Shown: positions 1 to 64,000 of the stretch, piece by piece
Position numbering within the stretch: the first letter of the stretch is position 1
How the letters are laid out: the number at the start of each line of letters is the position of its first letter
Origin: an uncultured delta proteobacterium
GTDB lineage: Bacteria > Desulfobacterota > Desulfomonilia > UBA1062
Assembly (NCBI GenBank): GCA_963798485.1
Contig: CAWCTR010000007.1
Coordinates: forward strand, 32,001 to 96,000
Direction of reading: 5' to 3'
DNA: 64,000 nucleotides
Notes under the pieces: generated by a model
Database searches by the model: none
What the model was told of the DNA's origin: nothing
Seen by the model: only the letters and a program-made list of their open reading frames with translations
Position numbers and translations under genes: made by a program

Positions 1-2991
<2,991 letters not shown>

Positions 2992-3016
2992 TTCCTGCTG
3001 AATCAATCCGGCAAGG

Positions 3017-3460
3017 CTAGTGCGATACCAGTCCCGGGGCGTGGAACTCGAGCGGTTCGTGTCCGAAGGCCTCACCCGCCAGCATCATCAGGATTCCAGC
3101 GATCCAAAGCACATGGCCGATCAGCGGAACAAGGGAGGCCAGCCGGAAGTAGATCCACGTGCCAAACATGAACGCCAAAATGGCGCCGCACATGATGCGG
3201 CGCGTACACATCAGCCTGGGGCGGATGAGAAACACCAAGTAGAAAAGAATCAGAGGATTGATCCAGCCGCTCAATATGGCCAGGAAGTCCTTTGAACGCC
3301 ATACTTCGCCGCTGAATGTGTTCATCAGCGTAACCCAGGCACAGAACCATCCGCGGTACACCTGTGGGGTAAACGCGCCCGGGGTGGCCATCTGCTTGCA
3401 AGCCGGCAGAAAGAAGGCAGCCACGTAGATGCAGAATCCAGCAATGCGCGCTGTTTGCAC
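3017..3460 (-). CDS. hypothetical membrane protein (about 4 TM segments)
   Basis: 147-aa hydrophobic ORF filling the gap between DUF3300 and the ECF locus. Confidence 0.65.
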   Translation of the reverse strand: MQTARIAGFCIYVAAFFLPACKQMATPGAFTPQVYRGWFCAWVTLMNTFSGEVWRSKDFLAILSGWINPLILFYLVFLIRPRLMCTRRIMCGAILAFMFGTWIYFRLASLVPLIGHVLWIAGILMMLAGEAFGHEPLEFHAPGLVSH

Positions 3461-3598
3461 CGCATGGGCAACCTTTTGAGATTGTGGGCCTAATGGGATC
3501 GCTGGTTCCTTTCCGGCAGGTCTTCCCAGTTAGATGAAGATTCAAGAACTCGCAATGATAGACGAGTCGAATTAAGAAACGCGTAAATGTTTGCGTCC

Positions 3599-3628
3599 TG
3601 TTAACGACCTCCGCCCTTTCTTCGTTGT
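3599..3628 (+). promoter_or_regulatory. putative ECF-sigma promoter (AAC-N17-CGTT)
   Basis: tgttAAC gacctccgccctttctt CGTTgt lies upstream of the operon that encodes an ECF sigma factor; it matches the generic ECF -35 AAC / -10 CGT pattern. Confidence 0.45.
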
Positions 3629-3676
3629 AGGTGCAGGAAGAGGCCTTAAGGCTTCACTGAGCGAGGTGGTTCTAAC

Positions 3677-4624
3677 ATGCGGCAAACAAAGGGTGTTGCA
3701 GGCTGGATTTTTGGAGTGGTTGCGGCTTTAGTGTTCACGCGGGCCCGGCAACGGTAATTGGCCAGGCACCCGCTGCGCCTACGGCCCGGACGCAGCCCCG
3801 TCGACGCCCATAAGCGACCAGGAGCTGTCTGACACGCAGGATCAGCTTATAAAGCTTCTGCGCACGAGCCCAACGCTGACGTCCGTGGTGGCCCGCGATC
3901 CCTCGCTGTTGTCTAACCAGGAGTATGTGAACCACAACAATCCGCAGCTGGGGCAGTTTCTGGTCCAGCACCCGGACGTTGCTCGCAATCCGGAGTACTA
4001 CCTGTTTACGCATCTCGAATCGCGCGGCGGACGGCGGGACCAGGCGCTTGAGCGGGCAGTGTGGCCTGATATGTCACCATGCAGCGCCAGTGACTCGAGA
4101 GCCGATCAAATGCATGAACCCGTCAGGGACATTTCGGCGTGACGGTTTGCCGCTTTCTGCGCGGCGTTGGTGTGGCTGATTCGCCAGTTCCTTGAAAACC
4201 GTCGCTGGTCGCGGATATTCAAGCTGCAAAGCGACGTGCACGGAAGGCTGATCGAGAAGATTCAGCTACGACGCAGGAGCTTGCATCGTACATGGGCACT
4301 GAGGCGGGCAGGCGATTTCTTGAGGCGGCTCCGATTCCGGTGGGATTTGAGCCCGAGCAGAGAATGCCGAATGCGGTGTCTCGGGTACTTTGGCCGCTGC
4401 AAATTGGCGTGGTGCTGGTACTGCTCGGTGTTGGACTCCTTTTCCTGCGCTCGGCAGGTCCCGATATGAATATTCCGATGCTGATAACGGGTACGGTAGT
4501 GCTCATGCCCGGAATTGGATTTATTCTGTCCGCAGGGATTACGTGGGTGTTGGCTGGACGGCTGGGTTTGATTCCTGAGAGCCACTCAGCAGCGAACGAA
4601 GCCAACCCGCAGGATAGGCCGTGA
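3677..4624 (+). CDS. hypothetical exported/membrane protein heading the ECF operon (split by several frameshifts)
   Basis: RBS gaggtgg then ATG 3677 with signal-like N-terminus; consecutive ORF pieces 3885-4142, 4167-4469 and 4292-4624 read as one protein ending in 2 TM helices. Confidence 0.6.
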
Positions 4625-4642
4625 GCCGGATCGGACCCGGCA

Positions 4643-5251
4643 GTGGCCAAGAGGCGCCCGACGCGAATGTTCTGGGAATCCTATCTACCGAGTGCTTTTG
4701 CCGGCAACGCCGAGCCCGACGTTGCGCAGCCTCTCATGGATGATGAGGCGTTCGCCGGGTTCTACGAGCGTTCGGCACGGTCACTCTGGGCTTACCTGGC
4801 ACGGACCTCTGGCGACCCGGCCCTGGCTGAGGACCTAATGCAGGAGAGCTACGTGCGGTTTCTTTCGGCAGCGGGCGCTCCATCGCATCTCAATGAGGGC
4901 GAGGTTGCGTGCCGGCGGTACCTGTTCCGGATTGCGACGAACCTGCTGCGGGATCACTGGCGGCGTCCAAGAGCAGCTTCGATTGAAGGAATTCCCGAGA
5001 ATTTTTTCGCTCGACCCAGCCATGCGGCGCAGTCCGATTCGCATCTGACGCTTGGACCTGCCCTGGCAAAGATGCGGCCCCGAGAGCGCCAATTGCTCTG
5101 GCTTGCGCACGCTGAGGGTTACTCCCACGGCGAGATTGCCGAGGTCACTGGCCTGGCCAGCGCGAGCATTCGTCTGCTGCTGTTCAGGGCGCGCCGAAAG
5201 ATTGCGCGCCTGCTCACGGATGAAAAACGCGGGAGGGAGCGGGAATGCTAA
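4643..5251 (+). CDS. ECF-family RNA polymerase sigma-70 factor
   Basis: region 2 (AEDLMQESYVRF...YLFRIATNLLRDHWRR) and region 4 (RERQLLWLAHAEGYSHGEIAEVTG...LFRARRK). Confidence 0.92.
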   Translation: MAKRRPTRMFWESYLPSAFAGNAEPDVAQPLMDDEAFAGFYERSARSLWAYLARTSGDPALAEDLMQESYVRFLSAAGAPSHLNEGEVACRRYLFRIATNLLRDHWRRPRAASIEGIPENFFARPSHAAQSDSHLTLGPALAKMRPRERQLLWLAHAEGYSHGEIAEVTGLASASIRLLLFRARRKIARLLTDEKRGREREC

Positions 5252-5787
5252 ACGCCTGTTCGCGCGAAAACGAAGTGAGGGAACTTGTGGAGCGGGGCCA
5301 GTGGCCGCAGGCCTGCGCACCCGAGCTGCGCGCGCACGTTGACAGCTGCCGCTCCTGCGCTGATCAAGTACTGATAACAACCGCGTTTCGAAGGGCCCGC
5401 GCAGAAGCTGTCGCAGGCGTCACGCTACCTCCTCCGGGCGTCCTCTGGTGGCGCGCACAACTGCGAAGGCGTAACGCAGCGGTTGAGCGCATTGGCAGGC
5501 CGATCCTGGGAGCGCAGATCTTCGCCCTTGCAATCAATCTCATGTTGGCGGTTGCCTTCATCCTGTGGCAAGCCCGCCATGGCCTTGCCTGGCTCTCATG
5601 GTTTTCATCGACTGCGGGCCCTGCGCACAGTCCGCAGGCGGTGTTTCATCTTGACTCTCTCTGGTCTCCTCAGTTGCTCAGTTCCGGACTCAACTCAATG
5701 ACGAGCCCACTTGTGCTGATTCCCGCCATTGCCACACTGCTGTTGCTCGGCGGCGTGGTTGTCTATCTGGCTACTGAAAAACAGTAA
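5245..5787 (+). CDS. putative zinc-binding (ZAS) membrane anti-sigma factor
   Basis: overlaps the sigma gene stop; HxxxCxxC motif (HVDSCRSC) followed by 2 TM helices. Confidence 0.75.
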   Translation: MLNACSRENEVRELVERGQWPQACAPELRAHVDSCRSCADQVLITTAFRRARAEAVAGVTLPPPGVLWWRAQLRRRNAAVERIGRPILGAQIFALAINLMLAVAFILWQARHGLAWLSWFSSTAGPAHSPQAVFHLDSLWSPQLLSSGLNSMTSPLVLIPAIATLLLLGGVVVYLATEKQ

Positions 5788-5973
5788 TCCGCATCGCATC
5801 CGTATTGCTCAGAGCATCTTGCACTTGAATGTGCGGGGTGACACCCTCCTGCTCTTGAAGCGGCCCCCTTGGCCGCTCTGCTATAGTTTCTCGACGCGAT
5901 TTTCACGTATTTTCGAAAACGCTAACGAAAACAGCATTCGCGCCTCGCTGATCGCGAAAAAGCAGGAGAAATC

Positions 5974-7399
5974 ATGGACTGGACTGAGCGCACAAGACGA
6001 TCGTTCCTCAAGCAATTTGGTGCAGCCGGCGCTTTGGCACTGACGGCCGCAAACGCGGAGGGATTAAGCCTGGAGGGCGCGCAGAATGCTGCGCCGGCCC
6101 CCAACTCCCCCGCAGACCAGAAACAGGCTGCCACGCGCGAAGAGCGCATGAAATGGTGGCATGAAGCCAAGTTCGGCATGTTCATCCACTGGGGCCTCTA
6201 CAGCGTGATCGGGCAGCACGAGTGGGCCAAGGAAATCGAAGGCATTCCGATTCCGCAGTATGAGATTCTCGCCAAACACTTCCATCCCAAGCCGAATGCC
6301 GCTCGCGAATGGGCGCGACTGGCAAAGAAGGCCGGGCAAAAGTACATGGTGATGACCACCAAGCACCACGAGGGCTTTTGCCACTGGGACTCGAAGCTTA
6401 CCGACTACAACGCCGTGAAGCAGGGTCCGGGGCGCGACCTGGTGCGCGAGTATGTTGAGGCTGCGCGGGCCGAGGGTCTGCGCGTTGGCTTCTACTACTC
6501 GCTGATGGACTGGCATCATCCCGACGGCGCCCTCTGCAAGACGGACGAGGCCGCGCGCCGGCGGTTTGTCGACTACACGCATGGCCTTATTCGCGAACTG
6601 CTGACCAACTACGGCAAGATCGACGTGCTTTGGTACGACGTCTCGTGGCCGCTGACGCGCAGAAGGCTGGGAGTCGGAGCGCATGAACGAGATGGTCTTC
6701 GATCTGCAGCCGGAGATCATCGTGAACAACCGCAACGGACTGCCTGGCGACTTTACTACGCCTGAGCAGCACATCACCGCTGCCGAAGTTGGCCGCGCCT
6801 GGGAAACCTGCATGACGCTCAACGATAGCTGGGGCTTCAATCGCTTCGACGACGCGTGGAAGACGCCAAAAGTCATCGTGGACAACCTGGCTACCTGCGC
6901 GCGCGGAGGCGGGAACTATCTGCTCAACATCGGGCCGGAACCTGATGGATCCATTCCGCCGGAGACCATAACTTGTCTTGAGACCGTGGGGAAATGGCTT
7001 GAGACCAACGGCAAGGCGATCTACGGGACTGAACGTGTCAAGGCCGAGTGGTAACGTGAACGCAAACTACACCCGACGCGGCAATACGCTCTACATCCAC
7101 CAGCACTACTGGCCGGGGCACACGCCGGCGGCGGAGTGGCTGAGCTTCTATCAGCCTGAGGCGGTGGTTGCCATCGGTGGACTCAAGCCTAAGGTCCTGT
7201 CGGCGCGTCTGCTCAAGACCGGGACAGAAGGTTGACTTCACGCAGGATGAGTTCACGCTGCGGTTGACGGGTTTGCCGCTGGTGGCGCCAGATCAGCCGG
7301 CCACTGTCATTGAGGTGGAGTGCGATGGGGAGCCGAGCCGTCGATCACGACGCCATGCGTCCATTGTGGCCTCGGTTGAAGGTGGACATCAGCGTCTGA
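5974..7399 (+). CDS. alpha-L-fucosidase (GH29), Tat-exported; frameshifted in this sequence
   Basis: Tat motif TRRSFLK; AKFGMFIHWGLYS, TTKHHEGF, YYSLMDWHHP, LWYD, WETCMT..SWG, GNYLLNIGP spread over ORFs 5974-6765, 6683-7054, 6978-7235 and 7168-7416. Confidence 0.9.
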
Positions 7400-7473
7400 T
7401 TTGCAGGAGTCAATAACGTCCTCTGGCTTCCTGGTCTTTCGGCCGCAGAAGCGGAATGATCGGGAAGCCGGAG

Positions 7474-8759
7474 TCAGACGCAGACAGGGACTGCGCGCGC
7501 GTAGGTGTAGGGGCCGTCGGGCACCAGCACCACGCGGGCATCCGTGGGCAGGCCTTTCAGAAGGGCGGCTACGGCTTCGTTCAGATCAATGAAGGTATGC
7601 TCGCCTGCTGAGCCCAGCTCCGACTTTGCGACGCCGGGCGTGTAGAAGAAGAGCTCATGCTTCACGCCGGTCAGCGCCAGCTTCTCCAACTGCCACTGAT
7701 CAACTTCAACGGGCGTGTCCTTGATTTCATCCAGAAAATTCTGGAACCCGGTGAGCGTGCGCATCCGGTAAGAGAACTCCGGCGAGCCCACTCCTTCAGC
7801 GCACTCGCCCAAGCAGCAGAATTCGTCCGCCCGGCTTGGTGATGTGCTGCGCGGCGGTCACGCCTTTCACGATCTGGTAAAAGGTCAGGTCAAGCGGGTA
7901 GCCCGCTGCGCAGGTAATTACCGCGTCGGCCGGTTCATCGAGATTCTCAAGGCAGGTAGTTTCAGTGAATTCAACGCCTGCGGCATGCGCCTTCACGGGA
8001 TTTCCGGCAAAGACCCCCGAGATTCGCCGATCCTGCGGTAAGGGTTACATCGAGGATGAAATCATGGCGCGCCATGCGCTGCAATTTCAAGCAACTCGGC
8101 GTGCAGCGGATTGCCGGCGATGGAGCCTTCAGTGGCCAGCGGCTCGCGCATGAAGAGCGGCGAGTGAATCACCTTGATGGTTTCCTGCGCGGCCAGCCCG
8201 GGAGCCACCAGCTTGCGGCCGCCTGAAAAGCCCAGCATCAGGTGCTGCTCAATAAAGCCGAGCGTAATGTGCAGATCGGCGGCCATGAAGCGCTCGTCGA
8301 TGAAAACCGGCGTTCCGCGCCTGGTGGTGCCCAGCGCCCGATGCTCCGCCAGGTCGCGCGCATCGTGACTGACGACGCGATATTTGCTGCGCGATCTCGG
8401 CGCCGACGAATGATTTCAATCTCGTCTTCCGTTGCGCCGCGGTGGAGTCCGGTTGCAATCAGAATGGTGACGCCTCGAGAGGGATGCCGGCCGCGTGCAG
8501 GCGCGCGAGCAGCGGGGGCAGCGTGATTGCATTTGGCGCGGGGCGCGTAATGTCGCAGACGGAGATGGCTGCCGTGCGTTTGCCCGCTGCCAGTCTTGAC
8601 CAGGGGATCGCAGCCAATGGGGTGATCGAGCGCGTAGGCCAAGGCTGCTGACCCATCGCCGATTGCTGACGCGGTGTGGCTGCGAACGACCTGGCAGGCG
8701 TAACTGTCCGGGACAGAAACCTCAATACCGTTCTTGCCGAAAGAAAACCGAGTCTTCAT
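7474..8759 (-). CDS. larA: LarA-family nickel-pincer-dependent racemase/epimerase; multiple frameshifts
   Basis: SVCDITRPAPN, ILIATGLHR, ITLGFIEQHLMLGFSGGRKLVAPG, AAGYPLDLTFYQIVKG, DQWQ and VLVPDGPY motifs in successive frames. Confidence 0.85.
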
Positions 8760-8927
8760 CTGTGCTGGAAACCGGCCGCGCGGCTTTCGATCGGCTCATC
8801 CCTTTCGCTCATTCTAATTCGTCTTCAGGCCCACCCCGAAGCAAACGGAGACCGCGCTCGTTTGAGCACTGGCAGGCACCCGTGTCCCGTTCCTCTTTCA
8901 GACGCCGTCATGCTGTGGTAGGCGGCT

Positions 8928-9866
8928 TCACGGTCGTCCCTCGGAGAGCACTGCATCGGCAATGCGCGCCGCCTCTACGGCCTCGGGAACCGCATGAACG
9001 CGGACGACGGAAGCCCCATTCAGAATGGCAATAGTCATCGCAGCCAGGCCTGCCCGCTCCCGTGCCTTGAAGGCAGTCTCAGCATTCGCCCCATCCCCAT
9101 AAAGCTTGGCAATTGTGTGGCGCAGGAACGACTTTCGGCTTACCCCTGCCAGCAATGGGCGACCAAGCGTGAGCAACTCGGCCTGCCGAGCCAGCAACAC
9201 GTAGTTTTCGTCGAACCGCTTGCCAAACCCGTAGCCCGGGTCGAGAACAATGGCTTCAGCCGGAATGCCTTGTGAGTTTGCCGTCGCCAGGCTTGCGCCA
9301 AGCCCGTCGCGCACTAGTGTCAGCAAGGCGTCGGGAGCAAGTTGCGGCTGCTCGCGCCATTCTTCCGGGCGGCCGCGGGTGTGCATGAGCACAACGCCCG
9401 CGCCAAACTCGCTGCAAACTTGCGCCATCTCCTTGTCCCAGGTGAATCCACTGACGTCATTCACAACTTCAGCGCCGGCTTCAAGGACCGACCGGGCTGT
9501 AGCAGCTTTGTACGTGTCCACAGAGACAATGGCGGCGGGACGGGCATCAAGAATCCCTTTGAGAACGGGAAGCAATCGCGCCAGTTCTTCTTCGGCGCTC
9601 ACCGTAGCGGTCTGAAGTGCGCCCGCATTGCCGCCTGCGCGTGAACCGGGCCGTGTGCTCTCCGCGCCCAGGTCGAGCAGGTCGGCCCCTTCGTCGAGCA
9701 ATCGGATTCCATGGGCTACTGCCGCCTCCGGCGCGAGATAAAGACCGCCGTCGCTGAAGGAATCAGGCGTGATGTTCACCACGCCCATGATCAGCGTTCG
9801 CTCGCCAAGCTTGAGCGTACGGGTGCGCAGCTGCCAGCGTGCAGCGCTCCTGCCGTTTCCGCTCAT
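8928..9866 (-). CDS. folP: dihydropteroate synthase
   Basis: IMGVVNITPDSFSDGG, DLGAESTRPG, SVDTYK, VNDVSG, LDPGYGFGK, GVSRKSF, VRVH. Confidence 0.96.
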   Translation of the reverse strand: MSGNGRSAARWQLRTRTLKLGERTLIMGVVNITPDSFSDGGLYLAPEAAVAHGIRLLDEGADLLDLGAESTRPGSRAGGNAGALQTATVSAEEELARLLPVLKGILDARPAAIVSVDTYKAATARSVLEAGAEVVNDVSGFTWDKEMAQVCSEFGAGVVLMHTRGRPEEWREQPQLAPDALLTLVRDGLGASLATANSQGIPAEAIVLDPGYGFGKRFDENYVLLARQAELLTLGRPLLAGVSRKSFLRHTIAKLYGDGANAETAFKARERAGLAAMTIAILNGASVVRVHAVPEAVEAARIADAVLSEGRP

Positions 9867-9948
9867 CTGTCTCACCTAGCCATGGTACGTCGGCCGCATA
9901 GCCCATGGAACCTGCCACAGACAGCACGCCTCCTGCTACACTCCGGGC

Positions 9949-11604
9949 ATGAAGATTCTCGGGCGATTTACGGTGGTTTTGCTGGTAGGGTCTCTGGCGT
10001 TGTGCGCGGTGTTGCCGGCACGGTCTCAGCAAGCCCCTAAGGGGCACTCAGGCGGGCACGCCGCGCAGGCCAAGGGCCCCCTGAGCGATCGCATTGACGC
10101 CATTTTGGCCGATCCGGCTCTGAGCCACGCGTCGTTCGGCATCAGCGTCACTTCTCTCGATGGTCAATCGCTCTACGGGCTTAACCAGGGCAAGTTATTC
10201 ACTCCGGCCTCCAATGTAAAGCTCGCCACCACGGCGGCGGCGTTTGCCCTGCTGCCCGTGGAGACGCTCTCCTGGACCACAACCGCTGTCGCCGGCGGCG
10301 ACGTGGATACCGGCGGCGAGCTGCACGGCGACATTGTTCTGCTCGGCGTCGGCGACCCCACATTCAGCGCCCGTCATTATCCCTACGTGGAACCGGGAGC
10401 AACCCCGCCTGCAGCGGCTGTACCTGCCGATACTTCTAGCGCGACCCCAGCCCCAGCACCGACCGCCATGACGGTTCTGGACCTGATGGCTGAACAGGTG
10501 GAACAATCCGGCGTGCGCACCGTGGATGGCGACGTGGTGGGCGACGATAGCTTCTTTCTTGACGAACCTTACGGCGAAGGCTGGGGCTGGGACGACCTGC
10601 AGTGGGACTACGGCGCGCCTGTCAGTGCACTCACCTTCAATGACAACGCGGCCCGTCTCACCATCCGAGCCGATGAATCGGTTCCCGGCGCAACCCTGGC
10701 CGAGTGGGCGCCAAACACTGATTTCTACACCGTGGATAACAGCATGACACCCGCACCGACGGGAGAACTGGGGCATCCGGGTCTCGAGCGTCGCCCGGGC
10801 GCCCTGCTGGTGCGCGCGTGGGGCACAGTTGGCGCCAATGGCCTGCACGTCAACATGGCTATCGAAGACCCGGCGCAGTTCATGGCCGCAGCCTTCAAAG
10901 AGGTGCTTCGGGCTCGAGGCATTACCGTAAATGGCTCAGCCGTCTCCCGGCACAAGTACAGCAACGGAGCCGGTGATTTTGTGGGTGAGCGTGCACAGCC
11001 ACTGCAGCTGACCCGCTCCAATTTGGGCCACGTCACCGCTCCGTCCGATAATCGCAAGGTGCTGGCCATGCATTTTTCAGTGCCTGTGATCGAGGACATC
11101 ACGGTCACGAACAAGGTGAGTCAGAACCTGCACGCCGAGCTTCTGCTTCGGCTGCTTGGCAAGCAGTTTGGCAGCGACGGCAGCTTTGAGGAAGGTACCC
11201 GCGTGGTTCGGCAGTTTCTTGTGAATGCGGGTGTGGAGGACGGCGACTTTTTCTTTTACGACGGTTCGGGAATGAGCCGCGACGACCGCATTGCGCCCCG
11301 CGCCTTTACACGGCTGCTCTGCTACGCGTCGCAACAACCCTGGGGTGCGGAGTGGCGCGCCACATTCCCGGTGGCCGGCGTGGATGGCACTCTTGAAAAC
11401 CGCTTCAAGACTTCGCCGTTAAAGGGCCGCATGTGGGCCAAAACCGGCACACTGAACGAGGCAAACGCGCTCACGGGCTACCTGACGGCGGCCAGTGGCA
11501 AAACGCTGGCATTTTCAATTCTTGTGAACGGGCACCGGCCCGGTAGCGATGCTGAGTCTGATGCCATCGACAAGATTGCGGAGGCAATTGCAGCGGCCGA
11601 GTAA
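9949..11604 (+). CDS. dacB: D-alanyl-D-alanine carboxypeptidase/endopeptidase (PBP4, peptidase S13)
   Basis: signal peptide; PASNVK (SxxK), SQN (SxN), DGSGMSR, AKTGTL (KTG). Confidence 0.93.
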
Positions 11605-11624
11605 CGCGGTATCATCATTAGCAA

Positions 11625-11990
11625 ATGCACGTTCGTTCTTTTTCTCCTTTCTGCGCAATCATGATTTCTGTGTCGGGGCTGGTCATGGGTCTTGCCGGAT
11701 GCCGTTCACTGCCGCCGTCGAAGCCCTCGTCGGAGTGGACTCCACAAGAGGCGCGCGGAGCCGTGGTCTACCGGGCAAAATGCGCCCGCTGTCACTATCC
11801 CACCACGACCCATCCCTTGAACGGGCCGGGACTGCAGGCGATTACCAAAGTCAAGGCAATGCCCTCCGGTATGCCGCCCACAGATGAGAGGCTCACTGCC
11901 GTGATTCTGAGCGGGAGAAACATGATGCCGGCAACGCGGCTGAACGACGATCAGCTCCAGGATCTGCTGGCCTATCTGCGTACGCTTTGA
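11625..11990 (+). CDS. small c-type cytochrome, probable lipoprotein
   Basis: LAGC lipobox, CARCH heme motif, distal MMP, C-terminal LQDLLAYLRTL. Confidence 0.85.
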   Translation: MHVRSFSPFCAIMISVSGLVMGLAGCRSLPPSKPSSEWTPQEARGAVVYRAKCARCHYPTTTHPLNGPGLQAITKVKAMPSGMPPTDERLTAVILSGRNMMPATRLNDDQLQDLLAYLRTL

Positions 11991-12016
11991 CCGACGAAGA
12001 CAGGAGGTGAATCACC

Positions 12017-12418
12017 ATGACCGAAGAAGTCGACCAGCCGGACGCAACCAGCGAGGCCACAAGCGAAGCTGGCGTTCCCGCACCGAAGCGCCGGCTCTAC
12101 CTGCCCCTTCCCGGGCTGGCGGCCATTGGCCTCTACCTTGCGGCGCTCGCCGGGGCGTTCATTGTCGGCGTGGTGCGCGGCAACTATCCGCCCCTGTTTC
12201 TCTTCTTTCCGGTCCTCTTCATCGCCGCCACAGGCGGACTGATGCTGTTGTTCCGCTGGGCATGGGCGCTGGCGCTGGCCGCCGTCTTTCTGCTTGCGAT
12301 CTACAACATGTGGGTCTTTTCACAGCAGCATCTTGCGCCGGCGTTGGTGCAAGGGCTACTGAACTGGGTGTTCTTCCTTTACCTCATCCGGGTCGAGGTT
12401 CGCAGCAAGCTCAAGTAG
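12017..12418 (+). CDS. hypothetical membrane protein
   Basis: strong RBS ggaggtg; about 4 TM segments. Confidence 0.7.
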   Translation: MTEEVDQPDATSEATSEAGVPAPKRRLYLPLPGLAAIGLYLAALAGAFIVGVVRGNYPPLFLFFPVLFIAATGGLMLLFRWAWALALAAVFLLAIYNMWVFSQQHLAPALVQGLLNWVFFLYLIRVEVRSKLK

Positions 12419-12456
12419 CCTTCCGATCGAACATCGCAGCGCCAGAGGGACCGGAT

Positions 12457-12768
12457 TTACTCCAGAATCCTCTCTGCGGGCACAACCCTATTGGGTTCGC
12501 GGGAATCCCGTGAATGCGAGGCCAGGCTCCCAAGCTGACACACAATAGCCGCCAGCAGTGCCCAAAGCAGAAAGATCAACCCGATGCCGGTGCAGGCGAT
12601 GCCGCCCAGCGCAGCCGGTCCCGTGGTTGTGATGTCGAGGTGGAGGGCAGATGAGGCCAGCGGAAACGCTGCGTCAAAACTGGTGGCTCCGCTGCAATAG
12701 CCGAAAATCAGGCTAAGGCCAGTGGCGAGGAAAATGATTGAGGCGATCAAGGGGCGATCTGATCTCAT
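12457..12768 (-). CDS. hypothetical membrane protein (2 TM)
   Basis: RBS aaggag before ATG 12768 (MRSDRPLIASIIFLATG...); C-terminal part of ORF 12457-13563. Confidence 0.6.
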   Translation of the reverse strand: MRSDRPLIASIIFLATGLSLIFGYCSGATSFDAAFPLASSALHLDITTTGPAALGGIACTGIGLIFLLWALLAAIVCQLGSLASHSRDSREPNRVVPAERILE

Positions 12769-12972
12769 GGATATCTCCTTTTTCTTCAGCCGTCTGAGTC
12801 CGAAGCGAAGATCCGGAAGCATTACCGGCCGGCTGCGGGGCACAAGCGGCTTATAGGAAAAGATGCCTGTTCGGGACAAAAGGTTTGGGCGGAAGCAGGG
12901 TTTTGGGAGCATCCTTACGGTAAAGGTTTTGAGTCCGCGCGCCTGAGAAAGGCCAGCCGCTACAATGAGAGC

Positions 12973-13881
12973 GTGATGGAGCTGGTGCAGATTGAGCCCG
13001 CGCGGAAGCTTCCGGCGCCCAAGCCGGAGTGGTTGAAGGCGCGCGCCCCCATGGGCGAAAACTACCACGACCTGAAGCGGCTGGCGCGTTCTCTCGGTCT
13101 GAACACAGTTTGCGAGAGTGCTCACTGCCCCAACATTGGCGAGTGCTGGCACCACAAAACCGCGACCTTCATGATGCTCGGCAACCTGTGCACGCGGCGT
13201 TGCGGTTTTTGCGCCGTTCCCAAGGGCCGTCCAGAGCCGATTGACATGGATGAGCCGCGGCGCGTGGCCGAGGCCGTGGCCACCCTGGGTCTGGAGCACG
13301 CGGTCATCACCAGCGTGAATCGCGATGACGACCTGGTGGGCGGAGCGCGCATCTTTGCCATGGCCATTGAAGAGATCCGCAGCCGGGCTCCCGGCTGCCG
13401 TGTTGAGGTACTCATCCCTGACTTTCAGGGCAATCAGCAAGCCATCAAGGTGGTGGTCGACGCCAGGCCCGACGTGCTCAACCACAACACTGAGACGGTG
13501 CCTCGCCTGTATCGCGTAGTTCGTTCCGGCGCGCGCTACGAGCGGAGCCTCAGGCTCCTTCAACTTTCAAAGGAGATCAATCCTGCAGGGATATCGAAGT
13601 CGGGCGTCATGGTCGGTCTGGGCGAGGAAACGGCAGAACTGCATCAGGTCTTCCGCGATCTTGCCGGCGTCGGTTGCGACATTCTCACCATCGGTCAGTA
13701 TCTGCGCCCATCGCGCGACCACCTGCCCATGGCGCGGCTCTACACGCCGCGCGAATTTGCCGAACTCAAGTCCGCCGCGCTCACAATGGGTTTTCGACAC
13801 GTCGAATCGGGTCCGCTGGTTCGTTCGAGCTATCACGCGCACGAGCAGGCCGCGGCCACCGGCATGACAGTTGTGGCCTGA
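12973..13881 (+). CDS. lipA: lipoyl synthase
   Basis: KPEWLK, CESAHCPNIGEC, CTRRCGFC radical-SAM motif, HNTETV, GPLVRSSYHA. Confidence 0.97.
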   Translation: MMELVQIEPARKLPAPKPEWLKARAPMGENYHDLKRLARSLGLNTVCESAHCPNIGECWHHKTATFMMLGNLCTRRCGFCAVPKGRPEPIDMDEPRRVAEAVATLGLEHAVITSVNRDDDLVGGARIFAMAIEEIRSRAPGCRVEVLIPDFQGNQQAIKVVVDARPDVLNHNTETVPRLYRVVRSGARYERSLRLLQLSKEINPAGISKSGVMVGLGEETAELHQVFRDLAGVGCDILTIGQYLRPSRDHLPMARLYTPREFAELKSAALTMGFRHVESGPLVRSSYHAHEQAAATGMTVVA

Positions 13882-13956
13882 TCGCGAACCACAAGCCAGC
13901 CGCTCACGGGTTGTAGAATAGCCGTTGGCAGTTTGGCCGTAAGGAGGAAGAAAGCA

Positions 13957-14544
13957 ATGGCACCCTCATTCATGGCCGGAATTCCGGCGCTCAAAGATCT
14001 CAATCTCGACCTCAGGCGGCGGATGGACCAGGCAGTGGCCACGTTCCAGGCCAGCCTGGCTTCCACACGCACCGGCCGCGCCAGCGTGCACATGGTCGAC
14101 CAGGTCAAGGTGGACTACTACGGTACCCCAACCCCCATCAGCCAGATGGCGCAGGTCTCCGCGCCCGAGGCGCAGCTGATTCTGATCTCGCCCTGGGACC
14201 CCACCGTCCTGAAAGACATGGAGAAAGCCATCCAGTCCGCAGACCTGGGCCTCAACCCCATCTCTGACGGCAAGGTGCTGCGGATTCCAGTGCCGCCCAT
14301 GACCGAGGACCGCCGCCGCGATGTCTGCAAGCACATCAACAAGGTACTTGAAGAACATCGCACCGCCGTCCGCAACGTGCGCCGCGATGGCAACGATGCC
14401 CTGAAGAAACTGGCCAAAGACAAGAAGATCGGCGAGGACGAAGAAAAGCGCGCTCTTGAAGAAGTGCAAAAGATGACCGACGAAGAGATTCGCCGCATGG
14501 AAGAGCTCTCGCGCAAAAAAGAAGCCGAAGTTATGCAGGTGTGA
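13957..14544 (+). CDS. frr: ribosome recycling factor
   Basis: RTGRAS, VDYYGTPTPI, DLGLNP, PPMTEDRR, VRNVRRD; RBS aggagg. Confidence 0.96.
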   Translation: MAPSFMAGIPALKDLNLDLRRRMDQAVATFQASLASTRTGRASVHMVDQVKVDYYGTPTPISQMAQVSAPEAQLILISPWDPTVLKDMEKAIQSADLGLNPISDGKVLRIPVPPMTEDRRRDVCKHINKVLEEHRTAVRNVRRDGNDALKKLAKDKKIGEDEEKRALEEVQKMTDEEIRRMEELSRKKEAEVMQV

Positions 14545-14679
14545 CGATCGGCAACGGTCTCATAAACCTTCTTCAAGAATATTCCCACACCGAGGATTCC
14601 TGCGGCCCAGCTCCTGACTCCACGCGTGTGTCATCAGTCGAGCCAGCAGCCTAATCCCGGCTTGAAGGGACAGAGAAGA

Positions 14680-16206
14680 ATGTCAGTTCGATCGAAGTTG
14701 CTTACCCTGGCAATCGTGGTTGTTTATGCGGTCGCGATGGTGAGCACGAATGGCATTTTCACCATTCTCGACGATGAAAGCACCATCATTTCAATGGCCA
14801 GTAGTCCCGTGCTGCCCACCGTGCAGTTGTATCTTCACGGCGGCTCCGTCAACGAGCATCCGCCGGCATCTGACATCCTGCTGCACGGCTGGATGGTTGC
14901 TACGGGATACTCATTCGCGGCCCTTCGCATCTTTGCCAACATCTTCTATATTCTCGGCACTTTGTTCCTGGCACTTTCGGCGTATCGGCTCGCGGGAATC
15001 AGGGCCTACTGGGCAGCCCTCGTCCTCTCGTTCGCGTGGCCTTTTGCCTTCCAGTACGGGCGCATCACAGGCTGGTATTGCTGCAGCTTCTTCCTTGTGG
15101 CGCTGGCAACATGGCTCTATCTTGAGATTCTCGATGGGCGCGGCTACGGCTGGTGGGCCGTATTCACAGCAGCCGCCATTCTGATGGTATGGACCAACTA
15201 TTTTGGGGTCGCCACCTTGCTGTTGCTGCTCCTGGACCTTCTTTTCTTCCATCCGGCATTCGCACGCAAGAACAGAACGGCTCTTTTGCTCTCCATCGCT
15301 GCGGTTGTTTTGAGTTTCCTTCCCTTTTTCCTGGTTGTGATCGACGATCTTGGATCACATGCCATGGGCGTGCACTCCGGAGTCGATTGGAAGGCGATGA
15401 TCGCCGAAGTTGGCTATCCTCTGTTCTCCATCTTCGGCTCGGTCGCGGTCGCGCCGTGGTATCTGCCCCTCAGCATTCCTGTTTTTGCAGCCACCATCGC
15501 TCTACTCATATCCATCTGGTGCAGCCCCGGACGCAGATGGCTGGTTTATCTCGGTCTATCGGTGGTTCTTCTAGAACTCAGCGGGCAAACCAACGTGAAG
15601 CGCGTACTCTTTCTGCTCCCGTGGTTATTTGTCGCCATGATTCTGGCCGCACTTGGAAAGGCCGCCAGATACCCGAGGCTCGCGTGGGCCGCAATCGTTA
15701 CCCTGGTCGTTGCAGGCTGGATCGGCATCATCTCAGGCAGGCACTACGCGACGGCCAACCTCTATGAGCCGTGGAAAAACGTCGCGCAGGTAGTGGCTGG
15801 TAACGCGCGCGCCGGAGATACCGTCATCAGCGACAGTTTTCCGTTCTTCTTTTACATGAACTATCAGCTAGGCCTTGAGCGGGAGACCCAGGCAGACAGC
15901 GGGTCAGACCTGACGGCTGGCGTGTACCGATCTCATGGATACAGGATCCTCGAGCCGGACGGAGAGGAGCAATGGCTTGACGGTCTCAAGGGCAAGGTCG
16001 TGCTCGTGAGCGGCGCAGCATATCTTGACGAGGTTCAATGGATGGCATCTTTGAACGATCGTTTGCATCAGCGATGCAGTGTCCAGGGTGAATATCGGGC
16101 TGTTCCAGACCCTGCGCTTGAGTTCAAGGCGAAATTTGCAAAAGACGCGCCCGCGCTCGCGTATCGCGTTGACGTGACCTGGTTCGATTGTTCCGGCTTA
16201 ATGTGA
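14680..16206 (+). CDS. multi-pass membrane protein, GT-C/PMT_2-like glycosyltransferase
   Basis: DDE motif after TM1, HPP motif, about 10 TM helices and a soluble C-terminal domain. Confidence 0.6.
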   Translation: MSVRSKLLTLAIVVVYAVAMVSTNGIFTILDDESTIISMASSPVLPTVQLYLHGGSVNEHPPASDILLHGWMVATGYSFAALRIFANIFYILGTLFLALSAYRLAGIRAYWAALVLSFAWPFAFQYGRITGWYCCSFFLVALATWLYLEILDGRGYGWWAVFTAAAILMVWTNYFGVATLLLLLLDLLFFHPAFARKNRTALLLSIAAVVLSFLPFFLVVIDDLGSHAMGVHSGVDWKAMIAEVGYPLFSIFGSVAVAPWYLPLSIPVFAATIALLISIWCSPGRRWLVYLGLSVVLLELSGQTNVKRVLFLLPWLFVAMILAALGKAARYPRLAWAAIVTLVVAGWIGIISGRHYATANLYEPWKNVAQVVAGNARAGDTVISDSFPFFFYMNYQLGLERETQADSGSDLTAGVYRSHGYRILEPDGEEQWLDGLKGKVVLVSGAAYLDEVQWMASLNDRLHQRCSVQGEYRAVPDPALEFKAKFAKDAPALAYRVDVTWFDCSGLM

Positions 16207-16218
16207 CGCGGGTGACGG

Positions 16219-17268
16219 CTACCTGGCCGCCACTCGCTGGCGATACGCATCTAGTACCGACCGTCCGACTCCCCAGATCAGCTGCAAGACCACGATTGCA
16301 ATAATGATTGACACTGCCTGGAAAACACCTTTGTTCGCCGACGCCAGGGTCGCGCCATGGGCCGCCTCATCCGCAGCCGGATTCTTGAGCAGAAACAGTA
16401 TGTGGTTCGGGGCCGCGAGCAACACGCACAATGGAACCAGCGAGAGAACCTGCATCACCAGTTGCCGCACGCGGTTCGGCGGCCGCTGCCATGCGCCACG
16501 TGCCAGGTCAACGATGCGCCACGTCAGCTCGAACGCGTTCAGGCAGACCAGGCACAAGTAGAACGTCCACCAAACCGGCGCAAGTTGGTACGGCAGGGAA
16601 CCGAGGTAGCATGCTCCGGGCCCGAAGAGCAGGAACGGGTAGTGCGGGACCAACAGAATCCACGCAAACATCACGCAGCCGAAGAACACTTCGAGGAAGG
16701 TCCGCGTAAAGCTCCGCGGCTTTGCCCATCCGCCGGCATCCGCGCCAACCGGGGGCAGATCAAGCGGCGTCCACGACGCGGTCATCGGCTCGGTTATGAG
16801 CCCAACCCCGTGGAACGTCTCCGGAAAAAATGCGCGAATCAGTTCGATCGCCGCAAAGATCAGCGTGACCACCCCCGCGCTGATCAGCCAGATCTGGGGC
16901 AAGCGCAAAGCCGCTCGCAGAACGCCTTCGCCGCCGAGGTTGTTCGCCGCAATCGCCACGGCATTCGCTATGGCAAAAATCACCGTCGCCCACATTAGCA
17001 CCAGCCGCAGCACGAACGAGTAAGTTGGAAATATTGCGGGACCGATCAGATACTGCTGCCGCTGATAGCGCGCGGCCACCTGGATGGGTGGTCCGATCTG
17101 CTTGAGCCACTCCTCAGCTTCTTCTTTCTTCAGCGGTCGGCCGAGCTCCGCTTCCTTGTCTTCGAGTTGAGCCTCGAGATTGGCGCGCAGTTCAGCGGCG
17201 ATATCGTCCTGCCGCTGCCAGGGCAGGTGTTTCTTTACTGCTAAAAGGTAACGATCGAGGAGTTCCAA
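16219..17268 (-). CDS. PadR-associated membrane protein (HAAS-like N-terminus)
   Basis: LLDRYLLAVKKHLP...DDIAAELRANL...GPPIQVAARY followed by TM helices; TTG start with GGAGGA RBS. Confidence 0.75.
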   Translation of the reverse strand: MELLDRYLLAVKKHLPWQRQDDIAAELRANLEAQLEDKEAELGRPLKKEEAEEWLKQIGPPIQVAARYQRQQYLIGPAIFPTYSFVLRLVLMWATVIFAIANAVAIAANNLGGEGVLRAALRLPQIWLISAGVVTLIFAAIELIRAFFPETFHGVGLITEPMTASWTPLDLPPVGADAGGWAKPRSFTRTFLEVFFGCVMFAWILLVPHYPFLLFGPGACYLGSLPYQLAPVWWTFYLCLVCLNAFELTWRIVDLARGAWQRPPNRVRQLVMQVLSLVPLCVLLAAPNHILFLLKNPAADEAAHGATLASANKGVFQAVSIIIAIVVLQLIWGVGRSVLDAYRQRVAAR

Positions 17269-17285
17269 GGTGATTCCTCCATTTC

Positions 17286-17615
17286 TTAGAGAAGGTTGTT
17301 GATGGATGTGTTGATGGCGCTCCACTCTTCCAACAAGCGTTGAAAGATCTGTTCACCGTCGCTTGAGAGCCGGTAGAAGCGCTTGTTCCGTTTTTCTTCC
17401 TCGCGCCATTCGCTGGTGAGCAGTCCCTGCGTCTCAAGCCGCCGAAGCAACGGATAAAGCGTGCTTTCATCGATTTCCATGCCACGCCCAGCCAGCGCCT
17501 TGCGCAGCGTGTATCCGTAGTGTTCCTGCTTGAGTTGCGCGAGAACAGCCAGTGTCAGGCAGCCCCGCCGCAGCTCCAGACGAAGGTTTTCAAAGAGGTT
17601 TTCCGTCAAAGTCAT
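17286..17615 (-). CDS. PadR-family transcriptional regulator
   Basis: ELRRGCLTLAVL...YGY...STLYPLLRRLETQGLL...KRFYRLS. Confidence 0.92.
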   Translation of the reverse strand: MTLTENLFENLRLELRRGCLTLAVLAQLKQEHYGYTLRKALAGRGMEIDESTLYPLLRRLETQGLLTSEWREEEKRNKRFYRLSSDGEQIFQRLLEEWSAINTSINNLL

Positions 17616-17639
17616 CCTGCGCCTCACACACTGTACACA

Positions 17640-17672
17640 ATACACTGTATGACACACAGTGTATGTTGTCAA
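17640..17672 (-). promoter_or_regulatory. sigma70 promoter of padR overlapped by a perfect 9-bp inverted repeat (probable PadR operator)
   Basis: minus strand TTGACA(17672-17667)-N17-TACAGT(17649-17644); ATACACTGT-N7-ACAGTGTAT at 17640-17664; extra ACACTGTA copy at 17628-17635. Confidence 0.75.
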
Positions 17673-17847
17673 GTATATTTTGCGTGCAATCGGCTGCTTG
17701 CGCGACGATACGGACCTTCGGCTATTCCTTTTATGCCTGCGGATGAAACGGAATCGCTGCCCGCCTTGCTCGGAGCAAATCAGCAAGTCACTCCGTCAAA
17801 ATGTTTTAGCTTTTGTCACGCTGGCTTTGAGAAGCGGCGCAGCCTTT

Positions 17848-18958
17848 CTAAATTCCGCGGCCGCGGAAGAGATAGAAAAGCTCGATCAGCAGGATTAAAA
17901 CGACCACAACTTCGAGGAAGAACCCCCGGGCATGGTTGAATTGTTCCACCATGTCTTGATAGAGGTCTTCAGCAGTTTTCATTTTCTTCGCGACCAGGTC
18001 CTTGTAATCAGGAACGCCAACCCTGGCTGCGGCCAGCCGATAAAGACGCGCGGCAAACATATCGCTGAGAAATTTGATTGAATTGTCGGCGCGCTCCGTT
18101 AATTCACCAATTTCGAGCAGAATTGAGTGCAGGCGGGTTGCGGAACGGGACATACGCCATCGCGAAAGCATCCCCTTTTTCCGCTCCAGCGACAGGTAGA
18201 CGTTATCCAGTACGCCCGTGAGCAGCTCATCGTAGTGACGGAATTCCAAGAGCTGCGAGTTGGCGTATTCGAGCAGCTGAATGGCTGTTTCCGCTCCCGC
18301 ATTGCTGTCATAAAGGAATGCGGCGTTCCAGCCAATCACGGTGAGGTCGTTCTCATAGTACGAAATGCGCGACTGCAGGACTTCAGCACATTCGCCTTCC
18401 GACAGGCGAAGCTTGTCTCCGCGAACGATCTGGGCAATTTCGCGGCCGTGATCGCGGGTGAGGTCGGCAGCCGAGGGCGTTCCAGCCTCTTCGCGCACAT
18501 GGAAGATGAAGTAGTCTTCGCTGAGCCAGCGGGCATAGGGCTTTACCTGCGCGCTTGCAGGCGCGTTCCAGGCGCTCGCGCACGATGGGCTCTACGCGGG
18601 TGACAAAATCCACGTCCCACACCCACTGGCTGGCCAGATGAACCAGGCTCTGCCAATCGCCTGAAAAGCTGAGCTGGTACAGGACGCTGACGACACCGTA
18701 GTCGTAGAACTTGATCTCTCCCTCAAGCCGCTCACCGCCTGCCAGGAGAAGAGGTTCAAGGGGTTCTACAACCGGCGGCCTGTGGTAACGCACATAGGTG
18801 GGCACCGAGTGCTTGGTTTTGGGTTGCTGCACCGTGCGGGCGTTCGCGGCCCGCTGCAGTTGGTCGAGACGGAGCTCTTCGCATACATCGAATTGGATCA
18901 GCACAAGGACCGAGCCGCAGACTGGAGATGGGCTCGACGATGGAGACGCGGCAGCCAT
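17848..18958 (-). CDS. RMD1/DUF155-like protein; frameshifted near ~18,550
   Basis: ORFs 18383-18958 and 17848-18498 join; YDYGVVSV motif and C-terminal LEVVVVLILLIE single TM resemble the RMD1/YagE family. Confidence 0.6.
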
Positions 18959-18975
18959 GTTTCCTATTGATGCGG

Positions 18976-20144
18976 CTACTTCTTCGGACGTTTATAGAAC
19001 GGGACCGGGACCTGCTTCGCCCTTACGGCATTGGCGCGGCACTGCACGATTACATCTTCTCCACTTGCCGCCACGCTTGCAGGCACCAACGCCATGGCGA
19101 TGTTGGTCTTGAGAAACGGCGCGGGCGAGCCCGAGGTGACAGTGCCGATTTTTTCCCCGCTCAACGACAGCACGTCGTACCCGTCCCGCCCGATGCCGCG
19201 GTCGACCATCTCGAGCCCCACGATCCTGCGCTTTGGTCCGCCTGCAGCCTGCATAGCCAGCAAGGCATCGCGCCCTATGAAGTTTCCCTTGTCCAACTTG
19301 AGCCAGCGGTCGAGCCCGCCCTCAAACACATTGATTTCCTCGGAGATTTCGTGGCCGTAGAGGCTCATGCCGGCCTCAAGCCGCAGTGTGTTGCGCGCGC
19401 CAAGCCCGCAGGGGCGAATGCCGAACTCCGCGCCCGCTTCGAGAAGGGCTTCCCACATCTTCACGGTGGTTGGCTCGTCGGCGGGAATGTAGACCTCGAA
19501 TCCGTCTTCTCCTGAATAGCCGGTGCGCGCGATCAGCACATTGGGAATGCCCGCCACGGTGCCCCACGTGAACCAGTAGTTCTTGATTGCGGCCAGGTCC
19601 ACCTTGGTCAGTTTCTCAGGGTCTCCAGCGCGCGCGGACCCTGCAAGGCAAGTTGCGAATAGTAGCTGGAGTAGTCGCTGATGTGGATCGACGGGAAACT
19701 GCCGACCTGCTTGCGAATCCAGGCGTAGTCCTTGTCCTTCGTTCCGGCATTCACCACCAGCAGGTAGTCGTTCTGGCTGAGCCGGTGAACGAGGATGTCG
19801 TCAACAAAAGTGCCTGCGGGCGTGAGTAGCGCGGAGTAGTGCGCCTGTCCGTCCTTCAGCTTTGACGCGTCGTTCATGGTGATGTGCTGAATGGCAGCCA
19901 GCGCGCCCGGTCCGCGAAACTGGATCTCGCCCATGTGGCTCACGTCGAAGAGGCCAACGCCGGTGCGTACGGCTATGTGCTCGGCGATCAGGCCTCCGCC
20001 GGGGCCTGGATACTCGACCGGCATATCCCATCCGCCGAAGTCCACCATCTTTGCCTTGAGAGCGCGATGCGTGGCGTTGAGGGCGGTCTTCTTGAGAGGC
20101 GTTGAAGCGGCTGCTTCTTGTGCGGGCGTGACTGGCGTCGACAT
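18976..20144 (-). CDS. gcvT: glycine cleavage system aminomethyltransferase T; frameshift near ~19,610
   Basis: MVDFGGWDMPVEY, GLFDVSHMGE, VVNAG, ALQGP, ARTGYSGEDGFE, GLGARNTLRLEAG..LYG, VTSG. Confidence 0.95.
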
Positions 20145-20277
20145 GGTCACATTCCTTTCGGGAGTCTTCCTTCTTCACGATAGGTTGGGGAGGCGGCGGG
20201 GTCAAACCGGGCTCGCAGATGAAAAGGACCGTCGGGACCGCCGGGAGCAGGACGCCAGCGCGCAATAGAATGAGGGC

Positions 20278-20448
20278 ATGAACCAGTTTCGAGGCGTCCT
20301 GATGCTGCTGGCCGCGGGTGTGGCATTCTGGCGCGGTTGGCAGATCCATGTCGGACACAACGCTCTCCTGGCGTACGCACTCTCTGCAGTCGCGCTGGGC
20401 CTGGCCGTCTGGCACCTAACGCGCAAGCCCGATAAGCCGCGCGTGTGA
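20278..20448 (+). CDS. small 2-TM membrane protein (56 aa, absent from the ORF track)
   Basis: hand translation: MNQFRGVLMLLAAGVAFWRGWQIHVGHNALLAYALSAVALGLAVWHLTRKPDKPRV*; gaggg upstream. Confidence 0.6.
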   Translation: MNQFRGVLMLLAAGVAFWRGWQIHVGHNALLAYALSAVALGLAVWHLTRKPDKPRV

Positions 20449-20490
20449 GCTGAACTCAATCCGCGATCCGGCTGCTTTCGCGAGGACCTA

Positions 20491-21127
20491 ATGAAGTTGA
20501 CGCATACGCTGTACAACCGTATTCAGGGCCGCAGCGTCGATCGGCTGGCGGCTTTGAGTGACGGCATCTTTGCCGTGGCCATGACGCTGCTGGTGCTCGA
20601 TCTTCATCTCCCCTCGACGGCCCAGGTGCATGGCGAGCGGGAACTCCTTTATGCGCTGGGCGCGCTGGGGCCACAGTGGATTGCCTATCTGATGAGTTTC
20701 CTCACCCTCGGCATCTTCTGGGCCGGTCAGCAGACGCAGTTGAATCACTTCGGCGAAGGTAATCGCGATCTCACCTGGATCCACCTCGGGTTTCTTTTCG
20801 CCATAACCCTCCTGCCGCTTTCCACGCGTCTGCTGGCCGACTTCATTACTTACCGGTCTGCGCTGGGCATATACTGGCTCAATATTTTTGTTGCCGGCGC
20901 CATGCTCTATTGGAGTTGGAAATATGCAACAAAGGCCGGCCTCATCAAGGAAGATACTCCGGCCGAGGTGCGCGGCCAGCATCTGCAAACGGGTGGTGAT
21001 TGCCCAGTCGTTTTATGCGGCCGGCGCGGCGCTTTGCGTGATCAACACCTGGGTCAGTATCGCGGCTATTGTGCTGGTGCAATTGAACTACGCCATCGCC
21101 CCACGCCTTTTTAGGCATAAGGAATAA
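20491..21127 (+). CDS. TMEM175-family (DUF1211) potassium channel-like protein; frameshift near ~20,975
   Basis: RLAALSDGIFAVAMTLLVLDL, YLMSFLTLGIFW, LLPLST. Confidence 0.85.
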
Positions 21128-21177
21128 CCCGGATTAGCCACTGCGCACCCCCCAGGATGAGTGCTAGGCTGGCGGGA

Positions 21178-21759
21178 ATGGAATTCAGCTACAAACTGAC
21201 GGAAGATGAGTTTATCCGCGGCGCTCGCCTGGAGCGCAAGGCCTCTTCCCGATCGAGCCTCAAGACCGCCTTGTTCTGGATGTCGATCATGGCCGGCCTT
21301 ATGATCCTCTTTGCCTCAATTCGGCCCAGAGATCATCAGGCGCCTGACACCGCCTCCGTCGCGGTTCTGAGCTCTGCGCAGCCCAGCCCCACAACCCCCG
21401 CTGGCAAAACAGCCGCCCTCCTGCAGCAGGCTGGCCCGTTTCTGGTCATTGCGGGATTGTGGATCCTTTTGGTGAAGGGACTTATTCCGTTGCGGCTCCG
21501 TTATCTCTACCGCAAAGACCCGCGCATGCATGCATTCTTCGTGGTCGAATTGACCGGGGATTCGATTTCCACGTACAACGCCGCGGGGACTTCCTCAAGA
21601 AGCGCATGGAATGTCTACGACGGTTGGTGCGAGCGCGAGGGGATCGTTGTGCTTATGTTTCACTCTGGCGCTTATTCCATTATGTCGCTCGCCGGGCTCT
21701 CGCCGCTTCAGCAGGACCAAGTACGCGGCATTCTCACAGCGGCGCTGCCTAGAAAATAA
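21178..21759 (+). CDS. YcxB-like membrane protein
   Basis: MEFSYKLTEDEF N-terminus, 2 TM, C-terminal PH-like domain (SRSAWNVYDGWCE). Confidence 0.65.
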   Translation: MEFSYKLTEDEFIRGARLERKASSRSSLKTALFWMSIMAGLMILFASIRPRDHQAPDTASVAVLSSAQPSPTTPAGKTAALLQQAGPFLVIAGLWILLVKGLIPLRLRYLYRKDPRMHAFFVVELTGDSISTYNAAGTSSRSAWNVYDGWCEREGIVVLMFHSGAYSIMSLAGLSPLQQDQVRGILTAALPRK

Positions 21760-21862
21760 ATCCGCCAAAACCATTACTCAAGTAACGCAACTCCATCGGT
21801 CAATTTGGGTTCATTTTGATACACCGGGCGAACTGCATGCCTGGGATCGAGAGGTAATCCCG

Positions 21863-22024
21863 TTGTTGACCACGACTTTAAACTCTTTGGTGGCAGTTCG
21901 GCTTGGCGGTTTCAGATTGATGCATGGCGTGGGACGCGATGGTTTCGGTCCACTGCTGATCGGCCTCTCCATCGTTGGCGCTTTTATTTGGGCGCTGTCC
22001 CGTTTAACTGGGCGTCCAGTCTGA
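21863..22024 (+). CDS. possible small membrane protein (53 aa)
   Basis: gaggt RBS, TTG start, one hydrophobic helix (GPLLIGLSIVGAFIWALS). Confidence 0.35.
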   Translation: MLTTTLNSLVAVRLGGFRLMHGVGRDGFGPLLIGLSIVGAFIWALSRLTGRPV

Positions 22025-22052
22025 TTCCAGTCAGGCACGGGGAAGTTCCCGT

Positions 22053-22484
22053 CTACTTGCGATGCGCTCTCCAGAAGGAACTCACGCCAAGGTAGAAAAA
22101 AACTACAACCACGAGCGCTGTTACCAGGAACGTCCGATGATCGGGACCGTGGGCCCAGTTTGCTCTCATGCGCCAGAGATTCGGGGCAAACACCAGCACA
22201 GGCAAAAGGAAGAAGACGCCCGTCACTTCAAGCCAGAGGATGCCACCCACGCGCTGAAAAGGCTTCAGGAAACCGCCAACGCCGCGGGCGACTCCGCTGC
22301 CCGCCTGAGCGGTAACGCGCCTGGCGGTTTGCTCCGCATTCTGGACTCTGGCCGCCGGACTCGCAGACTGCTGTTGCTGCCCGGACACCGCGGCTTGGGT
22401 CGCGCCCGCCAGTTGCTGGCTCGCCATGCGCCCGGCAACGCGCAGTCCCGTACCAAGGACCCGCCCAATGATCTGTGGTCTCAT
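22053..22484 (-). CDS. hypothetical membrane protein
   Basis: MRPQIIGRVLGTGLRVAG...ILWLEVTGVFF...LGVSSFWRA; 2 TM. Confidence 0.65.
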   Translation of the reverse strand: MRPQIIGRVLGTGLRVAGRMASQQLAGATQAAVSGQQQQSASPAARVQNAEQTARRVTAQAGSGVARGVGGFLKPFQRVGGILWLEVTGVFFLLPVLVFAPNLWRMRANWAHGPDHRTFLVTALVVVVFFYLGVSSFWRAHRK

Positions 22485-22644
22485 TCCGTTTATGATGGTA
22501 GCAGCGACGCGGGGTGAGACGCTTCTCGCCGTCCGCGGCCGCTTTCCGTTTGCGCCTGAGCGGATATGGCAGTAAGGTAAAGAAATCTCACGCCGCAACC
22601 CGCGCTTTTCATGCTTGCGCCGGCCGCCGCTCATGGAGGTATCT

Positions 22645-22958
22645 GTGACATCCCGTCTGCGCGAACTCATTCAGCAACTGGGCGAGGCCATCCACGAGTC
22701 GGTCATTGAAAGCGAACAAATTGCCGGAGTTGTCCAGGATATCCGCAAGCACGGATTCGATGTGCTGCTCATGCTCGAAGCCACCATCGGTTTGAACGAA
22801 GTTGCGGCCAAGGAAGCCGAAGCTGCCGCCAGCAGCGGATCTGCGGATAAAGATGGCCGGCCGGCGAATTTACCCCCAACGACCTGCACTTTCTACGCTC
22901 CCTGCGGATTTCCGTCGAGGGCGAAGAAGAAGGCGCTGCAGAGAACGACACCGAGTAG
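22645..22958 (+). CDS. small acidic hypothetical protein; frameshift near ~22,860
   Basis: RBS ggaggt then GTG; SRLRELIQQLGEAIHESVIESE...LMLEATIGL continues in another frame as FTPNDLHFLRSLRISVE...*. Confidence 0.6.
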
Positions 22959-23006
22959 CCGTACCAGCACATGGAGTTTCTGTTTCGCGGCAGGTCTGCT
23001 GGAAAA

Positions 23007-24884
23007 TCAGCTCTTCAGCGCCACACGAATGTGCAATTCCTTTAGCTGGTGCTCGCTTACCGAGGTGGGCGCGTCGGCCATCAGGTCGATCGCCTTTGCC
23101 GTCTTGGGGAACGCAATCACTTCGCGCAGGCTCGGCGCGCCGGCCAGCAACATCACGATTCGGTCAAGACCAAGGGCGATACCGCCGTGCGGCGGCGTGC
23201 CGTATTCCAACGCATCGAGAAAGAAGCCAAAACGCGCATGCGCTTCCTCGTCTGAGATTCCCAACGACTTGAAGATCTGCTGCTGCACGTCCTTGCGGTG
23301 AATACGAATCGAGCCCGAGCCCAGCTCCATGCCGTTCATGGCCAGGTCGTAGCAGTTGGCGCGCACGCTGGCAGGGTCGCTCACCAGGTTGGCCATGTCT
23401 GCCTCGTACGGTGAGGTAAATGGATGATGCGCAGGCACCCACTTGGCTGAGGCCAACTCGTACTCGAACATCGGGAAGTCGACGATCCAGATCGGATGGA
23501 AAGCAGTGCTGCCGTCCATCGGGTTTTGCGCGTTGCGCTCGTGCGCGTCCACAACCGTTTGCTCGGTCACGCCAAAGGCCCCGTGCCGGTCGGCATACTT
23601 CTTCGACAGCTCAGTGCGGAAGTTGCCCGCAGCCGAATAAACATTGATCTCGCGCTCGCTCAGCCGCCCTTCGAACTTGGTGTCGCTGGCCTTGACGTGA
23701 TGCGCCGGATCGCCAGCCACAACAATCACGAAATCGCCATCGGCCGCGCCGGCAAGCTCGCGCACCTTGGCCGCCGCTTCAGGGAAGCCCTTGGCGAGCC
23801 GCTTGAAGTCGTCGATGAACTTTGCGCCCTTCTTCTGATCGAAGAGCGGCCAATTGTCTTCGCGCTCTTTGCGGCTCAGTTCGCCAACCTTGGGAACGCG
23901 CAGTGCCACCACCGGAAGCGCTGGATCAATCTGCAATGTGGCAAGATTCTCATCCGTAAATGCAGGCCGCACGTCTGTCAATCCGGGCAGACGAAGGTCC
24001 GGCTTGTCGGTGCCGAACTGGCGCATCGCGTCGTCGTAGGTAATCCGCGGAAAGGGCGTAGGTATCGTGACGCCTGCGGCCTTGAAGCCCGCCGCCAGAA
24101 ACTGTTCCACCACGGCAAACACATCCTCGCGCCTAGGGAAGCTCATCTCCAGGTCAACCTGCGTGAACTCAAGCTGGCGGTCGGCGCGCAAATCCTCATC
24201 GCGGAAGCAGCGCGCAATCTGAAAGTAGCGATCGCAGCCCGAGATCATGAGAATCTGCTTGAAGATCTGCGGCGACTGCGGCAGCGCGTAGAATTCACCG
24301 GGATGCACGCGGCTGGGCACCAGGAAGTCGCGCGCGCCCTCTGGTGTTGACTTGGTCAGAATAGGCGTCTCGATCTCAAGAAAGCCCTGGTCACTCAGGC
24401 TCTCGCGGATGGCGAGTGTAATGTCGTGGCGCAGGCGGAAGTTGCGCTGCATCTCAGGACGGCGCAGATCAACATAGCGGTACTTGAGCCGGACTTCCTC
24501 GTTCTGGATGGCCTCTTCGGCAGGGGAAAACGGCGCCAGGCGCGCGTCGTTCAATACGAGCAGCTGGGTCGCCTCGATCTCGATTTCGCCGGTCGGCATT
24601 TTGGGATTGGTGGCGTCGGCGCCGCGCAGGCGCACCTTGCCCACGGCGGCAACCACGTATTCCGGCCGCACCTGCTCGCCCTTCAGATGACCTTCGGGAG
24701 TCAGTTCCTTGTCCAGAACAATCTGGGCGATTCCGGAGCGGTCGCGCAGATCGAGAAAGATCAGGTTGCCGTGGTCGCGGCGCCGGTTAACCCAGCCCAT
24801 CAATACCACTTGTTGCCCGGCGTTAGCGGCGCGCAAGTCGCCGCAATGATGCGTCCGTTCGAGACTGCCTAAAAAATCGAGCAC
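23007..24884 (-). CDS. aspS: aspartate--tRNA ligase
   Basis: RTHHCG, GWVNRRRDHG..FLDLRD, STPEGARDF, LPQSPQ, CFRDEDLRADRQ.EFTQ, PPHGGIALGLDR. Confidence 0.98.
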   Translation of the reverse strand: MLDFLGSLERTHHCGDLRAANAGQQVVLMGWVNRRRDHGNLIFLDLRDRSGIAQIVLDKELTPEGHLKGEQVRPEYVVAAVGKVRLRGADATNPKMPTGEIEIEATQLLVLNDARLAPFSPAEEAIQNEEVRLKYRYVDLRRPEMQRNFRLRHDITLAIRESLSDQGFLEIETPILTKSTPEGARDFLVPSRVHPGEFYALPQSPQIFKQILMISGCDRYFQIARCFRDEDLRADRQLEFTQVDLEMSFPRREDVFAVVEQFLAAGFKAAGVTIPTPFPRITYDDAMRQFGTDKPDLRLPGLTDVRPAFTDENLATLQIDPALPVVALRVPKVGELSRKEREDNWPLFDQKKGAKFIDDFKRLAKGFPEAAAKVRELAGAADGDFVIVVAGDPAHHVKASDTKFEGRLSEREINVYSAAGNFRTELSKKYADRHGAFGVTEQTVVDAHERNAQNPMDGSTAFHPIWIVDFPMFEYELASAKWVPAHHPFTSPYEADMANLVSDPASVRANCYDLAMNGMELGSGSIRIHRKDVQQQIFKSLGISDEEAHARFGFFLDALEYGTPPHGGIALGLDRIVMLLAGAPSLREVIAFPKTAKAIDLMADAPTSVSEHQLKELHIRVALKS

Positions 24885-24896
24885 TACCTGTGTCCT

Positions 24897-26198
24897 TTAC
24901 TCGCCTGCTGGTTTTGAGAGGAATTCAGCCAGTTCCGTGCGAGGAACCTTGGTCTGTATGCCGGTGGCGAAGTTCTTCACTGTAAGGATACCGGATTGAA
25001 GCTCGTCTTCGCCCAGGATGACGATCGCGTGCGCCGACTTGTCGGCGGCTTCAAACGATTTCTTCAGACGAAAACCGCCTTCCCCCAGCTCGATCCATAG
25101 TCCCTGGTGGCGTAATTCGCGGGCCAGGACCAACGCAGCGGGATTGAGATTCTCGCCGAGTGGCGCAATAAACGCGTCAGCCACCTGCGGTGGGGCAGCC
25201 CCTCGGTTAAGTTGGCTCAGAAGTGTCAGGACAAGCCTGTCTTCCCCCATGGCAAAGCCGATGCCCGGCGCCTTTGGCCCTCCGATGGCCTCGCTGAGAC
25301 CGTCGTAGCGCCCTCCGCCCAGCAGCGCATTCTGCGCGCCCAGGCCGCCGTGGGTGAATTCGAAGGTGGTGCGCGTGTAGTAGTCCAAGCCGCGCACCAA
25401 CCGGTGATTGCGAGTGTAGGGCACGCCCGCCGCGTGAAGAGCCGCCAACACCGCGGCGAAGTGCGCCTTCGAAGCTTCGTCGAGCGAATCGGCGATGACC
25501 GGCAGTTTCTCGATGATCGGCTGGTCCGCGGGAACCTTGCAGTCCAGCACGCGCAACGGATTTGTCACGGCGCGCCGCTGGCAATCCGCACACATCTGCC
25601 CAACCACGGGCTCGAGTGCAGCGCGCAGAGTGTCGTTATAGCGGGCGCGGTCGGCTGCAGACCCCACAGAATTCAGTTCCAGCGTCCAGCCTGTAATTCC
25701 AAGCTCGTCGAGCAGGGTCGCCAGCATCTCCAGCACTTCGGCGTCGCGCACCGGACTCTCACTGCCTGCCGAAGGAGGGCCCAGCACCTCCGCGCCGATC
25801 TGCGAAAACTGCCGGTAGCGTCCCTTTTGCGGCCGCTCACGCCGAAACTGCGGGCCAATGTAGTAAAGCTTTTGCAACTGGCCGGTCTCGCCTAGCTGGT
25901 GCTCGATGTACGCGCGCACTACGCCGGCCGTGTTCTCCGGTCGAAGGGTCAGCATCTGTGTCTTCTCTGACTGCGCCCGAGCGCGATCCTCCCAGGTGTA
26001 CATCTCCTTCGAGACGATGTCGGTTTCTTCGCCCACGCCGCGGGCAAACAGCGCCGTGTCCTCGAAAATGGGGGTGCGAATTTCGCCAAAGTTGTAGCGG
26101 GCAAAAACGGCGCGCGCCGTCGCCTCAATGCGGTTCCAGAGGGCGGTTTCCGGCGGCAAAAGGTCGCGCGTGCCGCGCACGGCTTTCAGTGTGGCCAT
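24897..26198 (-). CDS. hisS: histidine--tRNA ligase
   Basis: VRGTRD, LRPENTA, FRRERPQKGRYRQF.Q, LVRGLDYY, GGGRYDGL. Confidence 0.98.
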   Translation of the reverse strand: MATLKAVRGTRDLLPPETALWNRIEATARAVFARYNFGEIRTPIFEDTALFARGVGEETDIVSKEMYTWEDRARAQSEKTQMLTLRPENTAGVVRAYIEHQLGETGQLQKLYYIGPQFRRERPQKGRYRQFSQIGAEVLGPPSAGSESPVRDAEVLEMLATLLDELGITGWTLELNSVGSAADRARYNDTLRAALEPVVGQMCADCQRRAVTNPLRVLDCKVPADQPIIEKLPVIADSLDEASKAHFAAVLAALHAAGVPYTRNHRLVRGLDYYTRTTFEFTHGGLGAQNALLGGGRYDGLSEAIGGPKAPGIGFAMGEDRLVLTLLSQLNRGAAPPQVADAFIAPLGENLNPAALVLARELRHQGLWIELGEGGFRLKKSFEAADKSAHAIVILGEDELQSGILTVKNFATGIQTKVPRTELAEFLSKPAGE

Positions 26199-26262
26199 AA
26201 CTTATCTAGTTTAAATGGGCTGCTGGGCGGGGTCGACGAATGTGCGTGACCCTGCCCGAAAC

Positions 26263-27012
26263 CTACACTCCCAAAATCGAGTGCGCTAACTTCACCCACC
26301 ACGTGGAACTGCTCATCCATGTGTAGGTGACGACGGCTTGGACTGTGAACAATCCAGGCAGCGCGTTGATATAGACCCTATGCACGCGCCTGTTTACCAG
26401 AACATCGCGCAGGACGCCGAGGAGAATCACTCCATCCAGGCACGGGAAAAAGAGACCATGAAGGTAGAGATAGTCGAAGCGGCCAAAGGCTGCGTCGAGC
26501 AGTCCGCACGTGGCGATGAAGAGCAGCCGGCGGTGCAGTTCAGGTTTCCTGCGCCACAGAATCGCCAGCGAGAAGAAGATCCCAAACGCCAGCATGTCAA
26601 AGAACGGGACGATCAGAAAGGCATCTGCTCCCGGGATATGTTCCGCCGTGGTATCAAAGCGCCCCATCACGATGGAAGTGGTAATGCCGAGGGGCACCAT
26701 CACCGCACCCAGCGCGGCGCCGAACCAGCCGAAGAAGCGATGCCACTTCACGTTGTGCGTCCGCACGAGCGCCGACTGGAAGATGAAGAAACCGACCCAG
26801 CTGGTGAATGCAGCAGCATGGAACCAGAGAATCAGAGGCCGCGGAATCGATGGATGGAGCAGGTTGGCATCGATGGTAAGGCGGAAGCCCGACACCACGA
26901 TCCCCGCAATCAGCAGCGACATGGCGAAGTAGAAATATTTGTCGATGAGACCTTTAGGGCCTGTGATGGCGATCGGTCTCCCGGAGGCGACGCTTTGGGA
27001 AATTGAGCTCAT
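26263..27012 (-). CDS. hypothetical multi-pass membrane protein
   Basis: about 7 TM with conserved-looking H residues (FHAAAF, WHRFFG, LHRRLL); ATG 27012 with gagg RBS. Confidence 0.7.
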   Translation of the reverse strand: MSSISQSVASGRPIAITGPKGLIDKYFYFAMSLLIAGIVVSGFRLTIDANLLHPSIPRPLILWFHAAAFTSWVGFFIFQSALVRTHNVKWHRFFGWFGAALGAVMVPLGITTSIVMGRFDTTAEHIPGADAFLIVPFFDMLAFGIFFSLAILWRRKPELHRRLLFIATCGLLDAAFGRFDYLYLHGLFFPCLDGVILLGVLRDVLVNRRVHRVYINALPGLFTVQAVVTYTWMSSSTWWVKLAHSILGV

Positions 27013-27178
27013 GGTTTGACCTCGGTCGTTCGCGACAAAGGGAAAGCTTGAGGGTGGGGCGCAGGGGAAACTGCCAAAGTCTAGCACGGCAGTTTCTTGC
27101 ATTCAACGGAAATAGCGAGCGGGAAACGAAGGTTCAGCGTGGAGGCAGCGGATAGGCCATCAGCAGGTCCATTTGGGG

Positions 27179-27210
27179 TTGACAAGCATAACTGAACGGT
27201 CCAGTATCAT
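27179..27210 (+). promoter_or_regulatory. putative promoter with imperfect palindrome (probable TetR operator) upstream of the ABC/TetR operon
   Basis: TTGACA at 27179-27184; ACTGAAC-G-GTCCAGT near-palindrome at 27191-27205. Confidence 0.5.
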
Positions 27211-27226
27211 TTCTCTGGAGGCCGCA

Positions 27227-28021
27227 ATGATTCGAGTGCAGAATCTGGTGAAGACATTCGGCACATTCACCGCTGTCGACGAAGTTTCGTTCGAGGTGGC
27301 GGAGGGCGAGATCTTCGCCTTCCTTGGACCCAATGGGGCGGGCAAGACGACCACTATCAAGATGCTGACGACTCTGCTGCATCCCACCAGCGGATCGATC
27401 GAACTCGACGGGCTCAATCCCGCGACCAACCAGAATGAGGCGCGCCGCCGCTTCGGCATCGTATTTCAGGATCCCAGCCTGGACGGCGACCTGACTGCAT
27501 GGGAAAACATGGAGATCCACGGCGTTCTCTACCATGTCCCCCACAAAGTGAGGCACCAGCGGATTGAAGCACTAATGAAGCAGTTCGAGCTATGGGATCG
27601 GCGCAAGGACCAGGTAAAGAAATTCTCCGGCGGCATGAAGCGGAGGCTTGAAATTGCGCGCGGGTTTCTGCATACGCCCAAGATTCTATTTCTCGATGAA
27701 CCGACACTCGGACTTGATCCGCAGAGCCGCAACCAGCTTTGGACGCACGTAAAGAAAGTGAATGAGGCAGAGAAGACCACGGTCTTTCTAACCACGCACT
27801 ACATGGACGAGGCGGATCGCGTCGCACACCGAGTTGGCGTGATTGATCATGGGAAACTGGTTGCCGTGGGAACGCCCGCCGAGCTTAAGGAAAAAACGAA
27901 GACAGAAAGCCTGGAAGAAGCATTTCTGGCGCTGACCGGCTCGAGTATTCGCGACGAGAGCGCCGGCTCGGCAGACCAGATGCGTCAGTTTGCAAAGATG
28001 TGGAGCGGAGGCAAGCGATGA
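27227..28021 (+). CDS. ABC-2 (DrrA-like) transporter ATP-binding protein
   Basis: GPNGAGKTT, FSGGMKRR, LFLDEPT. Confidence 0.95.
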   Translation: MIRVQNLVKTFGTFTAVDEVSFEVAEGEIFAFLGPNGAGKTTTIKMLTTLLHPTSGSIELDGLNPATNQNEARRRFGIVFQDPSLDGDLTAWENMEIHGVLYHVPHKVRHQRIEALMKQFELWDRRKDQVKKFSGGMKRRLEIARGFLHTPKILFLDEPTLGLDPQSRNQLWTHVKKVNEAEKTTVFLTTHYMDEADRVAHRVGVIDHGKLVAVGTPAELKEKTKTESLEEAFLALTGSSIRDESAGSADQMRQFAKMWSGGKR

Positions 28022-28764
28022 GCGTGATTTATATCTTGTGGCTGAGAGAAATGAAGCGCTATCTGCGCTCGCGCGTGCAGATCGTGGCTAGCTTGGGGCA
28101 GCCGATCCTGTATCTGATCGTGCTCGGGTTTGGGCTCGGGCCGGTGTTTCAACGCGCGGGTAATGGCAACTATCTCCAGTTCGTATCGCCCGGCGTGATC
28201 GGCATGACGGTGCTCTTCTCGTCGATCTTTTCGGGGCTCGGCCTGCTCTGGGACCGCCAGTTCGGCTTCCTGAAAGAAACCCTGGTCGCCCCCGTTCCCC
28301 GCTTGCAGATCATGATTGGTCGCACCCTTGGTGGCGCGACAGTGGCTGTGGTGCAAGGGCTGCTGGTGACGATCGTCTGCGTCATTGCAGGGTTCCGGCC
28401 GGTTCATCTGGCTACGGTTCCTCTGGCTCTGGGCTTCATGCTGCTGATTGCCACAGTCTTTGCCGGCCTGGGCGTGGCAGTGGGTTCCAGCCTGCAGGAC
28501 ATGCAGGGATTCCAGCTCATCATGAACTTTCTGGTGATGCCCCTCTTCTTTCTCTCTGGCGCACTTTTTCCGCTGGATGGATTGCCGAAGGCCCTCACAG
28601 CCGCAACCATGGTGGACCCTCTTTCCTACGGCGTCGACGGCATGCGAGCGATTCTGCTTGGACGGGCGCATTACGGCGCCATTATCGACTTCGAGGTAAT
28701 GGTTGTGATCGCAGCAGCCTTCATCCTGCTCGGTGCGTACCGTTTCTCAAAGATAGAGATCTAG
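28018..28764 (+). CDS. ABC-2 (DrrB-like) permease
   Basis: DRQFGFLKETLVAP, PLFFLSGALFP, PLSYGVDGMR; ATGA overlap with the ATPase gene. Confidence 0.93.
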   Translation: MSVIYILWLREMKRYLRSRVQIVASLGQPILYLIVLGFGLGPVFQRAGNGNYLQFVSPGVIGMTVLFSSIFSGLGLLWDRQFGFLKETLVAPVPRLQIMIGRTLGGATVAVVQGLLVTIVCVIAGFRPVHLATVPLALGFMLLIATVFAGLGVAVGSSLQDMQGFQLIMNFLVMPLFFLSGALFPLDGLPKALTAATMVDPLSYGVDGMRAILLGRAHYGAIIDFEVMVVIAAAFILLGAYRFSKIEI

Positions 28765-28767
28765 ACG

Positions 28768-29403
28768 ATGACCCGACCACGCAGCAAGGAAGCTCATGAA
28801 CGTGTGTTGCACGCCGCACTCAAGCTGTTCGGCGAGCGGGGCATTGACGCCACCAGCATGGACGCAATTGCTCATACCTCCGGCGTGAGCAAGGCGACAA
28901 TGTACAACCACTGGACGAGCAAGGAAGTCCTGCTGATGGACGTGATGCTGATGGTGAACGGTCTGGATCGCGATCCCGAGGACGTTGACTCTGGAGACCT
29001 GTGCCTTGACCTGGCGACCGTGCTTAGCCGCAGGCCGCCAGATCAGTTCGATTCCGCGCGGGAGCGGATGATGCCAACGATGATTGCGTACTCGGCGGTG
29101 CATCACGAGTTTGGCGAGGCATGGAGGCATCGTGTAATGGAGCCGACGCGCACCTGCCTGCGTCGCATTCTGCGGCGCGGCATCAACCGTGGCCTGCTCC
29201 CGGCGACACTCGACGCGGAGGCCGGCATTGTGCTTCTGCTGGGCCCTATGATCTATGGCCACGTCTTCCATCGAGAGGTGGCAAAGCGGCCATTCGATTT
29301 TGGGAAGCTGGCAGCGGAGTCCTTCTGGCGCGCGTATCGAGTGGAAGGTGAAAGCGGAAGAAAGATTGGTCGATCGAAACGCGCTCATGCGGAGCCACGC
29401 TAA
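28768..29403 (+). CDS. TetR/AcrR-family regulator
   Basis: HTH: ALKLFGERGIDATSMDAIAHTSGVSKATMYNHW..KE. Confidence 0.93.
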   Translation: MTRPRSKEAHERVLHAALKLFGERGIDATSMDAIAHTSGVSKATMYNHWTSKEVLLMDVMLMVNGLDRDPEDVDSGDLCLDLATVLSRRPPDQFDSARERMMPTMIAYSAVHHEFGEAWRHRVMEPTRTCLRRILRRGINRGLLPATLDAEAGIVLLLGPMIYGHVFHREVAKRPFDFGKLAAESFWRAYRVEGESGRKIGRSKRAHAEPR

Positions 29404-29441
29404 GGCTGCATCTTTGCGTCGAACCACGTATCCTATCTGCC

Positions 29442-30470
<1,029 letters not shown>

Positions 30471-30510
30471 GAGATTCATGAATCGTCGGATACCCGGCGC
30501 CTCTTGTTCC

Positions 30511-31440
30511 TCAATACTCCTCGTCCCCGCGCGCGACGAACCTGTGCCGATGGCGAAAAATGTAACGGCCAACGAGCCATCCGGCAGCAGATCCGACCAG
30601 CACGTCTGACGGGAAGTGCTGCTGGCCCAGAATGCGCGTAACGCTCACGCCGGCCGCCGCGGAATAAATGAACAACTGCGACCAGCGGGAAGGGTACTCT
30701 CCAGCGAGCACGGCCGCGGCCGACCAGGCAACAACGTTGTGCGATGACGGGAACGAAGAGTCAATTCCCGCGTCCGACTCAAAGAAATGCCCTCTGGCGC
30801 CGTCCTGGTTGGGCCGCTCGCGCCAGAAAATCAGCTTCATTCCCTGTTCCACGACCACGCTGTCAAGCATGGCTTCGCCGGTCAGGATGCCGGCCTCTGT
30901 TGCATGCGGATCCTGCTTGAAATGGCCCAGCCCATACAGTGCCACCGGCGTCGCAATAAAACCGCCGATCAGCATGTTCGATGCATCCGTGCTGTGCTGG
31001 TTCAGGCTTGCATTGATCGGCACCGCTTGCGTCATGGCGCGCGTGTCTGTTGCCATGGCCGCTCCGGTCGCAACGGCGAGCGGCAGAAGAAACTTCATGT
31101 CATCGCCGCTGATGCGGAACGGGCTGCTCCAGATGCCGCCCTGATCGTGCAGCAGATGCAGCGGCGTGTTGCGGAGTGTTACTGCGTCCGAGCCGTCGGT
31201 CCGGCCGCTCCGGATCTGACTGGTCTCAGAGGCCTGCGGCTGCGGAGCGTCGGGAACTTGCGCTGCGTCGCTGTCTTTCGCCGCTGCCTGCGCCTCGGCT
31301 GCGGCGCAGAGCGTAAACATTACAACGAATGCGAGCGCACCCCGCAAGCTGGACCGCTTGCGTTGGAAAAGCCTGAGTGCGAGGATCGCCAGCTTGCTTG
31401 AAATGGCCCACTCCAGAACTTGGATTTTGACTTCGAACAT
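30511..31440 (-). CDS. PAP2-family phosphatase, exported (true start probably downstream of 31440)
   Basis: K...RERP, SFPSSH, TRILGQQHFPSDV. Confidence 0.88.
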   Translation of the reverse strand: MFEVKIQVLEWAISSKLAILALRLFQRKRSSLRGALAFVVMFTLCAAAEAQAAAKDSDAAQVPDAPQPQASETSQIRSGRTDGSDAVTLRNTPLHLLHDQGGIWSSPFRISGDDMKFLLPLAVATGAAMATDTRAMTQAVPINASLNQHSTDASNMLIGGFIATPVALYGLGHFKQDPHATEAGILTGEAMLDSVVVEQGMKLIFWRERPNQDGARGHFFESDAGIDSSFPSSHNVVAWSAAAVLAGEYPSRWSQLFIYSAAAGVSVTRILGQQHFPSDVLVGSAAGWLVGRYIFRHRHRFVARGDEEY

Positions 31441-31493
31441 GAATAATTCTATGCGAGTGCACTCCGTGCGGCTGTCATCTGGCCGTCATCTCG

Positions 31494-32012
31494 TCAGCCT
31501 TGCGGTTCCTGCAGGTAGATCTCAACGTAGTCAAGGTAGTTCTTCGCGTATTCGCGAATCAGTTCGTAGTCCTTGTCGGTAATGTCGCGGCGCATTTTGG
31601 CGGGAACGCCAGCCCAGAGAGTGCGCGGCGGAACAATCGTGCCCTCGGCAACAACCGATCCCGCGGCAATGATGGAACCTGCGCCGATGCGGGAGTTGTT
31701 CAGCACGCGGGCGCCCATGCCGATGACCACCATGTCTTCCACGGTACAGCCATGGACGGTGGCGTTGTGTCCAATCGTCACCCAGTCACCGACGATCACG
31801 GGATAAAGGTTGCGCTGACCATGCAGAACCGCGCAGTCCTGCACATTGGAGCAGGCGCCCAGGCGGATCGAGTTGACGTCGCCTCGCAGAACGGCATTCA
31901 TCCACACCGAGGAGCGATCACCGACGATCACGTCCCCGATCAATTGGGCAGAGACGTCAATGTAACAACTTGGGGGAAACTGGGGCCGGTGTCCCTGGTA
32001 GGTGCGAATCAT
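31494..32012 (-). CDS. gamma carbonic anhydrase family (YrdA-like) protein
   Basis: IGDV, VLRGDVN, NVQD.AVLH, TIGHNATVHGC hexapeptide repeats. Confidence 0.92.
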   Translation of the reverse strand: MIRTYQGHRPQFPPSCYIDVSAQLIGDVIVGDRSSVWMNAVLRGDVNSIRLGACSNVQDCAVLHGQRNLYPVIVGDWVTIGHNATVHGCTVEDMVVIGMGARVLNNSRIGAGSIIAAGSVVAEGTIVPPRTLWAGVPAKMRRDITDKDYELIREYAKNYLDYVEIYLQEPQG

Positions 32013-32261
32013 GACAGTGAAACCTCCGCTGTGGGCGCGGAACTCCCACATAATGAGTCTAATAGAGGAACAGGCCCATTCGCGAAAAAGCTTGTCGATC
32101 GACCGGCCTGCCCGCTCCAGCGCACAGATTTCCCGAAATTGTCTGCAATACGAAACCGAATGGACCCTCCAACTGGCGCCATCCAGGGCGGACCCGTAGC
32201 CTAAATTCCCTATTTCGAGTATCCTAGAAGAGCCACATGGCGGGTTTGGAGGTGGGATTTT

Positions 32262-32459
32262 TTGGCAGAAGTTCGTGTTCAGGAAGGCGAACCCCTCGAG
32301 AACGCGCTTCGCCGGTTCAAGCGTAAGGTGCAGCAGGAAGACATCATCAAGGAAGTCAAGCGTCACTCCTACTACCTCAAGCCCGGTGAGAAGCGTCGCG
32401 TCAAGGCAGCTTTGGCGCGCAAGCGGAATCGCAAGAAGGCTCGTAAAGAGCAGGATTAA
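32262..32459 (+). CDS. rpsU: 30S ribosomal protein S21
   Basis: EPLENALRRFKRKVQ..IIKEVKRHSYYLKPGEKRR; strong RBS ggaggtg. Confidence 0.96.
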   Translation: MAEVRVQEGEPLENALRRFKRKVQQEDIIKEVKRHSYYLKPGEKRRVKAALARKRNRKKARKEQD

Positions 32460-32772
32460 GTTTTTAACCAATTGCGGCACGGATAGTCCCGGCGGCTCCC
32501 GCCTCAACAAGGCAGGAGCCAACGAGAAGTTCAAACATTTCCGGGATTCCTGCCGCGATTACATCTTTTGTTGAGTCACTTAGTTTTCTCAGAATGCATT
32601 CATGACCTACAGTTCTGGCGACTGATCGGCTAGACATTTCATCGCCGCTCCTTTTTAGCGCGGCCCGGGCCCTTGTTGTGTATCACGAACGGATACAGGG
32701 AACCGGGACCGGCACGTCTCTTTTGAGCCATGTCCGATTTCGGCGCAAGTCCCTGTTCCAGGGAAGCCGGCC

Positions 32773-33075
32773 ATGGAATTCACTGATCGTATTCTGAAGT
32801 GCATTGACTGCGGCTCCGAGTTTGTATTTACAGCGGGTGAGCAGGTCTTTTTCAACGACAAACAGTTCAAGAACGACCCCAAGCGCTGCAAGCAGTGCAA
32901 GGCGAAGCGCGTCCGTGGCAACCAGAAGGTCCGCCCGGAGACGCGCACCACCTGCTCTGAGTGCAGTGCTGAGACAACGGTTCCGTTCAAGCCCACGCAG
33001 GGCAGGCCCGTGCTCTGTCGAACCTGCTTCCAGAAGCATGGAAAGCTGATCGGTGCTCCAGAGCCGGGCGATTAG
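32773..33075 (+). CDS. zinc-ribbon / CxxC-x17-CxxC domain protein
   Basis: D..LKCIDCGSEFVFTAGEQ.FF..K.FKN.PKRC..CK and CSECS...VPFKP..GRPVLC..CF. Confidence 0.92.
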   Translation: MEFTDRILKCIDCGSEFVFTAGEQVFFNDKQFKNDPKRCKQCKAKRVRGNQKVRPETRTTCSECSAETTVPFKPTQGRPVLCRTCFQKHGKLIGAPEPGD

Positions 33076-33101
33076 AGCGACTCAAACGGGCCAACTGGGC
33101 T

Positions 33102-33599
33102 TTATTTCAGCCCCATGCTGAACAGCAGGTCGCCCCTGAATCCCGAGGGGAACCCAGCCTGCCGAACTAGTGTGGTCAGTTGCGCCCAATGTCGTTGGCT
33201 GTGGAAGAGCGCATGCGCAGCGATTTTGCGCCGCGAAACGGACCGTGCCTCCACCGGGACCCAGTCAAACTCAAGCACATAAGGCTTGGTCCAGTCCTCC
33301 TCAGCAGCAGCCAGCAAGTTCCTGTAAACCGTCATGGCCCGCGTGTGCAGAGCGAACAGCGCATCCAGCGGCCCTTCCGGCAACTCCTCCTTGGTTATGA
33401 CGGGCAGACCTGCCAGGCGCTGGGTCCAGCGTAGTTCCGCGGTCCAGATATGCCGCACAAACTCCTGCACGTTTTTGGCAGGGCCAATGTCGCAGGGCAA
33501 GGCGAGCAGGTTCGGGTTGGCTTCCAGTTGGGCTTTCCAGTAGCGGGCGGCTTCATCGTTCCAGGCCAGCAGTTCCTCAAGTGCGATTCCAACACTCAT
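33102..33599 (-). CDS. DinB-family protein
   Basis: HIWTAELRW and HALFHSQRHWAQL metal-binding His pattern. Confidence 0.85.
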   Translation of the reverse strand: MSVGIALEELLAWNDEAARYWKAQLEANPNLLALPCDIGPAKNVQEFVRHIWTAELRWTQRLAGLPVITKEELPEGPLDALFALHTRAMTVYRNLLAAAEEDWTKPYVLEFDWVPVEARSVSRRKIAAHALFHSQRHWAQLTTLVRQAGFPSGFRGDLLFSMGLK

Positions 33600-33633
33600 A
33601 GCTTCTCCTGTCCCATGGCCTCCTTGTCGAGAA

Positions 33634-34911
33634 TCAGTTCTTCAGCTTCAGGGCGCGGTGGCCAATGTCTCGCCGGTAGTACATTCCTTCAAAATGAATC
33701 TCGGCCATGGCCTGATACGCGCGCGCCAATGCCTCTTTCAGCGAGTCACCTGCCGCCGTTATTCCCAGCACGCGCCCCCCGGCTGTGTGCAGCTTGCCCC
33801 CCACCAGCGTCGTGCCCGAATGGAATACCTGCACGCCGGGCACTTGCGCCGCCGTCCCTAGGCCGAGGATCGGCAAGCCAGTCGAGTAGCTCCCCGGATA
33901 GCCACCCGAACTCGCGATCACGCATGCTGAAGCGCCGTGATTCCAGCTGAGCTGGGTCTGGGCCAGCCGGCCGTCGATTGCGGCTTCAAGAGCATCCACC
34001 AGGTCGCTGTTCAGCCGCACCAGGAGGGCCTGCGTTTCGGGATCGCCAAACCGTGCGTTGAACTCCAGCACCTGCGGCCCCCGCGCGGTCATCATCAATC
34101 CGATGTAGAGCACGCCGGCAAACGGAGTCCCTTCCTCCGCCATGCCTTGAATCGTTGGCTCGGCAATATGCTTCAGGATCCATTCCGTCATGCCGGGTTC
34201 CAGCAGCTCGTCGGTCGAGTAAACGCCCATCCCCCCGGTGTTCGGGCCGGTGTCGCCCTCGCCGACGCGCTTGTGATCCTGGGCAGGAACCAGCGGCACC
34301 ACGCTCGTTCCGTCGCTCAGGCAAAGGAAGCTCACCTCATCGCCCTCGAGGAACTCTTCGATCACAACCTGTTCCGCCGCCTCACCTAGAAGCTCGCCTG
34401 AGAATAGCCCCTGGGCAGCCTCTTGAGCGGTATGCCGCGAGCTGCAGATGATCACTCCCTTGCCCGCGGCCAGGCCATCGGCCTTCACGACAATCGGCGC
34501 GTGAAAATAGTCGATTGCCTTTTCCACCTCGGCAGCGCTTGAGCAAACGGCAAAATTGCCCGTGGGGATTTTGTGGCGCTGCAGAAATTGTTTTGCAAAT
34601 CCCTTGCTGGTCTCAAGCATAGCGGCGGCGCGCGTGGGGCCGAAGACTCGCAGACCCCGCTCCTCGAGCGCGTCCACAATTCCCAGTGAGAGCGGCAGCT
34701 CCGGTCCAACAATGGTCAGGCCGGGCTGCTCCGCCTCAGCCAGCCGCACCGTGGCCTCCACATCTTTCAGGTTTGCGGGCACGCATCTTGCAACCTGCGC
34801 GATGCCGCCATTTCCGGGCGCGCAAACCACCTCAGTTACGCGCTCACTCCGCTTTACCGCCCATGCAAGCGCATGTTCGCGGCCTCCGGAACCAAGGATC
34901 AAGACTTTCAT
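33634..34911 (-). CDS. purD: phosphoribosylamine--glycine ligase
   Basis: MKVLILGSGGREHALAW, APGNGG, VKADGLAAGKGV, QDHKR..GDTGPNTGGMG, EFNARFGDPE. Confidence 0.98.
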   Translation of the reverse strand: MKVLILGSGGREHALAWAVKRSERVTEVVCAPGNGGIAQVARCVPANLKDVEATVRLAEAEQPGLTIVGPELPLSLGIVDALEERGLRVFGPTRAAAMLETSKGFAKQFLQRHKIPTGNFAVCSSAAEVEKAIDYFHAPIVVKADGLAAGKGVIICSSRHTAQEAAQGLFSGELLGEAAEQVVIEEFLEGDEVSFLCLSDGTSVVPLVPAQDHKRVGEGDTGPNTGGMGVYSTDELLEPGMTEWILKHIAEPTIQGMAEEGTPFAGVLYIGLMMTARGPQVLEFNARFGDPETQALLVRLNSDLVDALEAAIDGRLAQTQLSWNHGASACVIASSGGYPGSYSTGLPILGLGTAAQVPGVQVFHSGTTLVGGKLHTAGGRVLGITAAGDSLKEALARAYQAMAEIHFEGMYYRRDIGHRALKLKN

Positions 34912-35101
34912 GAAGAATGCCCCTTCCAAACGGGCTTGACTCATGCCCAAAAGTTAATGGTCGGCAATGCGGGGGGTGCAAGTCAAACGGTCGCGTAAAT
35001 AGGGCAATCCGCGCTTCCCCCAAATCCAATCTGCCCTCCCCTATACTTGTGCGTGGTGGACCCGCGCCTGGCGGTTCACCGTGAATCCAGCGAGACCCAG
35101 C

Positions 35102-35290
35102 ATGGTTGAAACCCGCATCAAGCCGTATAACGAACAGGTTGCTGAACAGGAACGGCGAGCACAGCAGCAGCGGACTTATCGTCGAAATCAGGTTCTTGGA
35201 CTTATCCTCGTGGCCGCCGTGATTCTCGCATGGGCTCTGCACCACACAAATCCGTCGTGGATCTTTCCGATCGGCTGGTGGCGCCCGTGA
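35102..35290 (+). CDS. small single-TM hypothetical protein, coupled to miaA
   Basis: basic stretch then one TM and WIFPIGWWRP; its stop overlaps the miaA GTG (GTGA). Confidence 0.55.
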   Translation: MVETRIKPYNEQVAEQERRAQQQRTYRRNQVLGLILVAAVILAWALHHTNPSWIFPIGWWRP

Positions 35291-36252
35291 GTCCTTCGCG
35301 GACGGCGAAAGGCGGCTTCACCGCGCAGGACCATACAACGGCGCCTTTGGCTGTAATCCTGCTCGGCCCAACGGGCAGCGGTAAAACTGCGCTCTCGCTT
35401 GCGCTCGGCGAGCAATTCGCTGGTGAAATTGTCAGTTGCGACTCCGTGGCTGTCTATCGCGGCATGGATCTGGGCTCAGCCAAACCCACAGCGGAAGACC
35501 GTTCGCGCTTGCCCCATCACCTTATCGACATCGCCGATCCCGACCAGCCGTTCACCGCCGGAGACTACAGCCGCCTCGCGCGTACGGTCCTGCGCGAAAT
35601 CATTGCGCGTGACCACCTACCCATCGTCACTGGCGGAACGGGCCTTTATCTGCGCGCTCTCACAGATGGCCTCTTTGCCGGGCCTCAGCGCCAACTAAAA
35701 CTGCGTCAGCGCCTGGAAGCGGCTAAGCAGCGTCACGGCGAGGGCTGGCTCCATCGCCTCCTCACCAAGCTGGACCCGGTCTCGGCAGCACGCATCCACG
35801 CCAACGACTCACCCAAGCTAATTCGCGCCATCGAAGTCTGCCTTGCAGGCCGCAAGCCCATGTCGCAGGTCCTCGCGCGCGACCCGCTCACAGGCTTTCG
35901 GCTCCTGCGCATCGGGCTAAATCCACCTCGGCAGGATCTCTATGGCCGCCTCAACCGCCGCTGCGCCCGGATGTTTGCCGCAGGCCTTGTCGAAGAAACT
36001 CGCGGATTGTTTGAGCGTTTCGGCGCGGTAAAGGCACTCGACTCACTCGGCTACCGGCAAGCAATGGCCGTTCTGTCTGCAGGTTCCAGCATGGAAGACG
36101 CGATCAAAGCCGCGCAGCAAGGCCACCGCAACTACGCCAAGCGCCAGCTCACCTGGTTTCGCCGCGAGCCCCACGTCCACTGGGTTACCGCCTTCGGCAA
36201 CGACCCCGACGCCATGCAAGCCGCCGCCGCCTTGATTGAAGCCGCCCTCTAG
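35287..36252 (+). CDS. miaA: tRNA dimethylallyltransferase
   Basis: GPTGSGKT, DSVAVYRGMDLGSAKP, PHHLIDI, GGTGLY, RNYAKRQLTWFR. Confidence 0.97.
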   Translation: MSPSRTAKGGFTAQDHTTAPLAVILLGPTGSGKTALSLALGEQFAGEIVSCDSVAVYRGMDLGSAKPTAEDRSRLPHHLIDIADPDQPFTAGDYSRLARTVLREIIARDHLPIVTGGTGLYLRALTDGLFAGPQRQLKLRQRLEAAKQRHGEGWLHRLLTKLDPVSAARIHANDSPKLIRAIEVCLAGRKPMSQVLARDPLTGFRLLRIGLNPPRQDLYGRLNRRCARMFAAGLVEETRGLFERFGAVKALDSLGYRQAMAVLSAGSSMEDAIKAAQQGHRNYAKRQLTWFRREPHVHWVTAFGNDPDAMQAAAALIEAAL

Positions 36253-36378
36253 GCCCGATTCCCGCCTGAGGTCTTTCGTCGCCGCCAACCAAGCCGCGCA
36301 GCCAACACCCATCCTTTAAACTGGAGCTTGCATCACGGCGCGTGCACTTTCTGTGTGCACCCCGGAACGGAGTAACCC

Positions 36379-37836
36379 TTGCCCGAAACAAAGACAGCCA
36401 CCACCCCCGCCACCAATTTGGACACCATCTACGACGTAGCCATCATCGGCGGCGGCCCGGCCGGCTACACAGCAGCCATTCGCGGAGCGGAGTACGGGCT
36501 GAAAGTTGCGCTCATTGACAATTCTCCAAAACTCGGTGGCACCTGCCTCCACGTCGGCTGCATCCCCACCAAGGCGCTGCTCTTCAACGCCGAGCTCTGG
36601 GATCACCTGAAGAGCGCAGCGGAGTTCGGCATCGCCGGCATCGGCACGCCGCAGCTCGACTGGGCCGCCGTGCTCAACCGCAAAAACTCCATCATCAACA
36701 AGCACGTCAAGGGCCTCGAGTTCCTGATGAAAAAGAACAAGATCACGGTCATCGCTGGCTACGGCAAACTGACCGGTTCCGCCAAAGCCGGCGTGCACAC
36801 CGTCGACGTCGCCGCGGCAAGCGGACAGGTGAGTCAGGTCAAGGCGAAAAACGTCATCGTCGCCAGCGGCTCTGCGGCTAAAATGCTGCCCGGCCTCAAA
36901 CCCGACTCCACCATTCTCACCAACATCGAAATTCTTTCCCTCGACCGTGTGCCCAAGTCACTCATCGTCATCGGCGCGGGTGCGGTGGGCGTCGAGTTCA
37001 GCTCCATCTTCCGCAGCTTCGGCACCGAGGTTACGATTCTCGAATTCCTACCGCGGATTGTTCCCGTCGAGGACGAGGAGATTTCGAAAGAGCTCACGCG
37101 CCTCTTCAAGAAGCGCGGCATCTACGTCAACACCGGCGCCAAGGTTGAGAAAGTCGAGAAGACCGATGCTGGCGTCAAGGTCACCTACACTGACCAGAAC
37201 GGCAAAACTCAAATCAAGGAAGCCGAGAAAGTCCTGGTAGCCGTCGGCCGCTCCGGACAAACAGAAAATGTCGGCCTTGAAAAAACAAAGGTCGAGCTCG
37301 AGCGCGGCTTGGTGAAAGTTGGCCCGGCGCAGGAGACGGCCGAGCCCGGCGTGTATGCCATCGGCGACATCGTCTTCGGAATGCCGCAGCTAGCCCACGT
37401 GGGTTCCATGGCCGGAATGGTGGCCGTTGCCAAAATCGCCGGCCAGAAATTCCGTTCCATCAACCGCAATCGTATCCCCAGCTGCACCTATAGCGACCCA
37501 CAGGTCGGTTCAGTAGGCCTCACCGAGGCGCAGGCCAGGGAAAAAGGACACGACGTCAAGGTCGGCAAGTTCCCCTTCGCCGGTAACTCGAAGGCGACGA
37601 TCGTCGGCAGCCACGACGGCTTTGTGAAAATCGTCTCCGATGCAAAATACGGCGAGATTCTCGGTGTTCACATCCTCGGCCCGCAAGCCACGGAGATCAT
37701 CGCCGAGGCAGTTGCGGTGCTCGAGCTTGAAGGCACGGTCGAGGAGATGATGTTCACGATCCACGCGCATCCGACGTTAGCCGAGTCCATGCTCGACGCT
37801 TACGGCGCAGTCGAAGGCATGGCCATCAATGCGTGA
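36379..37836 (+). CDS. lpdA: dihydrolipoyl dehydrogenase
   Basis: GGGPAGY, GGTCLHVGCIPTK, GAGAVGVE, HAHPTLAE. Confidence 0.97.
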   Translation: MPETKTATTPATNLDTIYDVAIIGGGPAGYTAAIRGAEYGLKVALIDNSPKLGGTCLHVGCIPTKALLFNAELWDHLKSAAEFGIAGIGTPQLDWAAVLNRKNSIINKHVKGLEFLMKKNKITVIAGYGKLTGSAKAGVHTVDVAAASGQVSQVKAKNVIVASGSAAKMLPGLKPDSTILTNIEILSLDRVPKSLIVIGAGAVGVEFSSIFRSFGTEVTILEFLPRIVPVEDEEISKELTRLFKKRGIYVNTGAKVEKVEKTDAGVKVTYTDQNGKTQIKEAEKVLVAVGRSGQTENVGLEKTKVELERGLVKVGPAQETAEPGVYAIGDIVFGMPQLAHVGSMAGMVAVAKIAGQKFRSINRNRIPSCTYSDPQVGSVGLTEAQAREKGHDVKVGKFPFAGNSKATIVGSHDGFVKIVSDAKYGEILGVHILGPQATEIIAEAVAVLELEGTVEEMMFTIHAHPTLAESMLDAYGAVEGMAINA

Positions 37837-37884
37837 CATCCGATTTGCTGAGTCGGATTTGAACGGGAGAAAAGGTCAAAGCAA

Positions 37885-38295
37885 GTGATATCGAAGATAG
37901 TGCTCACGGCAACTGCGATCCTTCTTTTTGGTACGGGATTGGCGCTCAACTTTTTACCCCAGGAAGTTGCCGCCGCATCAGGCCTTGGTAATGCGCCCAT
38001 GGCTGTACGTCTCTTGCAGGTACTCTCCGCCGCTCTTCTCGGCATGGGGTTTCTCAATTGGTTTTCCAAGGGGAATCCAATGGGAGGGATCTATTCGCGG
38101 CCCCTTGCGCTGCAGAATTTCTTGTTCTTTGGCGTGAGTGCAATTGCGCTGGACCGCGCTGCACTTCGCGCTGCGACCCTGCCGGCGATTCAGCTGGCCG
38201 CTTGCGTCGTCACGGTATTCGCCGTTGCTTTCGGTTGGTTGATGTTCATTCACGATCCCATCCCCAAGGAACAGGAAAAAGGGCCGCACCCTTGA
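37885..38295 (+). CDS. hypothetical membrane protein (4 TM)
   Basis: hydrophobic 136-aa ORF with GGIYSRPLAL.N motif. Confidence 0.65.
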   Translation: MISKIVLTATAILLFGTGLALNFLPQEVAAASGLGNAPMAVRLLQVLSAALLGMGFLNWFSKGNPMGGIYSRPLALQNFLFFGVSAIALDRAALRAATLPAIQLAACVVTVFAVAFGWLMFIHDPIPKEQEKGPHP

Positions 38296-38336
38296 TGGCG
38301 CGGCTCCCATTCGTTCGGCGGGTGTTCGGATGATTC

Positions 38337-40376
38337 CTAAAGCTCTGTCGACTGCCCGGCAACGAGCGCCTGCGCCTTCGCGATAAACTCCGCCAGCGGC
38401 ATCGATCCCTGATCGCCCTTGCCGCGCGTGCGCACGCTCACCGCCTCCGCTGCTTCTTCCTTGTCGCCGAAGACAAGAATGTACGGTGTCTTCTGGTTGG
38501 CGAAGTCGCGGATCTTCGCGTTCATCTTCTCGTTGCGGTCGTCCACTTCCACGCGCAGGCCCGCATCCTTCAGCGCCTTCTCCACCTTGTCGGAGTACGC
38601 CTTGTGCCGCTCGCTGATGGGCACCAGGCCCACCTGCACCGGAGCCAGCCAAAGCGGAAACGCTCCTGCGTAATGCTCAATCAGCACGCCGAAGAACCGC
38701 TCCACCGAGCCGAACAGCGCGCGATGCACCATCACCGGCTGATGCCGTCCTCCATCTTCGCCCACATACTCAAGTTCGAAGCGCGCCGGCAAATTGAAGT
38801 CGAACTGCACCGTCGAGAGCTGCCACAAACGCCCCAGCACGTCCACTAGCTTCACGTCGATCTTCGGTCCATAGAACGCCGCTTCGCCCGGAAACGTGTT
38901 GAAAGTCAGTCCGCGTTCCGTGAGCACGTGCTTCAGCGCGCCCTCCGCATTGGCCCAGTCCTCCGCGGTGCCAAAAAAGTCGCCCGCTTTGTTTGGATCG
39001 CGCGTAGAAAGCTCAACACTGATACTCCTTGAAGCCGAAAGTCTTCAGAACCGCCTCGGCAAAATCGATGCATGCATGCACCTCACCCTCAATCTGTTCA
39101 GGAGTGCAGAAGATGTGCGCATCGTCCTGCGTAAAGCCGCGCACCCGCAGCAGGCCATGCATGGTTCCTGAGCGCTCGTAGCGATAAACATTGCCGAACT
39201 CGGCATAGCGTTGCGGCAGATCGCGATAGCTCTTTGGAGAATTCTTGTAGATGAGAATGTGGCCCGGGCAGTTCATCGGTTTCAGCCGGTACTCTGCGTC
39301 GTCCAGCTTCATCGGCGGAAACATGTCCTTGGAATAGACCCCATCGTGGCCGGAAACTTTCCAAAGCTCGCGGCGCATCACGTGCGGCGTGTAGACCAGC
39401 AGGTAGCCGCGGCGCACGCACTCCTCGCGCATCCAGTCCTCCATGAATTTGCGGATCAGGGCTCCCTTGGGATGCCAGAAGATGAGACCCGAGCCCGCCA
39501 GTTCCTGAATGCTGAACAGATCCAGTTGCTTGCCCAGCACGCGATGGTCACGCTTGGCTGCTTCTTCAAGCCGCGCAAAATGAGCATCGAGATCTTTCTG
39601 CGAGAAAAAGGCCGTACCGTGTATGCGCTGCAACTGCGGATTCTTTTCGTCACCCAACCAATAGGCGCCGGCAAGCGTCGTCAGCTTTACGGCTTTCACG
39701 CGGCCTGTCGAAGGCACATGCGGCCCACGGCAAAAATCAATGAACTTGCCGTTGCGATAGAAGCTCACCTCCGAGCCCGGCTCCGTGAACTTGGTCACAA
39801 AGTGCGTCTTCATGAAGTCGCCGTCGCGCTCAAACTCCTTCAGTGCTTCTTCGCGCGGTTCGTACTCGCGTACAAACTTTTCATCGCGTGCTACGACTTC
39901 CGCCATCTTCTTCTCAATCAGCGCAAGATCTTCGGGCGTAAACGGCTTCTCTCGATAGAAGTCATAAAAGAAACCAGAATCGGTCGCGGGCCCATGTCCA
40001 AGCTTGGTTTCAGGAAACAGTTCCAGCACGGCCGTCGCAAGCACGTGCGCGGCCGAGTGGCGCACTACCTTCAGCGCCTCAGGGTCCTTCTCGGTCACCA
40101 GTTCAAGGCGCGTGTCGGCGGTCAATGGCGTCGACAGATCCACCAACCGCGGAGCAGCCGCATCTTCAGCCGCGTACATCGTCGCTTCGGAGGGAGATCG
40201 CCGTTCCCGGTCGAGCCTTGGCTCGAGTCGCCGCCGAGGGGAATCAGCCGCGCAACCACTGAGGCCGCTGCCAGCCGCGGCGAGATGGAGTTGGCAATTT
40301 CAAGCGGTGTTGTGCCCGCGGGCACTTCGCGAATGGCCCCGTCGGGCAGGTGGACTGCAATTGTCTGCTTGCTCAT
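38337..40376 (-). CDS. thrS: threonine--tRNA ligase; frameshifts near ~40,200 and ~39,020
   Basis: LPDG, RHSAAHVLA, FCRGPHVP, RDHRVLG, LKPMNCPGH, RVRGFTQDDAHIF, FYGPKID, HRALFGSVERF. Confidence 0.97.
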
Positions 40377-40576
40377 GATATTGTGTGGGTCCTGGGTTTT
40401 CCGGCCGCTGCCCTTGTCGGCAACTGCGGCAACCCTTCAGGATATACCGTCGCAAGGGGAACCATCGGGCCAGACAACCCGTAATGATTTCTGATACTGT
40501 TTCGCGCTCTAGCCGTTGTGTCTTTGTCATCCCCATATGCAGACGCAACAATCTCTCGTTAGTGAAAGGCAAAAAC

Positions 40577-41941
40577 ATGCACTTCAATCTGCGGAGCTTT
40601 GCACTCTTTCTCCTGCTTGCCGGTTTTGTCGCAGGCCCAGCCTGCTCGCAGCCAGCCATTCAGCCCAACGTCGACATCACGCAGGTTCCGGCCGCGGCCC
40701 AGCCTTCACCGCAATTTAACGCCGATGCGGCCACTGAGGCCTACATGGCCATGATCCCTCCCGCCGCGACCGCGCGCTCCAACGCCTATTTCGAAGGCGG
40801 CTATTGGCTGGTTCTCTGGGATTTCCTTATCTCCTCCGCGATCTATCTTTTGCTTCTGCAAACGCGTTGGTCGGCACGCATGCGCGATCTGGCTGTGCGC
40901 ACCTCCCGCTTCAAGCCGCTGCAAACCTTCCTCTATTTCGCACAGTTCATCGTCGTCACCTACGTGTTGGGCTACCCGCTCGAGTACTACGAAGGCTTCG
41001 CCCGCGAGCACAAATATGGCCTGGCTACCCAAACCTTCGGTCCATGGATGGGCGACGAGGGCAAGGCTCTTCTGGTGAACCTCGTTTTGGGTGGACTTGT
41101 CGCCGTTGCCCTCTTTGCCATTGTGCGCAAGCTGCGCACAACCTGGTGGATCTGGGGCGCAATTGTCGCCATGGTCTTCGCCACGATTGCCGTTGCCATC
41201 GGCCCTGTCTACCTGCAACCCATCTTCAACAAGGTAACCCTCCTCAACGACCCGAAAATCACAACGCCGATCCTCAAAATGGCGCACGCCAACGGGATTC
41301 CAACCAACGACGTGTACGAGATCGACGCCAGCCGCCAGACCACGCGCATGAGCGCCAACGTAAGCGGCTTTGCCAACACCATGCGCATTACGTTGAACGA
41401 CAATCTGCTCAAGCGGGGCTCGCCTGAAGAAATTCAGTCCGTCATGGGTCATGAGATGGGCCACTATGTCATGAACCACATTCCCAAGTTCCTCTTTTTC
41501 CTCGCGGTCTTGTCTCTCGTCTCGTTTGCCTATCTTTACTGGGGGCTCGATTGGGCGCTCCAGCGTTGGGGAGCGCGCTGGGACATTCGCGAGGTGAGCG
41601 ATCCTGCGGTGCTGCCGCTGGCGGCGCTGATGTCAGGGGTTCTGTTTTTTGCGCTCACGCCGATCATGAACACCGTCACGCGCACTCAGGAAAAAGAGGC
41701 CGACATGTTCGGCCTGAATGCAGCCCGCCAGCCCGATGGGTTCGCCCAGGCTGCCATCCACTTGTCGGAATATCGCAAGATGCGGCCCGGCCCCGTCGAA
41801 GAATTTGTCTTCTTCGATCACCCCAGCGGATACAACCGCATTCACTCCGCCATGGTGTGGAAAGGCCAGAATCTGGAGCTGTTCGAGAAGATCCCCTGTC
41901 CGACTGCGGCTCCTCCAGCGAATCCCCCGGCGACACATTGA
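40577..41941 (+). CDS. M48-family (Ste24/CAAX-like) zinc metalloprotease
   Basis: multiple TM, HEMGH, EKEAD, FFDHP. Confidence 0.9.
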   Translation: MHFNLRSFALFLLLAGFVAGPACSQPAIQPNVDITQVPAAAQPSPQFNADAATEAYMAMIPPAATARSNAYFEGGYWLVLWDFLISSAIYLLLLQTRWSARMRDLAVRTSRFKPLQTFLYFAQFIVVTYVLGYPLEYYEGFAREHKYGLATQTFGPWMGDEGKALLVNLVLGGLVAVALFAIVRKLRTTWWIWGAIVAMVFATIAVAIGPVYLQPIFNKVTLLNDPKITTPILKMAHANGIPTNDVYEIDASRQTTRMSANVSGFANTMRITLNDNLLKRGSPEEIQSVMGHEMGHYVMNHIPKFLFFLAVLSLVSFAYLYWGLDWALQRWGARWDIREVSDPAVLPLAALMSGVLFFALTPIMNTVTRTQEKEADMFGLNAARQPDGFAQAAIHLSEYRKMRPGPVEEFVFFDHPSGYNRIHSAMVWKGQNLELFEKIPCPTAAPPANPPATH

Positions 41942-41968
41942 CACGGTCTTGAACAGTTACACCCCAAG

Positions 41969-42001
41969 GGCCCGGCAACTGAAAGTGCCGGGCCTCTTCT
42001 T
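41969..42001 (+). terminator. putative intrinsic terminator
   Basis: GGCCCGGCA-N8-TGCCGGGCC stem followed by a pyrimidine tract, just after the M48 stop. Confidence 0.6.
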
Positions 42002-42207
42002 GTCTGCTCGCTTGAGCTTTTTGAGGCGTCCGCCTCGTAATCCACCTTGGTAACCGCTTATCTTACGGCGGTCACTCGAAATGGGGACCTCACACTGCCC
42101 CGAAAGACCGCCCTCGTTGCAGCCATGGTGGAATGTTCACCTTGGTACGGGCCGCACTATCGTCGCTTGGGTGACTGGGGGACCGTCCCAGCCCGTATGA
42201 GGTCAAA

Positions 42208-42477
42208 ATGCAGGTACTTTGCAAGAGAACAAACGGAAACGCAGAAACCAATTGTTGCGTTTGTGGCCAAGGTTTTGTCATGTTCTGGGATCGGCAGTCG
42301 CACGCTGAGCGGCTCGCAGCGATCCACGAGATTCAGGAGTCGCTTCGCCGTCATCACCGCAATGCGCAGGGCCCCGAGGCGCATCCCAAGGAAAGCTTTC
42401 TGGTTCCCGAGTGGAGCGGCTCCGATTCTTTCGCCGGCAATGCAGTTCCTGGCAGCGCGCCAACCTGGGATCTTTAG
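42208..42477 (+). CDS. small hypothetical protein with Cys/His motif
   Basis: gaggt RBS; CCVCGQGF...LRRHH...HP. Confidence 0.6.
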   Translation: MQVLCKRTNGNAETNCCVCGQGFVMFWDRQSHAERLAAIHEIQESLRRHHRNAQGPEAHPKESFLVPEWSGSDSFAGNAVPGSAPTWDL

Positions 42478-42557
42478 AGGCTTCCTAATTCGTCTACTTT
42501 TGGCGCAGTGCTTCCGGGCGATACACCCTGTGGGCACACCAACTCCGAGAGGACCGG

Positions 42558-43036
42558 ATGAACGGAATGCGGTGGATTGCCTTGCTCGTGTGGTTGGAGG
42601 TTTGCTTCGCTGTTGCGGGACTGGGCGCCTATTGGACTGTCGATGAAGTTACCGCGTGGTACAGGACGCTCGCAAGGCCGTCCATTGCTCCGCCGAACTG
42701 GGTCTTTGGCCCGGTGTGGACATTACTTTATGCGCCGATGTCTTTTGCTGCCTGGCGGGTCTGGTTGGCAGCCGATTCCCACTGCGGACATAGGGTTTGG
42801 CGCTTTTCCTGGTGCAGTTAGTCTTGAGCCTTGCCTGGTCGTGGATATTTTTCAGAGGGCACAACCTGGGGGCCGCGCTCGCTGAAGTCGCGCTGCTTTG
42901 GGTGGCCGTCGGCATCACCACCATGGTTTTCAGGCAGATTTTCCCGTTCGCGGCGTGGTTATTGGCTCCCTATTGGGCATGGGTGAGCTTTGCAACGGCC
43001 TTAAATGCAGCGTTCTGGCGGCTGAACCAAGGTTAG
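42558..43036 (+). CDS. tspO: TspO/MBR-family protein; frameshift near ~42,790
   Basis: WYRTLARPSIAPPNWVFGPVWTLLY, AWSWIFF, LLAPYWAWVSFATALN. Confidence 0.9.
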
Positions 43037-43169
43037 CCAAGCGCCTTCGGGCGGCACACATCTAACTGCGTGGCCCGGGAAGGCCACCGGGTCAGACAAG
43101 CGAGGGCCGAGACCTCCCCCAGCCCTCACTCGTGCTTGCTAGATTCTGCTGGAATCCGGCCTGGAGGGC

Positions 43170-43370
43170 TTAGAGCGGCTGTACGTCAGCAGCTTGCCAG
43201 CCCTTGGGCCCCTTCACCACGTTGAACTGCACTGCCTGACCTTCCTGCAAGCTTTTGAAACCGCTTGAGTTGATCGCGGAATAATGCACAAACACATCTT
43301 CGCCGTTCTGGCGCGAAATAAAGCCGAAGCCCTTCGCGTCATTGAACCACTTCACAGTACCTTGTTCCAT
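43170..43370 (-). CDS. cold-shock protein (CspA family)
   Basis: [33 protein letters not shown]. Confidence 0.97.
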
Positions 43371-43622
43371 TTTGTTCGTATTTCCTGTATTGAATTGCGC
43401 TTGATGAATCGGAGCGACCACTGGCAGAATCTTGCTTGGTTGGGCGAGTTACTGCTCACGCCCGGTTCGGCTCTAACGCTGAAAACAGTGTATCATTGGT
43501 GTCAAAATTCTCTACATGAAATATCTGTCACCGTCTCACTTGGCGATTCCTGTCTCCGGAACCCGCTGACTGGAATGGGCCTTAGCATCCCGATTCCGGC
43601 TGTGATACTGTGAGAGGTCGCC

Positions 43623-44988
<1,366 letters not shown>

Positions 44989-45175
44989 GGCGGATGACGA
45001 ATACGGGCACCTATAAAACAGACCAAGAAAACGTTCTCATTATCATCGGAGCAGGGCTGCAAGCCTTCCGTTCGCCGGGTTTTCAGCATCCTGACCACTC
45101 TGGGCCAATTGCGCATTCCATCTACGCAATGGCCTGTCGAAACCTTCAGAACTCAATCGCGAGGTATTAACTCAA

Positions 45176-46331
45176 ATGCACGATCCAGCCGTCCTCCGTT
45201 CCATGCACCTTGCCCGTTTCAATGCCGAGCCCGCGCTGTTCGTCGCTCCCGGCCGCGTCAACCTGATCGGTGAGCACACCGACTACGCCGAGGGCTTCGT
45301 CATGCCCGTGGCCATCAACTTTGCCACGCTAGCTGCTATCTCGCCGCGCAACGACGGAAAGATCGTCATCTACTCCGAGAACTTTGGAGAGGAAAAAAGC
45401 TTTGAGGCAGCGGCCCTGCCCACCAAGCCGTCCAAAAACTGGAGCGATTATCCCATCGGCGTGGTCGTCATCCTGACCGGCGAAGGAAACAAGATTCCCG
45501 GCTTCAGCCTGAGTTTGTGGGGCGACGTGCCCCTGGGCTCCGGGCTTTCCAGTTCGGCGGCTCTTGAAGTGGTTACCGCACTCGCGGTGTTGTCCCTCAT
45601 CGGCGTCAGCTATCCGGGACCGGTGCTCGCGCGCCTTTGCCAGCGCGTCGAAAATGAGTTCGTCGGCGCCAACTGCGGCATCATGGACCAGTTCATCTCA
45701 GCGAACGGCAAGGAGAATCACGCTCTGCTGCTCGACTGCCGCGACCTCAGCTTCCGTCTTGCTCCCATTCCCGCCGATGTAGCGCTGGTCATCGCAAACA
45801 CGATGGTCAAGCACTCCATTTCGGGCGGCGACTACCCCACCCGCCGCCGCGAGTCTGAAGCTGCCTGCGCGATTATCGCGAGCCACCGCCCCGGAGTTCC
45901 CTTCCTGCGCGATGCCACACTCGAAGACCTCGACAAGTGGGGCCATGAGATGGAGCCCAAGTCGCTGATGCGCGCACGTCACGTGATCAGCGAGAACCTG
46001 CGCACAGTCGCAGCCTCTGAGGCGCTGTTGCGCGGCGACATGAAAGAGTTGGGCCGACTGATGGCCGAGGCTCACGCCAGCTACAGCGGCGACTTTGAGG
46101 GCAGCTGCGTCGAGGCCGATACGATGGTGGCCCTGGCGCAGGATTTGCCAGGCCTGATCGGCGCGCGCCTCACCGGTGGAGGCTTCGGCGGCTGTACCAT
46201 CAACCTGGTGGAGCAGAGCCACGCCGCCGCTTTCGCCAAGGCCCTGGGTGCGCGGTATGCGGCCAAAACCGGCATCGTGCCGCGAGATTCACATCTGCCA
46301 CGCTTCAAACGGCGCTCACAAGCTGGATTAA
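45176..46331 (+). CDS. galK: galactokinase; frameshift near the 3' end
   Basis: APGRVNLIGEHTDY, VPLGSGLSSSAA, CGIMDQ, GARLTGGGFGGC; probable true end ...HICHASNGAHKLD* at 46331. Confidence 0.95.
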
Positions 46332-46647
46332 GTCGTTCCTTTGAGAGCCCCGCGGCCGTGCTTCAGGCTGCGGAGCTGTTCGCGGATTGCCGTGCTCATT
46401 TGCTCCGACCCAGCGGGCGGTGCAACCATCGGAGTCAAATGCAAATTGTTCTCGCTTTTCTGTGCATCCTGCACATCCCACAGAAGTTGGATGACTCTAA
46501 GCATCCGTTAAGCAGAACCTTGATAAAATTGGTTGATGTTTGCCCCATGAGGGTCGGGTAGGTGGTCAAGGTCCGGCGCGCCGCCGCTGGATTCACTTCT
46601 CGGAGGGCTCACTCGCCAGGTGACAGCGGCACGGAGAAATAGAACTG

Positions 46648-48413
46648 ATGCAACCGGGATCAACAAAGCCATTTTCCTACGAGACCTTTCCGAACGCCGG
46701 CCACGTCGCGTACTTCTCGATGGAGATCGCGATCCATCCCTCCATGCCGACCTATTCGGGCGGCCTTGGCGTCCTGGCTGGAGACACGCTGCGCTCCGCG
46801 GCCGACCTTGGCATTCCCCTGATCGCCTTTTCGCTCATACATCGCAAGGGATATTTCCAGCAGCATCTTGATCGCTCAGGCGTGCAGAGTGAAGAAGTTC
46901 AGCCCTGGGATCCGGCGGACTTCTGCACGGAAGAATCGGCGCGGGTCACCGTCTCCATTGAAGACCGCATCGTTACCGTGCGCGCCTGGCGCTACGACAT
47001 GAAGGGCCGCTCCGGCCACGTGGTGCCCATCTACCTGCTGGACACGGATGTGGACGGCAACTCGGGATGGGATCGCGGCCTCACCGATCATCTTTACGGC
47101 GGCGACACGAATTACCGCTTGCAGCAGGAGATTGTTCTCGGCATGGGCGGCGTCGCGCATGGCGCACGCGCTCGGCTACCGGATCAACGTCTACCACATG
47201 AACGAGGGCCACGCCGCGCTGCTGACTCTGGCGCTGCTGGAGCGCCAGCTGGGCGGCGGACCGCTGGGCGCGGCCACTGAAGCCGACATTGAGCAGGTGC
47301 GCAAGAAGTGCGTCTTCACTACGCATACGCCGGTACCGGCCGGCCACGATCGCTTCTCAATTGAGCAGTCTATTCGCATCCTCGGCGGCGACCGTACGGC
47401 GCGCCTTGAGAAGCAGGGCTGTTTTCGCGACGGTCTGCTGAACATGACGCTGCTGGCGCTGCGCTTTTCCCGCTACGCCAACGGCGTCGCCATGCAGCAC
47501 GGCAAAGTTTCCCGCGAAATGTTTCCCGAGTTCTCCGATCGACTCCATCACCAACGGCGTTCACGCGCCCACCTGGGTGTCGGAGCCCATTCAGCAGATG
47601 CTCGATGAGCACATTCCCGCATGGCGGCGCGACAACCTCTATCTGCGCAATGCAATCGATCTGCCTGAAACAAAGATCCAGGCCGCGCATGCTCGTGCCA
47701 AAGAGGCGTTGTTTACAGAGGTAGCTACGCGCACAGGCCTGGTGCTCAATCCAAAAGTGCTTACACTGGGCTTTGCCCGCAGGGCTGCCACGTACAAACG
47801 TGCCAACTTGTTGTTTACCGACCCAGAGCGCCTACTCAGGATTGCCAACGCTGCTGGCGGCTTGCAGATTCTCTACGCCGGCAAGGCGCATCCCCAGGAC
47901 GAGCCCGGCAAGGCGCTCATCCAGCAGGTTGTGGAAGAGGCTGCCAGCTTTTCTGGCGACGTTCTGCGCGTCGTCTATCTCGAAAACTACGCCTGGGACC
48001 TGGGCGCCTTGCTGACTGCCGGCGTGGACGTATGGATCAACACCCCCAAGCGGCCCTACGAAGCTTCGGGGACCAGCGGCATGAAGGCCGCCCTCAATGG
48101 CGTTCCCAGCCTTTCAATTCTCGACGGCTGGTGGATTGAGGGATGCATCGAGGGCTATACGGGGTGGGCGATTGAAGACGGCGCCAGTGACGCAGAGGAA
48201 GCTGAATCGCTCTACGTCAAGCTCGAATCCGCCGTGGTTCCGCTCTATCTTCAGGCGCCCGAAAAGTGGGCGCGCCTCATGCGCAACACCATCGCCTTCA
48301 ACGGCTCCTATTTCAACACCAATAGGATGGTGAAGCAGTACACGCGCAACGCCTACTACCCTGTCAAGCTCGTCGATCAGGTTCCCGTCCGCGAAGAAGT
48401 CTTCGCGGACTAA
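46648..48413 (+). CDS. glgP: alpha-glucan phosphorylase, short form; 2 frameshifts
   Basis: YFSME, YSGGLGVLAGD, HMNEGH, FTTHTPVPAGHD, ITNGVH, GFARRAATYKR, AGKAHP, EASGTSGMK. Confidence 0.93.
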
Positions 48414-48419
48414 GGAGTC

Positions 48420-51080
48420 CTAAGAGTACAACCGAATCTCGCTTGACGTTCCACCCGCGGCAGGAATGTAGCACTTCTGCGTGTAATCCATCACCATGCG
48501 GTCGGCATTGAAGCGCCATCCTAGCGTGCGAATGGTCCGCTTCATCCGTTTGATCCAGCCACGCGGCAGCCCGTCCCGGTCGCGCTGGTAGAAGAGCGGA
48601 ATCACTTCGTCGTGCAGCACCCGGTAAAGATCTTCTCCATCGCGGCTGTCGTGGACATCCATGTTTGAGTGGGTTCTGCCTCCCCCGATGGCAAAGCCGT
48701 TCAAGCCGTCATAGGCTTCCGCCCACCAGCCATCGAGAACTGATAGGTTCAAGCCTCCATTGAGCACAACTTTTTGTCCGCTCGTGCCCGAGGCCTCCAG
48801 CGGCCTCCTTGGATTGTTCAGCCACACGTCCACGCCCTGCACCAGGTAGCGGCCCACGTTGATGTCGTAGTCCTCAATGAAAACCAGCTTGGTCTGGAAC
48901 TTCGAGTCGCGCATCAACTCCGCAATCTGCTGCAGCACGCGCTTGCCCGGTTCGTCATGTGGATGCGCCTTACCGGCAAACAGAAACTGCACCGGCCGCT
49001 TGGGATCGTTCACCATCGAGACAAGCAGTTCAATATCGCTCAGCACCAGGTTGGCTCGCTTATAGGTGGCAAATCGCCGCGCAAATCCGATAGTCAAGGC
49101 GTCGGGCGAAAGAATCTTGCTCAGCTTCTGCAGCGACTCGGCCGGCTCCTTGCGGCGTTCCGCCTGTTCCTTTGCCCGCCGCCGCGCAAAATCGATCAGC
49201 TGTGCCTTCAGGCTCAGGTGCGTCTCCCACAATTCGCCGTCCTCAACGGTCTCAATCTTTTCCCAGGTCTTTGGCCAACTGCTGTGATGCTGCCAGCCGA
49301 CCCCCAGATGTCGATCGTAGAGTCGGCACATCTGCGGCGCCAACCACGAGGGTACGTGAACTCCATTGGTGATGTGACCGATGGGCACGGCGTCTTCAGG
49401 ACGGCCCGGATAAAGGCACTTCCACATGGCTCTCGAAACTTCTCCATGCAGCGACGAAACGGCATTCACGCGCCGCGCCAGCTTAAGGCCAAGCACCGTC
49501 ATGCAGAAGCTCTCTCCATAGTCGGTGGGATACTCTCGGCCGAAGCCCATCATATTTTCATGAGAAATGCCGAGCTGATCGCGCAGCGGGCCCAGGTGCT
49601 CTTCCATTAGGTCCGCACTGAAGCGGTCGTGACCCGCAGGCACCGGTGTGTGCGTGGTAAAAATCACTTCGCGCGGAATCAGGCTGGCGGCCGTAGCAAA
49701 GTCGAGGCCCTCCTCCACCATGCGATCGCGGATTGCTTCGAACACCACAAATCCGCTGTGTCCCTCATTCAAATGCAGCACGCCGGGCGCAATGCCCATG
49801 GCCTTCAAAGCGCGGAAGCCGCCGATGCCAAGCAGCAGTTCCTGGCGGATGCGCGTCCGCGCGTCCCCGCCATACAGCCGCGATGTGGTCTGCAGATCTT
49901 CAGGCGCGTTGCCGGCCACGTTCGAGTCCAGCAGGAACAGGTCGCACCGGCCAACCTTCATGCGCCACACCTTGGCCCGGATGATCCCGCTCCTGGTCGC
50001 AATCTCCACCACCACCGGTTCGCCGTTCGCCCCGATCGCCGGCTGCATCGGCAACTTGTGCACATCGGTTTCCACGTACTCTTCGCGCTGCCAGCCCGTC
50101 TCGTCCAGCCGCTGCAGAAAGTATCCCTGCCCGTAAAACAAGCCGACGCCAATCAGCGGAATCCCCAGGTCAGACGCGCTCTTGATGTGGTCGCCGGACA
50201 GCACGCCCAGCCCGCCCGAGTAAATAGGCAGCGACTCGTGCATCCCGAACTCAGCTGAAAAATAAGCAATCGGGCGAGGGCGCAGAACTCCCGCATTCGC
50301 CGCGCCCCACGTGCGGTCCGCGTTCAGATACTCCTGCTGGCGCCGATACACGTAATTGATTCTGCTGTGAAGCACCAACTCCGCGGCCCGGCGTTCAATC
50401 TCGCCCAACGGCATCTCGCTCAGCAGCGAGATGGGATTCTGATTCAGCTCGCGCCATCGCTTCGGATTCAAATCCCGGAACAGGCTAATGCAGTCATGGT
50501 CCCAGCTCCACCACACGTTATTCGCTAGCGCCCACAGCCGCTCCTGTGCCGGAGCGATAAAGCGTGCCAGCGTGCGCGCCTCACTCACTACCGGCGCCAC
50601 CTGCGCAGCCGCTTCAGACAGCATGTGCACCTCGTTTTCCCGGTAGGCACGCGGATCCTTGGTTTGCACCACAAGAACCCCCTGAAGCACGCCATGGTGG
50701 ATTAAGGGAACGCCGAGAAACGAATGGTACTGGTCTTCGCCGGACTCGCTGAAGTATTTGAAGCGGGGATGGTTTCTTACATCGTCGACCGCAACCGGCA
50801 TCACCTGCTCGGCCACCAGGCCTGAAAGCCCTTCATTCAACGGCATGCGCAATGTGCCGATGCTCTTGGGGTGCAGGCCGAGCGTCGCTGCCAATACGAG
50901 GTTCGATCGATCCGGCTCAAGCAGGTAGGCCGAGCACACATCGGTTCTGAACCGCTTGGCAATCAGCGCGACCACATTCATCAGGGTGTCGGCGGGCTTT
51001 CCCCCTTCCGCGGCAAGGTTTGAAATCTCCTCAACAGTCAAAACAAGATTGGCGTCGTTTGCCTCGTAGGGTTCAGTCAT
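48420..51080 (-). CDS. glgP: alpha-glucan (glycogen/maltodextrin) phosphorylase with N-terminal PtsP-like GAF domain
   Basis: uninterrupted 886-aa ORF; residues ~12-165 GAF; then LANNVWWSW, YFSAEFG, YSGGLG, HLNEGH, GFARRFATYKR, EASGTSGQK. Confidence 0.93.
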   Translation of the reverse strand: MTEPYEANDANLVLTVEEISNLAAEGGKPADTLMNVVALIAKRFRTDVCSAYLLEPDRSNLVLAATLGLHPKSIGTLRMPLNEGLSGLVAEQVMPVAVDDVRNHPRFKYFSESGEDQYHSFLGVPLIHHGVLQGVLVVQTKDPRAYRENEVHMLSEAAAQVAPVVSEARTLARFIAPAQERLWALANNVWWSWDHDCISLFRDLNPKRWRELNQNPISLLSEMPLGEIERRAAELVLHSRINYVYRRQQEYLNADRTWGAANAGVLRPRPIAYFSAEFGMHESLPIYSGGLGVLSGDHIKSASDLGIPLIGVGLFYGQGYFLQRLDETGWQREEYVETDVHKLPMQPAIGANGEPVVVEIATRSGIIRAKVWRMKVGRCDLFLLDSNVAGNAPEDLQTTSRLYGGDARTRIRQELLLGIGGFRALKAMGIAPGVLHLNEGHSGFVVFEAIRDRMVEEGLDFATAASLIPREVIFTTHTPVPAGHDRFSADLMEEHLGPLRDQLGISHENMMGFGREYPTDYGESFCMTVLGLKLARRVNAVSSLHGEVSRAMWKCLYPGRPEDAVPIGHITNGVHVPSWLAPQMCRLYDRHLGVGWQHHSSWPKTWEKIETVEDGELWETHLSLKAQLIDFARRRAKEQAERRKEPAESLQKLSKILSPDALTIGFARRFATYKRANLVLSDIELLVSMVNDPKRPVQFLFAGKAHPHDEPGKRVLQQIAELMRDSKFQTKLVFIEDYDINVGRYLVQGVDVWLNNPRRPLEASGTSGQKVVLNGGLNLSVLDGWWAEAYDGLNGFAIGGGRTHSNMDVHDSRDGEDLYRVLHDEVIPLFYQRDRDGLPRGWIKRMKRTIRTLGWRFNADRMVMDYTQKCYIPAAGGTSSEIRLYS

Positions 51081-51356
51081 CGGTATGCGCTAGCCTTTCG
51101 AATGAGAAATGAAGTAAACCGCATCGACACGTGTGCCGCGCCGCGACAAGTGTGCAGTGATTCAGGCAATGAAAATGCGAAGTTTAAAGCGGTTAGTGCT
51201 GACTGCTGGGTCTCAGGGAAAAATCCCAAGGTTCGCGGAGCGGGATTATTTCGACAATATCATCAATCCGCCGGAAACAGCGAATCGGTCTCACGCAGCC
51301 AGGTTTGCCGGTGCAGCAATTGCGAGGAATCTCCGGCCTGAAGCGGTCCTTCTTCC

Positions 51357-54300
51357 TCAGTCTCCCGGAGCCTCACCCAGCTCCACGCCGACCTTTTGCA
51401 GCTTCATCACTTTCCACTGCAAACGGTCGAAAAAGAGGTAAACCACCGGTGTGGTAAAGAGCGTGAGCGCCTGTGAAACCAGAAGCCCGCCGACGATGGT
51501 GATGCCTAGCGGCTTGCGCAGCTCTGAGCCGACGCCCATGCCGATTGCCAGCGGCATACCGCCGAAGAGTGCTGCCATCGTCGTCATCATGATGGGGCGG
51601 AAGCGCAGCAGACAGGCCTGATAAATCGCCTCAACCGGTGGCAGTCCCTGCTCGCGCTCGGCCTGGAGCGCGAAATCGATCATCATGATCGCGTTCTTCT
51701 TCACAATGCCGATCAGCAGGATAATGCCGATCAGGGCAATGATGCTCAAATCGGTTCCCGTGATCAGCAACGCGAGAATGGCGCCCGCGCCGGCCGGCGG
51801 CAGCGTGGACAGAATGGTCAGCGGATGGATCAGGCTCTCATAAAGAATGCCAAGCACGATGTAAACGGCCACCAGCGCGGCCAGAATCAGATATGGCTCG
51901 TTTTTCAGCGAGTCCTGAAATGCCTGCGCCGTTCCCTGGAAGCTCGGATGAATCGTCGAAGGCATGCCCATCTCGCGCTGCGCCTGTTCCAGAGCCGTCA
52001 CCGCATCGCCAAGCGCAACGTTGGGAGCCAGATTAAAGGTCAGCGTCACCGCGGGATATTGTCCCTGGTGATTGACCGCCAGCGAAGTGTGGTGGTTTTC
52101 ATAGTGAGCGATGGTTGACAGCGGCACCATTGCGCCGCTCGCCGACTTGATGAAGATGCCGTTCAACGCGTCCGGGCTGCGCTGGTATTGCGGATCCACC
52201 TCCATCACAACAAAATACTGGTTCAGCCCGGTGTACATCGTCGACACTTCCCGCTGGCCAAAAGCGTCGTAAAGCACTGAGTCGATCATTGCGGCCGTAA
52301 TCCCCAGCCTCGAAGCCGTATCCCGGTCGATCACCAGGTTTGTCGCCAGACCCTGGCTTTGCTGATCGGTGGAGACGTCGGCAAGCTGCGGCATCTTCCT
52401 TGCCCGTGCCTCCAGTTGCGGAGCCCAGCGTGTTCAGCTCATTCAGATTCTCGTCTGAAAGCGTGTACTGGTACTGTGCTGAGCTGCCGCGGCCGCCAAC
52501 CTGAATGTCCTGCTGGGCCTGCAGAAAGAGTGTTGCGCCGGGAACGCTGGTCAGCTTGCGCCGCAACCGCGCCACCACCTGGTCGGCTGAGACCCTTCCC
52601 GGCCGATCGCTCAGCGGCTTCAGCGCAAGAAACATGCCGCCTGTGTTGCTGCCGCCGCCGCCGGGCGCCGCCGCCCACAAACGCCGTCACCGATTGCACT
52701 GCCGGATCTTCGATCGTCATCTGCGCCAGTTGCCGTTGCTTTCCTTCATCGCATCGAAGGCAATATCCTGCGCAGCGATCGTCCGTCCGCCCAGCCGCCC
52801 CGTGTCCTGCTGCGGAAAGAAGCCCTTGGGCACGATGATGTAGAGGTAAACGTTCAACGCAGCGGTGCCAACCGCCACACCCAGAATGAGCCACTGGTGG
52901 CGCAGCACCCAGCGCAATCCGGCGTGCGTATTCGTTGTGCAACCAGTTGAAGGCGCTTTCGCTGGCCCGATAGATGCGCCCATGCCGGTTTTCGTCCCGC
53001 GACTTGAGAAAACGGGCGCAAAGCATCGGCGTCGTGGTCAGCGACACCAGCATCGAAACGGCAATCGCCACCGAAAGCGTGACCGCAAACTCGCGAAACA
53101 GCTTGCCCACAATCCCGCCCATCAGCAGGATGGGCGTAAACACGGCGATCAGCGAGGTGCTCATCGAGAGCACGGTAAATCCGATCTCCTTCGACCCCTT
53201 CATCGCGGCTTCATAAGGCTCCATGCCCATTTCCAGGTAGCGCGTGATGTTCTCAATCACCACAATCGCGTCGTCCACCACAAACCCCGTCGCTACGGTC
53301 AGCGCCATCAGCGAGAGATTGTCGATGGTGTAGCCGACCAGGTACATCACGCCGAACGTGCCCAGCAGCGACAAGCGGCACGGCCACTGAGGGAATAATG
53401 GTGGCCCATACCTCGCGCAAAAACATGAAGACCACCAGCACAACCAGCATCACGCTGATCATCAGCGAGATCTCCACATCGTGGACGCTGGAGCGAATGG
53501 TGACGGTGCGGTCCACAGCCACGTTGATCTTGATCGTCGGCGGAATGGCCGCCTGCAGGTGAGGCATCTCGGCCATCACGTTGTCCACGGTCGAGATCAC
53601 GTTCGCGCCTGGAATCTTGAACACCAACAGCATGATCGCGTCTTCAGTTGCCCGGCGGACCTTTGATCGGATTGATGCCGGCCACGCCGCCGTGTCAGAA
53701 TGTTCGACACGCTGTCGGTCACAGTGCCCAGATCGCCCACGCGCACCGCGCGCCGGTCTGCTTGTTATACCCGGCGATGATCGGCGCGTAGTCCTGGGCT
53801 TTGAAGATCTGGTCGTTGTCGTAGATGGCCCAGCGGTTTTGCGCGTCCTGGAATGCGCCTTTTGGCCGATTGGCATTCGCTCCGGACAGCGCCGTGCGCA
53901 CCGCCTCAAGACCAATGCCGTTGTTGGCCAGCTGCATCGGGATTCAGCTCAACGCGCACAGCGGGGCTCGAGCTGCCGCCCACAAACACCTGGCCAACAC
54001 CCTGCGATCTGCGCCATCTTCTGCGCCAGGATCGAGTCGGCCATGTCGTATATCTGCGGCTTCGGCACCACATCCGAGGTCAGCGTCAGGATCAGGATCG
54101 GCGCGTCAGCCGGATTCGCCTTCCGGTAGCTTGGATTCTGTGGCAGGTATGAGGGCAACTGACTGCGCGCCGCGTTGATGGCCGCTTGCACGTCGCGCGC
54201 CGCTGCGTTGATGTCGCGATTGATGTCGAACTGCAGGGTTACGATTGCCGAGCCCAGCGAGCTTGACGAGGTCATCTGGTTCACGCCGGCGATGCGCCCG

Positions 54301-54512
54301 AACTGCCGCTCCAGCGGCGTCGCCACAGCCGATGCCATCGTCTCCGGGCTCGCGCCGGGCAAGCCAGCGCTGGCGCCGATCACCGGAAAATCCACGTCAG
54401 GCAGCGAGGCCACCGGCAGCACCGTGTAGGCCACGGAGCCCGCCAGCAGCAGGGCCAGGCTCAGCAGCGAGGTGGCTACCGGCCGCTTAATGAATGGTGC
54501 GGAAAGATGCAT
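51357..54512 (-). CDS. mdtC: RND efflux permease, MdtC-like; several frameshifts
   Basis: [56 protein letters not shown]. Confidence 0.88.
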
Positions 54513-54524
54513 GGTTCCTGGTCC

Positions 54525-57500
54525 TCAGTCCTTAGTCCGCACTGACCGGCTCGGTTCTCGTAGCCGCGCCAGCAGTTCGCGCGGCTTCAAGCGCTGCGCC
54601 AGCTTGTCGAAGTAGAGATAGACGACCGGCGTGGTAAAGAGCGTGAGCATCTGCGACAAGATCAGGCCGCCGACAATGGTGACGCCCAGCGGCATGCGCA
54701 GCTCGGCGCCCACGCCGCCGCCCAGGGCCAGCGGCAGACCGCCCAGCAGCGCGGCCATGGTGGTCATAATGATCGGCCGGAAGCGCAGCAGGCAGGCCTG
54801 GAAGATCGCGGCCTTCGGCGGTCTTGCCCTCATCGCGCTCGGCCTGCAGCGCAAAGTCGATCATCATGATGGCGTTCTTCTGCACGATGCCGATCAGCAG
54901 AATCATGCCGATCAGCGCAATCACGCTGAAGTCCACGCGCGTGATCAGCAGCGCAAGCAGCGCGCCCACGCCCGCCGACGGCAGCGTGGAAATGATCGTG
55001 ATCGGGTGAATGTAGCTCTCGTAGAGCACGCCCAGCACGATGTAGACGGTGATGAGCGCCGCCAGAATCAGGATCGGTTCGTTGGCCAGCGAAGTCTGGA
55101 AGGCGGCTGCCGTTCCCTGGAAGCTGGCGTTGATGCTGGCCGGCATCTGGATCCGCTGCTCGGCTGCTTTGCACGGCGTTACAGCGTCGCCCAGCGACTT
55201 GCCCGGCGCCAGGTTGAAGCTGACGATGGTTGACGGGAACTGGCCCTGGTGGCCGATCGACAGTTCGGCATGGCCCTGTTCCCAGTGCGCCAACATGGCT
55301 TAGCGGAACCTGCGTGCCGTTGCGCCGACTTGACGTAGAGAGTGTTCAGCGTCGCCGGATCGGTCTGGAAGTTCGCCCCCACTTCCATCACCACGTGGTA
55401 CTGGTTCAGCTGGGTAAAGATGGTCGACACCTGGCGCTGGCCAAACGCGTCGTACAGCGTGTTGTCCACGTCGGCCATGGCAATGCCAAGCCGGGCCGCG
55501 GTGTCGCGATCGATCACAAGCTGCGGCACTCAGCCCCTGGTCCTGCAGATCGCTGGCAACATCGGTCACCACGTTTTCTTTGCTCAGCTCGGTCACCATC
55601 TTGCGGGTGTACGTCGCCAGTTCGTTCTGGTCCGGATCTTCGAGGGCGTATTGGAATTCAGTGCGGCTGACGCGATCTTCCACCGTCAGATCCTGAAGCG
55701 GCTGCAGAAAAAGCTGGATGCCCTCAACTGCATTCACCTTGCTCTGCATGCGCTGAATCACTTCCGTCGCGGAGACCTTGCGCACATCCAGCGGCTTCAG
55801 CGTGATCTGGATGCGTCCCGAGTTCAGCGTGGTGTTGGTGCCGTCCACGCCGATGAACGACGAGACGTTGTCCACGGCCGGATCCTGCAGAACCACGTCG
55901 ACAAGCTTCTGCTGGCGCTGCGCCATGCTGGTAAAGCTCACCGTCTGCGGCGCTTCGGAGATGCCAAGAATCACGCCCGTATCCTGCACCGGGAAGAAGC
56001 CCTTGGGAATCACGATGAACAGAAGTACCGTGGCCACAAAGGTTGAAATCGTCACAATCAGCGTGGCAAAGCGATGGCGCAGAATCACCTGTCAGCGCGC
56101 GCCCATAGGAGGCGATGATCGGCGTTGAAGACCTTCTCTGACCAATGGTAGAAGCGGGTCTGCTTGGCTGTCGCCTTGTCCTGCAGAATGCGCGAGCACA
56201 TCATCGGCGTAAGCGTCAGCGAGACCACCGCCGAAACCAGAATCGTGACCGCCAGCGTGATGGCGAACTCGCGGAACAGCCGCCCCACCACGTCGCTCAT
56301 GAACAGCAGCGGAATGAGCACCGCGATCAGCGAAACGGTCAGCGACATGATGGTGAAGCCGATCTGTTCGCTGCCCTTGAGCGCCGCCTGCATCGGGCTC
56401 ATGCCCTCTTCAATGAAGCGCGAGATGTTCTCGATCATCACGATGGCGTCGTCCACCACAAAGCCGGTGGAGATGGTGAGCGCCATCAGCGTCAGGTTGT
56501 TCAGCGAGTAGCCCAGCAGGTACATCACGCCGAAGGTGCCCACGATCGACAGCGGCACCGCGACCGAAGGAATGATGGTGGCCGCAAGGTTGCGCAGGAA
56601 AAGGAAGATGACCATCACCACCAGGGCGATGGTGAGCATCAGCTCAAATTCCACGTCCCTGACCGAAGCGCGGATGGTCGTGGTGCGGTCGGTAAGCACC
56701 TTCACCTGGACCGAGGCCGGCAGGCTGGCCTGCAACTGCGGCAGCAGCGTGTGGATGCGGTCGACAACGGCAATGATGTTGGCGCCCGGCTGCCGCTGGA
56801 TATTCACGATGACCGCGGGCGTGCGGTCCATCCAGGCGGCCTGCTGGTTGTTCTCAGCGGCATCCACAATCGTCGCCACATCGGAGGCGCGCACCGGGGC
56901 CCCGTTGCGATAGGCAATCACCACCGGCTTGTAATCGGAGCTCGAAAGCAACTGATCGTTCGCGCCGATCGTGTACGACTGGCGGCTGCCGTTCAGTGTT
57001 CCCTTGGCCTGGTCCACATTGGCCGCCGCAATCGCCGTGCGCAGATCCTCAAGGCTCAGGTTGTAGGCCGCCAATTGCGCCGGATTGGCCTGGATGCGCA
57101 CCGACGGCTTTTGCCCGCCCGCAATTGACACCAGCCCAACGCCCGTCACCTGCGAGATCTTCTGCGCCAGGTTGGTGTCGGCCGCGTCTTCAATCTTGTC
57201 CAGCGGCAACGAATCGGAGGTCAGCGCCAGCGTCATGATCGGCGCGTCGGCCGGGTTCACCTTGCTGTAAATGGGTGGATTGGGCAGATCGGATGGCAGA
57301 AAGCTGTTGCCGGCATTGATGGCCGCCTGCACCTCCTGCTCGGCAACATCGATGTTCTCGTCCAGGTTGAATTCGAGCGTAATCACCGAGCCGCCGCCGG
57401 AACTGACTGAAGTCATCTGCTTCAGGCCCGGCATCTGGCCAAACTGCCGCTCCAGCGGCGCCGTCACCGACGAGGACATCACCTCCGGCCCGGCGCCCGG

Positions 57501-57659
57501 ATAGAACGTCAGCACCTGGATGATCGGGTAATCCACCTCAGGCAGAGCGGAAACCGGCAACTGCTCATAGGCGACGCCGCCCGCAAGCAGAATCGCCGCC
57601 ATCAGCAGCGAGGTCGCTACCGGGCGCAGAATAAAGGGCCGGGAAGGACTAAGGCTCAC
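54525..57659 (-). CDS. mdtB: RND efflux permease, MdtB-like; several frameshifts
   Basis: [53 protein letters not shown]; GTG start overlaps the mdtA TGA. Confidence 0.88.
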
Positions 57660-59011
57660 TGCTGCTCCTTGTGTTTGATGTTTCCCTGCCGCCTGTCCGT
57701 TCGCACTGCGCCTGCATTGCTCGCACCCTGACCTTGCCCCTGTCCTGAACTGCGTGCCCGGCGCCCTGGCCTGCCGCCCGCCCGCTGCCGGCTCTGGCTC
57801 ACCGTCACCTGGCGCTCCCTGCCGCAGCCGGTCGGCGCCGTCCACAACCACCTTCTCGCCCGCCGTAACCCCGCTATCCAGAATGGTCACCTGTCCCTGG
57901 GCAAGGGCAACCTTCACCGGCTGCATCTGTGCGGTCGTGGCTCCCTTGGCGTCGGTATTCACCGTCCACACAAACGATCCCTGCAGCCCGTTCTGGATCG
58001 CCGCCGACGGAACCACCAGCGCATTGGGCCGGTCTTCCATCACCAGGTGGATATTCACAAACTGGTTCGGAAACAGCGCCTCGTTCTCGTTGTTGAACAC
58101 CGCTTTCAGCTTGGCGGTGCCGGTCGTCGTGTCGATCTCGTTGTCGGCGGTCAGCAGTTGACCGGTCGCCAGCTTCTGCACATCGCCCTGGTCGTAGGCA
58201 TCCACGGGCATGCGCTTGTCAGCCTTCAGCTTGGCAAGCACCTGCGGCAGCTGATTCTCCGGCAGCGTAAAGTACACCGCGATCGGCCGGAACTGGTTGA
58301 TGATCACAAGGTTAGTCGTGTTCGCCGTGATAATGTTGCCGGGGTCCACCAGCCGCAATCCAATGCGTCCGTTGATGGGCGACTGAATGTAGCACCAGTT
58401 CAATTGCAACTGGGCATTCTCGATCGCCGCCTTGTCTGACTCGATGGCGCCCTGGTACTGGCCCTGCTGGGCCTCGTCGGCATCCATCGTCTCCTTTGAC
58501 ACCACGCCCGCCGCGTAAAGCGCCTTGTAACGGGCATACTCGGCCTGCGCGTTTTTCAGCAGCGCCTCATCGTGGGCCAGCGTGCCTTTGGCCTGGTCCA
58601 GGGCCGCCTGGTAGGGCCTCGGGTCGATCACCATGATGGTCTGGCCCTGCTTCACCTCCTGGCCCTCGGTAAACTTCACGGGCAGCAACTGGCCGCTCAC
58701 CCGCGCCTTCACCGTTACGCTCATGTAGGGCATCACTGTGCCCAGGGCAGTCAGGTAAATGGGCATCGGCTGCTGCGCCACCGGAACCACCTGCACCGGA
58801 ACCGGCCGGTTCATCAGCGCCGCCGCCTGGCTGGTGCTGGCCGCTTCGGCGGCCTGCTGATTCTGGTAGATCCGCCACCCGACGAACGCACAATGCCCCG
58901 ATGACAACGCGTAAATAATCACGCGGATCCAGATTCTTTTTCGGCGAGCGCGGCTCCGCGTGAATTGTCGATTTCGGACTGCTGGGACTCCTGAGTGCCT
59001 TCAATGGACAT
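57656..59011 (-). CDS. mdtA: RND periplasmic adaptor, MdtA-like; frameshifted at both ends
   Basis: [59 protein letters not shown]; start approximate. Confidence 0.88.
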
Positions 59012-59421
59012 GATGTCGTTTCCTGTCGTTTTCCTTTGATTCATGCCCGGAACGGAGGGCGCAAATGCGGACAGGACCCGAAAAAGTCAGACAGTCCGCG
59101 TACGTTTGTAGGGACGAAATAATTTGATCAAAGGTTTCGCCCGCTCCGCAGCCGTGAATGAGCGGCATTTCCTCAAATTCGTATGATCCTGTCACTTCCC
59201 CGAATCAGGACGCGACAATTGTAAGCGAACGAGGTAATCCCGGCACAATGCCGCCCCGGGCGGGGTCGCATTTTGACCATCATGAATTGGATGCTGTTAA
59301 ACTCCTCCGCGTTAGTTCCGGCTGAACCTCAGGTCCAGGGAATACCGCGCCTTGAAACGCTTCGATCACTCCACCGAACAACAATCTGACTGCATCATCG
59401 CCAGAAAGGCAGCGTAAAGCA

Positions 59422-59663
59422 ATGAAAGTGCTCATCTTCGGGGCAAGCGGCATGGTCGGCCAAGGGGTTCTTCGCGAGTGTCTGCTTAGCCCCGACGTTG
59501 AGTTGGTGGCCACCATTGGTCGGACCCCGGCCCCCAGTCCACTGCCCGGGTCGCAGCCAGCCGCCTGGCGCCAGATCCACCATTCCAATCTGAGCGATCT
59601 CACCGGCCTCCGGGCCGAACTTACAGGCTTCGATGCCTGCTTCTTTACGCTTGGCGTCTCGTC
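59422..59663 (+). pseudogene. truncated NAD(P)-dependent epimerase/dehydratase (N-terminal ~80 aa only)
   Basis: MKVLIFGASGMVGQGVLRECL...GFDACFFTLGVSS Rossmann start; family similarity and high GC both end at ~59,663. Confidence 0.8.
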
Positions 59664-60735
59664 AATTGAAACTGACTATCAAACCCGTAATAAACTCCAA
59701 TGGAAGGACGTACAGAAAAAGCTATTCCCATCCGGGACTCCAACAAGGGCGATATGGGAACAGAGAGACATAATTATCGATATTATGCAGCAACTTTCAG
59801 AGACCGATGACCTGAACCATATGTTTCTCCCAACAGGCGGTGGCATGAATTTGCTCGGTGCCAGATGCTCCTACGAAGAAGGCTGTATAGAATTGGATGT
59901 CGGGATGGCAATAATATTGAAACCCAAACGACTTGTTTTTGAATCATTCAATTTTGAGGAAGAATGGAACTACTTTCGACTTGAAACGAGCAGGCTTTCT
60001 CCGAGTGGCTATTATGATGAAGTTACAATTAGGGAAGCATTAACAGAACTGGAACCATTGATCTACACAGATTTCATGTGCTTTGAATTCAATGATTATA
60101 ATGGGCAAGACCTGCCACGAGGAGCCAGACAAATTGATCGAATGCTGGCCGAGGTAAGTTTTGTTATATTTCAAAATTCATCCATGTACAGTAATATTGC
60201 GGCGACATATGATGCTCGGCACAATAAAATGACTACGGATGAATTCAGGACCTACATCGGGAACACAGTGAGACATATCTCCGGCACCATGAATAACATT
60301 CCAGAACAAAGCGAGGCCATAACATTATGTAGACCGTCCTCTTTTAAGTTGAAGCAGAGACTCCTGACAAGCAAAGAGATAGTGTTATTAAGAGACGTAG
60401 CCTCATTGGCAAGGGAACGTAAAGTCGAGGAATTGGAGTTACTTGAAAAATCTGGCATGGGTACCTTTATTGACTTGCTTAATACCGACTTTTTTTCTGC
60501 GCCCCGTCCAAAATCCGATCGCTTGAAAGACTACCTGAGAAACCTTCCCCAAGAACAAATCGTGTTGATAGCCGCTGTCATGTATGGCGGTCGGGAAGGC
60601 ACTCCTCCTCTATGGGGAACACCACTGGACGAGTTAATTATGGACCTTCAGAATCGACCTAATCTCATACTGTCAATTTGCGAAAAACTGCCTCTGGCAG
60701 ACTACATAGAGAGAGGAATCACAATCTATACGTGA
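59664..60735 (+). CDS. AT-rich 3' fragment of a foreign gene: probable Ser/Thr kinase C-terminal region plus DUF3775-like tail
   Basis: NHMFLPTGGG...EWNYFRLE...YDARHNKM..DEFR.YI is recalled from C-termini of bacterial Ser/Thr kinases; tail LKDYLRNL...AAVMYGGR...PLADYIERGI resembles DUF3775; no kinase core is present. Confidence 0.5.
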
Positions 60736-60788
60736 ACGCATCTCCATGGCATCGACCGGACGGTTTACAGAAATAAAAAATTAGAAAT

Positions 60789-60833
60789 AAAAGGGGACGT
60801 TTCGAAATAAAAGGCGAAAAAAGGGGACGTTTC
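60789..60833. repeat. 15-bp direct repeat (AAAAGGGGACGTTTC x2, 30-bp period)
   Basis: exact copies at 60789-60803 and 60819-60833, with GAAATAAAA motifs nearby. Confidence 0.85.
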
Positions 60834-61062
60834 TATTATTGATTCTTAGTTTTAACCACCATCTAACCCCGATGATTGAAGGGATTTTCAGGAGAAACAA
60901 ATATATCGACAGCCCACCTTTACTTATGCAATTTGGCACTGATATGGATGTACCCGGATTATGCAGATTACTGATATGAGTGCCAGCTTGACTTATCATG
61001 ATCTGACAGTTAACACATAATAATCCTTTAAGAGTTATATCCACCCATGAAGGAGCCAGATT

Positions 61063-61647
61063 ATGCGACATCCTGTATACGCACACCCTATGATCATTCT
61101 CATGTGCCTTTTCCTGGTACTCGGGTGCTCGAAGAAAGAAGAGCCCATCCAGACACCGGCGCCGCCACAGCAGGCTGTTACTACGCCCAAGGATGCTGCC
61201 CAAAAATCCCAACTCGACAAGGCCATGTTGATCCATAAGGATTTTGTTAAGGCCTTTTCCGAAACACTGGGCAAAGAAGACACATCGGACACGCTCCGAT
61301 CCAGGATAGACCTGGTCGACAAGACCCGCATTGCCTGCATGATGCTCAGGGCGGATATTCATGACCCGGTGGCTGCGGACTTTCTCATCAGATTCTCAGA
61401 CGGCCTCCAGAAATATCTGGATCTCGCGAATAAGCACCTTGCCACCCTTGAAGAGGCAGCCGGCCAATATGCTTCCGGCAAGGAATCCGAAGCAAACCTG
61501 TCCAAGGTACCCGAGAAAGAGAAGGAAGAGGCCACAGCGAGGCTCAATTCTCTCATAACGAAGCATAACGAACTCGTGCAGGGTCCTTTGAAGAAGGAAC
61601 AGGACGATCTCAACAGCCTGGGATATGAGCTGTTGAGATTCAAGTAG
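61063..61647 (+). CDS. helical lipoprotein of unknown function
   Basis: aaggag RBS; lipobox LVLGC followed by a low-complexity linker. Confidence 0.75.
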   Translation: MRHPVYAHPMIILMCLFLVLGCSKKEEPIQTPAPPQQAVTTPKDAAQKSQLDKAMLIHKDFVKAFSETLGKEDTSDTLRSRIDLVDKTRIACMMLRADIHDPVAADFLIRFSDGLQKYLDLANKHLATLEEAAGQYASGKESEANLSKVPEKEKEEATARLNSLITKHNELVQGPLKKEQDDLNSLGYELLRFK

Positions 61648-61656
61648 CGGATACTT

Positions 61657-61872
61657 TTATACGCTCTTCTTCTTGCCCAGCAAAAACCCGAACGCCAGCC
61701 CGATGAGGAAGGTGCCCGAGACCACGATCCACTTGGGTGCGGTGAAAAGCGTCCAGATGAGGAACTGGAAGGAGGTCTGCTCGAAGTTCTGGAGGATGAA
61801 GATAAAGCCTAACACTACGCCAATGCCGATAAAGATGAGCTTGGAATTTTCCCCGAGAGCCTTCAAACCCAT
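61657..61872 (-). CDS. LapA-domain small membrane protein
   Basis: IFILQN...FQFLIW...P..IVV...FLIGLAFGFLL. Confidence 0.75.
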   Translation of the reverse strand: MGLKALGENSKLIFIGIGVVLGFIFILQNFEQTSFQFLIWTLFTAPKWIVVSGTFLIGLAFGFLLGKKKSV

Positions 61873-61964
61873 TCAATCACCCCACAAAGAATACGACTTT
61901 GGGAAATATGGCACGCTCAGAGGCGATGTGTCAACATTCATGTAGAGGTATGAAAGATTACCTC

Positions 61965-62035
61965 TTGACAAGCAACGGTTGTTGAATATATAAAGTAACA
62001 ATCCGACCAGTCGGTTTATAGACCACTTGGTCGGT
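61965..62035 (+). promoter_or_regulatory. sigma70 promoter followed by palindromic TetR-type operators
   Basis: TTGACA 61965-61970, TATAAA 61989-61994; CCGAC-CA-GTCGG 62003-62014; GACCA-CT-TGGTC 62021-62032. Confidence 0.65.
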
Positions 62036-62162
62036 ACTAGGTTGATTGTCATACTGAGCTAAGTCTTTTGCATCACGAAATCCATCCATACGGATGATGC
62101 CGCATCCGCTCTGAAAGAACACCGGGCTTAACCCCTAAATGAACCTTTCGGGAGGTTTATAG

Positions 62163-62819
62163 ATGCCGCCGAATGCGGAGCTCGAAGCGATTCGTAAGGC
62201 CCAGATCATCGATGCCGCCTTGCAGACCATTACCGCAAGAGGGTGTGCAAATGTCACCATGGACGACATCTGCAAGACAGCCGGCCTTTCCAAGGGAGGT
62301 CTCGCCCACTATTACAAATCCAAAAACGACCTCTTCAAGGCCGCGTTCCAGGAATTCTTCCAACGCATCTTCGTTAGGGGCGATGAAACCATGTCTACCT
62401 TCGATGACCCCCTGGCGCAGGTCCTTTCCTTTGAATGGCTCTACAATGCCGAAGACCCTGATGTCGATACCGGATATCCCATCCTTTATGACTTCATGTC
62501 CATTGCCGTACACGACCAGGAATACCGGGAGATCTTCAGCGACTGGATCAACAACTGGGTCAAGCTCCTGAAAAAGGCCATCCTCCAGGGCCAGGCCCAG
62601 GGACGGTATATGAATGTGGATGCCGAGTCTGCAGCACGCACCATATCGGCCATCTACCAGGGGATAGCCACCCGCTGGTACCTTGCCCGCGGTGAGCATC
62701 CCACCACATGGGCCGTCGATAGTCTCAGGAGGTCCGTCAAAGGACTCCTGGATTCATATGAAGGCCCAATCACACAGGAAAGGAGGAAGGCAAAGACAAT
62801 AAAAAAATTGCGGAAATAA
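62163..62819 (+). CDS. TetR-family regulator (BetI-like C-terminus)
   Basis: RKAQIIDAALQTI...TMDDICKTAGLSKGGLAHYYKSKNDL; ggaggt RBS. Confidence 0.93.
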   Translation: MPPNAELEAIRKAQIIDAALQTITARGCANVTMDDICKTAGLSKGGLAHYYKSKNDLFKAAFQEFFQRIFVRGDETMSTFDDPLAQVLSFEWLYNAEDPDVDTGYPILYDFMSIAVHDQEYREIFSDWINNWVKLLKKAILQGQAQGRYMNVDAESAARTISAIYQGIATRWYLARGEHPTTWAVDSLRRSVKGLLDSYEGPITQERRKAKTIKKLRK

Positions 62820-62937
62820 CAAGAGTGGAATGCACAATGCCATCTGATTGGTTTTGTGAGCTTGTACTCACGACTTTAACTACATTGGATTTTGGCGATT
62901 TTTTGCCCCACCCATATACGACAAAAAGGAGGATTCT

Positions 62938-63336
62938 ATGGCAGTATTTGAAAGCACGGACAAGATGTATGAGGTTCTGGGCGGTCTCTTCAATCTCCTC
63001 ATGGAAGATAAGGCCCTTTATGACAAGTACATTGAATCGAACATCGTCATCAAGTTCACTATCAGCGACCCTGAAGGCTCCATCTGGCTCACCAACGACG
63101 GCAAGGTCATCTGCGGACCGGCAGAGTACAAGCCCACCATTGAGATGACGCTCAGCGGGGATACCTGCCACAAGTTCTGGCTCAAGGAAGTAAGCCTGCC
63201 TGTGGCGCTCGCCAAGGGGCTCATCAAGGCCAGGGGTCCCATGCCCAAGGTGCTCAAGCTCCTGCCCCTCTTAAAGCCTGCATACGCGAATTACCCGGCC
63301 ATTGCCAAGAAACACAATCTCCCCATTGCGGGCTGA
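62938..63336 (+). CDS. SCP2 sterol/lipid-binding domain protein
   Basis: aggagg RBS; HKFWL..VSLPVALAKGLIKARGP..KVLKL is SCP2-like. Confidence 0.8.
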   Translation: MAVFESTDKMYEVLGGLFNLLMEDKALYDKYIESNIVIKFTISDPEGSIWLTNDGKVICGPAEYKPTIEMTLSGDTCHKFWLKEVSLPVALAKGLIKARGPMPKVLKLLPLLKPAYANYPAIAKKHNLPIAG

Positions 63337-63370
63337 TGCATGCCTTTGACTTTGAGAAGGAGGATACACT

Positions 63371-64000
63371 ATGAGCATTGAGAGAACCCTCAAACAATTC
63401 GAGGAGGACCGCAAGGATGCGGTGCACCTGGCAGCCAGGCTGCTCCTGGCATCGGCGGTTACCTCGCCGCGTGTAGGCGGCGTGGGCGAGTGCACGGTCC
63501 ATATCGTGGATGACGAGTGCGACATCGAGGATCTCTGCCAGGCCATCGAGGAAATCAGCAAAGAGAACAAGTCCTGGGAATTCTTCATGCGGGATGCAGC
63601 CATGCTCCGTGATGCCGATGCAGTGCTGGTGGTGACCTCTCTGCGGAGCCTCACCGACCCGTCCGATATCAATTGTAATCTGTGCGGGAAGCTCACCTGC
63701 GAGTATTTGCGCAAGGAGGACAAGCTCCCTGCCGAGCCCGGTATTGCCTTCACAGGGCCGCTGTGCACGTTCAGGGCCATGAACATCTCATACGCCATCG
63801 ACGGCATCGTGTCGCTGGCACGCAACTTAGGGATCGATTACGGGGTGTACTGGTCGGCAGGGGTTGCAGCCATGAGGATGGGAATCCTGCCCAAGGCCAC
63901 GGGGTTCGCACTGGCCGTGGCCATCTCGGTAACGGAGAAGAGCCCCTTCAGGGACATCCCCGTCAAGTACAGCGAGATCAACGAGCGGACCATGAACGAC
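63371..64000 (+). CDS. DUF2148-like Fe-S protein (runs off window; absent from the ORF track)
   Basis: hand translation from ATG 63371 (aggagg RBS): AARLLLASAVTSPRVGG...FMRDA...NCNLCGKLTC...FTGPLC...SAGVAA...SVTEKSPFRD. Confidence 0.75.
   Translation, partial: MSIERTLKQFEEDRKDAVHLAARLLLASAVTSPRVGGVGECTVHIVDDECDIEDLCQAIEEISKENKSWEFFMRDAAMLRDADAVLVVTSLRSLTDPSDINCNLCGKLTCEYLRKEDKLPAEPGIAFTGPLCTFRAMNISYAIDGIVSLARNLGIDYGVYWSAGVAAMRMGILPKATGFALAVAISVTEKSPFRDIPVKYSEINERTMND

What the first reader, a model, noticed from the sequence alone, without database searches (positions are those of the whole stretch)
48420..51080. Glucan phosphorylase fused to a PtsP/EI-Ntr-like GAF sensor: candidate metabolite-gated glycogen mobilisation enzyme
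Seen in sequence: one uninterrupted 886-aa ORF, intact although neighbouring genes are frameshifted. Its first ~165 aa (about 50,585-51,050) are a GAF domain that runs directly into a complete phosphorylase with the PLP-lysine motif EASGTSGQK. The GAF reads DVCSAYLL...LVLAATLGL...LRMPLNEGLSGLVAEQ..PVAVDDV.NHPRFKYFSESGEDQYHSFLGVPLIHHGVLQGVLVVQ, which by eye closely follows the N-terminal GAF of PtsP (EI-Ntr). Established: the EI-Ntr GAF reports nitrogen status through glutamine/2-oxoglutarate, and typical bacterial GlgP/MalP enzymes lack such a domain. Inference: this enzyme may couple glycogen breakdown allosterically to C/N status in a single polypeptide. I know of no characterised example, but I cannot check novelty here.
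Basis: partly seen in the sequence, partly recalled or inferred. Interest (0 to 1): 0.72.

Follow-up and report, generated by a model that had tools for sequence, protein, structure and literature searches.

The report
Glycogen phosphorylase with PtsP-type GAF sensor
This intact gene joins a small-molecule sensor domain, of the kind bacteria use to gauge nitrogen status, to a glycogen-degrading enzyme; the fusion is common in soil Acidobacteriota, but no study of it was found.

Summary
Window 48420-51080 (-) is one 886-aa ORF: GAF (about residues 29-171), a short hinge, DUF3417, then a complete TIGR02094 alpha-glucan phosphorylase with the PLP lysine and substrate-contact residues intact.

The fusion is real. 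66 of 80 related loci encode it as one in-frame protein, and no break falls at the junction. Short-read contigs match the gene.

It is not rare. It occurs in hundreds of Acidobacteriaceae genomes, in Vicinamibacterales and Bryobacteraceae, and in one Pirellulales MAG. Databases name it only "alpha-glucan family phosphorylase".

The GAF is of the PtsP (EI-Ntr) type. PtsP GAF structures are its best PDB hits. In a tree, all 30 fused GAFs form one clade nested inside PtsP GAFs. They keep 88% of PtsP signature positions, against 43% for other GAFs. dN/dS (about 0.07) equals that of the catalytic core.

None of six fusion-bearing genomes checked has a GAF-bearing PtsP; five have no Enzyme I.

Metabolite gating (glutamine/2-oxoglutarate) is plausible but untested. 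Eight literature searches found no description.

Side finding: the window lies in a 68-kb, 60%-GC Acidobacteriaceae-like block inside a 52%-GC contig. The neighbours' frameshifts look like assembly errors.

Verdict: a new variant of known parts, of moderate interest.

The parts
48420..51080 (-). Whole 886-aa ORF (stop codon at 48420-48422): GAF-DUF3417-alpha-glucan phosphorylase fusion
   Evidence: 66 of 80 related loci give one full-length in-frame match.
50997..51080 (-). N-terminal leader, residues 1-28: the least conserved part, low model confidence
   Evidence: Mean identity to the window 0.63 over 66 relatives. Residues 1-11 have pLDDT below 50, and the 10-residue blocks covering 11-30 average 55-59.
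50568..50996 (-). PtsP-type GAF sensor domain, residues about 29-171 (Pfam 31-164)
   Evidence: Trees. 34 of 39 PtsP signature positions kept. Model pLDDT 79-92 from residue 31 to 160, falling to 65 at 161-170. dN/dS about 0.067.
50544..50567 (-). Short hinge, residues 172-179, between the last GAF helix (148-171) and the first DUF3417 helix (178-187)
   Evidence: AF2 model: residues 170-175 have pLDDT below 50.
50229..50543 (-). DUF3417 alpha-helical domain, residues 180-284. It lies within the part that aligns to ScGP residues 30-713; I infer that it corresponds to ScGP's oligomer-building alpha-helical domain, which the paper does not equate with DUF3417
   Evidence: Pfam PF11897 E 5.5e-26. 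Aligns to ScGP from its residue 30. Role of the domain in ScGP from PMC12912991 section 6.
48423..50228 (-). GT35 phosphorylase core, residues 285-886, with H477, R668, R669, K674 and the counterparts of the ScGP AMP-site residues (E439, Y673, R744)
   Evidence: TIGR02094 820 bits. 9l6i E 8.5e-173. Residues checked.
48771..48797 (-). PLP-binding motif EASGTSGQK, residues 762-770; K770 corresponds to ScGP K609
51081..51356 (.). Upstream intergenic region, the presumed promoter region. No known RNA family and no tRNA found
   Evidence: Not analysed further.
46633..48413 (+). Convergent neighbour: a short (about 600 aa) unfused alpha-glucan phosphorylase paralog carrying EASGTSGMK. Here it is read in three frames, breaking near 47151/47153 and 47502-47533
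   Evidence: It is intact in the closest relative L017 and in L020 and L028.

Best explanation
The gene encodes a PLP-dependent alpha-glucan (glycogen/maltodextrin) phosphorylase of the TIGR02094 class. This is the 'clade 2' of Shobu et al. 2026 and probably the 'GP1' of the 2026 Nat Commun phylogeny (my inference from the length classes). Its core is of the roughly 715-aa type. A GAF sensor domain derived from the PtsP/EI-Ntr lineage has been joined to its N-terminus. SHOWN: the architecture; catalytic residues all present; the fusion conserved as one ORF across many Acidobacteriota; the GAF nested within PtsP GAFs, keeping their signature residues and under purifying selection as strong as the enzyme's. 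INFERRED: the GAF binds a small metabolite and allosterically tunes phosphorolysis. The likeliest ligands are the ones reported for EI-Ntr GAFs, glutamine and perhaps 2-oxoglutarate. The signal would pass through the short hinge into the adjoining alpha-helical domain. In the nearest solved relative that domain builds the oligomer, and the oligomeric state controls access of glycogen to the active site. This would tie mobilisation of the carbon reserve directly to nitrogen/carbon status in one polypeptide, in organisms that have no PTS-Ntr relay. My odds: functional fused enzyme 0.95; GAF is a regulatory ligand sensor 0.65; the ligand is glutamine and/or 2-oxoglutarate 0.35.
For: - Architecture and scores.
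- Catalytic competence: against S. copri ScGP (9l6i, E 8.5e-173) the residues named in PMC12912991 are all kept: H316, R507, R508, K513 and PLP K609 correspond to H477, R668, R669, K674 and K770.
- Fusion conserved: all 120 listed homologs (86-99% identity) carry GAF+DUF3417+Phosphorylase. Of 80 loci, 66 are single full-length in-frame, 6 are cut by a contig end, and 8 change frame only at residues 293-841. All 10 more distant forms checked by Pfam have the same three domains.
- PtsP kinship: NF008283 E 4.8e-34; 3ci6 and 3trc are the top PDB hits. In the IQ-TREE of 54 GAFs, PtsP and fused GAFs form a 99/98 clade that excludes 8 other GAFs from the same genomes, and the fused forms sit in a 100/99 clade nested behind three starred nodes of PtsP GAFs. 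With 10 more distant fused GAFs, all 30 fall in one clade with SH-aLRT 98.
- Signature: in the 39 columns that are at least 80% conserved in 21 PtsP GAFs, fused GAFs keep 679 of 773 cells (88%) against 131 of 306 (43%) for other GAFs.
- Selection: median dN/dS is 0.067 for the GAF, 0.063 for the core and 0.046 for DUF3417.
- Ligand precedent: passages of PMC4848567 state that glutamine binds the EI-Ntr GAF and inhibits autophosphorylation, and that a GAF point mutant is insensitive.
- Route for allostery: in ScGP the alpha-helical domain assembles the pentamer, and AMP-driven decamer formation restricts glycogen access.
- No PTS relay: none of 6 fusion-bearing genomes has a GAF-bearing PtsP, 5 have no EI at all, and G201 also has no HPr.
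Against: - No binding or activity data exist for any member, so the ligand assignment rests on homology (34% identity to the E. coli PtsP GAF, 57 of 166).
- The residues that contact glutamine in EI-Ntr are not known to me.
- The AF2 model gives a low-confidence hinge (residues 170-175) rather than a rigid signalling helix. No inter-domain confidence is reported, so the coupling geometry is unknown.
- The same GAF type also sits on HAMP-HD and histidine-kinase proteins, so it is a general-purpose module.
- The enzyme lacks ScGP's C-terminal beta-sheet domain, so its oligomer may differ from ScGP's.
- dS is near saturation and every dN/dS pair involves the window, so those values are rough.
Confidence: 0.6

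Rival explanations
1. The GAF is a genuine sensor, but for a ligand other than glutamine/2-oxoglutarate (for example a nucleotide, a cyclic nucleotide, a sugar phosphate or another amino acid). The enzyme would then respond to energy or carbon status rather than nitrogen status.
For: GAF domains as a family bind many ligands; weaker PDB hits include a cGMP phosphodiesterase GAF and heme or redox sensor GAFs. Identity to experimentally studied PtsP GAFs is only about 34-40%. The same GAF type serves HAMP-HD and histidine-kinase outputs. The nearest solved phosphorylase is regulated by AMP.
Against: PtsP-specific positions that are almost never seen in other GAFs of the same genomes (V48, C49, Y52, L85, L88, H104, F110, G123, Q139) are kept in 18-20 of 20 fused GAFs. 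The fused clade nests inside PtsP GAFs. Cyclic-nucleotide GAF structures are only distant hits (E 3e-6 against 5e-27).
Confidence: 0.2
2. The GAF no longer senses anything. It serves as a structural, oligomerisation or partner-docking module on the phosphorylase.
For: The hinge is short and predicted with low confidence. The oligomeric state is the regulated variable in the nearest relative. The enzyme lacks ScGP's C-terminal domain and might need another assembly element.
Against: Retention of 88% of the PtsP signature cells and dN/dS of about 0.07 across the whole domain are more than a scaffold would be expected to need. Unfused 711-736-aa relatives with the same core exist without any such module.
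Confidence: 0.12
3. The fusion is an artefact of assembly or gene calling, and there are really two genes.
For: The window's assembly does contain indel errors in neighbouring genes. The window lies in a compositionally foreign block.
Against: 66 of 80 independent loci give one in-frame ORF, and none of the 8 frame changes lies near the junction. L017 and L018 encode residues 1-290 identically. Short-read contigs cover 48333-50588 with 0-1 differences and no gaps, and X2 record 19 spans 50218-51405. The architecture recurs down to 41-50% identity in other classes.
Confidence: 0.01

Closest known systems
Segatella copri glycogen phosphorylase ScGP ('clade 2' GP; PDB 9L6I and others; Shobu et al., PNAS 2026, PMC12912991)
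   Same: Same TIGR02094-type enzyme: E 8.5e-173 over ScGP residues 30-713. It shares the N-terminal alpha-helical part, the PLP lysine, the substrate-contact residues and the counterparts of the AMP-site residues E278, Y512, R508 and R583.
   Different: ScGP has no GAF, and it carries a C-terminal beta-sheet domain (to residue 852) that is absent here. ScGP's regulator is AMP acting on the catalytic body. The oligomeric state of the window's enzyme is unknown.
PtsP / Enzyme I-Ntr N-terminal GAF domain (E. coli b2829; PDB 3CI6, 3TRC)
   Same: Same GAF subfamily by family model, PDB ranking, phylogeny and signature residues. The GAF sits at the N-terminus of a larger enzyme in both.
   Different: The output domain is a glucan phosphorylase, not a PEP-dependent phosphotransferase. 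There is no phosphorelay, and the carriers checked lack a GAF-bearing PtsP. Ligand binding is untested here.
E. coli glycogen phosphorylase regulated by HPr of the PTS (Di Domenico et al., Nat Commun 2026, PMC13324651; abstract and phylogeny section read)
   Same: A precedent that PTS-linked signals control bacterial glycogen phosphorolysis.
   Different: There the signal arrives in trans, from a separate phosphocarrier protein acting on a classical (GP2) enzyme. Here a PTS-derived sensor domain is fused in cis to a GP1/TIGR02094 enzyme in genomes without HPr or EI.
Chlamydomonas alpha-amylase 2 with an N-terminal ACT domain, activated by glutamine (PMC11190351; title, abstract start and unrelated passages seen)
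   Same: A storage-glucan-degrading enzyme with an N-terminal small-molecule sensor domain in one polypeptide. By its title, glutamine is the activator.
   Different: A different sensor fold (ACT, not GAF), a different enzyme class (hydrolase, not phosphorylase), and a eukaryotic alga.
Database entries 'alpha-glucan family phosphorylase' / 'starch phosphorylase' of Terracidiphilus and other Acidobacteriaceae MAGs
   Same: 86-99% identical, with the same length and the same precomputed Pfam domain list.
   Different: None in sequence terms. These are the same protein family, named only for the enzyme part.

Membership tests
TIGR02094 alpha-glucan family phosphorylase (GT35; 'clade 2' / probably 'GP1') | Score above the curated family cut-off over the full model | tested here: met
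   820.2 bits against a cut-off of 191.7, model positions 1-599 of 600
TIGR02094 alpha-glucan family phosphorylase (GT35; 'clade 2' / probably 'GP1') | PLP-binding lysine in the EASGTSxxK motif | tested here: met
   EASGTSGQK, K770, aligned to ScGP K609
TIGR02094 alpha-glucan family phosphorylase (GT35; 'clade 2' / probably 'GP1') | Substrate and phosphate contact residues (ScGP H316, R507, R508, K513) | tested here: met
   H477, R668, R669, K674
TIGR02094 alpha-glucan family phosphorylase (GT35; 'clade 2' / probably 'GP1') | Phosphorolysis of alpha-1,4-glucan to glucose-1-phosphate | not testable with these tools
   Needs an enzyme assay
GAF domain (Pfam PF01590 / PF13185) | Score above the Pfam gathering threshold, and the GAF fold | tested here: met
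   57.3 and 57.7 bits against 22.4 and 28.6. The AF2 model shows a confident alpha/beta domain from residue 29 to 171.
PtsP / Enzyme I-Ntr (NCBIfam NF008283) | Full-length equivalog score of at least 583 bits | tested here: not met
   117.7 bits, and only model positions 7-175 are matched
PtsP / Enzyme I-Ntr (NCBIfam NF008283) | PEP-utilising N-terminal, mobile and C-terminal domains | tested here: not met
   Absent from the Pfam scan, but present in 14 of 15 PtsP ORFs scanned as a comparison
PtsP-type GAF subfamily (the domain only) | Groups with PtsP GAFs to the exclusion of other GAFs, and keeps their conserved positions | tested here: met
   Clade support 99/98 and SH-aLRT 98. 34 of 39 signature positions kept in the window; 88% in fused GAFs against 43% in other GAFs.
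PtsP-type GAF subfamily (the domain only) | Binds glutamine (and 2-oxoglutarate) with a regulatory effect | not testable with these tools
   The precedent comes only from passages of PMC4848567. The E. coli paper on glutamine/alpha-ketoglutarate was seen as a reference title only and could not be opened.
ScGP-like AMP-regulated pentameric GP | C-terminal beta-sheet domain | tested here: not met
   The alignment stops at ScGP residue 713 of 852, and the window's protein ends 12 residues after the aligned part
ScGP-like AMP-regulated pentameric GP | AMP-site residues (E278, Y512, R508; distal R583) | tested here: met
   E439, Y673, R669, R744. Only the residues named in the paper's main text were checked.
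ScGP-like AMP-regulated pentameric GP | Pentamer, and AMP-induced decamer | not testable with these tools
   Too large for the complex tool. The paper states that AlphaFold 2 and 3 fail to reproduce the ScGP pentamer.

The most novel reading that the evidence does not exclude
A PtsP-type nitrogen-status GAF was captured once by a glycogen phosphorylase and now works as a built-in glutamine/2-oxoglutarate switch on carbon-reserve mobilisation in abundant soil Acidobacteriota that have no PTS at all. That would make it the first glycogen phosphorylase with a covalently attached metabolite-sensor domain, and a relay-free replacement for the PTS-to-phosphorylase control known in E. coli. The same captured GAF was later passed on to HAMP-HD and histidine-kinase signalling proteins.
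Probability: 0.3. Interest if true: 0.72.

Novelty: new variant of a known kind. Interest (0 to 1): 0.55.

Why it matters
Glycogen phosphorylase is the textbook allosteric enzyme. The bacterial regulation described in the papers I read acts in two ways: through effectors binding the catalytic body (AMP), or through a separate protein (HPr).

A dedicated sensor domain fused in cis would be a third mode. It would also give a directly testable link between nitrogen status and carbon-reserve use in Acidobacteriota. These are labelled as soil, peat and permafrost organisms in the records and runs seen here.

The family is large, conserved and free of confounding PTS components, so it is a clean system for asking what ligand PtsP-type GAFs really sense.

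There is a practical point too. At 886 aa the fusion hides inside the '850-900 aa' length class used to sort these enzymes (PMC13324651), so length-based surveys would miss it.

Tried and rejected
- **Phylum-wide search around G000.** Only G000 itself showed the fusion. This misled me at first. It arises because G000 is classified away from the Acidobacteriaceae-like block that holds the window. I re-centred the surveys on G201.
- **Motif-based count of single ORFs.** It gave 53 of 80 because the motif filter was too strict. It was replaced by the position-based count.
- **Representative-library search.** The hits were dominated by fragments. It was useful only for finding junction-spanning and other-architecture relatives, not for counting.
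- **Loci L110 and L111.** My longest-ORF pick took the wrong frame, so both were left out of the trees. FUSfrag_P0198 was dropped because its GAF match was only partial.
- **RNA run X15.** Contigs of 172-234 letters at about 90-97% identity lie on both the GAF and the phosphorylase parts. They come from relatives, and DNA carry-over cannot be excluded, so they do not show expression.
- **No coverage beyond window 59,675 in four runs.** A hole proves nothing on its own. See the noticed items for the one contig that diverges there.
- **tRNA and Rfam scans of the window and block edges.** Nothing was found.
- **Earlier scan notes.** Nothing on this architecture.
- **Lee et al. 2013 (PMC3633653).** It could not be opened.
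- **Mapping Caulobacter EI-Ntr L83.** Not done, for lack of that sequence.
- **Complex prediction and fold search.** Neither was run. The full-length homo-oligomer exceeds the size limit, and the report does not rest on a binding claim.
Full report
**1. The observation**

Window 48420-51080 on the minus strand is one uninterrupted ORF of 886 codons.

- Pfam finds a GAF domain at residues 31-164 (GAF, GAF_2 and GAF_3, all above their gathering scores), DUF3417 at 180-284, and the carbohydrate phosphorylase family.
- NCBIfam places residues 271-872 in TIGR02094, 'alpha-glucan family phosphorylase', at 820 bits against a cut-off of 192. The N-terminus matches the PtsP equivalog model NF008283 over model positions 7-175 at E 4.8e-34.
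- The motif EASGTSGQK sits at residues 762-770.

**2. The fusion is real**

- All 120 listed homologs (86-99% identical, mostly 886 aa) carry the same Pfam set. Several are named 'alpha-glucan family phosphorylase [Terracidiphilus sp.]' or 'starch phosphorylase'.
The best 80 loci are all labelled Acidobacteriaceae, Terracidiphilus, Silvibacterium, Granulicella or similar, at 78-100% identity.
- By tblastn of the whole protein against those 80 loci, 66 give one full-length in-frame match and 6 are cut by a contig end. The other 8 change frame, but only at residues 293-841, never at the GAF/DUF3417 junction.
- Short-read contigs from three DNA runs of one study lie on the gene. X1 records 1-3 cover 48333-50588 with 0-1 differences and no gaps. 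X2 record 19 covers 50218-51405, that is the whole GAF, the junction and the upstream spacer, with 1 difference and 2 gaps whose position I could not see.
- L017 and L018 encode residues 1-290 identically.

**3. Distribution**

- Around a complete Acidobacteriaceae chromosome that carries the fusion (G201, the record of L074), 33 of 151 evenly drawn genomes of its family have a strong match. Of these, 31 span both domains. The count includes one unpublished genome, G523; without it the figure is 32 of 150.
- In 301 evenly drawn genomes of its phylum, 8 have a junction-spanning match (55-81% identity, ORFs of 888-957 aa), 12 match only the DUF3417 part, and none has a GAF-only match at E<=1e-25.
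- Starting from the most divergent junction-spanning fragment (P0210, 43% identical), 20 of the best 80 loci match from the first residues. Their labels are 7 Vicinamibacterales, 8 unspecified Acidobacteriota, 2 Terriglobales, 1 Terriglobia, 1 Bryobacteraceae and 1 Pirellulales (Planctomycetota).
- Pfam confirms GAF+DUF3417+Phosphorylase in 6 of 6 of these that I scanned, and in 4 of 4 intermediate forms.

So the architecture is old, is spread over at least two classes of Acidobacteriota, and has reached at least one planctomycete bin.

**4. The enzyme part**

The closest solved structure is the Segatella copri glycogen phosphorylase ScGP (9l6i and five more entries). It aligns at E 8.5e-173 over ScGP residues 30-713 of 852.

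I read the abstract, section 6 and further passages of the paper behind it (PMC12912991). It describes a 'clade 2' phosphorylase with these properties:
- The alpha-helical domain assembles a pentamer.
- AMP induces a decamer that restricts glycogen access.
- The substrate contacts are H316, R507, R508 and K513, and the PLP lysine is K609.
- The AMP sites involve E278, Y512 and R508, and distally R583.

In the window's protein the aligned residues are H477, R668, R669, K674 and K770, plus E439, Y673 and R744. All are conserved. The protein ends shortly after ScGP position 713, so it lacks ScGP's C-terminal beta-sheet domain.

A second 2026 paper (PMC13324651; abstract and phylogeny section read) sorts its GP1 subfamily into length classes of 850-900, 710-720 and about 550 aa.
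- The core here is of the 710-720 type. Unfused relatives with ORFs of 704-733 aa are 52-57% identical, against 41-46% for the 847-856-aa forms.
- With the GAF added, the protein is 886 aa long and would pass for the long class if sorted by length.
- That paper's main text never mentions GAF. The one supplement file held as text has no hit. Its Supplementary Fig. 17, on extra domains, could not be seen.

**5. The sensor part**

- **PDB.** The top hits for residues 1-188 are the GAF domains of two PtsP proteins (3ci6 at E 5e-27, 3trc at E 9e-25), then a Geobacter 'conserved domain' (3e0y at E 4e-21). Cyclic-nucleotide and redox GAFs follow only at E 3e-6 and worse.
- **First tree.** I built a maximum-likelihood tree of 54 GAF domains. 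The rows were:
  - 13 full-length fused forms and 7 fused fragments;
  - 21 PtsP GAFs, of which 14 came from genome ORFs confirmed as GAF+PEP-utiliser proteins, 6 from metagenomic PtsP proteins, and one from E. coli;
  - a GAF-HAMP-HD protein, a GAF-histidine kinase, and 3 GAF fragments of unknown context;
  - 8 other GAF domains from G000 and G201.
- **What it shows.** PtsP and fused GAFs form one clade (99/98) that excludes the other GAFs. Inside it, the fused forms lie in a 100/99 clade of 24 rows, nested behind three starred nodes of PtsP GAFs.
- **Second tree.** Adding 10 distant fused GAFs (Vicinamibacterales, Bryobacteraceae, Terriglobales, Pirellulales and unspecified Acidobacteriota) puts all 30 fused GAFs in one clade of 34 rows with SH-aLRT 98. 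This is consistent with a single capture of a PtsP-type GAF. The HAMP-HD and kinase GAFs sit inside that clade, which suggests secondary re-use.
- **Nearest PtsP.** The one member of the sister PtsP grade that I traced (P0211) has relatives in Gemmataceae/Planctomycetota MAGs at 47-58% identity. The direction of transfer between the phyla is open.
- **Signature positions.** In the 39 alignment columns where at least 80% of the 21 PtsP GAFs agree, fused GAFs carry the PtsP residue in 679 of 773 cells (88%), and the other GAFs in 131 of 306 (43%). The window keeps 34 of 39. These include V48, C49, Y52, L85, L88, H104, F110, G123 and Q139, which occur in 0-1 of 8 other GAFs.
- **Selection.** Against the window, 66 full-length relatives give a median dN/dS of 0.067 for the GAF, 0.046 for DUF3417 and 0.063 for the core. 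dS is about 1.6, near saturation, and the pairs are not independent, so this is a rough measure.

**6. Genomic setting of the carriers**

- The complete chromosome G201 has no match to Enzyme I beyond the GAF of its own fused phosphorylase and a PEP-synthase-like protein. It has no HPr.
- G201 carries five phosphorylase paralogs: the fusion, an 856-aa and a 627-aa TIGR02094 form, and two weaker matches below the family cut-off that I take to be classical enzymes.
- Of five further carriers, four (two Vicinamibacterales, one Bryobacteraceae, one Acidobacteriaceae) also lack Enzyme I. The Pirellulales bin has two Enzyme I-like ORFs without a GAF.
- So none of the 6 genomes has a GAF-bearing PtsP. 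In these organisms the PtsP-type GAF is attached to the phosphorylase instead.

**7. Mechanism**

*Shown:* a catalytically complete phosphorylase preceded by a conserved PtsP-type GAF.

*From the literature:* passages of PMC4848567 state that glutamine binds the EI-Ntr GAF and inhibits autophosphorylation in S. meliloti, E. coli and C. crescentus, and that a GAF point mutant (L83Q) is insensitive. The 2-oxoglutarate side I saw only as the title of Lee et al. 2013 in a reference list; that paper is not held.

*Inferred:*
- The GAF binds such a metabolite and modulates the enzyme through the adjoining alpha-helical domain. In ScGP that domain sets the oligomeric state and so controls substrate access.
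- The AF2 model (mean pLDDT 84.8, pTM 0.76, alignment of 56 sequences) folds the GAF confidently. It separates the last GAF helix (148-171) from the first DUF3417 helix (178-187) by a short low-confidence hinge at 170-175. The geometry of the coupling is therefore unknown.
- A physiological rationale, from general knowledge: bacteria store glycogen when carbon is in excess and nitrogen is limiting. A glutamine-high/2-oxoglutarate-low signal would then sensibly release the reserve.

**8. Novelty**

Eight full-text searches found no paper describing the fusion:
- 'GAF domain' + 'glucan phosphorylase': 3 papers, none relevant.
- EINtr + 'GAF domain' + glutamine: 10 papers on PTS-Ntr.
- GAF + 'glycogen phosphorylase' + Acidobacteria: 0 papers.
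- DUF3417: 1 paper, an archaeal survey.
- 'alpha-glucan phosphorylase' + GAF: 16 papers, none relevant by title or abstract.
- GlgP + 'GAF domain': 1 paper, a cyanobacterial redox review.
- HPr + 'glycogen phosphorylase' + allosteric.
- The PDB codes.

The 2024 Chem Rev review of prokaryotic alpha-glucan enzymes has no occurrence of GAF, DUF3417, PtsP or Acidobacteria in the 300,000 characters held.

The architecture is nevertheless already recorded by automatic annotation. I class it as a new variant of a known kind: known sensor, known enzyme, uncharacterised combination. Conceptual precedents are HPr control of E. coli GlgP, and, by its title, the glutamine-activated ACT-amylase of Chlamydomonas (PMC11190351).

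**9. Side findings**

- G000's contigs run at 48-54% GC. Contig C7 (642 kb) averages 52%, but C7:24,001-92,000 is about 60% GC, and the window is C7:32,001-96,000.
- The window is collinear with named Acidobacteriaceae loci, at 96.6% identity to L017 over 12.9 kb. The genomes that share G000's assigned genus, family and phylum lack the fusion.
- Contig coverage from the runs stops at about 59,670. One contig (X2 record 24, 817 letters) fits only up to 59,665, with its letters 84-540. No tRNA marks the edges.
- The block is therefore either a chimeric join or a recent transfer. Statements about 'the host' should rest on G201-type genomes, not on G000.
- The neighbours' frameshifts are private to this assembly. 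The short paralog is intact in L017, L020 and L028. Three runs agree on single-base indels at 55295, 55323 and 55524, which lie next to the ORF breaks at 55296/55300 and 55529.

Noticed in passing
window 1-59,670 (G000 contig C7:24,001-91,670): A 68-kb block of about 60% GC lies inside a 642-kb contig of about 52% GC, and the bin's other contigs are 48-54% GC. The block is collinear with Acidobacteriaceae MAG loci (96.6% identity to L017). Genomes sharing G000's assigned genus, family and phylum lack the fusion. Short-read contigs stop at about 59,670, and one 817-letter contig fits only up to 59,665. This is either a chimeric join or a recent transfer; it is not resolved.
   Followed up: partly
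window 51,357-58,922 and 46,633-48,413: The frameshifts in the RND pump genes and in the short phosphorylase paralog are private to this assembly. The closest relative, L017, has the paralog intact. Contigs from three runs agree on single-base indels at 55295, 55323 and 55524, next to the ORF breaks. These are most likely consensus indel errors, not pseudogenes.
   Followed up: partly
window 46,633-48,413 (+): A short (about 600 aa) TIGR02094-type phosphorylase without DUF3417, carrying EASGTSGMK, lies convergent to the fused gene. It is next door in 27 of the 81 sequences checked (the window plus 80 loci), so the pairing is limited to closer relatives.
   Followed up: partly
proteins P0147 and P0212 (metagenomic representatives): The same PtsP-derived GAF also heads a GAF-HAMP-HD protein (67% identical over the 166-column GAF alignment) and a GAF-HisKA-HATPase-receiver hybrid kinase. 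In the trees both sit inside the clade of phosphorylase-fused GAFs, which suggests the captured domain was later passed on to signalling proteins.
   Followed up: partly
G201 (record of L074), whole chromosome: A complete 6.7-Mb Acidobacteriaceae chromosome has five glucan-phosphorylase paralogs (the fusion, 856-aa and 627-aa TIGR02094 forms, and two weaker matches below the cut-off) but no Enzyme I and no HPr.
   Followed up: partly
L144 (record labelled Pirellulales), 2932-5592: A planctomycete-labelled MAG carries the same GAF+DUF3417+Phosphorylase protein (887 aa). Its GAF branches at the base of the fused clade, and the nearest PtsP GAF traced (P0211) also has planctomycete relatives. The phylum of origin of the fusion is open.
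   Followed up: no
window 56,085-58,922 (-): A single 945-aa reading frame combines a membrane-fusion (HlyD-type) part with the first half of an AcrB-type pump. In this error-prone stretch it is probably two genes run together by an indel. Two or three AcrB-type genes follow in tandem down to 51,357.
   Followed up: no
window 62,163-62,816 (+) and 63,371-64,000 (+): Beyond the block edge, in the lower-GC flank, lie a TetR-family regulator and a DUF2148 ferredoxin-domain protein. The ORFs at 59,422-61,647 have no Pfam match.
   Followed up: no
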